A program made the translations under genes and the position numbers. From contig JAGBJT010000060.1 in NCBI GenBank assembly GCA_017934275.1, forward strand, positions 1-31,498: a DNA stretch of 31,498 nucleotides. Direction: 5' to 3'. This document shows positions 1 through 31,498 of this stretch, piece after piece; positions within the stretch are counted from its first letter, which is position 1, and every line of letters begins with the position of its first letter. The DNA comes from Cardiobacteriaceae bacterium (GTDB lineage: Bacteria > Pseudomonadota > Gammaproteobacteria > Cardiobacteriales > Cardiobacteriaceae). The notes below the pieces were generated by a model. That model saw only the letters and a list, made by a program, of their open reading frames with translations, was not told where the DNA came from and made no database searches.

Positions 1-40
1 AGTTCAAAAAGAGTTTTCCAAATCAAATTAAGAGGTAACA

Positions 41-355
41 ATGGTTACCGTAAAAAATATACTTGTAAAATTCTATTCAGGTAATAAAACTGCTTCACAA
101 ACAGACATTATCCTAAAACATATAGATAACATCCAAGTAATATTTGATGAAGAAAATTTGTTTGAATATTGTCAAAACACCTTATCCATAATCAAGACAA
201 GAGTGGAAAATAATGATTTTTATGAAAGCAGTAAAAATAATGATTTATTCACTTTATCTTGTCAGTTGGCAAGAGCTTTAGATGGATATGGATACATTCT
301 AGATGAGGTGTCTTTATTGTGCGATGAGTTATATAGTCGTTTCAGTTCAAAATAA
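41..355 (+). CDS. Hypothetical small protein (104 aa). The last 8 codons and the TAA stop lie inside a MITE-like repeat.
   Basis: ORF with a good RBS (AAGAGG, 7 nt upstream of the ATG at 41). AT-rich, no recognisable motifs. It occupies the position downstream of yidC where mnmE is normally found. The C-terminus ...LYSRFSSK* is encoded by the element's inverted-repeat sequence. Confidence 0.4.
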   Translation: MVTVKNILVKFYSGNKTASQTDIILKHIDNIQVIFDEENLFEYCQNTLSIIKTRVENNDFYESSKNNDLFTLSCQLARALDGYGYILDEVSLLCDELYSRFSSK

Positions 356-438
356 GACAAGGCAGCGAGCCGAAGACAGTATCTATAATACGGCGAGGCA
401 AAGCTAACGCAGTATTATTTTGAAATGGAACGACTATA
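332..438. mobile_element. MITE-like small repeat element, copy A (107 bp), with 22-bp terminal inverted repeats
   Basis: Left end TATAGTCGTTTCAGTTCAAAAT and right end ATTTTGAAATGGAACGACTATA are inverted repeats with 2 mismatches. The element is nearly identical to a second copy at 15816-15920, with about 85-90% identity over the core. It is flanked by TA/TATA, reminiscent of Correia or Tc1-like TA target duplication. Confidence 0.75.
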
Positions 439-480
439 CGAGCTAATTTACGGTAAAAATAACTAACACTATCGGATTTG

Positions 481-513
481 AAGCGGCAATTTGCCGCTTT
501 TTTTTGTAAGTTT
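481..513 (+). terminator. Rho-independent terminator (GCGGCAAATTGCCGC stem followed by T8)
   Basis: Perfect 7-bp GC-rich inverted repeat followed by TTTTTTTT on the plus strand. It lies downstream of ORF 41-355 and the MITE, and abuts the yidC stop. Confidence 0.7.
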
Positions 514-2157
514 TCAATCATTCGCCGCTTTTGGCAGTTTCTTCTGCAATTTATTTTCACCGTAATGCTTATTCATCAGATATTGCTGCACAATACCGAA
601 AGCATTCGAAACCGTCCAGTAAAGCACCAATCCCGATGGAAATACCGCAAACATCATTCCGAAAATCAATGGCATCAGCAGCATCATTTTTTGCATCATC
701 GGATCAGGCGGTGGCGGATTGAGTTTTTGTTGCACAAACATCAAAGCGGTATTGATGATTGGCAATACAAAATAAGGGTCCATTACCGACAAATCCTTAA
801 TCCAGAAAATCCAAGCAGACTGCCGCAACTCGACACTCTCCGCCAACATATAGTAAAAAGCGATAAAGAACGGAATTTGCAACAACATCGGCAGACAGCC
901 GCTCATCGGATTGACTTGCTCGCGGCGGAATAATTTCATTTGTTCCTGCGCCATTCTTTGGCGATCTTCACCGTATCTTTCCCGCAAACGGTTCAGCTCT
1001 GGCTGCAAAAGTCGCATTTTTGCCATCGACTTATAAGCCCAAGCGGAAGGCATAAAAAATAACCCCTTAATCATCAAAGTAATAACTACAATCGACCAGC
1101 CCCAGTTTCCAAGTAGGGAATAAATCAAGTCCATTACCTTGAACATAAATTCCGAAATAATGAAAAGCCAACCGTAATCCACCGCTTTATCCAAATACGG
1201 TGCGGTTTTTTCTAGATTTTTAACAATTTTCGGACCGATATAAGCCTTTCCTGCAAACTCATAATCTCCACCGTTCGGCACGGTGAATAACTCGGTTTTA
1301 ACTCCGACGATATGGTCGCCCGTATTTTGGTTGTAATTCGTAAAAATTCTTTGCTCTTTACCGATTTCAGGCACAAACGCGGCAATGAAATAATGCTGAA
1401 TCATCGCCACCCAACCGTCTTTTCCAGCTATATCCTTTTGATATTTATTAGCCTTTTTAGAAGCTTGATTTATGCTTTCCAAGTCATCTAACTTTATCTT
1501 TTCATAACGCTTTTGTTCGGTGGAAATTGCTGCTCCCGTAAAAGTCGCGACATTCGATAAACCACCGCCCTGCGGTTTTCCAAAAGCAATTTGGTTATAC
1601 GCGCGCCCTACCCAATCACCGCCGCTTTCATTATGAATTTTTTGGCTAATTTCAATTTCATAACTGCCGCGCTTAAATGTAAAAGTTTTAACCGAAGTTA
1701 CGCCTTGTTCATCTGTCCAATAAAAAGGAACGGTCAATTTATCTTCACCGTCTTTTAAGTAATAAAACTCTTTATCAGCCGTCCAATTTGCAAGATGCGA
1801 CGGTGCATTTGTGTTGTCTCCGTGGGCAATTCCAGAGAGCATCTGCATACGGTTAGGATTATCCGAACGGATTAAAGAAAGCGGTTTTTCATCCTGCAAA
1901 GAAGTCGGATATTGCAATAAATTCGCCGCAATAATTCCTGCTCCTTTGGTGTCAATATGAACATCATAAACATCTGTTTTAATCCGCACCTTTTGGCTTC
2001 CAGAATTACCCTCTTGTATGTTTTCTGGCAGGCTCTCTTGCCGAGTTTGCTCCTGTGATAAATAATACTCTCGGTTCGCAATTTGCCATTTATTCCACAA
2101 AATAAAAGCCAAACCAAAAGCGATGATGTAAAGCATAACTCTTACATTTATTTTCAT
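514..2157 (-). CDS. yidC: Membrane protein insertase YidC
   Basis: 547 aa with an N-terminal TM anchor, a large periplasmic domain and the conserved C-terminal 5-TM core (…PLIINTALMFVQQKLNPPPPDPMMQKMM… motifs). Canonical position after rpmH-rnpA-yidD. Confidence 0.95.
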   Translation of the reverse strand: MKINVRVMLYIIAFGLAFILWNKWQIANREYYLSQEQTRQESLPENIQEGNSGSQKVRIKTDVYDVHIDTKGAGIIAANLLQYPTSLQDEKPLSLIRSDNPNRMQMLSGIAHGDNTNAPSHLANWTADKEFYYLKDGEDKLTVPFYWTDEQGVTSVKTFTFKRGSYEIEISQKIHNESGGDWVGRAYNQIAFGKPQGGGLSNVATFTGAAISTEQKRYEKIKLDDLESINQASKKANKYQKDIAGKDGWVAMIQHYFIAAFVPEIGKEQRIFTNYNQNTGDHIVGVKTELFTVPNGGDYEFAGKAYIGPKIVKNLEKTAPYLDKAVDYGWLFIISEFMFKVMDLIYSLLGNWGWSIVVITLMIKGLFFMPSAWAYKSMAKMRLLQPELNRLRERYGEDRQRMAQEQMKLFRREQVNPMSGCLPMLLQIPFFIAFYYMLAESVELRQSAWIFWIKDLSVMDPYFVLPIINTALMFVQQKLNPPPPDPMMQKMMLLMPLIFGMMFAVFPSGLVLYWTVSNAFGIVQQYLMNKHYGENKLQKKLPKAAND

Positions 2158-2224
2158 TATTGCTTTTTCCTATTTGTTATCGGTTTAATAAGATATTTAT
2201 AACTTAAAATATAAATCAGCAAGA

Positions 2225-2476
2225 TTATTTTTTATCTTGTTTTTTCTCTGGAACTGGGTCATATCCACCGCTACAGAATGGATTACAACGAAGAATTCTT
2301 TTTATACAAAGCCAAGAACCTTTCACCGCACCAAAACGAGCAATTGCTTCTTCACCATAATGCGAACAAGTCGGTTCAAAACGGCATTGACCACCGATAT
2401 ACGGGCTTAAAGTAATACGGTAAAGTTTTATTAAAGAAATCAATATTTTATCCATCAGGACAAAATTCTCCGCCAA
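2225..2476 (-). CDS. yidD: Membrane protein insertion efficiency factor YidD
   Basis: 83 aa containing the SPxxGGxCRFxPTCSxYxxEAI motif typical of YidD. Sits between rnpA and yidC. Start codon uncertain (possibly an internal Met). Confidence 0.85.
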
Positions 2477-2871
2477 TGATGTTGTAATGACTTAAACAAT
2501 GCTTGATTTTCAGCTTCCGCCGCCTGCGTTTTCGCCATCAAAACAATATCGTAGGAATAGAAATATTTCCCGTTATCTTGCAATTTATTCGAAGATATAT
2601 TTGAAGTGCTTTCTACTCTTTTTTCTTCAAATTCAATTTGACGAAAAGTTTCACGGCTAATTCTTTTTATACGATTTCTATCAACTGCTAGACGAATTCT
2701 CTTTTTTGCAATTGCCAAACCTAGTCGCAGTTTTGGGCTTTCGGATAAATAAACAAGAGCTAAAACAGTGAAATATCGGTCGGAACTTCTTTTCTCGGGA
2801 TTATTAAACACCGCCTGAAATTCAACTGGTTTTAATAACCTCGAGGTTTTAGGAAAAGAATGTTTATCCAT
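2455..2871 (-). CDS. rnpA: RNase P protein component RnpA
   Basis: Basic ~138-aa protein (…[17 protein letters not shown]…[22 protein letters not shown]…), the RNR motif family, immediately downstream of rpmH. Start chosen at the internal Met MDKHSF rather than the extended ORF start. Small overlap with yidD. Confidence 0.85.
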
Positions 2872-2958
2872 AATTGCAAGAAGCAGAAAATAAAAACAGC
2901 GCGACTGAAAACTCAATCACGCTTTTTATCTAAAACTCAACAAAAATTAAAGTCTAAA

Positions 2959-3096
2959 TTAAACGGTTAAACGCTTGCGACCTTTTGCACGACGGCGATT
3001 TAATACTTCTCTTCCGTCAGCGGTTTGCATTCTGGCGCGGAAACCGTGAGTGCGTTTGCGTTTAATATTGCTCGGTTGGTAAGTGCGTTTTGACAT
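2959..3096 (-). CDS. rpmH: 50S ribosomal protein L34
   Basis: 45-aa [45 protein letters not shown], near-identical to canonical L34. The listed ORF is spuriously extended; the true start is the ATG whose complement is at 3094-3096. Confidence 0.95.
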
Positions 3097-3218
3097 TATT
3101 CTTCTCCGAAAAATAAAAGTTAAAAATTTAAGAATAAAAAACCGCCAAAAAACGGCGGACAAAAAGAAGTCGCGCATTGTAGCCGTGATAATTCGATTGT
3201 CAATATTTAGGAACAAAA

Positions 3219-3668
3219 ATGCTCGCAATAATTCAAAGAGTTCATCAAGCAGAAGTTATAGTTGATAACAAACAAGTCGCAAAAATCGACAAAGGCATTC
3301 TGGCTTTTATCGGCTATCAAAAATCCGAATTAAATGACAATCTCGCGGACAAAAATAAAAAAATGCTAAAAAAAATCATCTCTTACCGCATTTTTGAAGA
3401 CGAAGCGCAAAAGATGAATTTAAGCCTTTTAGATATAAACGCTGAATTATTATTAGTTCCGCAATTTACTCTCGCCGCTGACACTCGTAAAGGTCGTCGT
3501 CCGAGTTTTGATAGCGCAATGCCACCGCAAAATGCCGAACTTGCTTTTCAGAATTTAATGGAAATTTCCCAACAAATATTTTCCAAAACACAATTCGGAA
3601 TTTTCGGAGCTGATATGCAAATATCTTTAATCAATTCTGGACCAGTAACTTTTTCTTTTGAAATTTAA
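3219..3668 (+). CDS. dtd: D-aminoacyl-tRNA deacylase
   Basis: 149 aa with the characteristic Dtd motifs (MLAIIQRV…, [33 protein letters not shown]). Confidence 0.85.
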
Positions 3669-3743
3669 TCGCTTTATTTCTCAAAAAAATAAAGGAAATG
3701 TAACTTCCACATTCCCTTTATTTAATTTCCGTTTTCGCTAATC

Positions 3744-4712
3744 TCAATACATCAGCAAACAACCGCCCCAAGTAAATCCACCGCCAAAAGCTTCCAAGAG
3801 CAATTTATTCCCCCGCTTAATTTTTCCGCTTTTAATTCCAAAATCCAAAGCCAAGGGAATTGAGGCAGCAGAAGTATTAGCGTGTTTATCAACCGTCAAA
3901 ATTACTTTTTCCATCGGCATATTGAGATGCTGTGCGGTTGCTTTAATAATCCGTAAATTTGCCTGATGCGGAACTAAATAATCCAAATCGTCAGCGCAAG
4001 TTTCATATTTATCCAGCAATTCCTCAACCAAATTTGCCAAACTCTTCACCGCAACCTTAAAAACTTCCCGACCTTGCATTTGCAAATACGGCGGCGGTGC
4101 ATCAGGATTAACTCTTGCCGCTCCCGCACCTTTCGGAATTGTCAATAAATCCGCATAACTACCGTCGCTATGCAAGCAAAAACCGAAAATTCCAGGAGTT
4201 GCCGCCGCTTCCAAAATCACCGCCGCCGCGCCATCACCGAATAAAACGGCGGTATTTCTATCCGTCCAATCAATCGAATTTGAAAATAAATCCGCGCCGA
4301 CAACCAAAACTTTGCGAGCTGAATAACTACGGATATAAGCGTCCGCCGTCGATAAAGCGTAAATAAAACCAGAACAAGCAGCCGATACATCAAAAGCAGG
4401 AATATCACGACAAGCAAGCCGATGCTGCAATAAAACCGCCGTCGAAGGAAATAAATATTCAGGAGTTGAAGTCGCAACCACAATCAAATCAATATCGCGC
4501 GCTTCCAAACCAGCATCCTGCAATGCCGCCAACGCCGCTTTTTCACACATATCGGTGCAAGTTTCACTGTCCGCTGCAATATGCCGCTCGGCAATGCCAG
4601 TTCTAGTGCGAATCCACTCATCGGAAGTGTCCATAATTTTGGCAAGGTCATCATTTGTGCGCACATCAGACGGCAAATAAGCCCCAGAACTAACAATTCG
4701 GCTGTAAATCAT
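3744..4712 (-). CDS. fabH: 3-oxoacyl-ACP synthase III (FabH)
   Basis: 322 aa with an active-site Cys in AACSGF and HQAN…FGGGFTWG C-terminal motifs. Immediately downstream of plsX. Confidence 0.9.
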   Translation of the reverse strand: MIYSRIVSSGAYLPSDVRTNDDLAKIMDTSDEWIRTRTGIAERHIAADSETCTDMCEKAALAALQDAGLEARDIDLIVVATSTPEYLFPSTAVLLQHRLACRDIPAFDVSAACSGFIYALSTADAYIRSYSARKVLVVGADLFSNSIDWTDRNTAVLFGDGAAAVILEAAATPGIFGFCLHSDGSYADLLTIPKGAGAARVNPDAPPPYLQMQGREVFKVAVKSLANLVEELLDKYETCADDLDYLVPHQANLRIIKATAQHLNMPMEKVILTVDKHANTSAASIPLALDFGIKSGKIKRGNKLLLEAFGGGFTWGGCLLMY

Positions 4713-4761
4713 AAAAATCTAGTTGATTGAATTTAGAAAGATTTCGTAACAAAAACAGAAG

Positions 4762-5802
4762 TTATTCGGCAACTTTCGCTACATCTTGACTATTTTCAGC
4801 ATTGTTACGAGAACGAATTTGCGCGGTAATTTTTTCGATAAGCGATTTTTCCGCGGCACGGACGGCAAAAAATATTGCATTGGAATAAGAAAACGCATCA
4901 GCGCTACCGTGGCTTTTTACGACTAAACCGTTCAAACCCAACATCACCGCACCGTTATACAAACGAGGATCGATTTTTTTCTTCATCGTTTTCATTGCAG
5001 GGAGTGCAAATAATCCACAGATTTTGCTCAATAAATTCTGATGGAAAGCTTGTTTTAAGCTCAAAGCAATAAACTTCGCCGTCCCTTCAATGCTCTTCAA
5101 AGCCACATTACCAACAAAGCCGTCGCAGACCACAATATCAAGATTTTCTTTCATCAAAATATCGTCGCCTTCAACATTACCGATGTAATTTATCGGTGCT
5201 TCTGCCAGCAATTTACTCGCCTCTTTAACAACTTCATTACCCTTAATCGCTTCACCACCGATATTGAGCAATCCGACGGTAGGATTTTCCTTACCCACAA
5301 CCGCACGGACTAATTCCGTTCCCATTAGCGCAAATTGCTCTAATTGCTGCGGTTTGGAATCAACGGTTGCACCTAAATCTAAACAATAAACTCGTCCCGT
5401 TCTAGTTGGCATCGCCGTGCAAAGTGCAGGACGCGAAACATCAGGCAAAGTTTTGAGTAAAAAATAAGCACTCGCCATCAAAGCACCAGTATTACCAGCA
5501 CTTACGCAAACATCAGCTTTTTTATCGCGGACTAATTCAATAGCACGCCACAGCGATGAATCTTGTTTTTTACGCAGAACTTGCGAAGGGCTTTCGTCCA
5601 TCTCCACAACTTGCGAACATTGGACAATTTCGATATTTTCTGATTTAAGTTCGGAAAAATATTGATGAGAACGGATTTTTTCTTCATTGCCGCAAAGGAT
5701 AAATTTCACTTCTGGCAATTTTTTCTGGGCAATAGAAACGGCGGCGATGGTGGTATCTAATCCAATATCGCCGCCCATTGCATCAATAGCGATAGTTGTC
5801 AT
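4762..5802 (-). CDS. plsX: Phosphate acyltransferase PlsX
   Basis: 346 aa beginning MTTIAIDAMGGD…, the PlsX family signature. Located in the rpmF-plsX-fabH cluster. Confidence 0.9.
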   Translation of the reverse strand: MTTIAIDAMGGDIGLDTTIAAVSIAQKKLPEVKFILCGNEEKIRSHQYFSELKSENIEIVQCSQVVEMDESPSQVLRKKQDSSLWRAIELVRDKKADVCVSAGNTGALMASAYFLLKTLPDVSRPALCTAMPTRTGRVYCLDLGATVDSKPQQLEQFALMGTELVRAVVGKENPTVGLLNIGGEAIKGNEVVKEASKLLAEAPINYIGNVEGDDILMKENLDIVVCDGFVGNVALKSIEGTAKFIALSLKQAFHQNLLSKICGLFALPAMKTMKKKIDPRLYNGAVMLGLNGLVVKSHGSADAFSYSNAIFFAVRAAEKSLIEKITAQIRSRNNAENSQDVAKVAE

Positions 5803-5843
5803 TTTGATGAATAAGTATTTATGAACAAATTTGCGTTTAGAGC

Positions 5844-6047
5844 TTATTCGTTTTCATCAAAATCGATGGTTTGTTCTGGCTTAACAATCACTTGCTTACC
5901 ACGGTAGAAGCCGTCTTTGGTGATGTGATGACGAAGATGGCGTTCGCCAGAAGTTTTGTCGGTTGCAAGAGTTGCAAATCCGAGCGCATCGTGGCTACGG
6001 CGCATATCGCGTTTTGATGGAGTTTTACGATTTTGTTGAACTGCCAT
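5844..6047 (-). CDS. rpmF: 50S ribosomal protein L32
   Basis: [22 protein letters not shown]…[24 protein letters not shown] matches the L32 consensus. Confidence 0.9.
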
Positions 6048-6057
6048 TGTTTTTTCC

Positions 6058-6600
6058 TTATTTCAAAAGTTGTTTCAAAGCGGCAAAAGGATTTTCTTTT
6101 TCTTCTGCCAAATTATTCTTCTCTTTACCGAATGTTTGCGGCAGAGAGCAATTTTCGTGTTTAGCAATCATCGGCATTGCCAAAAGAATTTCTTCTTCAA
6201 TAAACCACAGTAAATCGATTTTTTCCGCTTGCTCACAAACTAAAAAATCTTCCACCGTTTCTGGGGCGTTTTCTGCTTGCTTTTCCGAGCGAAAAAGCGG
6301 TAAAGAAAACTCTTCTTCATACCGCCAAGCGAGATTTTCTAAACAACGCTGACATTGCAAATCAAGAACGGTATTGATTTGAAAGTTAATCTCAAAAAGC
6401 TCTTGACCCGCAAAGAAATTTTCATTTTTTTGACTTGCAAGCTCGATACTTAAAACGCCGTCCTGTGAAGCAAACTTACTCAATTCACGAGTATCCGTAA
6501 GAGCAACTTGGCAACTGATGATTTCGTTGTTTTTGCAAAATTGCCAAACATCGAAATTTTCTAGCTGTTCCTTACTAAACACACGACGGTTCATATTCAA
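6058..6600 (-). CDS. yceD: YceD / DUF177 family protein (large ribosomal subunit accumulation protein)
   Basis: 180 aa, acidic, with the CxxC…C pattern. Conserved location immediately upstream of rpmF-plsX. Confidence 0.75.
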
Positions 6601-6642
6601 GCATCATTCAAAAAGCGCGCGATTTTAGCAGCTTTACCTAAA

Positions 6643-7722
6643 TTAACCGTTGTGCATTTTTTCGATATGGAGATACACAAGGTCGGAAACCTCACGAATG
6701 ACATTGCCGCGGGATTTAATCCAAGAGCCGTAATTATCACAAGAACGGCTTTTCTCAATCACCGCCGCAAAGGAATACGGCTTGGCATATCCGTGTTTAT
6801 CAATAAATTCGACGATACCGAAATCGCCGCAACATTGCGAAGTTGAGCCAGTTTTGTCATAAATCGTCAGATTTTGCGGCACAAATTGCGTTCTAGTTGC
6901 TATGCGGTCGGGATTTTTAATGCTCATCAAAGATTTCAATAACTTCGACTGCGGCAATTTATCTCGCCATAAAGCCTGCATAAAGCGCGTGTAATCGCCG
7001 CAAGAGGCGCGGTTACGGTAAGTTTTTCCACCAGCGGGAATGCTTTCCACCACGATTGTGTTTCTAAAAATATCCCCTGCTTCACGGCGCAAAATACTCT
7101 GCACCGCATACGGTCCGCCAACACGGTCAATAATTTTGTTGGTCGATGTATTACTACTTTTAACAATCATCAGCCGCATTGTGTTGATGATGTCGTCGGT
7201 TATCGGGAACAATCCAGGATTACGGCGGTTTTGAAAAAAATAAGCCTGACAAACAAACGGCTTAATCATCGATGCCGCCTGCAAGGGAAGATGATGATTT
7301 ATATCTAGCAGATGCCGTCCCGAATTTATATCCACAACTTGCCAAGCGGTATGTTCATCTCTGGCGATGTGCCCGAGAGCGCGCTTTTGCCGAATTAGTT
7401 CGCTGATTTGATCATTTAAGTTACCGCTTGCGATAACGGGGCGGTTATAAGAATTCTGATATTGACTTTGCGAATTTGAATTAGCCTGACCGTAATTCGG
7501 TTCTACATAGGTTCGCTTAACTCCATAATCCGCATCGTATTGATAATTTCCGTTGGACGGCGCGGCAATCCGCACTTTGGCATCTGATGAAATACCGTTG
7601 TTACTCGTTGCGGGATAAGCATCGTCAATGCTTTCTAATTTAATCTCGGCGAGAGCCTGCAAAGTCGGAAAACTTCCCGCATAAAAAAGAGACCGCAAAA
7701 AGCGGCGTTTTGATAAATCCAT
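6643..7722 (-). CDS. Tat-signal, class A beta-lactamase-like / PBP-fold serine hydrolase (359 aa)
   Basis: N-terminal KRRFLRS twin-arginine motif. A Q/N/Y-rich ~100-aa low-complexity region follows. Then come the SxxK (SMIK) and KTG (YDKTGS) motifs and a candidate SxN, which are serine beta-lactamase/PBP fold motifs. The gene is directly downstream of ampD on the same strand. Confidence 0.5.
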   Translation of the reverse strand: MDLSKRRFLRSLFYAGSFPTLQALAEIKLESIDDAYPATSNNGISSDAKVRIAAPSNGNYQYDADYGVKRTYVEPNYGQANSNSQSQYQNSYNRPVIASGNLNDQISELIRQKRALGHIARDEHTAWQVVDINSGRHLLDINHHLPLQAASMIKPFVCQAYFFQNRRNPGLFPITDDIINTMRLMIVKSSNTSTNKIIDRVGGPYAVQSILRREAGDIFRNTIVVESIPAGGKTYRNRASCGDYTRFMQALWRDKLPQSKLLKSLMSIKNPDRIATRTQFVPQNLTIYDKTGSTSQCCGDFGIVEFIDKHGYAKPYSFAAVIEKSRSCDNYGSWIKSRGNVIREVSDLVYLHIEKMHNG

Positions 7723-7775
7723 AACTTAAATAAATGTCGTCTAATCTGAAAAGCAGCGAATTCTAACGGCTGAAA

Positions 7776-8339
7776 TTACGGCAAAACTAGCAACTGCCGC
7801 AAAAAATCGATATTAAAAGCCTCGCCAGGATCGGTTTTTCTATTCGGTGCGATGAAGGAATGAGTGGTGATTTTTTCCGCCGTAATTTTTGGATATTTCC
7901 GCATCAAAGCGCGGATTAGCTCGGCAATCGCTTGATATTGCCGCAGTGTGTAAGGAATATCGTCAGCACCGTTAATTTCAATTCCGACGGAAAAATCATT
8001 GCAATTTTCCCGACCGTAAAAATTCGACACTCCTGCGTGCCAAGCACGATTTTCCGTAGCAACAAACTGAATAATCTCACCGTCGCGAGCAATAAAAAAA
8101 TGCGCGGAAACCCGTAAATCCCGAATTGTCGGAAAAAATTCATCTTCGGAAATATGCGCAGCAATTTCACCGAGAAAAAATTTTTCCACAAAAAAACTGC
8201 CAAATTGCTTGGGCGGCAAGGAAATATTGTGCAAAACAACCAAATCAATTTCCGTGTTTTCTGGTCGTGCGTTGAAATGCGGTGAGGAAATTTTTCTTGC
8301 AACATCGAGCCAACCGTCATCATCAATATTCCACGCCAT
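7776..8339 (-). CDS. ampD: 1,6-anhydro-N-acetylmuramyl-L-alanine amidase AmpD
   Basis: Alignable by eye to E. coli AmpD (GWL…SPH…RP…LVVLHNISLPP…FG…RVSAHFFIARDGEIIQFV…RAWHAGVS…GRE.CNDFSIGIE…). Start set at MAWNIDDD, which has an AGGAA RBS, rather than the extended ORF start at 8378. Confidence 0.9.
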   Translation of the reverse strand: MAWNIDDDGWLDVARKISSPHFNARPENTEIDLVVLHNISLPPKQFGSFFVEKFFLGEIAAHISEDEFFPTIRDLRVSAHFFIARDGEIIQFVATENRAWHAGVSNFYGRENCNDFSVGIEINGADDIPYTLRQYQAIAELIRALMRKYPKITAEKITTHSFIAPNRKTDPGEAFNIDFLRQLLVLP

Positions 8340-8370
8340 TTGATTTCCTTTATTCGCTGTTTTTTGTATG

Positions 8371-8569
8371 TTTTCCACATTTGCTAGCAGAAAAATTGTG
8401 GATAGGCAATAGTGAAAAATATTTTTTTCTTTTTAGCTATCATTTTTGCTAATTCGTTGATTTTATTGAACTTTTACAATGTAAAACAATTTCTTCCAAA
8501 CGGGCAATATCACAAATACAGCAAGAAAAAAATCACAATCCACAAAAGTTTTCCACATTTTTATCCACA
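8371..8569. promoter_or_regulatory. Cluster of DnaA-box-like 9-mers in an AT-rich intergenic region (candidate DnaA-regulated promoter or origin-like element)
   Basis: Perfect TTATCCACA at 8561-8569. TTTTCCACA occurs at 8371-8379 and 8549-8557, both inside a repeated 13-mer GTTTTCCACATTT. CAATCCACA lies at 8536-8544. The reverse-orientation TGTGGATAG is at 8398-8406. Three boxes are head-to-tail at 12-13 bp spacing (8536, 8549, 8561). An AT-rich stretch at 8410-8500 lies adjacent. The whole region is the upstream region of ampD. Confidence 0.45.
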
Positions 8570-8617
8570 TCGGCGGTGGAAAAAATATTGTCAGAAAAAC
8601 TAGCAAATTTGCAAATA

Positions 8618-8655
8618 AAAAACGCTGGACAAAACCAGCGTTTTTTCATTTTTGA
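8618..8655 (-). terminator. Bidirectional rho-independent terminator (CGCTGG-N6-CCAGCG flanked by T tracts)
   Basis: The hairpin AACGCTGGACAAAACCAGCGTT has T-runs on both strands. It lies immediately downstream of the lipoprotein gene stop at 8671. Confidence 0.65.
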
Positions 8656-8670
8656 GTAATTCAGCAATTT

Positions 8671-9123
8671 TTAGTAATAACCACTACCGTATCCGTTACC
8701 GTAACCAGATTGTTGATAACCGTTGTTGTAACCGTTGCTATAACCATTACCGTAACCGTTGCCGTATCCAGATTGTTGATAGCCGTTACCGTAACCAGAA
8801 CCGTATCCAGATTGTTGATAGCCGTTACCGTAACCAGAACCGTATCCAGATTGCTGATAGCCGTTGTTGTAACCGTTGTTATAGCTTTGATCGTATCCCT
8901 GATAGTTATTGTTATTCGGATTAGAACGGATTTGCGAACCAATTAAACCACCGATAACCGCACCTGTCAGGGCTGATTCGTGGTTATCACCAATCGCCAA
9001 ACCAGCAGCTGCACCAATTCCCGTTCCAATTGCGGCATTACGCGCCATATCTGGATTTTCCGCACAACCTGCAAGCAGCATTCCTGAAATAGCCAGTCCA
9101 AAAATAAGAGTTTGTTTTTTCAT
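8671..9123 (-). CDS. Outer-membrane lipoprotein with a glycine-zipper (Pcp/SlyB-like) core and a Gly/Tyr/Asn/Gln-rich repetitive C-terminus
   Basis: Signal peptide plus lipobox (MKKQTLIFGLAISGMLLAGC). Glycine-zipper region AAIGTGIGAAAGLAIG…GAVIGGLIG. C-terminal repeats (GYQQSGYGSGYGN)n. Start set at the internal Met with a GGAG RBS; the extended ORF start at 9207 is unlikely. Confidence 0.75.
   Translation of the reverse strand: MKKQTLIFGLAISGMLLAGCAENPDMARNAAIGTGIGAAAGLAIGDNHESALTGAVIGGLIGSQIRSNPNNNNYQGYDQSYNNGYNNGYQQSGYGSGYGNGYQQSGYGSGYGNGYQQSGYGNGYGNGYSNGYNNGYQQSGYGNGYGSGYY
8722..8880. repeat. In-frame 39-bp tandem repeat (~4 copies) inside the lipoprotein gene
   Basis: The unit CCGTATCCAGATTGTTGATAGCCGTTACCGTAACCAGAA recurs at 8762, 8801 and 8840, with degenerate flanking copies. 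Each unit encodes GYQQSGYG(S/N)GYGN, 13 aa. It generates spurious ORFs on the other strand and frames. Confidence 0.85.
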
Positions 9124-9224
9124 AAATAAATCTCCGATTTTTTGTTTAGAGAATTCGAAATAGACCTTAAAAAAGCGTTTAGCGCGGGGCATTCTATTTA
9201 CAAACAATTCGTCTGTTTTTTTTA

Positions 9225-10619
9225 TTAAGCAGCCGCGTTAATTTCCGCCCTTGCCTCTTCTATCCGTATTTTGATTTGCGCAGGAGCCGTTCCACCGATG
9301 TGATTACGGGCATTGACCGAGCCTTCCAAAGTCAGCACTTGATAAACATCTTCTTCTATTTGAGCAGACAATTCTTGGAAATCCGTAAGTTTTAGCTCTT
9401 CCAAACCGCAGTTTTTGTTAATTGCCAAAGCAACCGCTTTTCCAACTATCTCGTGGCCATCACGGAAAGCCACACCTTTACGAACTAAATAATCCGCTAA
9501 ATCCGTTGCCGTTGAATAACCTTGCAGTGCCGCGCGCGCCATATTTTCCCGTCGCGGTTTTAGGTGCGGCAACATATCGGCAAAAGCACGCAAACAACCA
9601 AGCGTTGTGTCAATCGTGTCAAAGAGCGGTTCTTTATCTTCCTGATTGTCTTTGTTATAAGCAAGCGGCTGCGATTTCATCAAAGTAAGCAGCGAAAACA
9701 AGTTACCGAAAACTCTTCCCGTTTTACCGCGCACAAGTTCGGGAACATCGGGATTTTTCTTCTGCGGCATTATTGAAGAGCCCGTGCAGAAGCGGTCAGG
9801 CAAATCGATAAAAGAAAACGGTGCGCTATTCCATAAAACTAGTTCTTCCGCAATCCGTGAAAGATGCATCGCCAAAATCGCCGCTGCCGCGTTAAATTCA
9901 ATTGCAAAATCACGGTCGGATACGGCATCAAGGGAATTTTTACAAACACCGTCAAAGCCAAGCAATTCGGCGGAATATTCACGATCCGTCGGATAAGTTG
10001 TTCCTGCCAAAGCTGCCGCGCCAAGCGGTGAATAGTTCAAGCGACGACGGCAATCTTGAAAACGAGAAAAATCCCGTTTCGTCATTTCATACCAAGCCAA
10101 AAGATGATGGGCAAATGAAATCGGCTGCGCGGTTTGTAGATGGGTAAAACCTGGCATTAAAGTCATAACTTCACGGTCGGCAAGCTCAACAATTCCTTTC
10201 TGCATACGCAAAATTTCTGCCGTAATGCGGTCGATTTGCGCTCGCACATAAAGACGGATATCGGTTGCAACTTGGTCATTGCGCGAACGCCCCGTATGTA
10301 GTCTTTTTCCCGCATCGCCGATAAGTGCGGTTAAGCGTTGCTCAATATTCATATGCACATCTTCAAGCGCCACCGACCATTCGAATTTACCGTTATTTAT
10401 CTCCTCACGAATTTGTGCAAGTCCTTGCAAAATTGCCGCGCCGTCCGCTTCCGAGAGAATTTTCTGCTTAACTAGCATTTTGCAATGCGCTTCTGAACCA
10501 GCGATGTCTTCTAAATACATTCTTTGGTCGAAATTAACCGAGGCGGTAAATTCAGCTACAAAAGCATCGGTTGATTCAGAAAATCTACCGCCCCAAGATT
10601 GATTGGTTTTTTCCGTCAT
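9225..10619 (-). CDS. argH: Argininosuccinate lyase
   Basis: Fumarate-lyase family (…GRFSES…, [24 protein letters not shown] signature). Start set at [13 protein letters not shown], the internal Met of the longer ORF. Confidence 0.9.
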
Positions 10620-10685
10620 TTTTTGTTCCTTGAAATGAATAACAATGTTGTCCAAGAGTAATTTTTAAGATTTTAGGAGACCGAT

Positions 10686-11621
10686 ATGAGCGAAATTTCC
10701 GCACCAAAGCAAATAAAAATTGCCACTCGCAAAAGCAAATTAGCAATTTGGCAGAGTGAGTTCGTCGCCGAACAATTAAGAAAAATTTTGCCTGACACGG
10801 AAATTACGCTTATCGAACTTTCCACTCGCGGTGATGAAATTCTCAATCAACCGCTTGCCAAAATCGGCGGTAAAGGCTTATTCATTAAAGAATTAGAAAC
10901 CGCAATTTTGGACGCACGCGCCGATATAGCCGTGCATTCAATGAAAGATGTCGCAGCGGATTTGCCAGAAGAATTCGAAATTGCCGCGATTTTGCACCGC
11001 CACGATCCCCGCGATTGCCTGCTTTCCGAAAATTTTTCTAATCTCAAAGAAATTCCAACGGGCGGCAAAATCGGCACTTGCTCACTTAGACGCAGAATGC
11101 AGCTTGCGGCTTTACGCAAAGATTTACAAATTCTCGACCTGCGCGGCAATATCAACACTCGCATTAAAAAAATGCTCGACGGTGAATTTGACGCAATTTT
11201 GCTCGCCACGGCAGGAGTAGAACGGTTAAATATTTGTGAAATCAAAGAAAAATTTGCATTTGAAGACTTTCTTCCCGCCGCAGGACAAGGTGCAATCGGA
11301 ATAGAAATCGCGAAAAACTCGCCACTTTTACCGTTAATCCAAAAACTCGGCGACAAAAACACCGCAATTTGCGTGCAAGCGGAAAGAAATATCGCCAAAA
11401 TTCTGAACGCCAGCTGCCAAATACCGCTTGCCGCATACGCAGAAATCTTGCCAGAAGAAAAAATGCAACTTCGCGCCAAAATCGGCTATCCCGACGGAGA
11501 AAAAATCTGCTTTTTTCAAGGCACGGCAAATGTCCGTGATTGGAAACAATTAAGCGAAGAAGCAGCAGACGAGTTAATCAAACAAGGTGCAAGAGAAATC
11601 CTTGAAAAATTAAGCAGTTAG
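10686..11621 (+). CDS. hemC: Porphobilinogen deaminase (hydroxymethylbilane synthase)
   Basis: 311 aa: IKIATRKSKLAIWQSEFV…, GGKGLFIKELE, dipyrromethane cofactor-binding C-domain with a conserved Cys. AGGAGA RBS. Confidence 0.9.
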   Translation: MSEISAPKQIKIATRKSKLAIWQSEFVAEQLRKILPDTEITLIELSTRGDEILNQPLAKIGGKGLFIKELETAILDARADIAVHSMKDVAADLPEEFEIAAILHRHDPRDCLLSENFSNLKEIPTGGKIGTCSLRRRMQLAALRKDLQILDLRGNINTRIKKMLDGEFDAILLATAGVERLNICEIKEKFAFEDFLPAAGQGAIGIEIAKNSPLLPLIQKLGDKNTAICVQAERNIAKILNASCQIPLAAYAEILPEEKMQLRAKIGYPDGEKICFFQGTANVRDWKQLSEEAADELIKQGAREILEKLSS

Positions 11622-11798
11622 CGGTCAAATTGGGATAACTATGCTCTGGTAAAATCCACCGCCCTCTGGGTTTTAGAAGATTTACTCAAAGCAAAAACAA
11701 GACAAAATCTTCAACGCATCTAAATCATTGAAAAAAATAAAAAAATATTCAGAAAAATTTAGATAAATCACCACACACAAAAAATTACGGAGATAACA

Positions 11799-12986
11799 AT
11801 GAAAAAATATGTTTTAGTCATCAATTGCGGCTCTTCTAGTTTGAAATTTGCGCTCATTGAACCGAACAGCGGTGAAAGTCCGTTGAAAGGAAATGCTGAA
11901 CATCTCGGTTTTAACGACGGTAAAGGAACGATTTCTCTTGCCATCGGTGAAGAAAAAATCAAAAGAGAATTAAACGAAGAATCCACTCACGACGGTGCTT
12001 TGCACGCATTAGTCGAAATTTTGAAATCACATTCAATGGACGAAGATATTTACGCCATCGGTCATCGCATCGTGCACGGTGGGGAATATTTCTCCGATGC
12101 AGTTGTCGTTGATGATGATGTCCGCGCGAAAATTGCTGAATGCTCACGACTTGCGCCTCTGCACAATCCAGCTCATATTCTCGGTATTGATGCAGCTCGG
12201 CATAATTTTCCGCATTTGCAAAATGTAGTTGTTTTTGATACGGCTTTCCATCAGCAAATCCCTGAAAAAGCCTATCTTTACGCCCTCCCCTACCGTTTTT
12301 ATACCGACTATCACATTCGTAAATACGGTTTTCACGGCACTTCCTACCGTTACATTTCCACCAAACTTCCTGAAATTACGGGCAAAGAACACAACAAAGC
12401 GATTGTTTGCCATCTTGGTAACGGTGGTTCGGTTGCGGCAATTGATGGCGATCATTCGGTAGATACCACGATGGGTCTTACTCCGCTGGAAGGAATTGTG
12501 CACGGCACGCGCTGCGGCGACATCGACCCTGTCATTCACGATATTTTGACTAATCAGTTTGAAATTCCCGCCTCTGAAATTAGCAATTTACTTTGGAAAC
12601 AATCAGGGCTTCTCGGACTTTCAGGAATTTCTAATCACTGCGGTGAATTGGAAGAGCTTTCGAATAACGGTAATGAAGCGGCAAAACGGGCGATTGAGGT
12701 TTATTGCTACCGTCTTGCCAAACATATTGCGGGGCAATTCGTCGCTTTGGGCGGCTGTGAGATTTTGGTATTTACTGGCGGTATCGGAGAAAAATCACGG
12801 ATTATTCGCCGCCGCACGATTGAACAGCTCGGCGTTCTCGGTTTTTACCTCGATAACGACCGTAATAACGACCAAACTCTCGGCAAAACTCGCTACATTC
12901 ACGCCCAAAACTCAACTCCGATTTGGATTATCCCGACCAACGAAGAACTGATGATTGCCCGTGATACAGCGCGGCTTTGCGCTTAA
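11799..12986 (+). CDS. ackA: Acetate kinase
   Basis: 395 aa: MKKYVLVINCGSSSLKFAL…, HRIVHGG, FDTAFHQ…, VCHLGNGGSV, EILVFTGGIGE motifs. Confidence 0.9.
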   Translation: MKKYVLVINCGSSSLKFALIEPNSGESPLKGNAEHLGFNDGKGTISLAIGEEKIKRELNEESTHDGALHALVEILKSHSMDEDIYAIGHRIVHGGEYFSDAVVVDDDVRAKIAECSRLAPLHNPAHILGIDAARHNFPHLQNVVVFDTAFHQQIPEKAYLYALPYRFYTDYHIRKYGFHGTSYRYISTKLPEITGKEHNKAIVCHLGNGGSVAAIDGDHSVDTTMGLTPLEGIVHGTRCGDIDPVIHDILTNQFEIPASEISNLLWKQSGLLGLSGISNHCGELEELSNNGNEAAKRAIEVYCYRLAKHIAGQFVALGGCEILVFTGGIGEKSRIIRRRTIEQLGVLGFYLDNDRNNDQTLGKTRYIHAQNSTPIWIIPTNEELMIARDTARLCA

Positions 12987-13002
12987 TTTTGATGATAAAA
13001 AT

Positions 13003-13040
13003 AGCCAGAACTTCTGGCTGTTTTTTTTCTGTTTTTTTTT
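13003..13040 (+). terminator. Rho-independent terminator between ackA and pta
   Basis: AGCCAGAACTTCTGGCT hairpin followed by two long T tracts (GTTTTTTTTTCTGTTTTTTTTTT). Confidence 0.65.
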
Positions 13041-13072
13041 TGAAAAATAATTGATAAATTTGGAGAGCAAAT

Positions 13073-14503
13073 ATGAGTAAAGCGGTTTTATGTTTGAACG
13101 CAATTCCTACTGGCTTTTCTGCCGTCTATAACCCTTTTGATGGAAAAAATATCGCTGAAATTTATTGGTCAAAACAGCTTGATAGCTTTATTGATACGGT
13201 GATTGAAGAGTATGCGGAAGTTGCGGCAAAACATCAAAACGACGCAATTGCGGTGATGGGGCTCAACCTGTGCTGCAAAACTCCATATGCCGAAGAAGTC
13301 AATACTGCACTGGTAAATGCTCTCGATGCAAGCGTGCTTTCGGTGGAAGATAAACCAGTTTCAGCTCGCTACGCGCAACATATTTACGCAGAAAAATTCC
13401 TCGGTGCGATTTATCAAGATGAACGAGCCGTGGAAATGCTCGCGGATAACGGTTTAATCGTCTATCAAGGTTTGAATGATGCGGATTTGCAAGCCAAAAT
13501 CGACGGCGTTGTGAGTAAAAACATTTCTGGTGCGGCATTTCGGCAAAAAATCGTCGCTCAAGCCAAAGCTAATTTGAAACGAATTGTTCTTCCAGAAGGC
13601 GCAGAACCGCGCACTCTCAAAGCCGCAAGTTATATCGCAGAACACGATATCGCCAAATGTATTCTTCTTGCCGAAACCGCTGAAATCGAAGCAGTTTGCA
13701 AGGCGGAAAATATTTCTCTGCCGAATAAAAACATCGAAATCCTCTCGCCCTCTGCAATTGAAGATAAATACTTAAATCATCTTGTGGAACTGCGCGCGGC
13801 AAAAGGTATGACCGAAGATAAAGCCCGTGAAGCTTTGAAAGATACGGTGATGCTCGGCACAATGATGCTCGAAGCCGATGAAGCCGACGGTTTAGTTTCA
13901 GGCGCGGTGCATTCAACCGCCGACACAATGCGACCGCCGCTGCAAATCATCAAAACCGCGCCGAACGCCAAAATGGTATCGAGCTTGTTTTTTATGTGTC
14001 TGCCTGACAAAGTTATGGTTTATGCCGACTGCGCCATCGTGCCAGAACCTGATAACGATCAACTCGCCGAAATCGCAATTCAAACCGCCGACACCGCCAA
14101 AGCTTTCGGAATTGAACCAAAAGTCGCGCTGATTTCATATTCGACGGGCAATTCTGGTAGCGGTGCGCCTGTGGAAAAAGTAAAAGCGGCAGTGGCGAAG
14201 GTAAAAGAGCTCCGTCCTGATTTAACCGTCGATGGACCTCTGCAATATGACGCAGCTTGCACACCGTCGGTTGCTAAAAGTAAAGCTCCGAATTCACCAG
14301 TTGCGGGGCAAGCAAATGTTTTCGTTTTCCCAGATTTAAATACGGGCAACACGGTTTATAAGGCGGTGCAGCGCAATGCAGGCGCAATCGCGATGGGACC
14401 AGTTTTGCAGGGTATGAAAAAACCTGTCAATGATTTATCTCGTGGTGCGCTCGTCGAAGACATCATCTACACCATCGCCATTACCGCGGTGCAAGCGCAA
14501 TGA
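13073..14503 (+). CDS. pta: Phosphate acetyltransferase (short form: PTA_PTB catalytic domain with a partial N-terminal DRTGG-like region, lacking the long N-domain of E. coli Pta)
   Basis: The C-terminal ~325 aa match Pta (…[16 protein letters not shown]…, [46 protein letters not shown]). GGAGAG RBS. The stop overlaps the hisIE start (ATGA). Confidence 0.8.
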
Positions 14504-15291
14504 GCAGCGCAAAATGGCTCGATGCGGTCAAATTTAATGCTGACGGATTAGTTTCCGTCATCGCCGTCGATTGGCAGGATAAAACCGTCTTGATGCAAGC
14601 TTTCGCTAACCGTGAAGCCTTATTGAAATCGCTGGCGCACGGTCAAATGTTCTATTACAGCCGCTCTCGGCAAAAATTGTGGAAAAAAGGCGAAGAATCG
14701 GGACATTTCCAAAATATCAAGGCGATGTATCTCGACTGCGACGGCGATTGCGTTTTAGCGGAAGTCGAGCAAGTCGGAAATATCGCTTGTCATACGGGGC
14801 ATAAGTCTTGTTTTTACCGCAAACTGCACATTGCAGCAGACTTTATCGATTGGCAGGAGACGGAAAAAGCTCTGAAAAATCCCAGCGAAATTTACCGACA
14901 CACGGATACGATGACCGCCAATATGCCAGCTACAAATGCAATTTCTTCGGAAGAAAACAAAGAAAACTTCGCCTCCGTTTTACATAAACTCGAAAAAATC
15001 ATCGCCATTCGCAAAAAACTCGGTGATACGGAAAAAAGTTACACCGCAAAATTGCTCGGCGAAAAAATCGATAAATTGCTCAAAAAAATCGGTGAAGAAG
15101 CGACGGAAACCGTCATCGCGGCTTGCAATGGAGAAAAATCAGAGATTATTTATGAATCCTGCGATTTGCTCTATCATCTGATGGTGCTCTGGTCAAGAGA
15201 AAATATCAGCTTGACGGAGATTGAAAACGAATTAGCTCGCCGCTTCAAAATGTCAGGCTTGGAAGAAAAAGCTTCCAGAATCAACAAATAA
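14500..15291 (+). CDS. hisI: Bifunctional phosphoribosyl-AMP cyclohydrolase / phosphoribosyl-ATP pyrophosphatase (HisIE)
   Basis: N-terminal half is HisI (…[10 protein letters not shown]…[18 protein letters not shown]…CDGDC…CHTG…SCFYR). C-terminal half is HisE (…SYTAKLL…EEATE…, LLYHL…). 4-nt ATGA overlap with pta. Confidence 0.85.
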
Positions 15292-15301
15292 GGATAAATT
15301 T

Positions 15302-15487
15302 ATGGGTATCAGTCCAGCGCAACTAATCATTGTTTTACTTTTGGTTTTAATTATTTTCGGCAGCGGCAAACTCCGCTCGCTTGGCTCCGACCTCGGCGGT
15401 GCGATTAAAGGTTTCAAAAAAGAAATGGCAAGCGAAAAAGACGCTAAAGACGAGCCAGTTATCGAAAATAATGAGCAGAAATCCTAA
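15302..15487 (+). CDS. tatA: Sec-independent translocase TatA
   Basis: 61 aa [40 protein letters not shown]…, the canonical TatA/E. Confidence 0.9.
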
Positions 15488-15511
15488 ACATCGCAACACT
15501 CTTCAATAACA

Positions 15512-15820
15512 ATGTTCGACATCGGTTTTTGGGAATTAGTAACTATTGCGATAATCGGCGTAGTAGTTGTTGGTCCAGATAAATTGCCAGAAGTGATGCG
15601 GGGAATTTTCCGCTTTATTCATAACTTGCGAAGAATGTATCAAAACGCAAAAGCCGATATTTCCCGCGAACTTGAACTCGATGAACTACAAAAAATCGCC
15701 CGCGAAGGTAAAGATGATTTTCAAGATGCATTCGATTCTGTTGCCGAAGATGGTAAAGAATTACTCCGTGCCATCGATGAAAATCATCAAAATATTAAAA
15801 AAGAACTGCACGAGATATAG
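15512..15820 (+). CDS. tatB: Sec-independent translocase TatB
   Basis: 102 aa MFDIGFWELVTIAIIGVVVVGPDKLPEVMRGIFRFI…, the TatB family. The TAG stop at 15818-15820 is provided by the first bases of the MITE copy. Confidence 0.85.
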   Translation: MFDIGFWELVTIAIIGVVVVGPDKLPEVMRGIFRFIHNLRRMYQNAKADISRELELDELQKIAREGKDDFQDAFDSVAEDGKELLRAIDENHQNIKKELHEI

Positions 15821-15920
15821 TCGTTTCAGTTCAAAATCAGACAAGGCAGCGAGCTTAAAGACTGTATCAGAATACGGCGAGGAAGCTCCCGCAGTATTAT
15901 TTTGAAATGGAACGACTATA
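15816..15920. mobile_element. MITE-like small repeat element, copy B (105 bp), inserted between tatB and tatC
   Basis: Same 22-bp terminal inverted repeats as copy A (TATAGTCGTTTCAGTTCAAAAT … ATTTTGAAATGGAACGACTATA). Shared core GACAAGGCAGCGAGC…AATACGGCGAGG…GCAGTATTATTTTGAAATGGAACGACTATA. The TIRs can pair to form a long hairpin in the tat operon transcript. Confidence 0.75.
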
Positions 15921-15960
15921 AAAGAAGAAGTCGAAAAAACTCCTAATACGGAATAATTAA

Positions 15961-16764
15961 ATGGACAAAAAATTATTAGAAGAACAAAATCCAGAACTTG
16001 CAGCAGACCGCGAAAATGAATTGCAAGATACGGAAATGTCTTTCGTTGAACATTTAATTGAACTTCGTAGCCGTTTGATAAAAATTTTAGTATCCGTAGG
16101 TGTAATTTTTTTAGCTCTTTTACCTTTTTATCAGAAGATTTACGAGATATTTGCTTACCCTGTTCTTACTAATTTATTACCTGGTCAGCAAATGCTCGCC
16201 CATCAACCTATCGATGTTTTTTTAACCCCTATTAAGGTTTCTTTATTCATCTCTGTGCTTATTGCAATGCCGATAATTTTGCGGCAAATTTGGCTTTTTA
16301 TAGCACCTGCAATGTATAAAAAAGAAAAGAAATTGATGCTTCCGTTAGTGGTTTCATCAACTTTTCTTTTTTATCTCGGAGTTTTATTCGCCTATTTTGT
16401 CATTTTGCCCTTACTCTTTGCCTTTTTATCCAAAATCGGGGCGAATATGAATGGTGTTGCTTTAATGCCTGATATTACCGCTTATTTAGGCTTGTCATTG
16501 AAGCTCTTTTTGGCTTTCGGAATAGTGTTTGAAGTGCCGATTGCAACCGTAATTTTGATTCAAAGTGGCATAGTCAAAATCTCCACTCTTACGGCAAAAA
16601 GACCATATATCATTTTGGCAGCTTTCACTATCGGAATGTTGCTCACCCCTCCTGATGTTTTTTCGCAAACTTTACTTGCCGTTCCTATGCTTTTGTTATT
16701 TGAACTGGGAATTTTGGTCGCGAAATTTTTGGAAAAAAAACGGGCTGATAACCGCTCGAATTAA
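15961..16764 (+). CDS. tatC: Sec-independent translocase TatC
   Basis: …HLIELRSRLIK…, six-TM TatC topology, LTPPDVFSQTLLAVPMLLLFELG near-identical to the E. coli TatC C-terminus. Start ambiguous: M1 at 15961 or the MSFVEH Met at 16036. Confidence 0.85.
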   Translation: MDKKLLEEQNPELAADRENELQDTEMSFVEHLIELRSRLIKILVSVGVIFLALLPFYQKIYEIFAYPVLTNLLPGQQMLAHQPIDVFLTPIKVSLFISVLIAMPIILRQIWLFIAPAMYKKEKKLMLPLVVSSTFLFYLGVLFAYFVILPLLFAFLSKIGANMNGVALMPDITAYLGLSLKLFLAFGIVFEVPIATVILIQSGIVKISTLTAKRPYIILAAFTIGMLLTPPDVFSQTLLAVPMLLLFELGILVAKFLEKKRADNRSN

Positions 16765-16855
16765 AAATACAGCAATCCATATAACTGCGGCGAAGAAAAA
16801 TCAAACAATAAATCGCCTATATAATTCCAAAAGAATATTTAACTGTGAGAACAAA

Positions 16856-18403
16856 ATGCAAGATTTATTAAACAATCTCCCGAATTTAGCAAGCGGCACT
16901 ATCGGTATCGAAAGAGAGACTTTACGCACAAACTCTGATGCATATTTATCGCAAACATTACACCCTGAAAGTCTCGGTAATGTTTATACCCATAAAAATA
17001 TCACGATTGATTATGCAGAAAGCCTTTTAGAACTTGTAACCGATACTCATAATAATCCTGAACAGTTATATTTACAGCTACTCAATCTGCATAAATTTAC
17101 TGCACAAAATATAAACGACGAATTACTTTGGCCGACAAGTATGCCCTGCATCTTGCCTGATAACCCCGAGTTAATAGAATTTGGCTATTTTGGTAAAAGT
17201 AACGGCGGCAAAATTAAGCGTCTATACCGTAGCGGACTGGCTTACCGTTACGGCAGACCGATGCAAATGATTGCGGGAATTCACTTTAATTATTCGCCTA
17301 GTGAGGAATTTTGGAATTATTTAAGTCAATACAAAGAAAAAAACTTAAATCAGGATTTCAAAAACGAAATTTATATGGCTGCGCTACGCAATATCGGTCG
17401 CACAAGTTGGCTTATTTGCTATTTATTCGGCGCATCTCCTGCTTGCGATTTTTCCTTCCAACCAGCGCAACAATTATTAACTCGACATCATAAAAGAAGT
17501 CTAATTTGGAACAATGCCTGCACTTTAAGAATGAGTCAATTAGGTTATCAAAATAAAGCTGATTTCAGCGTCGATTTTAATAACCTCGAAGCATATATTA
17601 AAGACCTAATTTATGCGGTTTTAACCCCTTCTCCAATTTATGAATATATTGGAATTCAAGCACCAGACGGTAATTATCGGCAAATTAGCACCAATATTTT
17701 GCAAATTGAAAATGAATATTACGCTTCCGCGCGTCCCAAACAAATTCCTAACAAAAATGAAGCACCAACCCTTGCATTGGCACGGCGTGGAATTTTGTAT
17801 CTAGAACTGCGTCTTCCCGATTGTAATCCGTATAGTCCAACGGGAATTAGTTTGGAGCAAATTTATTTTCTTGAAACATATATGCTTTATTGTTTAATGA
17901 AAAATTCGCCAGAAATCAGACATTGCGAACAAGATGAAATTAACCGCAATAGGCTACGCACCGCTTGTTGTGGCTTATCAAAAGATTTGAAATTATCTTA
18001 TCGTTGCAAAGAAAAAAGTATGAAATCTTGGGCTTTGGAAATATTAGAAGATATGCTAAAAATTGCTGCAATACTGGATAAAAATACAGATAAACAGCAA
18101 TATCAAAATTCCGTAAGAGAGCAAATAAAAGCAGTTGATAGTGGCGAAGTTTTAGCCGCAAAAGTCCGTAATGATTTGGCAAATAAAGATTTTATAAATT
18201 TTGCGCAAGAATTGCAAAATAAACATCTAACGGTATTAAAATCCCCGCTTGACAGTAAAATAAAACAGGAATTAGATAATTTGCGAGATAAATCATTAGA
18301 AGATTTTGCAAAAATTGAAAAAGCCGCCGAAACTCAAATTCAATTTAGTGAATATTTAGAGCATTATTTTGATGAATTAAAAACATTTGCCAGAGAAAAT
18401 TAA
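16856..18403 (+). CDS. gshA: Glutamate--cysteine ligase (E. coli-type GshA)
   Basis: 515 aa collinear with E. coli GshA (GIERETLR…, LWPTSMPC…, GRFKRLYRSGL…RYG, MQMIAGIHFNYS). The start is the internal Met at 16856. The listed ORF start at 16655 overlaps tatC and is spurious. Confidence 0.85.
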   Translation: MQDLLNNLPNLASGTIGIERETLRTNSDAYLSQTLHPESLGNVYTHKNITIDYAESLLELVTDTHNNPEQLYLQLLNLHKFTAQNINDELLWPTSMPCILPDNPELIEFGYFGKSNGGKIKRLYRSGLAYRYGRPMQMIAGIHFNYSPSEEFWNYLSQYKEKNLNQDFKNEIYMAALRNIGRTSWLICYLFGASPACDFSFQPAQQLLTRHHKRSLIWNNACTLRMSQLGYQNKADFSVDFNNLEAYIKDLIYAVLTPSPIYEYIGIQAPDGNYRQISTNILQIENEYYASARPKQIPNKNEAPTLALARRGILYLELRLPDCNPYSPTGISLEQIYFLETYMLYCLMKNSPEIRHCEQDEINRNRLRTACCGLSKDLKLSYRCKEKSMKSWALEILEDMLKIAAILDKNTDKQQYQNSVREQIKAVDSGEVLAAKVRNDLANKDFINFAQELQNKHLTVLKSPLDSKIKQELDNLRDKSLEDFAKIEKAAETQIQFSEYLEHYFDELKTFAREN

Positions 18404-18417
18404 ATAAAGAGAACAAT

Positions 18418-20592
18418 ATGCGCACAATATATTTTTTAAGAGGTCTTCCTGCTTCTGGAAAAAGCTTTTGGGTTAAAGAAAATAATCTCACTCCTTACAC
18501 TATTAGTTCCGATGAAATACGCTTGATGTATGCCGCGCCAGTTATAGATAATGACGGTAATTACACTATTTCGCAAAAATATAACAAAAAAGTTTGGAAA
18601 CAATTATTCAGTCTTTTAGAAGAAAAAATGGGGCGCGGAGAGTTTATCATCGTCGATGCAACTCATTATCGTGATAGTGCTTTGAGGGAATATAAAAAGC
18701 TGATAAATCATTACCGTTATCGCGCTTTTATTGTTGATTTTACTGATGTTGCATTAGAAACAATTTTAGAACGAAATCAACAACGGGAAAGTTATAAAAT
18801 AGTGCCTGAAAAAACCATTTATAAAATGCACAATGTTTTACGGCAAAATAATAATGAAATATATCCGAAATTAAGTCCAAAAGATGCGCTAGAACAACTA
18901 AATAAATCTCTTATTTTCGATTTTAATCATTACGAAAAGGTTATAATTTTTGGGGATATTCACGGTTGTTTTACTCCTCTTAATCATTATTTTCAAGAAA
19001 ATCCATTCTCGGAAAATAATGCTTATATTTTTCTCGGTGATTATGTCGATCGCGGAATAGAACATCATAAAACATTCGAGCTTTTGCTATCTATTTATCA
19101 CTTAAAAAATGTATTAGTTTTAGAAGGTAATCACGAAAGATGGCTGCGCTTTTATGCCGAAGATGATGAGGCGAGCTTTGCCCGAATTAAATCCAAAACT
19201 TTTTTGGAAAAAACCGCGCCAGAACTTGAAAATCTAGATAAAAAGGATTTACGGCAATTTTGCCGCACGCTCGGTCAAATGGCTTATTTTTCATTTGCAG
19301 GAAAAGAATATTTCGCCTCACACGGTGGAGTTGGCTGTTTGCCGCATTTATTTATAAACACCCAGCAATATATAAACGGGGTTGGCAGCTATGAAGATAC
19401 CGAAAGTTTATATGACGCTTGGGAGAAAAATACCGCCGACAATTGCGTTTTAATTCACGGACATCGTAATACCGAAAATCTCCCCGCAAAAGTCCGAAGC
19501 CGTTGTTATAACTTATGCAGTGAAATTGAATACGGAGATAGTTTAAGAGTGCTAGAAATTTCACGCAAGAGGGAAGAAATTAAGCAATATCCAAATCCTA
19601 TTTATGACAAAAATTTACCGAAAAAGCCGCGAGTAATAAAGAATAATGCCATTTTAAGCGACAATGAATTACTTAATCAGCTTAATTTAAGCCCGTTAAT
19701 CATTAAAAAATCTTTTGATAACGGTATTATTTCTTACAATTTTTCCCGTGATGCCTTTTATAAAAAAGAATGGAATAACTTAACTTGCCGTGCAAGAGGG
19801 GTATTTATTTTTAATGACAGGGTAGTTTGTAGAAGTTATAACAAATTTTTCAATTGGTATGAAAGAAAAGAAACTAGTGATGAGGAATTAGAGAAAAATT
19901 TGCGTTTTCCCGTCCGTGCATACAGAAAGGAAAATGGCTTTCTAGCAATGGTTTCCGTCTTTAATAATGATTTTTTAGTGTGCAGCAAATCGACTATTTC
20001 TGGCACTTTTGTCGGATATATCAATAATGCCTTGGACAGATTATCAGAAGATACTAGAAAAGCTATTTTTAACCATTGCCAGAAAAATAATGTAACATTT
20101 GTTTTTGAATGCGTTGATATTAAAAACGACCCCCATATTGTGCAATATCAAAATAATCATTTATATTTATTAGACATCGTGCAAAATGATTTTGAATTTA
20201 AGAAAATTCCCTATGAAGAGTTAATAAAAATAGCCAAAGAATGTAATTTAGAACACAAGGAATTGGAAAAAGAGTTTAAGTCTTGGAACGAACTAAACAG
20301 CTATAAAAATAAACTAGAAGAGAGCTTAAATTTACAAAATAGAGGGTGGAGTGAAGGATTTGTTTTAGAAGATAAAAACGGCTTTATGCTTAAATATAAA
20401 AATCCCAATTACCGCCTATGGAAGCAATTGCGTTCAGTGCTAGAAAGATTGCAAATGGATAAACAAATAACGGTGAATAATTTTTCACAACAGGCACAAG
20501 AGGTAATCAAACTAATGCAGAACTTAAAAGCGGAAAATAAATTAAACCGCTTAAAAATTACCGACATTCAAAATATATATTGGAATTCATAA
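18418..20592 (+). CDS. Tri-domain polynucleotide kinase / lambda-type phosphatase / ligase-like nucleotidyltransferase (bacterial Pnkp-like RNA end-healing and sealing enzyme), 724 aa
   Basis: Residues 1-~160 are a P-loop 5'-OH polynucleotide kinase: GLPASGKSFW (compare T4 Pnk GCPGSGKSTW), Asp in SSDEIR, RNQQR lid (RxxxR). Residues ~175-370 are a binuclear metallophosphatase of the lambda-phosphatase/PPP type: GDIHGC, GDYVDRG, GNHE, HGG, GH motifs. Residues ~400-724 are a covalent-nucleotidyltransferase (RNA/DNA ligase superfamily)-like domain: motif I-like KENG (K504), motif IV EGFVLE (646-651), motif V LKYK (658-661). Markedly more AT-rich than the flanking genes. No hen1 adjacent. Confidence 0.6.
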   Translation: MRTIYFLRGLPASGKSFWVKENNLTPYTISSDEIRLMYAAPVIDNDGNYTISQKYNKKVWKQLFSLLEEKMGRGEFIIVDATHYRDSALREYKKLINHYRYRAFIVDFTDVALETILERNQQRESYKIVPEKTIYKMHNVLRQNNNEIYPKLSPKDALEQLNKSLIFDFNHYEKVIIFGDIHGCFTPLNHYFQENPFSENNAYIFLGDYVDRGIEHHKTFELLLSIYHLKNVLVLEGNHERWLRFYAEDDEASFARIKSKTFLEKTAPELENLDKKDLRQFCRTLGQMAYFSFAGKEYFASHGGVGCLPHLFINTQQYINGVGSYEDTESLYDAWEKNTADNCVLIHGHRNTENLPAKVRSRCYNLCSEIEYGDSLRVLEISRKREEIKQYPNPIYDKNLPKKPRVIKNNAILSDNELLNQLNLSPLIIKKSFDNGIISYNFSRDAFYKKEWNNLTCRARGVFIFNDRVVCRSYNKFFNWYERKETSDEELEKNLRFPVRAYRKENGFLAMVSVFNNDFLVCSKSTISGTFVGYINNALDRLSEDTRKAIFNHCQKNNVTFVFECVDIKNDPHIVQYQNNHLYLLDIVQNDFEFKKIPYEELIKIAKECNLEHKELEKEFKSWNELNSYKNKLEESLNLQNRGWSEGFVLEDKNGFMLKYKNPNYRLWKQLRSVLERLQMDKQITVNNFSQQAQEVIKLMQNLKAENKLNRLKITDIQNIYWNS

Positions 20593-20595
20593 TTA

Positions 20596-20632
20596 AAGCA
20601 TCAAAAACGGCGTTAAATTCGCCGTTTTTATT
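20596..20632. terminator. Bidirectional rho-independent terminator between the pnkp-like gene and ubiA
   Basis: AAACGGCG-TTAAATT-CGCCGTTT hairpin with T tracts on both strands. Confidence 0.7.
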
Positions 20633-20646
20633 TTTACGGTAATTAC

Positions 20647-21507
20647 TTACGGTAAATAATCCAACACAACTCCCGTAAAAATCGCCGCGCCAACCCAATT
20701 ATTATGAAAAAACATCGCAAAGCATTTTTCTCGTTCTAAATTTCTGGCGTAATAAATCTCCCAAGAGAATATTAAAGCCGCGGAAACAAGTCCTAAATAA
20801 AACCAAAAACCTAAACCAGCGCAAAGTCCTGCTAAAAGCATAAAAAACAAAGTAATTGCCGCCATTAAAGCTAAAAATCTTTTTTCCCAACCTAGGCAAA
20901 AAATCGCCGAAGAGTGTAATTTCATCGGAATATCATCATCTCTATCAACTAGGGCATAAAAAGTGTCATATACAAGTGCCCAGAAAGTCCCAGCCATATA
21001 AATAAAAAATCCTGCCCAAGTTAGATGTCCTAAAATTGCCGTATGCGCAATCAAAACAGGAGCAGAAAAAGCAAGACCTAAAATAAATTGCGGCAGGGGG
21101 AAGAATCTTTTACAAAAGGGGTAAATTATTGCGATAAAAAGGCAATAAATTGCCATCAACCAAGACTGCCAATTTAAACATAAGAGTAATAAAAAACTCA
21201 CAAAAAGCATAAAAATTATTGCCCAAAGAGCCTCTTTTTCACTTAAAGTTCCTGTTGCAAGAGGGCGATTTTTTGTCCGTTTAACATTACCGTCAAAATT
21301 GCGATCGGCATAATCATTTACCGCGCAACCAGCCGAACGCATCGTAAAAGTTCCAAGCAAAATAATAAAGCAAATTTTAGCAGGAGGAGTGCCATTTCCA
21401 GCAAGCCAGAGTCCCCATAAACTACTCCAAAGGAGTAACATTGAACCAACTGGTTTATCAATACGGTAAAGTGCAATATAAGCCTGCAATTTATCAACAA
21501 GTTTCAT
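20647..21507 (-). CDS. ubiA: 4-hydroxybenzoate octaprenyltransferase
   Basis: 286 aa, UbiA prenyltransferase family (…YRIDKPVGSMLLLWSSLWGL…, NDYADRNFD, YALVDRDDD), polytopic membrane protein. Confidence 0.85.
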   Translation of the reverse strand: MKLVDKLQAYIALYRIDKPVGSMLLLWSSLWGLWLAGNGTPPAKICFIILLGTFTMRSAGCAVNDYADRNFDGNVKRTKNRPLATGTLSEKEALWAIIFMLFVSFLLLLCLNWQSWLMAIYCLFIAIIYPFCKRFFPLPQFILGLAFSAPVLIAHTAILGHLTWAGFFIYMAGTFWALVYDTFYALVDRDDDIPMKLHSSAIFCLGWEKRFLALMAAITLFFMLLAGLCAGLGFWFYLGLVSAALIFSWEIYYARNLEREKCFAMFFHNNWVGAAIFTGVVLDYLP

Positions 21508-21523
21508 TATTTATATCCAAAAA

Positions 21524-22312
21524 TTATTTTTTCATTTCCAAAAAATCTTTAATCGATTTCATAGGTGCATTTTCAGCAGGCATTAAAACACGGTTGTAGC
21601 TTGGCGCACGCCCTACTCTTTCGGAAAAAAACTTATGAACTTGCAGATATTGATATGACATTAAAACGATACAAGGTAGTGAAATCGTAAGTGCAAGGAT
21701 ATTGATTTTTTTCGTATCTAGATAATGAATTAAAAACGCACGGTAGAAAATAATTAACACAAGAGCGGAAATAAATAAAGTAGCCATTTCCGTCCATAAA
21801 AAGCCCGTATAAAAGGCAAAATAATCACCAGCTAATTCAACTAGCGATGAAATTAAGGAAAAAAATGCCGTTATTCCCAACCAAGCCATAAGAGGTGGTT
21901 TTTTATTGCTAGTTTTATTCACAACAACCAAACTATTTGCAATCCAAACTAAACCAAAAATAATCAGCAAGCAGAAAAATAGCAATTTGTAATTCGGTAA
22001 ATATTGTTGAGCGGAACTCAAATAATCGTTATACATCGGATCTAATAAATACAAAATAAACCAAACCATTGCCATAAACGGTGAAGTAACCAAAAGCCAA
22101 AATACGCTTCTTTTTTTCTGGTTTGATGCAAAAGCTGATTTATTCATTTCAGTTGTTAATTGCAAGTTTTCCGCTAATTTATCCGAACGCTCTTGTTTTG
22201 TTTTTACCGCTTCTTTTTTCGCTTCCAGTTGATTTAATTTATTATTCAGATTTAAGTTGCTATTTAATTCCTTATTCGTTTTCTTTACCGTAGTATTTTT
22301 TCTTCTAGCCAT
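21524..22312 (-). CDS. Hypothetical polytopic membrane protein with a Lys-rich, coiled-coil-like cytoplasmic N-terminus (262 aa)
   Basis: ORF 16 bp upstream of ubiA on the same strand. ~70-aa charged N-terminal region (KK…NLNLNNKLNQLEAKKEAVKTKQERSDKL) followed by ~5-6 hydrophobic helices. No recognisable family. Confidence 0.45.
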   Translation of the reverse strand: MARRKNTTVKKTNKELNSNLNLNNKLNQLEAKKEAVKTKQERSDKLAENLQLTTEMNKSAFASNQKKRSVFWLLVTSPFMAMVWFILYLLDPMYNDYLSSAQQYLPNYKLLFFCLLIIFGLVWIANSLVVVNKTSNKKPPLMAWLGITAFFSLISSLVELAGDYFAFYTGFLWTEMATLFISALVLIIFYRAFLIHYLDTKKINILALTISLPCIVLMSYQYLQVHKFFSERVGRAPSYNRVLMPAENAPMKSIKDFLEMKK

Positions 22313-22348
22313 ATTTATTCCTCACAGTTTCTAATTAAAGTGCTATTT

Positions 22349-23821
22349 TTAATTGCGTTTAACTTGTTCTAATATTTTAGAAATTACCTTTTTACCCTTT
22401 TCAGTTTGTATTCCGTAAAGCTCAATTTGGATAACAAACCCCTCTTTTTTATGCGCAACAGATGCAGCTAAAAAGCGATGGTCGTCAATTGTTTCACCAT
22501 TAGAGGTAAATTTTCCAGGCTGACGGCAATAAACGGTTTTGAATGCTTCTCCTGCAATTTCAGTAAATCCTTCCTTGCATTTGTAGTTATCGTAATCGCG
22601 GCGTGGTCTTGCACTGTAGCCCATTTTGAATGCTTTGTTATACACACCGTAAAAATGCGCAGTAGTTATATCCTCCAAGGGATAAACATAGGCATAACTG
22701 TATCCAATTTGTCCGACAGATGTCTCATTATTGATAAAAGTCTGACGGTCATTAAAACAACGGACTTCGGCAACGGCAATCAAATCTTCCGCATCAGGAT
22801 TAGAAGAAGCGTCCCAACATTTGGTATCTTTGCTCATCGCAAGCGGCACGGTGTATTTGGCAATTTTGGTCGTTTGCCAATTTTTAGCGGCAAGCGGTTC
22901 TTTGAAATATTTATCATTGTCGGCAGAAAGCTGCTCGGCGATGCGTTTATTAACTTCATCTTGCTGAATTTTTTTATCACTAGCAAGTAATTTTTCAAGA
23001 TGTTCAACAGGAACAACAAAACTAATATTGCTTCCCGCCCGCAAATATGCAACATTCACACCGATAACTTTTCCGCGGTTATTCAAAGTCGGCCCTCCTG
23101 ACATACCGCTATTTAAGGAGCCAGAAAAAAGAATATGCGCCTGTGCCGATTTGCGCAAAAGACCGTTGTTTATCCCGTCGATAATCACAAAACCCAAATC
23201 GTGCGGATTACCGAGCGCAAACAAACTCTCTCCCTGCACCGATTTTTCTTCGAATTCAAATGGGGCACTTATTTTTTTATCCGCCTGCAAAATCGCCAAA
23301 TCATTGACGATATCAAAATCGAGCAAGGTCAAATTGCCCTGTTCATCATTTTGGTCGATATAACTTGCACGGTGTTTTTTCTTTTGTAATACATCTGACA
23401 CCACATGGTAATTTGTCGCGATTTTGTCGCCATTTGCAATCACAAATCCCGAACCGATAGCTGTTTTCTGCCCTGTTTCTTCGTTGTTAATTTGAATTTG
23501 CACCACCGAATTGCGGTAACGGGCAAAAAGTTCTTCGGCATTAAATTTCGCCGCTTCTTTCTTGGGAAATGGAAGTTTTTTTCCTGATTTAGCAAGCTGT
23601 TCTTGGATTTTATCGAGGGCTAAATCCTCTGTTTTTTCCGTATTTTTCGCCGTAACTTTTAAGTTGATTGCATCATTTTTTTCAATCGCCACGGATTGCA
23701 TATTGGAAACTTTTTCCGCCCGAACTTCATCAGCTTGAATTTCAGCATTTTCTAGCTCTTGCGTTGATGCAGTAGAAATAAAAAATATAAAAATCGTAAA
23801 AAAACAAATTATTTTTTTCAT
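22349..23821 (-). CDS. Secreted trypsin-like (S1 family) serine protease with an uncharacterised ~160-aa C-terminal domain (490 aa)
   Basis: Signal peptide MKKIICFFTIFIFFISTAS. Catalytic triad context TNYHVV (His), DLAILQ (Asp), GMSGGP (Ser). No PDZ detected. AT-rich. Confidence 0.65.
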   Translation of the reverse strand: MKKIICFFTIFIFFISTASTQELENAEIQADEVRAEKVSNMQSVAIEKNDAINLKVTAKNTEKTEDLALDKIQEQLAKSGKKLPFPKKEAAKFNAEELFARYRNSVVQIQINNEETGQKTAIGSGFVIANGDKIATNYHVVSDVLQKKKHRASYIDQNDEQGNLTLLDFDIVNDLAILQADKKISAPFEFEEKSVQGESLFALGNPHDLGFVIIDGINNGLLRKSAQAHILFSGSLNSGMSGGPTLNNRGKVIGVNVAYLRAGSNISFVVPVEHLEKLLASDKKIQQDEVNKRIAEQLSADNDKYFKEPLAAKNWQTTKIAKYTVPLAMSKDTKCWDASSNPDAEDLIAVAEVRCFNDRQTFINNETSVGQIGYSYAYVYPLEDITTAHFYGVYNKAFKMGYSARPRRDYDNYKCKEGFTEIAGEAFKTVYCRQPGKFTSNGETIDDHRFLAASVAHKKEGFVIQIELYGIQTEKGKKVISKILEQVKRN

Positions 23822-23910
23822 ATAAGCATCTCTTTATATTAAAAAAATTAAGACAAAGCAAACAGTATAGCCAAATATAGCGACACGAACTATCAGGCGG
23901 ACAAACTAAA

Positions 23911-23958
23911 AAAATAAAGCGGAGCTGAAAATCAATCTCCGCTTTATTTTTTTTATAT
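23911..23958. terminator. Bidirectional rho-independent terminator between the PepSY gene and the protease gene
   Basis: AAGCGGAG-N12-CTCCGCTT hairpin followed by TATTTTTTTT on plus, and T-rich on minus as well. Confidence 0.65.
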
Positions 23959-23977
23959 AAACACAACTGTTTTAAGA

Positions 23978-24478
23978 TTATTTTTCCTCTGGCTTATCTA
24001 ATTTTTTACCATCTTCGGCAGAAAAAATCAGGTTTTGTTCCTGACCATCTTTTTCTACCGTTACTGAATAGAAAGGTTTTACTGCTTTTGCAGGCGCATC
24101 TTTTTGTCTATCACCACCCATTCCACGACCTCCTCTTCCCATTCCGCCCATTTGCGCCATATAGGATATTGCAACTACTTTACCTTCTTTTTCAGCTTGG
24201 GCAATTGCATCTTTAATAGAAAATTTCGGCGCAGAAAATGGCTCTGGCTTTGGTTCTGGCATTTTTTCACCAGTTTCAGCATCAAGCAATATCATCTTGC
24301 GCTCGCCGTCATCACTAATTACCATCACACGGTAAGCATCTTTGCCGTCTTGCTTCATCAGGCGAACAAAAGTTACATTTCCCTCGCTTTGTGCTTTGTC
24401 TACCGCTTCGGATAGACTGATGGCTTGTGCTTGTGTTACAAATAATAAGCTTGTGATAATTAAGGATATTTTTTTCAT
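23978..24478 (-). CDS. Secreted PepSY-domain protein (two PepSY repeats)
   Basis: Signal peptide MKKISLIITSLLFVTQAQA. Two ~60-aa units ending in the D-A-x-T-G-type motif (ISLSEAVDKAQSE…LLDAETGEKM; FSIKDAIAQAEKEG…FSAEDGKKL). Gly/Arg/Met-rich linker. Confidence 0.65.
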   Translation of the reverse strand: MKKISLIITSLLFVTQAQAISLSEAVDKAQSEGNVTFVRLMKQDGKDAYRVMVISDDGERKMILLDAETGEKMPEPKPEPFSAPKFSIKDAIAQAEKEGKVVAISYMAQMGGMGRGGRGMGGDRQKDAPAKAVKPFYSVTVEKDGQEQNLIFSAEDGKKLDKPEEK

Positions 24479-24562
24479 AAAGATTTGTTCTCATTAAAAA
24501 CCGCGAAATTACGGCGGACTAATTTTAGCGCATAAATGATAAATATTCTTAATTCCGTATTG

Positions 24563-25342
24563 CTAAAAACTCCGTCCGCCACCGCCGTGTGTATTTCCAC
24601 TCGATGAACTATGCGTGGAACTTCCGCCGCTTCCACCACCAGAACTAGAAGATGGCAATTCTCTATAAAACACTTTGCGGTCAATAACTTCATCATCGAA
24701 AGGCATAAAGTTGTGATTTGCGGTATTTTTCCAAATAGGCGGAATATTGCGTTGTTTTAATTTATAACTCTTTTTATTTCTAAAATAAGCCAAAATCATA
24801 GCTATTAAACCTGCCAAACCGCCCCCTGCTGCATCTTCTGGACTTATAGAATTACCTGAAATATAAAATTCAAGTTTTTTTACATAAGCATTCAGTGCAT
24901 CATCATATGAAGCGTTTTTTCTATACTCTTCTACAAATTTGTCAAGTAAATCACTAATTTTTATATCAGTTAAAGTTGCAATTGTATTAGTCCCCGATGT
25001 AGAAGTATGCACTTTACGCTCCCCAGTCATATCGGCAAGTGCAATTAAAATCAGGCTACCTTCAACATTTTGCCCCTGTTTGTAGTTGAGTAGTTCATCA
25101 AGATAATCATCGGCGGCATCTTTGGCTGTTTTATTAGTTGCATTTACCGTATAAATAACCGAATAGGAACCTGTTTTTTCTGAAATTTTTTCCAGTTTTG
25201 CGGACAATTTTATTTTTGTATCGGTTGATAAAAGTCCAGCATTATCAAAAACATATTCTCGACAAAAAGAATTTGCGGTAAAAATAAAAAATATTCCTAC
25301 TATTGCAGTTATTTTTTTGCACCATTTAATCCAATTTACCAT
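24563..25342 (-). CDS. TPM-domain (TLP18.3/Psb32/MOLO-1; YgcG/YdjH-like) membrane protein with a Gly/Ser-rich C-terminal tail
   Basis: N-terminal signal-anchor. YVFDNAGLLS…LILIALADMTGERKVHTSTSG matches the TPM phosphatase-domain pattern. A TM helix (GGLAGLIAMILAYF) follows, then the SSSSGGGSGGSS…GGGGRSF tail. Start taken at the third Met (GGAGG RBS 9 nt upstream); 25348 and 25360 are also possible. Confidence 0.65.
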   Translation of the reverse strand: MVNWIKWCKKITAIVGIFFIFTANSFCREYVFDNAGLLSTDTKIKLSAKLEKISEKTGSYSVIYTVNATNKTAKDAADDYLDELLNYKQGQNVEGSLILIALADMTGERKVHTSTSGTNTIATLTDIKISDLLDKFVEEYRKNASYDDALNAYVKKLEFYISGNSISPEDAAGGGLAGLIAMILAYFRNKKSYKLKQRNIPPIWKNTANHNFMPFDDEVIDRKVFYRELPSSSSGGGSGGSSTHSSSSGNTHGGGGRSF

Positions 25343-26394
25343 AACCATTGTCCTCCGCATAATGCTAAAATCAAGACAATTATTCCAAATACTGCTGAAT
25401 AAGCAAAAGCTTTTTTCTGTGATAGCGGTAATTCGCCATTTGCAAGTCCAGTTTGACCGTTAATCGCAAATTGATAAGTTTTTCCCTGATAGTTGTAATT
25501 CAAAATATACGTCGGAAGTAATACATATCTCGTATCAGTAATTGCAAATTTTGAATTATCAATTTCATCGGTAAATCTTTGGCAATTTGCCGATTTCTTG
25601 ATTTCGTTGATTGTAAAGATTGCCGCCTCTTTTAGTGCTTGTTTTTCCGCCTCTTCTTTATCTAAATTATGCCTCTCCGATTGAAATCCAGCAATATATG
25701 CACTCTTAAATTCAACCTGTTCGCTATCTTCAAACGGGTTTATAGAATTGATTAAATTACGGTCAATCTTGTCAAAAGATAAACTACGAATATTATTAAA
25801 TTGAGATTTTCCTTGCCGTTTTATCGCTAATTTCAGCACTTCTACTTCTTCTTGATTATTCAGTCTTCTGCGGTTTTCACGAATACCTGTTGCTTGAAAA
25901 TCTACTTTTGCCTCAACATCGCAATCCCAATACGGTAAATACATTCCGATAATTTTATCCTGTTGCTTCTTTACCGTAAAATCATTAGGCAATAATTTTT
26001 TACCTCTTATCCATTTTTCAAAACACTCCATCGCCTGTTTTTGCGTAATTTTGAATGGAATAATTCGATGCGGTAAAAAGCCCCCCTTTAAGCGATTTTC
26101 AATAATTACAGGACTATGGCAGTAGTAACAAAATAAAGCCGTGGTTGTATCACCACAAACTACTTCCGCACCGCAATTCGGACAATTATATTGCCGTATT
26201 TCAGAACCATCATCTATTCTATCGTCGGAATATTTACTTTTTTCTTCAATTTGCTCTTCATGTTTGGCAATAAAGGCTTCCAACTCTTCTTCGGTAGATG
26301 AGCGACCGCAATATTCACACTTAAATCCCTGAATTTGCGGGTTATAAGAAAGCGGCGCACTACAACCAGGACATTTGTAATTATCTACTGCCAT
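25336..26394 (-). CDS. Double zinc-ribbon protein with a C-terminal TM helix (YdjG-like), 352 aa
   Basis: N-terminal CPGCSAPL…CEYCG and NCPNCGAEV…CYYCH zinc-ribbon pairs. Central uncharacterised domain. C-terminal hydrophobic helix AFAYSAVFGIIVLILALCGG. Stop abuts the TPM gene start. Confidence 0.55.
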   Translation of the reverse strand: MAVDNYKCPGCSAPLSYNPQIQGFKCEYCGRSSTEEELEAFIAKHEEQIEEKSKYSDDRIDDGSEIRQYNCPNCGAEVVCGDTTTALFCYYCHSPVIIENRLKGGFLPHRIIPFKITQKQAMECFEKWIRGKKLLPNDFTVKKQQDKIIGMYLPYWDCDVEAKVDFQATGIRENRRRLNNQEEVEVLKLAIKRQGKSQFNNIRSLSFDKIDRNLINSINPFEDSEQVEFKSAYIAGFQSERHNLDKEEAEKQALKEAAIFTINEIKKSANCQRFTDEIDNSKFAITDTRYVLLPTYILNYNYQGKTYQFAINGQTGLANGELPLSQKKAFAYSAVFGIIVLILALCGGQWLW

Positions 26395-26397
26395 TTT

Positions 26398-26640
26398 TCA
26401 TTCCTCGATTTGAAGATTTTGAATATATTCATTCGGTTCTCCTTGCCAAGATTGACAAGAAATTTCAACGGGATTAAAGCTGTTGTCGAACTTAATATCT
26501 TCCCAAGTTGATATATTTTTTAATTCCATTGGCAATATTTTTTCCACAATAATTGAGGCATATTCTTTTGCGTTGCCGTTTTCATCTAATTCTGCACTCA
26601 AACCTCTACTCACCGTATATGAAAAGCGATTATTTATCAT
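26398..26640 (-). CDS. Hypothetical small acidic protein (80 aa)
   Basis: ORF 3 nt upstream of the ZnR gene, with a 4-nt overlap with the preceding 88-aa ORF (operon-like coupling). No motifs. Confidence 0.4.
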   Translation of the reverse strand: MINNRFSYTVSRGLSAELDENGNAKEYASIIVEKILPMELKNISTWEDIKFDNSFNPVEISCQSWQGEPNEYIQNLQIEE

Positions 26641-26903
26641 TCGGACGGAATTATAAGGCTTGCCATGCTTTGTTTTTCCACCTGTGCAATATCCTGATAA
26701 AAAGCAAGTTCAGGCGGTTTATTTTCATATCCAAAACTATATTCAAGCTGATTTTCAACCTGCCTTAAAGTTAAAACTTTGTTGTTTGTAGTTTTACAAG
26801 TAAATACATCTTTAATGTAATAAGCTTTAGCTTCACTGTTTGCATTATTTATCAACAGCATTTGCAGTAAAATTGCAAATAAAACGGCAACATTTTTTCT
26901 CAT
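26637..26903 (-). CDS. Hypothetical small secreted protein (88 aa) with a signal peptide
   Basis: MRKNVAVLFAILLQMLLINNANSEA signal peptide. AAGGTG RBS. Translationally coupled to the 80-aa ORF. Confidence 0.45.
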   Translation of the reverse strand: MRKNVAVLFAILLQMLLINNANSEAKAYYIKDVFTCKTTNNKVLTLRQVENQLEYSFGYENKPPELAFYQDIAQVEKQSMASLIIPSE

Positions 26904-26914
26904 CTCTTCACCTT

Positions 26915-26950
26915 AAAAAAATAACCTGTTCCATCTCTAAAACAGGTTAT
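26915..26950 (-). terminator. Rho-independent terminator or attenuator immediately after the SPFH gene
   Basis: Perfect 10-bp stem ATAACCTGTT/AACAGGTTAT with a 10-nt loop. Followed, on the minus-strand transcript, by UUUUUU. The SPFH stop codon is at 26967-26969. Confidence 0.7.
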
Positions 26951-26966
26951 TTCGCTAAAAAAACAA

Positions 26967-28256
26967 TTACACCGCTTGACCGCAATTACCGCAAAATTTT
27001 GCCCCCTGTGGCAATTTTTCATTGCAATTTGTGCAAGTTTTTTCCGCCTCAACCTTTGTGCCGCATTCACCGCAAAATTTGGCGTTTGCTGCAAGCTCTG
27101 CTCCGCAATTTGCACATTTTGCTGCCTGCGGTTTTTGGCTACCACAAGATGAACAGAATTTACCCGTTACCGTTGCACCGCAAGTACACAACCATTGATT
27201 TTGAGCGTTTTGATTTTGTGCTGCTGGCATCGCGGACTGTGCTTGTTGCTGCTGCATTTGCGCCATATTGACTTGCGAAGCATTCTGCATAAATCCGCCT
27301 GCTGCCTGCATTCCCAAGCCCATTCCCATAAACGCGCCCATTGGACCGCCACCGCCTTCGTTTGAACCAGCATTTTCGAAACCGCGCGCAATTGAAGTTT
27401 GCACATATGTTTCGCGCAAATTCGGATCGGAAAGCATTGCCGCTTTGTTTCTTTCGTTGATGAGATTTTTGCTTTCTTCGTCGTAGGAAATACTAGAAAT
27501 ACCGACCGCTTGCACTTCAAAACCGCGCATTTTTTTCCAATCATCATCCAAAGTGTCCTGCATAAATTTGGACAATTCCCGACCTTTGCTCGGCAAAAAC
27601 GAAATTCTTATTCCTTCCGCTGACATTTGATTTACAACTGCTTGCAGAGCTTCTAAAAATTCGTTCAAATATTGCTGATTGATGTCGTCGATATGGACTT
27701 TTGCGGTATTTCTAGGAATTGCTTCTTGGAAGAATAAAATCGGATCGGTAACCTTGATTGAATAAGTTCCGAATGTTCTTAAAAATAATTCTGAGTTATA
27801 AAATAAGTCAAAATATTGCAGAGGATTTGGCGTTCCGAATTTAATTCCTTTTATTTCCTGCAAATTGATGTAATAGACTTCTTGCTTACCTGACGGTGTG
27901 CCCGAAAACTTAAATCTATTCCAAGCATCCTTTAATGAGTCCTTAAATTGACCATTAAATATACTCGGTGCGGAATTATTAGAGACCTTGAAATATCCAG
28001 GTTCAGCTGAATAATCCACAATTTTTCCACCATCAACCAGCATCATAAATTGGTTCTGATTAACATAAATAATCGAACCGTCGGTGATTAAATCGGAAGA
28101 ACCTTTGCGGTTGGTGTTGCGTTTTTCACCGCGGCGCACCTGCTCACCCTTGCACATCACAACGCCTTCTTGCATTTCGGTCGCTTCGATAACATCAAGC
28201 CATTGATCGGCAAGAGTTCCACCTATTGCACCTGCAGCAGCTGAAAGTAAGCCCAT
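26967..28256 (-). CDS. SPFH/band-7 (flotillin-like; 'virion core protein'-type, YdjI-like) protein with a Q/N/M/G-rich linker and three C-terminal zinc ribbons (429 aa)
   Basis: N-terminal MGLLSAAAGAIGGTLADQWLDV…, typical of this SPFH subfamily. Low-complexity region GGGGPMGAFMGMGLGMQAAGG…QMQQQQAQ. Three CxxC-N~10-CxxC units (CTCG…CSSCG; CANCG…CGECG; CTNCN…CGNCG). Start at the internal Met with an AGGAG RBS. Confidence 0.65.
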   Translation of the reverse strand: MGLLSAAAGAIGGTLADQWLDVIEATEMQEGVVMCKGEQVRRGEKRNTNRKGSSDLITDGSIIYVNQNQFMMLVDGGKIVDYSAEPGYFKVSNNSAPSIFNGQFKDSLKDAWNRFKFSGTPSGKQEVYYINLQEIKGIKFGTPNPLQYFDLFYNSELFLRTFGTYSIKVTDPILFFQEAIPRNTAKVHIDDINQQYLNEFLEALQAVVNQMSAEGIRISFLPSKGRELSKFMQDTLDDDWKKMRGFEVQAVGISSISYDEESKNLINERNKAAMLSDPNLRETYVQTSIARGFENAGSNEGGGGPMGAFMGMGLGMQAAGGFMQNASQVNMAQMQQQQAQSAMPAAQNQNAQNQWLCTCGATVTGKFCSSCGSQKPQAAKCANCGAELAANAKFCGECGTKVEAEKTCTNCNEKLPQGAKFCGNCGQAV

Positions 28257-28302
28257 AAATATCTCCTTAAAATATAAACCAACAGAACTAATTAGATACA
28301 AA

Positions 28303-28335
28303 AAAACCGCCCGTTTTGAGGCGGTTTTTCAATCA
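28303..28335 (-). terminator. Bidirectional rho-independent terminator downstream of lpdA
   Basis: AAACCGCC-CGTTTTGA-GGCGGTTT hairpin with flanking T/A tracts. Confidence 0.7.
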
Positions 28336-28339
28336 ATTT

Positions 28340-29779
<1,440 letters not shown>

Positions 29780-29894
29780 TTAAGAAGTGATAAAAAAGCG
29801 CGCATTCTACATTGAATTCGCTTGACAGAACAGTTTTTCAGCCCAAAAGCTGCCCATCGAAAAGCATAAATATATCTTATAAATAATGATGAAT

Positions 29895-29983
29895 AATCAC
29901 ATTTTACGAAGGAAAAATGTGATTATTTGCCAATTTTTCCAATGAAAAATGTAAATATTTGCCATTTTTTCCAATAAAATATT
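29895..29983. promoter_or_regulatory. Operator-like palindrome plus two ~28-bp direct repeats upstream of the AAA ATPase gene
   Basis: Inverted repeat AATCACATTTT-N8-AAAATGTGATT at 29895-29924. Direct repeats ATTTGCCAATTTTTCCAATGAAAAATGT (29925-29952) and ATTTGCCATTTTTCCAATAAAATATTGT (29956-29983). Both are 30-120 bp upstream of the ATG at 30016. Confidence 0.45.
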
Positions 29984-30015
29984 GTCGATTTTGACGATTT
30001 TTTGAAGGTATTTTT

Positions 30016-31311
30016 ATGAAACGCTTGATTTTTCAACAACTTCTGGATTGGAAAAACAACCCAAATCGCAAACCTTTAATCATTCAAGGAGCACGGCAAG
30101 TCGGTAAAACTTGGCTGATGAAAGAATTCGGCAGGCAACATTATCAAAAGACAGCTTATATTAGTTTTACCGATAGCCCAGAAGCGGCGCAGATTTTCGA
30201 CGGAAATTATGATTTAGACCGTATTTTGTTGCACTTAAAAATTTTCAGCAATACGGAAATTCAAGCCGATGACACTTTGATTGTTTTGGATGAAATTCAA
30301 GAATGCGAAAGAGCCTTGAATTCTCTGAAATTTTTTAATGAAAATGCCAAAAATTATCACATCATCGCGGCTGGCAGTTTGTTGGGAGTTGCGGTTAGAA
30401 AAAAACAATACTCTTTTCCTGTTGGACAAGTGGATTTTTTGAATTTATATCCCCTAAATTTCAAGGAATTTTTAACTGCTATCGGTGAAGAAAAATTATC
30501 CCATTTGTTGCTACATAAAGATTGGCAAAGTATAAAAATATTCCATCAAAAATATATCAATTTATTAAAACAATATATGTTTATTGGCGGTATGCCCGAA
30601 GCGGTGCAATCCTTTGTGGATTTTCAAGATTTCAATAAAGTCCGAAGCATACAAAATAATATCTTGATTGGATACAGAGAAGATTTTTCTAAATACACGG
30701 AAGCAAAAAATATTCCAAAAATAATGGCAGTTTGGAATTCATTACCTGCGCAATTGTCCAAAGAAAATAAAAAATTTACTTATCAACAAATTCAAAAAGG
30801 GGCAAGAGCAAGAGAATATGAAAACGCAATAGAGTGGTTAGTTTTAACGGGACTAGTGCATAAAATAAATCGGATTAGCAAACCAAATTTACCCTTATTG
30901 TCCTATCAAGATAATAATTTCAAGTTATATTTATTGGATACGGGATTGTTATCGGCATTGTCAATGCTCGATGCTCAAACAATTATCAACGGCGATAAAA
31001 TTTTTTCGGAATTCAAAGGAGCTTTAACCGAGCAATTTGTTTTGCAAGAATTAAAAAATAATCCATATATGCCAATTACTTATTGGGCGGCAGAAAACGC
31101 AATGGCAGAAGTTGATTTTGTCATTCAATATAAGCAACAAGTTATTCCAATAGAAGTTAAATCAGCACTTAATTTAAGAGCCAAGAGCCTTGCTTCTTAC
31201 CGCAGTAAATATCAGCCAGAGATTGCAATTCGCAGTTCGCTTGCCAACTTTGAAATCAACCAAGATTTGCACAATATTCCTTTATACGCTATCGGCGATA
31301 TTTGCAATTAA
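30016..31311 (+). CDS. AAA-family ATPase, DUF4143 (AAA_14) type (431 aa)
   Basis: Walker A GARQVGKTW, Walker B LIVLDEIQ, and a C-terminal DUF4143-like region typical of this widespread accessory ATPase family. AT-rich relative to lpdA. Confidence 0.7.
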   Translation: MKRLIFQQLLDWKNNPNRKPLIIQGARQVGKTWLMKEFGRQHYQKTAYISFTDSPEAAQIFDGNYDLDRILLHLKIFSNTEIQADDTLIVLDEIQECERALNSLKFFNENAKNYHIIAAGSLLGVAVRKKQYSFPVGQVDFLNLYPLNFKEFLTAIGEEKLSHLLLHKDWQSIKIFHQKYINLLKQYMFIGGMPEAVQSFVDFQDFNKVRSIQNNILIGYREDFSKYTEAKNIPKIMAVWNSLPAQLSKENKKFTYQQIQKGARAREYENAIEWLVLTGLVHKINRISKPNLPLLSYQDNNFKLYLLDTGLLSALSMLDAQTIINGDKIFSEFKGALTEQFVLQELKNNPYMPITYWAAENAMAEVDFVIQYKQQVIPIEVKSALNLRAKSLASYRSKYQPEIAIRSSLANFEINQDLHNIPLYAIGDICN

Positions 31312-31312
31312 C

Positions 31313-31353
31313 AAAAAAAGCGAAAAGAATTTCCTCTTTTCGCTTTTTAAATT
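31313..31353 (+). terminator. Rho-independent terminator after the ATPase gene
   Basis: AAGCGAAAAG-N8-CTTTTCGCTT 10-bp stem followed by TTTAAATTTTT. Confidence 0.7.
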
Positions 31354-31498
31354 TTTCAGCTGTTTGATTATTTTACCGTATATCTTCTGCTAATAATTTC
31401 CAGCTGTTATGGTTTATTTTTACCGTTCTTTATTTGAAATTATAACGGACTCCGATATTTCCGCTCACCCCTCTTTCTTTACCGACTGAGCCTTTAAC

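Follow-up and report, generated by a model that had tools for sequence, protein, structure and literature searches.

Correia elements are the founding MITEs of bacteria, and they rewire gene expression in pathogenic Neisseria. These elements (CREE, nemis) fall into size classes of 153-157, 104-108 and 69-73 bp, carry inverted Correia repeats and are bordered by a target duplication; they generate promoters, contain an IHF site in the long form only, and their hairpin is bound by RNase III (PMC2649163). Promoters, IHF, RNase III and TA duplication are covered together with a mobilising mechanism given as not determined (PMC2649163, PMC10969869), and the mobiliser has not been found after almost 40 years (PMC2649163, PMC5039591). 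CREE have been described as "unique to the Neisseria spp." (PMC5039591). Reviews found in our literature search list Correia under Neisseria only, and the phrase "Correia-like" is absent from the searched literature. In a survey of 183,232 genomes, MITE clusters were overwhelmingly genus-specific (PMC11602168). Published searches for the 26-bp Correia repeat (TATAG[CT]GGATTAA...) allowed at most 3 mismatches (PMC2911385). ERIC/IRU of Enterobacteriaceae and Vibrionaceae is likewise a TA-flanked hairpin MITE; ERIC is about 127 bp long, is co-transcribed and affects mRNA stability (PMC3184786, PMC10969869).

The stretch of DNA analysed here (the window) comprises 31,498 nucleotides and carries two hairpin elements of 107 and 105 bp. 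Very probably, both are copies of a non-autonomous, TA-duplicating MITE that forms a sister subfamily of the short Neisseria Correia elements in a ruminant-gut member of Cardiobacteriaceae, a reading that includes insertion into tatB, mobilisation in trans and, by analogy, processing of the hairpin. What is new is a Correia-type element with a diverged sub-terminal TIR in an unexpected host; the Correia family itself is known. Features of the two regions are as follows.

41-355, plus strand: ORF of 104 aa, whose last seven codons and TAA stop (353-355) come from the left TIR of copy A.
332-438, plus strand: MITE copy A (Correia-type), 107 bp counting the TA on either side (332-333, 437-438); recognised by the covariance model.
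332-353, plus strand: left TIR of copy A, TATAGTCGTTTCAGTTCAAAAT; pattern match.
372-397, plus strand: apical core of copy A, GAAGACAGTATCTATAATACGGCGAG, a module common to Correia and the whole proposed superfamily.
417-438, minus strand: right TIR of copy A, TATAGTCGTTCCATTTCAAAAT in minus-strand reading; pattern match.
439-466, plus strand: putative orphaned 3' end of the 104-aa ORF, which together with TA would read YELIYGKNN* after removal of the element.
480-508, plus strand: real intrinsic terminator outside the element, between the 104-aa ORF and yidC.
514-2157, minus strand: yidC, convergent with the 104-aa ORF.
15512-15820, plus strand: tatB (TatA/B-family gene), truncated to 102 aa, with its TAG stop (15818-15820) formed by TATAG of the element.
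15816-15920, plus strand: MITE copy B, 105 bp counting both copies of the duplicated TA (15816-15817, 15919-15920); recognised by the covariance model.
15816-15837, plus strand: left TIR of copy B; pattern match.
15857-15881, plus strand: apical core of copy B, a diverged module reading AAAGACTGTATCAGAATACGGCGAG.
15899-15920, minus strand: right TIR of copy B; pattern match.
15921-15956, plus strand: orphaned tatB end downstream of the insertion, last 11 codons and stop (KEEVEKTPNTE*), from comparison with uninterrupted TatB.
15961-16764, plus strand: tatC, starting 4 nt after the tatB stop in the empty lineage and 140 nt after the new stop here.

Exactly four matches to the 22-mers TATAGTCGTTTCAGTTCAAAAT and TATAGTCGTTCCATTTCAAAAT exist in the window, forming two inverted pairs, with none expected from 100 shuffles; this bears out both the coordinates and the shared ends reported in an earlier note on this DNA. 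TIRs of copies A and B are identical at 44 of 44 positions and their interiors are 80% identical. Left and right arms, each of 22 bp, are complementary at 20 of 22 positions, and TA stands at both ends of either element, as had also been noticed. The covariance model of the family scores copy A at 113 bits (E 1.2e-23) and copy B at 95 bits (E 1.7e-19), and no credible third copy was found in the 31.5-kb window, the next-best match having 17 bits (E 0.1). The long hairpin expected from the paired TIRs is indeed predicted, each copy folding over its full length with dG of -37.0 (A) and -38.9 (B) kcal/mol and z of -7.2 and -7.6 relative to shuffles; the opposite strand of both copies folds slightly less stably. 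Elements are non-coding, since ORFs enter them only from outside. The whole window yielded no match in Rfam 15 at the gathering threshold.

The earlier note had considered the hairpin as a possible terminator. The T-run that an intrinsic terminator has after its hairpin is absent at both copies, a consensus scan for terminators and promoters returned none in copy A or copy B, and the real terminator near copy A lies outside it, at 480-500. The TATAGT tip, which provides the -10 of the Snyder promoter in Correia, is kept in the window copies, and the consensus scan predicted no promoter there. A role of either copy as terminator or promoter is not supported by these predictions.

Copy B lies within the tat operon, with tatA upstream, tatB before and tatC after it. 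When copy B and one TA are removed in silico, tatB reads ...HEI-KEEVEKTPNTE and stops at 15954-15956, 4 nt before the tatC ATG. This TatB of 113 aa was first predicted from sequence and then found in the 90% protein cluster of TatB, where the uninterrupted protein (P0124) ends ...HEIKEEVEKNPNTE. Contigs with the empty site (L041-L044, of which L042 belongs to Cardiobacteriaceae MAG RGIG4814) keep synteny with the window, with about 90% identity along 20 kb. They read CACGAA-A-TA-AAAGAAG, compared with CACGAG-A-TA[TAGTCG...CGACTA]TA-AAAGAAG in the window. The insertion at tatB consists of 103 bp plus TA duplication and falls within the last 12 codons. Copy B is a cut-and-paste-type insertion into a TA in the 3' end of tatB, which shortened TatB by 11 residues, donated the TAG stop and placed tatC 136 nt further downstream. 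The sister lineage has no copies in about 70 kb; in the host lineage, only two copies are visible. A copy of a different TIR subtype (L018 441-547) similarly ends an upstream ORF of 147 aa with its TAG.

In silico removal of copy A and one TA lets the 104-aa ORF continue as ...L-YELIYGKNN with a stop at 464-466. The product of this ORF is 100% identical to an NCBI hypothetical protein of a Cardiobacteriaceae MAG. Relatives proved uninformative at this copy, so that the search for empty sites, which the earlier note had proposed, succeeded for copy B and not for copy A. Those of the YidC cluster (L045) lose homology exactly at the yidC stop, in L046 the contig merely breaks at the element, and L038 and L039, in which the ORF has a 65-aa relative, cease to match at window position 171, before the element is reached. 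Since homology with the sister lineage ends at the yidC stop codon, the DNA past yidC is taken as a variable island. Copy A would likewise have gone into coding sequence, replacing the last nine codons of a small ORF in this island.

In the earlier note both copies were placed exactly at the 3' end of a gene. Their nearness to gene ends stands; however, in either case the last part of an ORF runs within the element and ends at a stop codon that the element provides. In one reading frame, a TATAG tip always contributes such a stop. Transcription as 3' UTRs, as had been proposed, is not supported: copy B is intercistronic because it sits between tatB and tatC within the tat operon, and copy A appears to replace the last codons of the small ORF.

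Two observations concern neighbouring genes. Upstream of window position 1 (L003 1-1217; L038 241-2381), a MafB-family toxin gene (PF06255) and a SUFU-like putative immunity gene are present; the 104-aa ORF is located just downstream of them and shares its first 44 or so codons with the 65-aa alternative. MafB is a toxin family of Neisseria. The region by yidC looks like a polymorphic toxin/immunity cassette island, and the MafB neighbour would be another hint of gene flow with Neisseriaceae. Further along the window (18418-20592, plus strand), directly downstream of gshA, lies the gene for a 724-aa protein with three kinds of domain (AAA_33 kinase, calcineurin-like phosphoesterase, T4-type RNA ligase); the protein is also conserved in the sister lineage and looks like a Pnkp-like RNA repair enzyme.

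The host was assessed from several genes. Nearest named relatives of the window TatC are Suttonella sp., a Cardiobacteriaceae bacterium and Rappaport israeli (63-66%), and no Neisseriaceae appear among its best 120 matches. NCBI proteins identical to TatB, YidC and the 104-aa ORF product of the window are all labelled Cardiobacteriaceae MAG. DUS AGGCTGCCTGAA/AGGCAGCCTGAA were counted 118 times in 70.5 kb of Neisseriaceae MAG loci and 0 times in the 31.5-kb window; these 12-mers represent two dialects, AG-simDUS and AG-kingDUS, that characterise Simonsiella, Alysiella and Kingella negevensis (PMC7371117). Judged by these sequences, the host is an uncultured ruminant-gut member of Cardiobacteriaceae (Gammaproteobacteria).

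For comparison with Correia, real Correia copies were collected by an exact Correia-repeat search of IMG/VR, in which 19 contigs gave elements of 155 bp and of 105-106 bp. Window elements can be aligned with the short form over their whole length, with 69% identity overall, 77% in the core (81% for MAG copies) and about 58% in the sub-terminal TIR; global alignment scores are 9-11 SD above those of shuffles. Both families share the length class (105 and 107 bp here), TATAGT...ACTATA tips, TA target duplication, the full-length hairpin and a conserved core of fixed polarity that is collinear throughout (…ACAAGGC…CG.AGACAGTA…TACGGC.AGG…AACGC.GTA…). Like CREE, the new elements have two slightly different TIR variants, one per end, encode no protein, and are mostly intergenic and close to gene ends, sometimes inserted in coding sequence. 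In addition, a derivative of about 70 bp (L015) resembles that of gonococcal Correia.

Several features are unlike CREE. The sub-terminal TIR is only about 58% identical (CGTTTCAGTTCAAAAT vs GGATTAACAAAAATCAG), with 13-14 of 22 aligned TIR positions the same, and both arms have changed together, in compensatory fashion, between the families. The central stem is GTAT/ATAC here and GTAC/GTAC in Correia, the IHF-site-bearing long form of 155 bp was not encountered in the new subfamily, and no Black-type promoter is predicted at either window copy. Hosts differ too: instead of being restricted to Neisseria, the elements occur in Cardiobacteriaceae and in non-Neisseria Neisseriaceae with AG-simDUS/AG-kingDUS dialect, and relatives are found in Nitrosomonas. 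Because the Correia-repeat comparison fails though size, core, tips and TA agree, we speak of a sister subfamily and not of strict CREE. A relationship to ERIC was tried and rejected: with copy A as query, blastn matched none of 5,426 E. coli genomes at E<=1.

Beyond the window, at least ten MAG loci carry this TIR, and complete copies occupy unrelated positions in three Neisseriaceae MAGs. Several metagenome contigs end at or within the element, a further sign that it is a repeat. MAG copies measure 102-108 bp, and a 70-bp form occurs at L015; no long form was seen. The earlier note's proposal of a MITE family agrees with these TA-duplicating, hairpin-forming elements at many loci in other genomes. 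Occurrence at the two window sites only, or unrelated cores behind similar ends, had been named there as the sign of a local duplication; since copies are present at many loci in other genomes, that is not what is seen. Between the window and Neisseriaceae MAG copies the TIR pair is identical at 44 of 44 positions and interiors are only about 72% identical. The habitat common to the window host and the Neisseriaceae MAGs is the ruminant forestomach. Since the same 22-bp TIR occurs in gamma- and betaproteobacteria, the same or a very similar transposase specificity is suggested for both. Sequence comparison makes horizontal spread between Cardiobacteriaceae and Neisseriaceae likely; the window and Neisseriaceae copies are no recent transfer of one another. 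The TIR pattern gave 0 matches in JGI metagenomes and 0 in IMG/VR, so this TIR type looks confined to ruminant data sets.

Two further candidates from the TIR search were set aside. In a MAG labelled "Acidobacteriota" (L016 7819-7840, JANPBM010000053.1), the left TIR is matched exactly (22 of 22), without core or partner TIR; this 22-mer lies in AT-rich intergenic DNA, 160 bp before the end of the locus, on a contig with 45% GC, and chance, a remnant or mis-binning may account for it. A decayed copy in a MAG with the empty tatB site (L007 61-167, JAFUTP010000021.1) was rejected as a second Cardiobacteriaceae copy. Its binning is doubtful because the contig has 44% GC compared with 39% for the other contigs of the MAG, and because it carries a different REP-like repeat, GGGTGGGCAACTTGTTGCCCAC.

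To look beyond this TIR type, JGI metagenomes were scanned with core pattern GMAGACAGTATNNNTAATACGGCRAG, which excludes Neisseria Correia itself, and at least 120 stretches were retrieved. Among the metagenome matches listed, the covariance model recognised about 80 complete elements of 100-118 bp (for example L061 607-713, L096 4426-4533, L057 809-913 and L074 6677-6782; loci L048-L167). These core-sharing elements have the same apical core, hairpin architecture and length as the window copies. In contrast, their TIRs are unrelated (e.g. TTCCAATTCCAAATC...): at least 12 unrelated TIR types were distinguished among the matches listed, in hosts with 33-61% GC, with or without DUS. In the listed elements the core is conserved and the TIR variable, the reverse of the usual MITE pattern; core invariance is partly a matter of ascertainment, since the core itself was the search pattern. 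Invariance of the apical block AGACAGTAT-N3-TAATACGGC also holds for the copies of the window, the MAGs and Correia, none of which came from the core scan.

The type with TTCCAATTCC...GGAATGGAA ends, about 101 bp long (L053, L057, L064, L073, L100-L104, L119-L125 and others, Ga0206106/7 contigs), is flanked at most sites by identical 3-bp TNA (TAA, TTA, TCA, TGA) and not by 2-bp TA. Its host is Nitrosomonas, since the contig also encodes an ArgH with 96% identity to the N. europaea protein. The TNA duplication and the unrelated TIR point to a different transposase specificity for this type, so that one core is found with two insertion signatures, TA and TNA.

Covariation was examined in a non-redundant MAFFT alignment of 37 sequences, Correia included. 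Compensatory double changes are found at 23 of 28 predicted pairs, 94.5% of the cells are paired (68% in shuffles, 32-41% with the register slid), and the covariation score of 0.66, compared with 0.18, was reached by none of 500 shuffles. Covariation extends to helices internal to the TIRs. Covariation of the arms is no proof of an RNA role, because it is equally expected from recognition of both ends by a transposase or from DNA palindromy. On the core-plus strand, G-U wobbles outnumber A-C mismatches by 54 to 20, a bias that is only suggestive because the copies are related to one another. Copies occur in both orientations relative to neighbour genes and adjoin 5' and 3' gene ends alike.

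Some elements are nested. Three independent insertions, by different TIR types, lie at the central TA of another element's core, ...GTAT.AA-TA-ATACGG..., with TA duplication seen in L011 and L018 (L011 3562-3773 and 2578-3021; L018 6645-6855; L017 3606-3762); L017 is a deletion derivative that arose by recombination between the repeated core halves of such a nest. From these positions, the core loop looks like an insertion hot spot. A non-coding element of 339 bp (L014 2073-2411, L011 2626-2964) has TIRs of the TATAGTC-N10-CAAAAT type and an unrelated interior with several hairpins and a DUS-like sequence; as it is devoid of the Correia-type core, such TIRs also carry other cargo.

It is possible, and we put it forward tentatively, that Correia is one branch of a large undescribed superfamily of hairpin MITEs of about 100 bp in Neisseriales, Nitrosomonadales and Cardiobacteriales. 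The conserved unit would be an asymmetric core of about 26-30 nt (CG.AGACAGTAT-N3-TAATACGGC.AG), with TIRs swapped among at least 12 types and with TA and TNA duplication classes. This superfamily is the more novel lead, and it comes partly from an ascertainment-biased scan.

One may ask if the elements are primarily a structured RNA or ssDNA module under selection, with a functional core, interchangeable TIRs as its carriers and mobility as a secondary property. The joining of an apical core of about 26 nt to many unrelated TIRs, with two duplication classes and in several host lineages, would fit such a module, as would the covarying internal helices beyond the TIRs, the preference of G-U over A-C, and the fact that Correia RNA is a known substrate of RNase III (PMC2649163). 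We nevertheless consider this improbable: metagenome matches were chosen by the very core whose invariance is at issue, the wobble count is taken over related copies, orientation and gene end are indifferent, no Rfam family corresponds, and the 339-bp element has the same TIR type without the core.

That the copies represent a wholly novel MITE family, unrelated to described elements, is considerably less probable still. It is what the earlier note implied in stating that the TIR matches no known element, and a TIR so distant from the Correia repeat would indeed be missed by published search patterns; Rfam gave no match either. The full-length collinearity with short Correia and the core identity of 77-81% argue otherwise, and the elements turn out to be homologues of Correia, the analogy that the note itself had drawn. 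Moreover, an unbiased blastn search of copy A against 7.3 Gb of plasmid records matched only two records, both of N. gonorrhoeae, at full length with 73% identity (E 3e-6), and the sequence matched in both is a typical short Correia element. These records (PLSDB NZ_CP119140.1 and NZ_CP119142.1, about 2.17 Mb) are presumably chromosomes filed as plasmids. As blastn found no match in phages and only the gonococcal ones among plasmids, a phage or plasmid vehicle is unsupported.

A local duplication or an immobile host palindrome, REP-like or a terminator hairpin, might be suspected from the presence of only two copies in the window, both following ORFs in the same orientation and both with a strong hairpin. 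REP elements are much shorter and produce no target duplication, which counts against a REP-like reading. Given the empty site with TA duplication in a syntenic relative, copies at unrelated loci in other genomes, nested insertions and the lack of a T-run after the hairpin, we hold immobility to be very unlikely. An assembly chimera, in which the repeat joined Neisseriaceae and Cardiobacteriaceae DNA, is scarcely credible: assemblers do break or mis-join at this repeat and co-habiting Neisseriaceae have the same TIR, but the sister lineage, though it has no element at the copy-B site, stays collinear with the window there, the same copy-A junction occurs in independent assemblies from different samples and assemblers (L003, L006, L046), and no DUS is present anywhere in the window.

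We thus return to a mobile sister subfamily of short Correia. Such an element would have kept the tips, length and core of Correia while its sub-terminal TIR diverged, and a transposase acting in trans would recognise the 22-bp TIR that is identical in co-habiting Neisseriaceae. Searches of the window, 12 genome loci and 120 listed metagenome loci yielded no transposase with matching TIRs, a test limited by the fragmentation of MAGs and metagenomes. Inverted TIR-like pairs 0.3-5 kb apart in L048, L061, L106, L141 and L157 were examined as candidates for an autonomous parent and rejected; they enclose DAO, M20 peptidase, FolD, FKBP and similar housekeeping genes. A duplicated TA is in keeping with IS630/Tc1-mariner or with some IS5-family groups, a duplicated TNA with IS5-family groups. 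We infer mobilisation in trans by a DDE transposase. Once inserted, the element would be co-transcribed with tatAB-tatC and with the 104-aa ORF, and its transcript is predicted to fold into a hairpin of about 105 nt, the kind of structure that is bound or cleaved by RNase III in Correia mRNAs. By homology with Correia, a role in RNase III processing or mRNA stability is plausible; at copy B, the hairpin could uncouple the mRNA levels of tatAB and tatC.

The finding extends a family regarded as confined to Neisseria: a clear Correia homologue with a different TIR is present in another class of proteobacteria, caught as a filled/empty polymorphism. With a hairpin of about 105 nt between tatB and tatC, copy B is an experiment of nature in how a MITE may uncouple an operon. 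Core-sharing relatives that differ in TIRs and duplication length give comparative leverage that a Neisseria-only view lacks, and it can now be asked which transposase families belong to each TIR type and why the core is kept when the transposase-binding ends vary. If the superfamily is real, the core would be a module with a function of its own, such as offering a site to a host or transposition factor or forming a hairpin tip required in ssDNA or RNA; it would also be a preferred landing site, as the three nested insertions at the central TA suggest, and lineages with recent insertions would offer a route to the Correia transposase.

Follow-up and report, generated by a model that had tools for sequence, protein, structure and literature searches.

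A solitary kinase–phosphatase–ligase gene of a Cardiobacteriaceae chromosome, predicted to encode a self-contained RNA repair enzyme with a Trl1-like ligase domain

The 31,498-nucleotide stretch of Cardiobacteriaceae DNA analysed here (the 31.5 kb window) carries on its forward strand a complete and uninterrupted ORF of 724 codons plus stop (positions 18418–20592), the product of which has the domain order of bacterial Pnkp. The gene stands alone, and the question raised by this locus is whether it encodes an orphaned Pnkp that has been separated from Hen1 or an enzyme of another kind. The preliminary description had placed it as a solo gene between gshA and a terminator followed by ubiA, and its immediate surroundings are indeed of this form. 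The ORF starts 14 bp past gshA, the stop codon of which occupies positions 18401–18403, and a purine-rich Shine–Dalgarno-like element (AAGAGA, 18407–18412, forward strand) lies 5 nt upstream of the ATG. A hairpin terminator with a 10-bp stem (20603–20629, assigned to neither strand) separates the ORF from the convergent ubiA gene and is potentially bidirectional, because an A-run and a T-run flank the stem. Nothing resembling a terminator lies between gshA and the ORF and, as the gshA stop codon falls just before AAGAGA and the ATG, the two are likely to be co-transcribed. Across the whole window we found no hen1, methyltransferase, ribotoxin or RNA-damaging toxin gene, nor any tRNA gene or Rfam element, so that the lack of a Hen1 partner noted at the outset holds for all 31.5 kb. 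The ORF matched no known defence system in PADLOC; no phage structural genes lie near it, and the setting is that of a bacterial chromosome with housekeeping neighbours.

The protein was divided into domains by Pfam matches and an AF2 model (mean pLDDT 90.1), all features being encoded on the forward strand. The predicted 5'-OH polynucleotide kinase domain (residues 1–165, positions 18418–18912; AAA_33 P-loop kinase match at residues 6–141, 5e-18) contains the P-loop G9-x4-G14-K15-S16, D32, R35 and the lid R119-x3-R123, and is followed by a binuclear metallophosphoesterase domain (residues 166–400, 18913–19617; Metallophos match at residues 174–353, 5e-17) with the motifs GDIH182G, GD208YVD211R212G, GN238H239E, H302GG and H347GH349. 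A flexible linker (residues 401–424, 19618–19689), which is variable and gapped in the alignment and modelled with pLDDT < 50 at residues 406–412, leads to an Rnl1/Trl1-type adenylyltransferase domain (residues 425–662, 19690–20403), matched over the full model length by RNA_lig_T4_1, a covalent nucleotidyltransferase ligase family (residues 459–665, 7e-39). The chain ends in a short domain (residues 663–724, 20404–20589) modelled as three helices (663–679, 691–705 and 714–723). Within the ligase, R460 and K476-F477 belong to the N-subdomain, and motifs I (K504-E-N-G), III (E564), IV (E646-G-F-V) and V (K659-x-K661) are all present. Lys504 (codon 19927–19929), in the KxNG of motif I, is the predicted site of AMP attachment; it had been proposed as the motif I lysine, and it aligns with the corresponding residue of both Trl1-LIG and T4 Rnl1. 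Conservation among 121 family members was complete for kinase residues K15, D32, R35 and R123, for phosphatase residues D180/H182, D208/D211/R212, N238/H239, H302 and H347/H349, and for ligase residues R460, K476-F477, K504, E564, E646, K659 and K661. The kinase–phosphatase–ligase order and the motifs listed in the preliminary description are thus confirmed.

The resemblance to Pnkp is closest in the healing half of the protein, since the best structural matches of the kinase and the metallophosphatase were the modules of Clostridium thermocellum Pnkp. Together with the shared domain order, this is what might be expected of a canonical bacterial Pnkp that had lost or relocated Hen1 and shortened its Pnkp-type ligase. 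We consider such a history very improbable, however, as TIGR04075, the NCBIfam equivalog for bacterial Pnkp, scored only 51 bits, far below its cutoff of 750. It aligned over model positions 13–304 of 851, which took in the kinase and a portion of the phosphatase and left the ligase part of the model unmatched, whereas a true Pnkp control scored 1102 bits. The ligase matched PF09511 as well as Trl1 and Rnl1 structures, with no Rnl4 structure among the top 50–60 fold matches. Both the NCBIfam score and the fold of the ligase thus rule out canonical Pnkp membership; the ligase is of the Rnl1/Trl1 type and not of the Hen1-dependent Rnl4 type. The term 'Pnkp-type' fits the kinase and phosphatase but not the ligase; the ligase part is also shorter than in canonical Pnkp, as had been stated for the C. 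thermocellum enzyme, because it represents a different ligase clade and not a reduced Pnkp ligase.

The same conclusion is reached from gene neighbourhoods. In canonical Pnkp loci Hen1 (TIGR04074, 718 bits) was found upstream in 23 of 39, whereas by the same method, with every ORF of 80 aa or more clustered, none of 41 family loci had a shared neighbour gene, Hen1 included. The sole 15-locus ORF cluster in this search was an antisense ORF within the family gene itself. The absence of Hen1 is therefore the normal state of a separate and widespread family, and not an anomaly of this locus. This family has already been catalogued. The whole protein aligned with phrog_8238 ('RNA ligase', approx. 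740 aa) at E 4.6e-187, residues 1–713 matching profile positions 1–718 of 737, and on this profile match the gene belongs to the PHROG 8238 family, which is widespread in bacteria and phages. Homologues that span the full length are found in 112 phage records and in many bacteria, with no Hen1 or other conserved partner; the family comprises about 500 clusters at 50% identity, is mainly phage-carried and scattered in bacteria, and is frequent among Staphylococcus, Bacillus, Lactobacillus, Pseudomonas and other phages. Besides the fusion there are stand-alone versions of about 310 aa. The family is apparently uncharacterised, as the full-text literature searched contained no biochemical characterisation of the fusion and no enzymatic activity of any family member. 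Nor did that literature mention prokaryotic Rnl6 members, although the architecture may already be included in comparative-genomics surveys.

The adenylyltransferase part is built as in Rnl6: it is Rnl1-like and has the N-terminal subdomain together with motifs I, III, IV and V. The defining feature of the Rnl6 clade is an all-helical Trl1-type C-terminal domain (PMC6379707), and the window protein has one. When its C-terminal tail alone was compared by hhalign with 30 fungal Trl1 C-domains, the match had a probability of 89.7%, an E value of 1.8e-6 and a score of 34.1, against a mean of 9.7 and a maximum of 16.4 for shuffled controls; this profile comparison supersedes a tail-only HMM comparison with just two Trl1 C-domains, which gave a marginal 4–8 bits. 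The tail matched the T4 Rnl1 C-domain with P = 0.12 and a probability of 0.5%, and profile alignments to T4 Rnl1 ended at T4 residue 254–255, leaving the T4 tRNA-specificity domain (255–374) unmatched. As judged from these profiles, the three-helix tail is homologous to the Trl1-LIG C-domain. Membership of the Rnl1 clade was excluded by the absence of the T4-type tRNA-specificity domain, and identity with eukaryotic Trl1 (LIG-KIN-CPD) by the kinase–metallophosphatase–ligase order and the absence of a 2H/CPD domain. The Rnl6 clade, so far defined on fungal enzymes, would on this evidence extend to prokaryotes and phages.

We think it probable that the product of the gene is a self-contained RNA heal-and-seal enzyme that joins Pnkp-type healing to Trl1-LIG/Rnl6-type sealing. 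All catalytic residues are intact and there is no Hen1, and the locus is best read, as had been suggested, as specifying self-sufficient RNA repair. The domains, motifs, fold, family membership, partner absence and selection are observed; what follows on substrates, sequence of steps, 2'-OH outcome and biological role is inferred. The N-terminal P-loop kinase would phosphorylate the 5'-OH end. The central metallophosphoesterase would open the cyclic phosphate and most likely strip the phosphate fully, leaving 3'-OH/2'-OH, because all three CthPnkp monoesterase residues are kept; His182 (codon 18961–18963; His in 121/121) is the equivalent of CthPnkp His189, the switch residue that determines whether the product carries a 2'-OH or a 2'-PO4 (PMC1920235, PMC2190708). 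CthPnkp H189D has been put to a complementation test in trl1-delta yeast (PMC1920235). The C-terminal ligase would self-adenylylate at Lys504, transfer AMP onto the 5'-phosphate and seal the break. Hen1 would not be needed, and is not found, because a ligase of the Trl1-LIG/Rnl6 type brings its own C-domain. Phage copies would probably counter tRNA-cleaving immune defences, and the chromosomal copy in the window would protect the cell's own RNAs.

The end chemistry could nevertheless be different. The Trl1 2'-PO4 site is a His-Arg-Arg triad, H227, R334 and R337 in CthLIG (PMC11404444), which aligns with His573, Lys669 and Arg672 of the window protein, T4 Rnl1 having Ile167, His250 and Lys253 at these positions. 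The assignment of His573 (codon 20134–20136) to His227 was checked by alignment numbering through V303 of EGFVIR, and Lys669-Gln-Leu-Arg672 (20422–20433) corresponds to the Arg334-x-x-Arg337 binding pair, placed in a C-domain homologous to that of Trl1. Of the 121 sequences, all have the His and the Lys, and 120 have the Arg. A ligase of this kind might prefer or require 3'-OH/2'-PO4 ends, produced as a 2'-phosphate intermediate by a Pnkp-type phosphodiesterase cutting the P-O3' bond, as the CthPnkp cyclic phosphodiesterase does, and the junction 2'-PO4 would later be removed by a Tpt1/KptA-type enzyme, homologues of which are present in bacteria with partly unknown function. We regard this alternative as doubtful. 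The three monoesterase determinants are invariant, with an H182D-like natural variant in 0/121; the residue corresponding to Arg334 is Lys in every family sequence and never Arg; and a phage counter-defence enzyme leaning on host Tpt1 would not be self-sufficient. Furthermore, plant Trl1 requires 2'-PO4 without these arginines, so that the triad cannot be taken as universally diagnostic. There is nonetheless, for the preferred reading, a tension in the protein between a Trl1-like His-Lys-Arg triad, which in fungi enforces 2'-PO4, and a phosphatase predicted to remove that phosphate.

With full phosphate removal retained as the preferred outcome, the nature of the substrate must also be considered, as healing domains of the CthPnkp type act on DNA ends as well as RNA in vitro and the RNA specificity of the window enzyme is deduced from the ligase clade only. 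An enzyme acting mainly on 5'-OH/3'-phosphate DNA ends, or a non-repair function similar to the tail-fibre attachment of T4 gp63/Rnl1, would also accommodate the match of the ligase region to phrog_562 ('RNA ligase and tail fiber protein attachment catalyst', E 8.6e-27). However, the nearest ligases, Trl1 and T4 Rnl1, join RNA (tRNA) ends, the fusion of a 5'-kinase to a phosphoesterase capable of acting on 2',3'-cyclic phosphate is the signature of RNA break repair, and the gene resides on a bacterial chromosome in surroundings free of phage structural genes. Such functions seem unlikely, and far less probable than RNA repair.

The gene had also been described as clearly more AT-rich than its neighbours and as horizontally acquired in appearance. 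Composition does not bear out the former, since GC is 0.329 for the ORF against 0.350 for gshA, 0.374 for ubiA and 0.322 for the next ORF, GC3 is 0.287 against 0.275 and 0.289 for the neighbours, and the ORF differs from all window genes by z = −1.7 (GC) and −1.1 (GC3). Gene order around the ORF is kept in a sister genome, a Cardiobacteriaceae MAG, and dS is the same as for the flanking genes. Recent horizontal transfer was rejected on these grounds; the gene is a long-standing, vertically inherited resident of a Cardiobacteriaceae-like chromosome. It is under purifying selection (dN/dS = 0.13) and, as the motifs are intact, is not a pseudogene or relic. An ancient transfer from phages is plausible because the distribution of the family is patchy.

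This study corrects a tempting mis-annotation, in that what looks like an orphan Pnkp appears to be a distinct repair architecture, complete in itself, and a compact single-chain RNA heal-and-seal enzyme could serve as a reagent. The accessible literature calls the Rnl6 C-domain unique to fungal tRNA ligase; on the present reading, ligases of the Trl1 type (Rnl6) would have a large sister family among prokaryotes and phages. It is conceivable, but in our judgement improbable, that these ligases too recognise 2'-phosphate ends through the His-Lys-Arg triad. If so, bacteria and phages would form 2'-phosphate RNA junctions, the long-unexplained bacterial Tpt1/KptA enzymes would have a natural substrate, and phages or bacteria would be indicated as the source of the ligase domain used in eukaryotic tRNA splicing. 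The specificity for 2'-OH or 2'-PO4 ends thus bears both on where eukaryotic tRNA ligase came from and on what bacterial Tpt1 does.

Among known systems, C. thermocellum Pnkp has the same domain order and healing-type kinase and phosphatase, but its ligase is of the Rnl4 type and works with Hen1, whereas the window protein, which falls short of the 851 positions of the Pnkp model by about 130 residues, has a different ligase and no hen1, and would not be expected to depend on Hen1. The Pnkp1-Rnl-Hen1 complex of Capnocytophaga gingivalis (PDB 4xrp) is a heterohexamer made of three proteins and does not dispense with Hen1, while the window protein carries everything on one chain with no conserved partner. 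In overall predicted chemistry it resembles T4 Pnkp and Rnl1, which repair tRNA to counter the PrrC anticodon nuclease: both systems combine a 5' kinase, a 3' phosphatase and an ATP-dependent RNA ligase of one Pfam family, T4 Pnkp and Rnl1 are phage-borne like most of the window family, and the role expected of both is the restoration of cleaved tRNA. T4, however, splits these activities over two proteins, its phosphatase is a DxDxT acylphosphatase (PMC3592404) and not a metallophosphoesterase, and the C-terminal tRNA-specificity domain of its Rnl1 is not homologous to the window tail. The ligase and C-domain resemble those of fungal Trl1 (Rnl6; PDB 6n0t, 6n67, 8rbj, 9qw7), yet the C-domain has five helices and about 80 residues in Trl1 and three helices and about 60 residues here, Arg334 is replaced by Lys, and the ligase is N-terminal and fused to a 2H cyclic phosphodiesterase in the eukaryotic enzyme but C-terminal and fused to a metallophosphatase in the bacterial and phage family. 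The closest likeness is to PHROG 8238 members such as Staphylococcus phage SA11 gp182 and c00950 of the SPbeta-like Bacillus phage Goe11, which share the full-length architecture at 36–38% identity over 94–95% of the length; those copies reside in phage genomes, whereas the window copy is chromosomal, set among housekeeping genes and vertically inherited.

From 18418 to 20592 on the + strand runs an uninterrupted ORF for a protein of 724 aa, in which Pfam places, in the order kinase–phosphatase–ligase already proposed in the preliminary description, an AAA_33 P-loop kinase (residues 6-141, E 5e-18), a Metallophos domain (residues 174-353, E 5e-17) and RNA_lig_T4_1 (PF09511; residues 459-665, E 7e-39, full model covered). 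The motifs quoted there are all present, and in a family alignment of the protein and 120 relatives (n=121) the catalytic residues of the kinase (K15, D32, R35, R123), the phosphatase (D180, H182, D208, D211, R212, N238, H239, H302, H347, H349) and the ligase (R460, K476, K504, E564, E646, K659, K661) are each kept in 121/121 sequences; the observation made on this ORF is sound. Its assignment as a Pnkp-type enzyme did not survive comparison with TIGR04075, the NCBI curated equivalog for bacterial Pnkp. The fusion protein reached 51 bits where the cutoff is 750 bits, and its match was limited to model positions 13-304, spanning the kinase and half of the phosphatase (the first), whereas a true Pnkp scored 1102 bits, so that a canonical bacterial Pnkp is ruled out. 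The lack of Hen1 ceases to be puzzling once the protein is placed in its own family, which is distinct from Pnkp, widespread and already catalogued. In 15 of the 121 members (e.g. P0089 and P0120) the P-loop lysine is followed by Asp instead of Ser/Thr (GKD, not GKS), which is unusual for the Walker A motif of a kinase, in proteins that otherwise keep all catalytic residues; the fusion gene has Ser16 (codon at window 18463-18465).

The gene starts 14 bp past the gshA stop codon, with a purine-rich ribosome-binding element, and is followed by a terminator with a 10-bp stem (20603-20629) and by convergent ubiA. This setting, with no Hen1 alongside, had been correctly described, and the 31.5 kb window contains neither hen1 nor any methyltransferase, ribotoxin or tRNA gene or Rfam element; the rest of it is housekeeping (yidC, rnpA, dtd, fabH, plsX, yceD, hemC, ackA, pta, hisIE, tatBC, gshA, ubiA and an lpdA-like gene). 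When every ORF of 80 aa or longer was clustered across 41 family loci, no neighbour was conserved beyond lineage-specific synteny; in contrast, the same clustering of canonical Pnkp loci, run as a control, placed Hen1 (identified by TIGR04074, 718 bits) directly upstream on the same strand in 23/39.

Recent horizontal acquisition is not borne out, nor is the gene clearly more AT-rich than its neighbours, as had been claimed: its GC3 is 0.287 versus 0.275 for gshA and 0.289 for ubiA (z = -1.1 against all window genes). A related Cardiobacteriaceae metagenome-assembled genome (the sister MAG) has the same order of gshA, fusion gene and convergent ubiA, and against this syntenic orthologue dS is 0.36, like that of gshA (0.38) and ubiA (0.30), with a dN/dS of 0.13 and all four sub-regions constrained (0.06-0.25). 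A 65%-identical relative sits between a DinG-like helicase and upp. This is a long-resident functional gene and any transfer is ancient, with phage as a plausible source.

Other features of the window deserve mention. The mechanical gshA ORF, at 582 aa, shares 110 nt with the end of tatC (window 16655-16855); this long start is probably spurious, because the sister-MAG orthologue is called at 515 aa, putting the likely start at 16856. At the window edge, an AAA_14/DUF4143 ATPase gene (30016-31311, +) of low GC (0.341) lies beside higher-GC housekeeping genes (0.479 for the neighbouring lpdA-like gene); such ATPases are frequently associated with mobile or defence regions. Downstream of ubiA, a conserved cluster on the - strand (21524-28301) encodes a Pfam-less membrane-like ORF, a trypsin-like protease, a PepSY protein, a TPM_phosphatase, another Pfam-less ORF and an SPFH/Band-7 protein with double zinc ribbons. 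On a jumbo-phage-like contig (L091:4156-5446), LemA and TPM_phosphatase likewise form a pair ~2 kb away from the fusion gene carried there, which may be coincidence.

A search of 5.8 billion proteins gave >120 relatives that are full-length and carry these three Pfam domains; among the matches listed, median length was 754 aa, and the closest was 91% identical, from a Cardiobacteriaceae MAG, followed by one at 65% from a Neisseriaceae MAG. The ligase region alone matched 521 clusters at 50% identity (exhaustive HMMER search, E <= 1e-30). Family loci were recovered from Lachnospiraceae, Veillonella, Bacillus, Kurthia, Thermoactinomyces, Helicobacter and Succinivibrionaceae genomes and from a few large plasmids, distant members lying in phage-like or mobile contexts, and full-length copies occur in 112 phage records, including SPbeta-like Bacillus phages, Staphylococcus Twortvirinae and Lactobacillus, Pseudomonas, Vibrio and Fusobacterium phages. 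These copies are variously annotated as RNA ligase, tRNA ligase, ser/thr phosphatase or hypothetical protein, and PHROG 8238 'RNA ligase' matches the whole fusion protein end to end (E 4.6e-187). Among the best 150 ligase-region matches, about 20 are proteins of only ~303-330 aa (including P0246, P0248, P0261, P0264, P0265, P0268, P0270, P0277, P0278 and P0284) that appear to be free-standing forms of this Trl1-like ligase; some family members carry 250-350 extra N-terminal residues (P0056, 1077 aa; P0103, 1090 aa; P0242, 1069 aa; P0354, 1035 aa; P0332, 1001 aa). One distant fusion gene is directly followed by a Thg1-like gene (L089:9494-10282) and then by type I-C cas5d/csd1/cas7 (L089:10842-14468), which suggests an RNA-repair and defence neighbourhood, a linkage not conserved in the other family loci. 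Thg1-like proteins catalyse 3'-5' nucleotide addition in tRNA 5'-end repair.

RNA ligase clades are defined by the domain appended to a common adenylyltransferase core, and Rnl1, Rnl4 and Rnl6 have an Rnl1-like N-subdomain in common but distinct C-domains (Banerjee et al., PMC6379707). A family ligase profile (15 ligase regions, 2 from phages) aligned over positions 18-318 of 321 to residues 35-355 of the structure of the fungal Trl1 ligase domain (9qw7; E 5e-34), essentially its whole length, ending at the common IIxLRxxF motif, whereas T4 Rnl1 aligned over residues 34-255 only. The tail was also compared alone, to keep the strong core match from carrying the result. The signal against two Trl1 C-domains was marginal; with a profile built from 30 diverse fungal Trl1 C-domains, hhalign gave a probability of 89.7% (E 1.8e-6, score 34.1, 68 co-linear columns), well above the reversed control (6.5) and 100 column shuffles (mean 9.7, sd 2.4, max 16.4), and the T4 Rnl1 C-domain gave P = 0.12. 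By these profile comparisons the tail, with its 62 residues and three helices, is a shorter homologue of the five-helix Trl1 C-domain, a domain that the Trl1 papers treat as unique to fungal ligases or as conserved among them (PMC6379707; PMC11404444; bioRxiv 10.1101/2024.06.06.597711). The full-text literature searched contained no mention of prokaryotic or phage Rnl6 members and no biochemical study of the fusion, although this architecture may already be listed in the 2016 RNA-repair survey of Burroughs and Aravind; a jumbo-phage survey from the Aravind laboratory describes, in general terms only, Rnl1-family ligases that act together with kinases and occasionally calcineurin-like phosphatases.

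The interest of the family lies partly in this dearth of biochemistry and in whether 2'-OH or 2'-PO4 ends are used. In fungal Trl1, His227, Arg334 and Arg337 enforce the 2'-PO4 requirement (PMC11404444; bioRxiv 10.1101/2024.06.06.597711). By residue counting in the alignment, with numbering checked on Val303 of the EGFVIR motif, they correspond to His573 (121/121), Lys669 (121/121) and Arg672 (120/121) of the fusion protein, where T4 Rnl1 has Ile167, His250 and Lys253. Clostridium thermocellum Pnkp (CthPnkp) needs His189, Arg237 and His264 for monoesterase activity; its H189D mutant halts at the 2'-phosphate, giving ends sealed by yeast Trl1, whereas the wild-type enzyme yields 2'-OH ends sealed by T4 Rnl1 (PMC1920235; PMC2190708). 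The equivalents H182, R212 and H239 are invariant in the family, with no natural His-to-Asp variant at H182 among 121 sequences, and by analogy the fusion phosphatase should remove the phosphate completely. There is thus real tension between a wild-type Pnkp-like phosphatase and the fused ligase, which keeps a Trl1-like 2'-phosphate pocket. That pocket, and the obligatory 3'-OH/2'-PO4 intermediate formed when CthPnkp cleaves the P-O3' bond, speak for a Trl1-like route in which the ligase would use this end; we rank it lower, and favour a T4-like 2'-OH route, because the monoesterase residues are conserved, position 669 is always Lys and a phage needs self-sufficiency. By either route the enzyme's chimeric make-up joins Pnkp-type healing to Trl1/Rnl6-type sealing.

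What the first reader, a model, noticed from the sequence alone, without database searches (positions are those of the whole stretch)
24563..28256. PspA-less YdjGHI-like membrane module: SPFH (with triple zinc ribbon), two small proteins, double-zinc-ribbon TM protein and TPM-domain protein
The gene set is a band-7/SPFH protein, a zinc-ribbon protein and a TPM-domain protein. It mirrors the B. subtilis ydjG (Zn-ribbon) / ydjH (TPM) / ydjI (SPFH) operon that accompanies pspA (ydjF) in envelope-stress responses. Here the order is different (SPFH first). There is no pspA. Two extra small ORFs (one secreted, one acidic cytoplasmic) are translationally coupled in the middle. The SPFH protein has acquired a Q/N/M/G-rich low-complexity linker and three C-terminal zinc ribbons. 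This looks like an uncharacterised membrane-scaffold/stress or membrane-remodelling system in a Gram-negative background. SPFH-centred modules are also recurrent in phage-defence neighbourhoods.
Basis: partly seen in the sequence, partly recalled or inferred. Interest (0 to 1): 0.7.

Follow-up and report, generated by a model that had tools for sequence, protein, structure and literature searches.

The report
PspA-less YdjI-YdjG-YdjH membrane scaffold cassette
This is a three-gene membrane-scaffold cassette (a soluble SPFH protein plus two membrane anchors) related to the Bacillus subtilis ydjGHI genes, apparently acquired by a gut/rumen Cardiobacteriaceae bacterium from the Bacillota/Treponema gene pool; it belongs to a widespread, little-studied cassette family, and the two small ORFs inside it are probably a broken unrelated gene.

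Summary
On the minus strand of 24563-28256 lie an SPFH protein (PF13421, low-complexity linker, three zinc ribbons), two small ORFs, a tail-anchored double-zinc-ribbon protein, and a TPM protein. No pspA lies in the 31.5-kb window.

The YdjGHI assignment passes direct tests against a B. subtilis-type pspA-ydjGHI locus fetched with published primer sequences:
- G vs YdjG: 28% identity over the full length, E=3e-49.
- TPM profile vs YdjH: probability 99.7%, E=2.7e-26.
- SPFH vs YdjI: E=1e-9, same Pfam family and architecture.

The SPFH-first, PspA-less order is the common form of this subfamily. Of 80 genome loci anchored on the G protein, 79/79 with room have TPM directly downstream, 54 have SPFH directly upstream, and 0 have PspA within 8 kb.

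The low-complexity linker and zinc ribbons are ancestral, not acquired. The two small ORFs are a lineage-specific ~480-bp insertion. They are absent from a sister species and from all other cassettes, and they look like two halves of one frameshifted ~168-aa secreted-protein gene.

Trees place the cassette inside the Bacillota/Treponema clade, which suggests horizontal transfer.

Verdict: new member of a known but poorly characterised kind. Interest is modest.

The parts
28300..28325 (-). Intrinsic terminator of the upstream lpdA gene (CCGCC-loop-GGCGG followed by T7). It marks the upstream boundary of the module's transcription unit.
   Evidence: Sequence read. The lpdA ORF is 28340-29755.
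28257..28301 (-). Short upstream region with the RBS AAGGAGA and, read by eye, TTGTAT-N19-TATATT. The module's own promoter is presumed to lie here (inferred, weak).
   Evidence: sequence. The consensus scan did not call a promoter here, so this is inference only.
26967..28256 (-). YdjI-like soluble SPFH protein, 429 aa: conserved Gly-rich N-terminus, PF13421 SPFH core with long helices, G/M/Q/N-rich linker, three C-terminal zinc ribbons.
26915..26953 (-). Stable hairpin followed by a U-run, immediately after the SPFH stop codon. Probably a partial terminator or attenuator that sets SPFH in excess over the two anchors.
   Evidence: RNAfold dG -17.7 kcal/mol, z=-6.4. The same element occurs in the sister species with a compensatory A-U to G-C change. 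An unrelated strong hairpin sits at the same place in L011. Terminator-like hairpins recur after SPFH in a subset of other cassettes.
26397..26914 (-). Lineage-specific insertion of 518 nt, replacing 36 nt in the sister species. It carries small ORF1 (26637-26903, 88 aa, signal-like N-terminus) and small ORF2 (26398-26640, 80 aa, acidic). Probably one frameshifted gene for a ~168-aa secreted protein, not a component of the module.
   Evidence: Indel boundaries from blastn. Gene calls with and without the ORFs. ORF1 matches the N-halves of 153-168-aa proteins. ORF2 matches the C-half of P0242. Collinear alignment. No Pfam, NCBIfam, PHROG or PADLOC hit. The full-length homologue P0242 lies beside metG, not beside an SPFH cassette.
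26422..26449 (-). Best sigma-70-like match in the region (TTGGCA-16-TATATT, 10/12). It lies inside small ORF2, about 28 nt upstream of the G start codon, and could be an internal promoter for G-H carried by the insertion.
   Evidence: This is a consensus match only, and the region as a whole has fewer promoter-like sites than shuffled sequence.
25336..26394 (-). YdjG-like protein, 352 aa: two N-terminal zinc ribbons, a helical linker, an alpha/beta domain, and a C-terminal tail-anchor TM (residues 329-347).
24563..25342 (-). YdjH-like TPM protein, 259 aa: N-terminal signal/anchor (residues 11-27), extracytoplasmic TPM domain, TM (171-187), and a cytoplasmic tail ending in the conserved SSTHxSSSGxxHGGGGRSF motif. 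Its start overlaps the G stop by 7 nt.
   Evidence: PF04536 E=2e-17. Profile of 26 cassette TPM proteins vs YdjH: hhalign probability 99.7%, E=2.7e-26. Conserved tail. TM segments. The 7-nt overlap appears in 5 of 6 gene-called cassettes.
24500..24515 (-). Weak terminator-like hairpin plus T-run between the TPM stop and the next gene (PepSY). Possible end of the transcription unit.
   Evidence: pattern match. Folding the whole spacer gives no significant stability, so this is weak evidence.

Best explanation
The locus is a three-gene YdjI-YdjG-YdjH cassette, in the order SPFH, then tail-anchored double-zinc-ribbon protein, then TPM protein. It belongs to the type common in Bacillota and Treponema, and it sits in the chromosome of a gut/rumen Cardiobacteriaceae bacterium (Gammaproteobacteria), where it most likely arrived by horizontal transfer.

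Proposed mechanism:
- The SPFH protein has no membrane segment. It is held at the cytoplasmic face of the inner membrane by the two co-translated anchors.
- G is almost entirely cytoplasmic and is tail-anchored.
- H exposes only its TPM domain to the periplasm and carries a conserved Gly/Ser-rich cytoplasmic tail.
- Once tethered, the SPFH protein oligomerises through its long helices into a ring or cage, as HflK/C, flotillin and stomatin do. This assembly organises or fluidises a membrane patch during envelope stress.
- The hairpin with U-run after the SPFH gene probably lets most transcripts stop there. That would give an excess of scaffold over anchors.
- PspA is not part of the cassette. 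If the cell has one elsewhere it may be recruited, but the conservation pattern suggests the cassette can work without it.
- The two small ORFs are a later insertion of a now-split unrelated gene.

What is shown: homology of all three proteins to YdjI/G/H, topology features, the SPFH fold, neighbourhood conservation, absence of pspA nearby, and the insertion. What is inferred: tethering, oligomerisation, the stress role, attenuation, and the direction of transfer.
For: Homology to YdjG, YdjH and YdjI. The reference locus was fetched with the primer sequence from PMC8581546.

In B. subtilis, YdjI is soluble and needs YdjG and YdjH for membrane foci, YdjG and YdjH interact, and loss of YdjI alters membrane fluidity (PMC8581546).

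Topology: SPFH has no TM, G has one C-terminal TM, and H has two hydrophobic segments flanking the TPM domain.

Cassette conservation: TPM follows G in 79/79 loci with room; SPFH precedes G in 54/80; the order is G-H-I in 2; PspA is present in 0/80 within 8 kb. Six further gene-called contexts agree. The G stop and H start overlap in all six.

Hairpin.

Horizontal origin: the G and SPFH trees are congruent. They nest the window with T. pedis inside the Bacillota clade, far from the native proteobacterial SPFH-G pairs, which share only 23-25% identity and have no TPM. The flanks are housekeeping genes.
Against: - There is no experimental evidence for any I-G-H cassette that lacks pspA. All functional knowledge comes from the distant B. 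subtilis operon (21-28% identity).
- The genome outside the window could encode PspA. That could not be checked.
- The SPFH model is only moderately confident (mean pLDDT 68), and no oligomer was modelled.
- 18 of the 80 loci have G-H with no SPFH within 8 kb, so G-H may have a role of its own.
- If the post-SPFH hairpin is an efficient terminator, G-H would need a separate promoter. Only a consensus match supports one.
- The trees are rough neighbour-joining trees on few taxa.
Confidence: 0.6

Rival explanations
1. The cassette is an accessory arm of a Psp response, as in B. subtilis. Its job would be to recruit a PspA/IM30 protein encoded elsewhere in the genome to damaged membrane, and it would have no function without PspA.
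For: In B. subtilis, PspA foci depend on YdjI, YdjG and YdjH, and YdjH and YdjI bind PspA in two-hybrid assays (PMC8581546; PMC9239133). Ravi et al. describe TPM and band-7 proteins as conserved PspA partners in Firmicutes (PMC11237479).
Against: None of the 80 genome loci, the 12 other contexts or the window has pspA within 8-10 kb, while the positive controls were found. The window's SPFH is only 21% identical to YdjI and belongs to a separate, very conserved subfamily with an extra N-terminal segment. Whether Cardiobacteriaceae encode PspA at all could not be tested.
Confidence: 0.2
2. The cassette is an anti-phage or abortive-infection module built around an SPFH protein.
For: The B. subtilis pspA-ydjGHI operon is reported to be induced by phage SPP1, and PspA is a conjugation target of a CBASS cyclase (PMC11153139). 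A distant SPFH-G pair on a Vibrio plasmid lies next to TIR-domain and TRAF-binding-domain genes.
Against: None of the five proteins hits a PADLOC model. PHROG hits are only to zinc-ribbon or lipoprotein fragments. Neighbours differ in every taxon and are housekeeping genes here. The cassette has no recognisable effector such as a nuclease, NADase or pore. The 'phage' records that carry the cassette are flagged UNVERIFIED and are unannotated.
Confidence: 0.07
3. The SPFH cassette regulates the periplasmic trypsin-like protease and the PepSY protein encoded just downstream. This would parallel HflK/C-FtsH or stomatin-NfeD pairs and would make the functional unit five to six genes long.
Against: These genes are absent next to the cassette in Treponema, Tissierellaceae, L011, L012 and the sampled Bacillota. 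Spacers of 84 nt and 156 nt and a terminator-like site separate them from the cassette. The protease is secreted, whereas the SPFH protein is cytoplasmic.
Confidence: 0.08

Closest known systems
Bacillus subtilis pspA-ydjG-ydjH-ydjI operon (sigma-W regulon; Scholz et al. 2021, PMC8581546; domain analysis in Ravi et al. 2024, PMC11237479)
   Same: The same three protein families with the same architectures. The SPFH protein has PF13421, a low-complexity linker and C-terminal zinc ribbon(s), and no TM. The G protein has two zinc ribbons, an alpha/beta domain and a C-terminal TM. The H protein has a signal/anchor, a TPM domain, a TM and a Gly/Ser-rich tail ending in RSF/GSF. G and H are translationally coupled.
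   Different: There is no pspA. The gene order is I-G-H rather than G-H-I. Sequence identity is only 21-28%. The SPFH protein has an extra conserved N-terminal ~50 aa and three ribbons instead of one. A hairpin with U-run and an inserted split gene lie between I and G. The host is a diderm gammaproteobacterium, so the TPM domain would face the periplasm.
I-G-H cassettes of Clostridia, Tissierellia, Enterococcus, Lactococcus and Treponema (databases annotate the SPFH protein as 'SPFH domain-containing', 'virion core protein' or 'Membrane protease subunit, stomatin/prohibitin family, contains C-terminal Zn-ribbon domain')
   Same: The same order, the same G/H overlap and no pspA. SPFH is 54-68% identical and G is 30-45% identical. 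The window locus is a member of this group.
   Different: The host phylum differs. The I-G spacer is 572 nt and holds a hairpin and an insertion, whereas the median spacer in this group is 33 nt.
Proteobacterial SPFH-G pairs on Vibrio, Paracoccus and Comamonas plasmids/chromids
   Same: An SPFH gene is directly followed by a YdjG-like gene (zinc ribbons plus TM) in Gram-negative hosts.
   Different: No TPM gene is present. Identity to the window proteins is only 18-24%. These pairs form a separate clade in both trees.
Cage-forming SPFH complexes: HflK/C-FtsH, QmcA-YbbJ, flotillin, stomatin, prohibitin
   Different: Those proteins anchor themselves through their own TM segment or hairpin, and most face the periplasm or partner with a protease or NfeD. 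This one is soluble and cytoplasmic, depends on separate anchors and carries zinc ribbons. A PDB sequence search found no match.

Membership tests
YdjI-type SPFH protein (Pfam PF13421 Band_7_1 with C-terminal zinc ribbon) | PF13421 SPFH domain | tested here: met
   E=1.3e-17, 64.6 bits against a cutoff of 24. B. subtilis-type YdjI hits the same family.
YdjI-type SPFH protein (Pfam PF13421 Band_7_1 with C-terminal zinc ribbon) | No membrane segment (soluble, needs partners) | tested here: met
   Maximum Kyte-Doolittle 19-residue score is 0.93, so no TM segment. Dependence on partners for localisation cannot be tested here.
YdjI-type SPFH protein (Pfam PF13421 Band_7_1 with C-terminal zinc ribbon) | Low-complexity linker followed by C-terminal zinc ribbon(s) | tested here: met
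   G/M/Q/N-rich segment followed by three ribbons. Relatives have two (77/120) or three (43/120). YdjI has one.
YdjI-type SPFH protein (Pfam PF13421 Band_7_1 with C-terminal zinc ribbon) | Direct sequence similarity to B. subtilis YdjI | tested here: met
   BLASTP E=1e-9, 21% identity over 333 aa. Homologous but distant, in a different subfamily.
YdjG family | Two N-terminal zinc ribbons | tested here: met
   C8/C11/C26/C29 and C71/C74/C89/C92 are invariant in 44 sequences.
YdjG family | Central domain related to YpeB (NTF2/PepSY-like), as stated by Ravi et al. 2024 | tested here: inconclusive
YdjG family | Single C-terminal TM segment | tested here: met
   Residues 329-347, score 2.41.
YdjG family | Full-length similarity to B. 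subtilis YdjG | tested here: met
   28% identity over residues 5-345, E=3e-49.
YdjH family (membrane TPM protein) | TPM domain (PF04536) between an N-terminal signal/anchor and a TM segment | tested here: met
   PF04536 E=2e-17 over residues 37-164. Hydrophobic segments at 11-27 and 171-187.
YdjH family (membrane TPM protein) | Low-complexity Gly/Ser-rich C-terminal tail | tested here: met
   SSSSGGGSGGSSTHSSSSGNTHGGGGRSF. The motif is conserved in 26 cassette partners. YdjH ends in ...GSRGSF.
YdjH family (membrane TPM protein) | Profile-level similarity to B. subtilis YdjH | tested here: met
   hhalign probability 99.7%, E=2.7e-26 over 202 columns. Pairwise BLASTP alone gives only E=7e-4.
Psp (phage shock) operon of the B. 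subtilis pspA-ydjGHI type | pspA (PF04012) encoded in the operon | tested here: not met
   No PspA in the window or in 92 related loci. The controls L093, L094 and L095 were found.
Psp (phage shock) operon of the B. subtilis pspA-ydjGHI type | Gene order G-H-I | tested here: not met
   The order here is I-G-H.
Psp (phage shock) operon of the B. subtilis pspA-ydjGHI type | PspA encoded elsewhere in the genome and recruited by the cassette | not testable with these tools
Known anti-phage defence systems (PADLOC) | Match of any component to a defence-system model | tested here: not met
   No hit at E<=0.01 for the five proteins.
SPFH-protease/NfeD pairs (HflKC-FtsH, QmcA-YbbJ) | Conserved adjacent NfeD or protease partner | tested here: not met
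   The downstream trypsin-like protease is seen only in the two Cardiobacteriaceae species, not in other cassette contexts.

The most novel reading that the evidence does not exclude
The I-G-H cassette is an autonomous, PspA-independent membrane-maintenance system. Its invariant core is the co-translated G-H anchor pair: a tail-anchored double-zinc-ribbon protein plus a TPM protein with a conserved GGGGRxF tail. This pair docks a cage-forming soluble SPFH protein. The cassette moves as a unit between phyla, including from monoderm donors into diderm Gammaproteobacteria, where the TPM domain would read out the periplasm. On this view, the linkage to PspA in B. subtilis is a secondary, lineage-specific addition rather than the ancestral logic.
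Probability: 0.3. Interest if true: 0.5.

Novelty: new member of a known kind. Interest (0 to 1): 0.3.

Why it matters
YdjGHI is known only from B. subtilis, where it is read as an accessory of PspA. This locus and the census around it point the other way. In the most conserved subfamily the SPFH-G-H trio travels without pspA and crosses phylum boundaries. If so, the trio is probably a self-sufficient membrane-scaffold unit.

That gives a concrete, testable hypothesis for a very widespread uncharacterised SPFH subfamily (more than 7,600 detected relatives). Tractable hosts such as Enterococcus, Lactococcus and Treponema carry the cassette and could be used to test it.

For this particular genome the finding is annotation-level. 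It is a correctly recognised but ordinary member of that family, with a decayed passenger gene inside.

Tried and rejected
- A word-indexed homology search with the two small ORFs concatenated returned nothing. The exhaustive representative search with ORF1 then found three weak relatives.
- tblastn of those relatives against the insertion reported only the ORF1 half. The ORF2 half rests on BLASTP at E=4e-4 and on the collinear alignment.
- The afdb50 fold library was unavailable, so YdjG could not be recovered by structure.
- The PDB sequence search with the SPFH protein was empty.
- PADLOC and PHROGs gave nothing useful for the five proteins. NCBIfam gave no family-level name.
- The promoter scan found fewer sites than shuffled sequence and none upstream of the SPFH gene. 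The terminator scan missed the post-SPFH hairpin because its scanned loop limit is 8 nt.
- 'Phage' hits to the SPFH protein turned out to be UNVERIFIED, unannotated records. At least one of them carries the whole I-G-H cassette, so they were not used as evidence of phage carriage.
The census therefore describes the subfamily nearest the window, not all YdjG homologues.
- I considered that the small ORFs were module components, for example a secreted ligand plus a cytoplasmic adaptor. I rejected this because they are absent from the sister species and from all 90 other cassettes examined.
- I considered that the frameshift was an assembly error. I rejected this because the locus shown stood for seven near-identical places (six not shown), two assemblies from different sources (ENA and Logan) are 100% identical to the window across the region, and no homopolymer lies at the junction.

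Full report
**1. What is in the sequence**

Five ORFs lie head to tail on the minus strand of 24563-28256.

- The first (26967-28256, 429 aa) matches Pfam PF13421 Band_7_1 (E=1.3e-17) and several zinc-ribbon models. Its start at 28256 is fixed by an AAGGAGA ribosome-binding site and by alignment of the N-terminus MGLLSAAAGAIGG with homologues. It has no hydrophobic segment. Its tail is a G/M/Q/N-rich stretch followed by three CxxC...CxxC ribbons.
- Two small ORFs follow: 88 aa with a signal-like N-terminus, and 80 aa and acidic. They overlap by ATGA.
- The fourth gene (25336-26394, 352 aa) has two zinc ribbons and one C-terminal TM segment.
- The fifth (24563-25342, or 24563-25360) is a TPM-domain protein (PF04536, E=2e-17). 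Its start overlaps the stop of the fourth gene by 7 nt.

The rest of the window holds housekeeping genes: yidC, rnpA, dtd, fabH, plsX, argH, hemC, ackA, pta, hisIE, tatABC, gshA, ubiA and lpdA. The organism is an uncultured Cardiobacteriaceae bacterium. The G protein is 100% identical to a protein from such a MAG, and the SPFH protein is 97% identical to one from a second MAG.

**2. Test of the YdjGHI assignment**

Scholz et al. (PMC8581546) print the cloning primers for pspA, ydjG, ydjH and ydjI. An exact search with 24 nt of the ydjG primer fetched two metagenome contigs. One of them (L095) encodes proteins whose ends match all the published primers:
- PspA (PF04012)
- a 341-aa protein starting MIISYKCPNC and ending MGGGF
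- a 254-aa TPM protein starting MRGFFG and ending SRGSF
- a 323-aa PF13421 protein ending GQKLV

Against these references:
- The window's G protein is 28% identical over its whole length (E=3e-49).
- The SPFH protein aligns over 333 residues including linker and ribbon (21% identity, E=1e-9).
- The TPM protein is weak pairwise (E=7e-4). A profile built from 26 cassette TPM partners matches YdjH at 99.7% probability, E=2.7e-26, across the TPM domain, the TM and the juxtamembrane region.

The architectures also fit the description by Ravi et al. (PMC11237479): band-7 plus C-terminal ribbon; two ribbons plus an uncharacterised domain plus a TM; TPM plus a low-complexity tail. All three 'YdjX-like' labels pass.

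**3. Is the trio a conserved neighbourhood, and is PspA really missing?**

Six independent look-ups of SPFH or G homologues all showed SPFH, then a ~345-aa protein, then TPM, with no PspA_IM30 in 8-10 kb. The contexts were Treponema pedis, a Tissierellaceae bacterium, two Cardiobacteriaceae species, an unnamed proteobacterial contig L011, and L012.

A scan of one genome per species, anchored on the G protein, returned the 80 best loci. Nearly all are Bacillota (Clostridia, Enterococcus, Lactococcus, Bacillus sp., Robertmurraya), plus one Treponema. Iterated profile searches on all ORFs of these loci gave:
- a TPM gene directly after G in 79 of the 79 loci with room
- SPFH directly before G in 54
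- the B. subtilis order G-H-I in 2
- G-H without SPFH in 24, of which 6 are cut off upstream

jackhmmer seeded with E. coli PspA (taken from MG1655) and with the B. subtilis-type PspA recovered each other and nothing else, in 92 loci and in the window.

So the SPFH-first, PspA-less arrangement is the common form in the subfamily nearest the window. It is not a peculiarity of this locus.

**4.

The linker and ribbons are family traits. YdjI has them (PMC8581546). One source names a relative 'Membrane protease subunit, stomatin/prohibitin family, contains C-terminal Zn-ribbon domain'. Of the 120 nearest relatives, 77 have two ribbons and 43 have three.

What does distinguish this subfamily from YdjI is a very high conservation (54-68% identity between phyla) and a conserved extra N-terminal segment.

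**5. The two small ORFs**

A sister species with ~90% nucleotide identity has the same synteny from lpdA to ubiA, but only 88 nt between SPFH and G. Window 26397-26914 (518 nt) replaces 36 nt there. No other cassette has these ORFs.

An exhaustive search with ORF1 found, apart from itself, three proteins of 153-168 aa that match through their N-terminal halves. ORF1 aligns to residues 25-75 of the best one, P0242 (E=2e-12). ORF2 aligns to its residues 90-155 (E=4e-4; MINNRFSYTV against MINNLYVYEI, NPVEISC against NSVEIKC). The concatenated ORFs align collinearly at 36% identity.

The simplest reading is one gene for a ~168-aa secreted, Cys-containing protein of unknown family (no Pfam hit). 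It was inserted here and then split by a small out-of-frame deletion. The full-length relative sits beside metG, not beside an SPFH cassette.

The split looks real. The locus shown stood for seven near-identical places (six not shown), and assemblies from two different sources (ENA and Logan) are 100% identical to the window over this stretch.

The same slot holds an unrelated 486-aa leucine-rich-repeat gene in L011 and two other ORFs in Otoolea muris. The SPFH|G junction is therefore a recurrent insertion point, whereas the median spacer is 33 nt.

**6. Transcription signals**

lpdA ends in a clear intrinsic terminator. Only ~45 nt separate it from the SPFH ribosome-binding site.

Directly after the SPFH stop there is a stable hairpin followed by a U-run (dG -17.7 kcal/mol, z=-6.4). 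The sister species keeps it through a compensatory A-U to G-C change, and L011 has a different strong hairpin at the same place. Similar elements follow SPFH in several Bacillota cassettes that have longer spacers. I read this as partial termination that gives more scaffold than anchor. This is inference.

The best sigma-70-like match of the region lies inside ORF2, just upstream of G. It is no more than a lead.

**7. Structures and topology**

Charge distribution and hydrophobic segments place SPFH and nearly all of G in the cytoplasm. They place the TPM domain outside the inner membrane and the conserved ~70-residue tail of H (...SSTHxSSSGxxHGGGGRxF) inside.

**8. Origin**

Native proteobacterial relatives of G exist on Vibrio, Paracoccus and Comamonas replicons. 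They are only 23-25% identical, they are paired with SPFH, and they lack a TPM gene.

In neighbour-joining trees of G and of SPFH, the window, its sister species, L011 and Treponema pedis form one clade. L011 is a proteobacterium, judged from rpoC at 69% nucleotide identity to E. coli. This clade nests within the Bacillota I-G-H cassettes and lies far from both the proteobacterial pairs and the B. subtilis operon. The two trees agree. Given the housekeeping flanks, this points to an old horizontal acquisition of the whole cassette. The trees are rough and the donor is not resolved.

**9. Mechanism and rivals**

Best-supported model (confidence about 0.6): a tethered cytoplasmic SPFH cage. G and H are made in equal amounts through overlapping reading frames. 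Together they dock the soluble SPFH protein at the inner membrane. The TPM domain is the only part that can sense the periplasm. The assembly changes local membrane order or supports repair under envelope stress, as reported for YdjI in B. subtilis.

Rivals:
- An obligate PspA-recruiting accessory (0.2). The genome outside the window could not be tested.
- A defence module (0.07). There is no PADLOC hit, no effector and no island context.
- A regulator of the downstream PepSY/trypsin-like protease genes (0.08). That linkage is confined to Cardiobacteriaceae.

**10. Verdict**

It is a new member of a known, poorly characterised kind, and the form it takes is the widespread one.

The useful by-products are:
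- evidence that the trio is usually PspA-free and moves between phyla
- the invariant G-H core with a conserved tail motif
- the demonstration that the 'two small proteins' are a decayed passenger gene

Interest: 0.3.

Noticed in passing
window 18418-20592 (+): A 724-aa protein that combines a P-loop kinase domain (AAA_33), a calcineurin-like phosphoesterase domain and a T4-type RNA ligase domain. This is a Pnkp-like RNA repair enzyme. It is conserved in both Cardiobacteriaceae species, and no Hen1-like partner was noted next to it.
   Followed up: no
L011 11342-12802; L071 7345-7982; window 26397-26914: The spacer between the SPFH and G genes is a recurrent insertion point. It holds a 486-aa leucine-rich-repeat protein in a proteobacterial contig, two ORFs (138 and 74 aa) in Otoolea muris, and the split small gene in the window. 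The median spacer in 54 cassettes is 33 nt.
   Followed up: partly
L096 (Vibrio coralliilyticus plasmid) 1-4019 and 4906-7059: A distant SPFH-G pair without a TPM gene lies next to divergently oriented genes annotated as TIR-domain and TRAFs-binding-domain proteins. This neighbourhood looks defence-like. It is a single instance.
   Followed up: no
alignment A3 (TPM partners of 26 cassettes), C-terminus; window 24563-24620: The cytoplasmic tail of the TPM partner ends in a strongly conserved motif, S-S/T-T-H-x-S-S-S-G-x-x-H-G-G-G-G-R-x-F. It is conserved across Bacillota, Treponema and the window, and is a candidate docking site for the SPFH protein.
   Followed up: partly
L012 376-2265: One relative (P0002, 629 aa) carries two PF13421 SPFH domains in one polypeptide and is still followed by G and TPM genes.
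   Followed up: no
window 21524-24478 (-): Three genes downstream on the same strand: a PepSY protein (166 aa), a secreted trypsin/HtrA-like protease without PDZ hits (490 aa), and a 262-aa multi-TM protein with no family. The protease domain matches the protease part of the PADLOC 'RT-Protease_XI' models (E=8e-18). That is a domain-level similarity only. The cluster is conserved in the sister species.
   Followed up: partly
L099 (OR846590.1) and other INPHARED hits: Several 'phage' records that carry the SPFH gene are flagged UNVERIFIED or UNVERIFIED_ORG and are unannotated. The 138-kb 'Enterococcus phage' record contains the complete I-G-H cassette and may be host DNA.
   Followed up: partly
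window 30016-31311 (+): An AAA_14 + DUF4143 ATPase gene lies divergent from lpdA. It is also present at the same place in the sister species.
   Followed up: no
18 of the 80 genome loci, e.g. L022, L025, L087, L090: G-TPM pairs occur with no SPFH gene within 8 kb on either side. In some of them the TPM protein has a ~50-residue insertion after the signal sequence. This suggests the anchor pair has a role independent of the SPFH scaffold.
   Followed up: no
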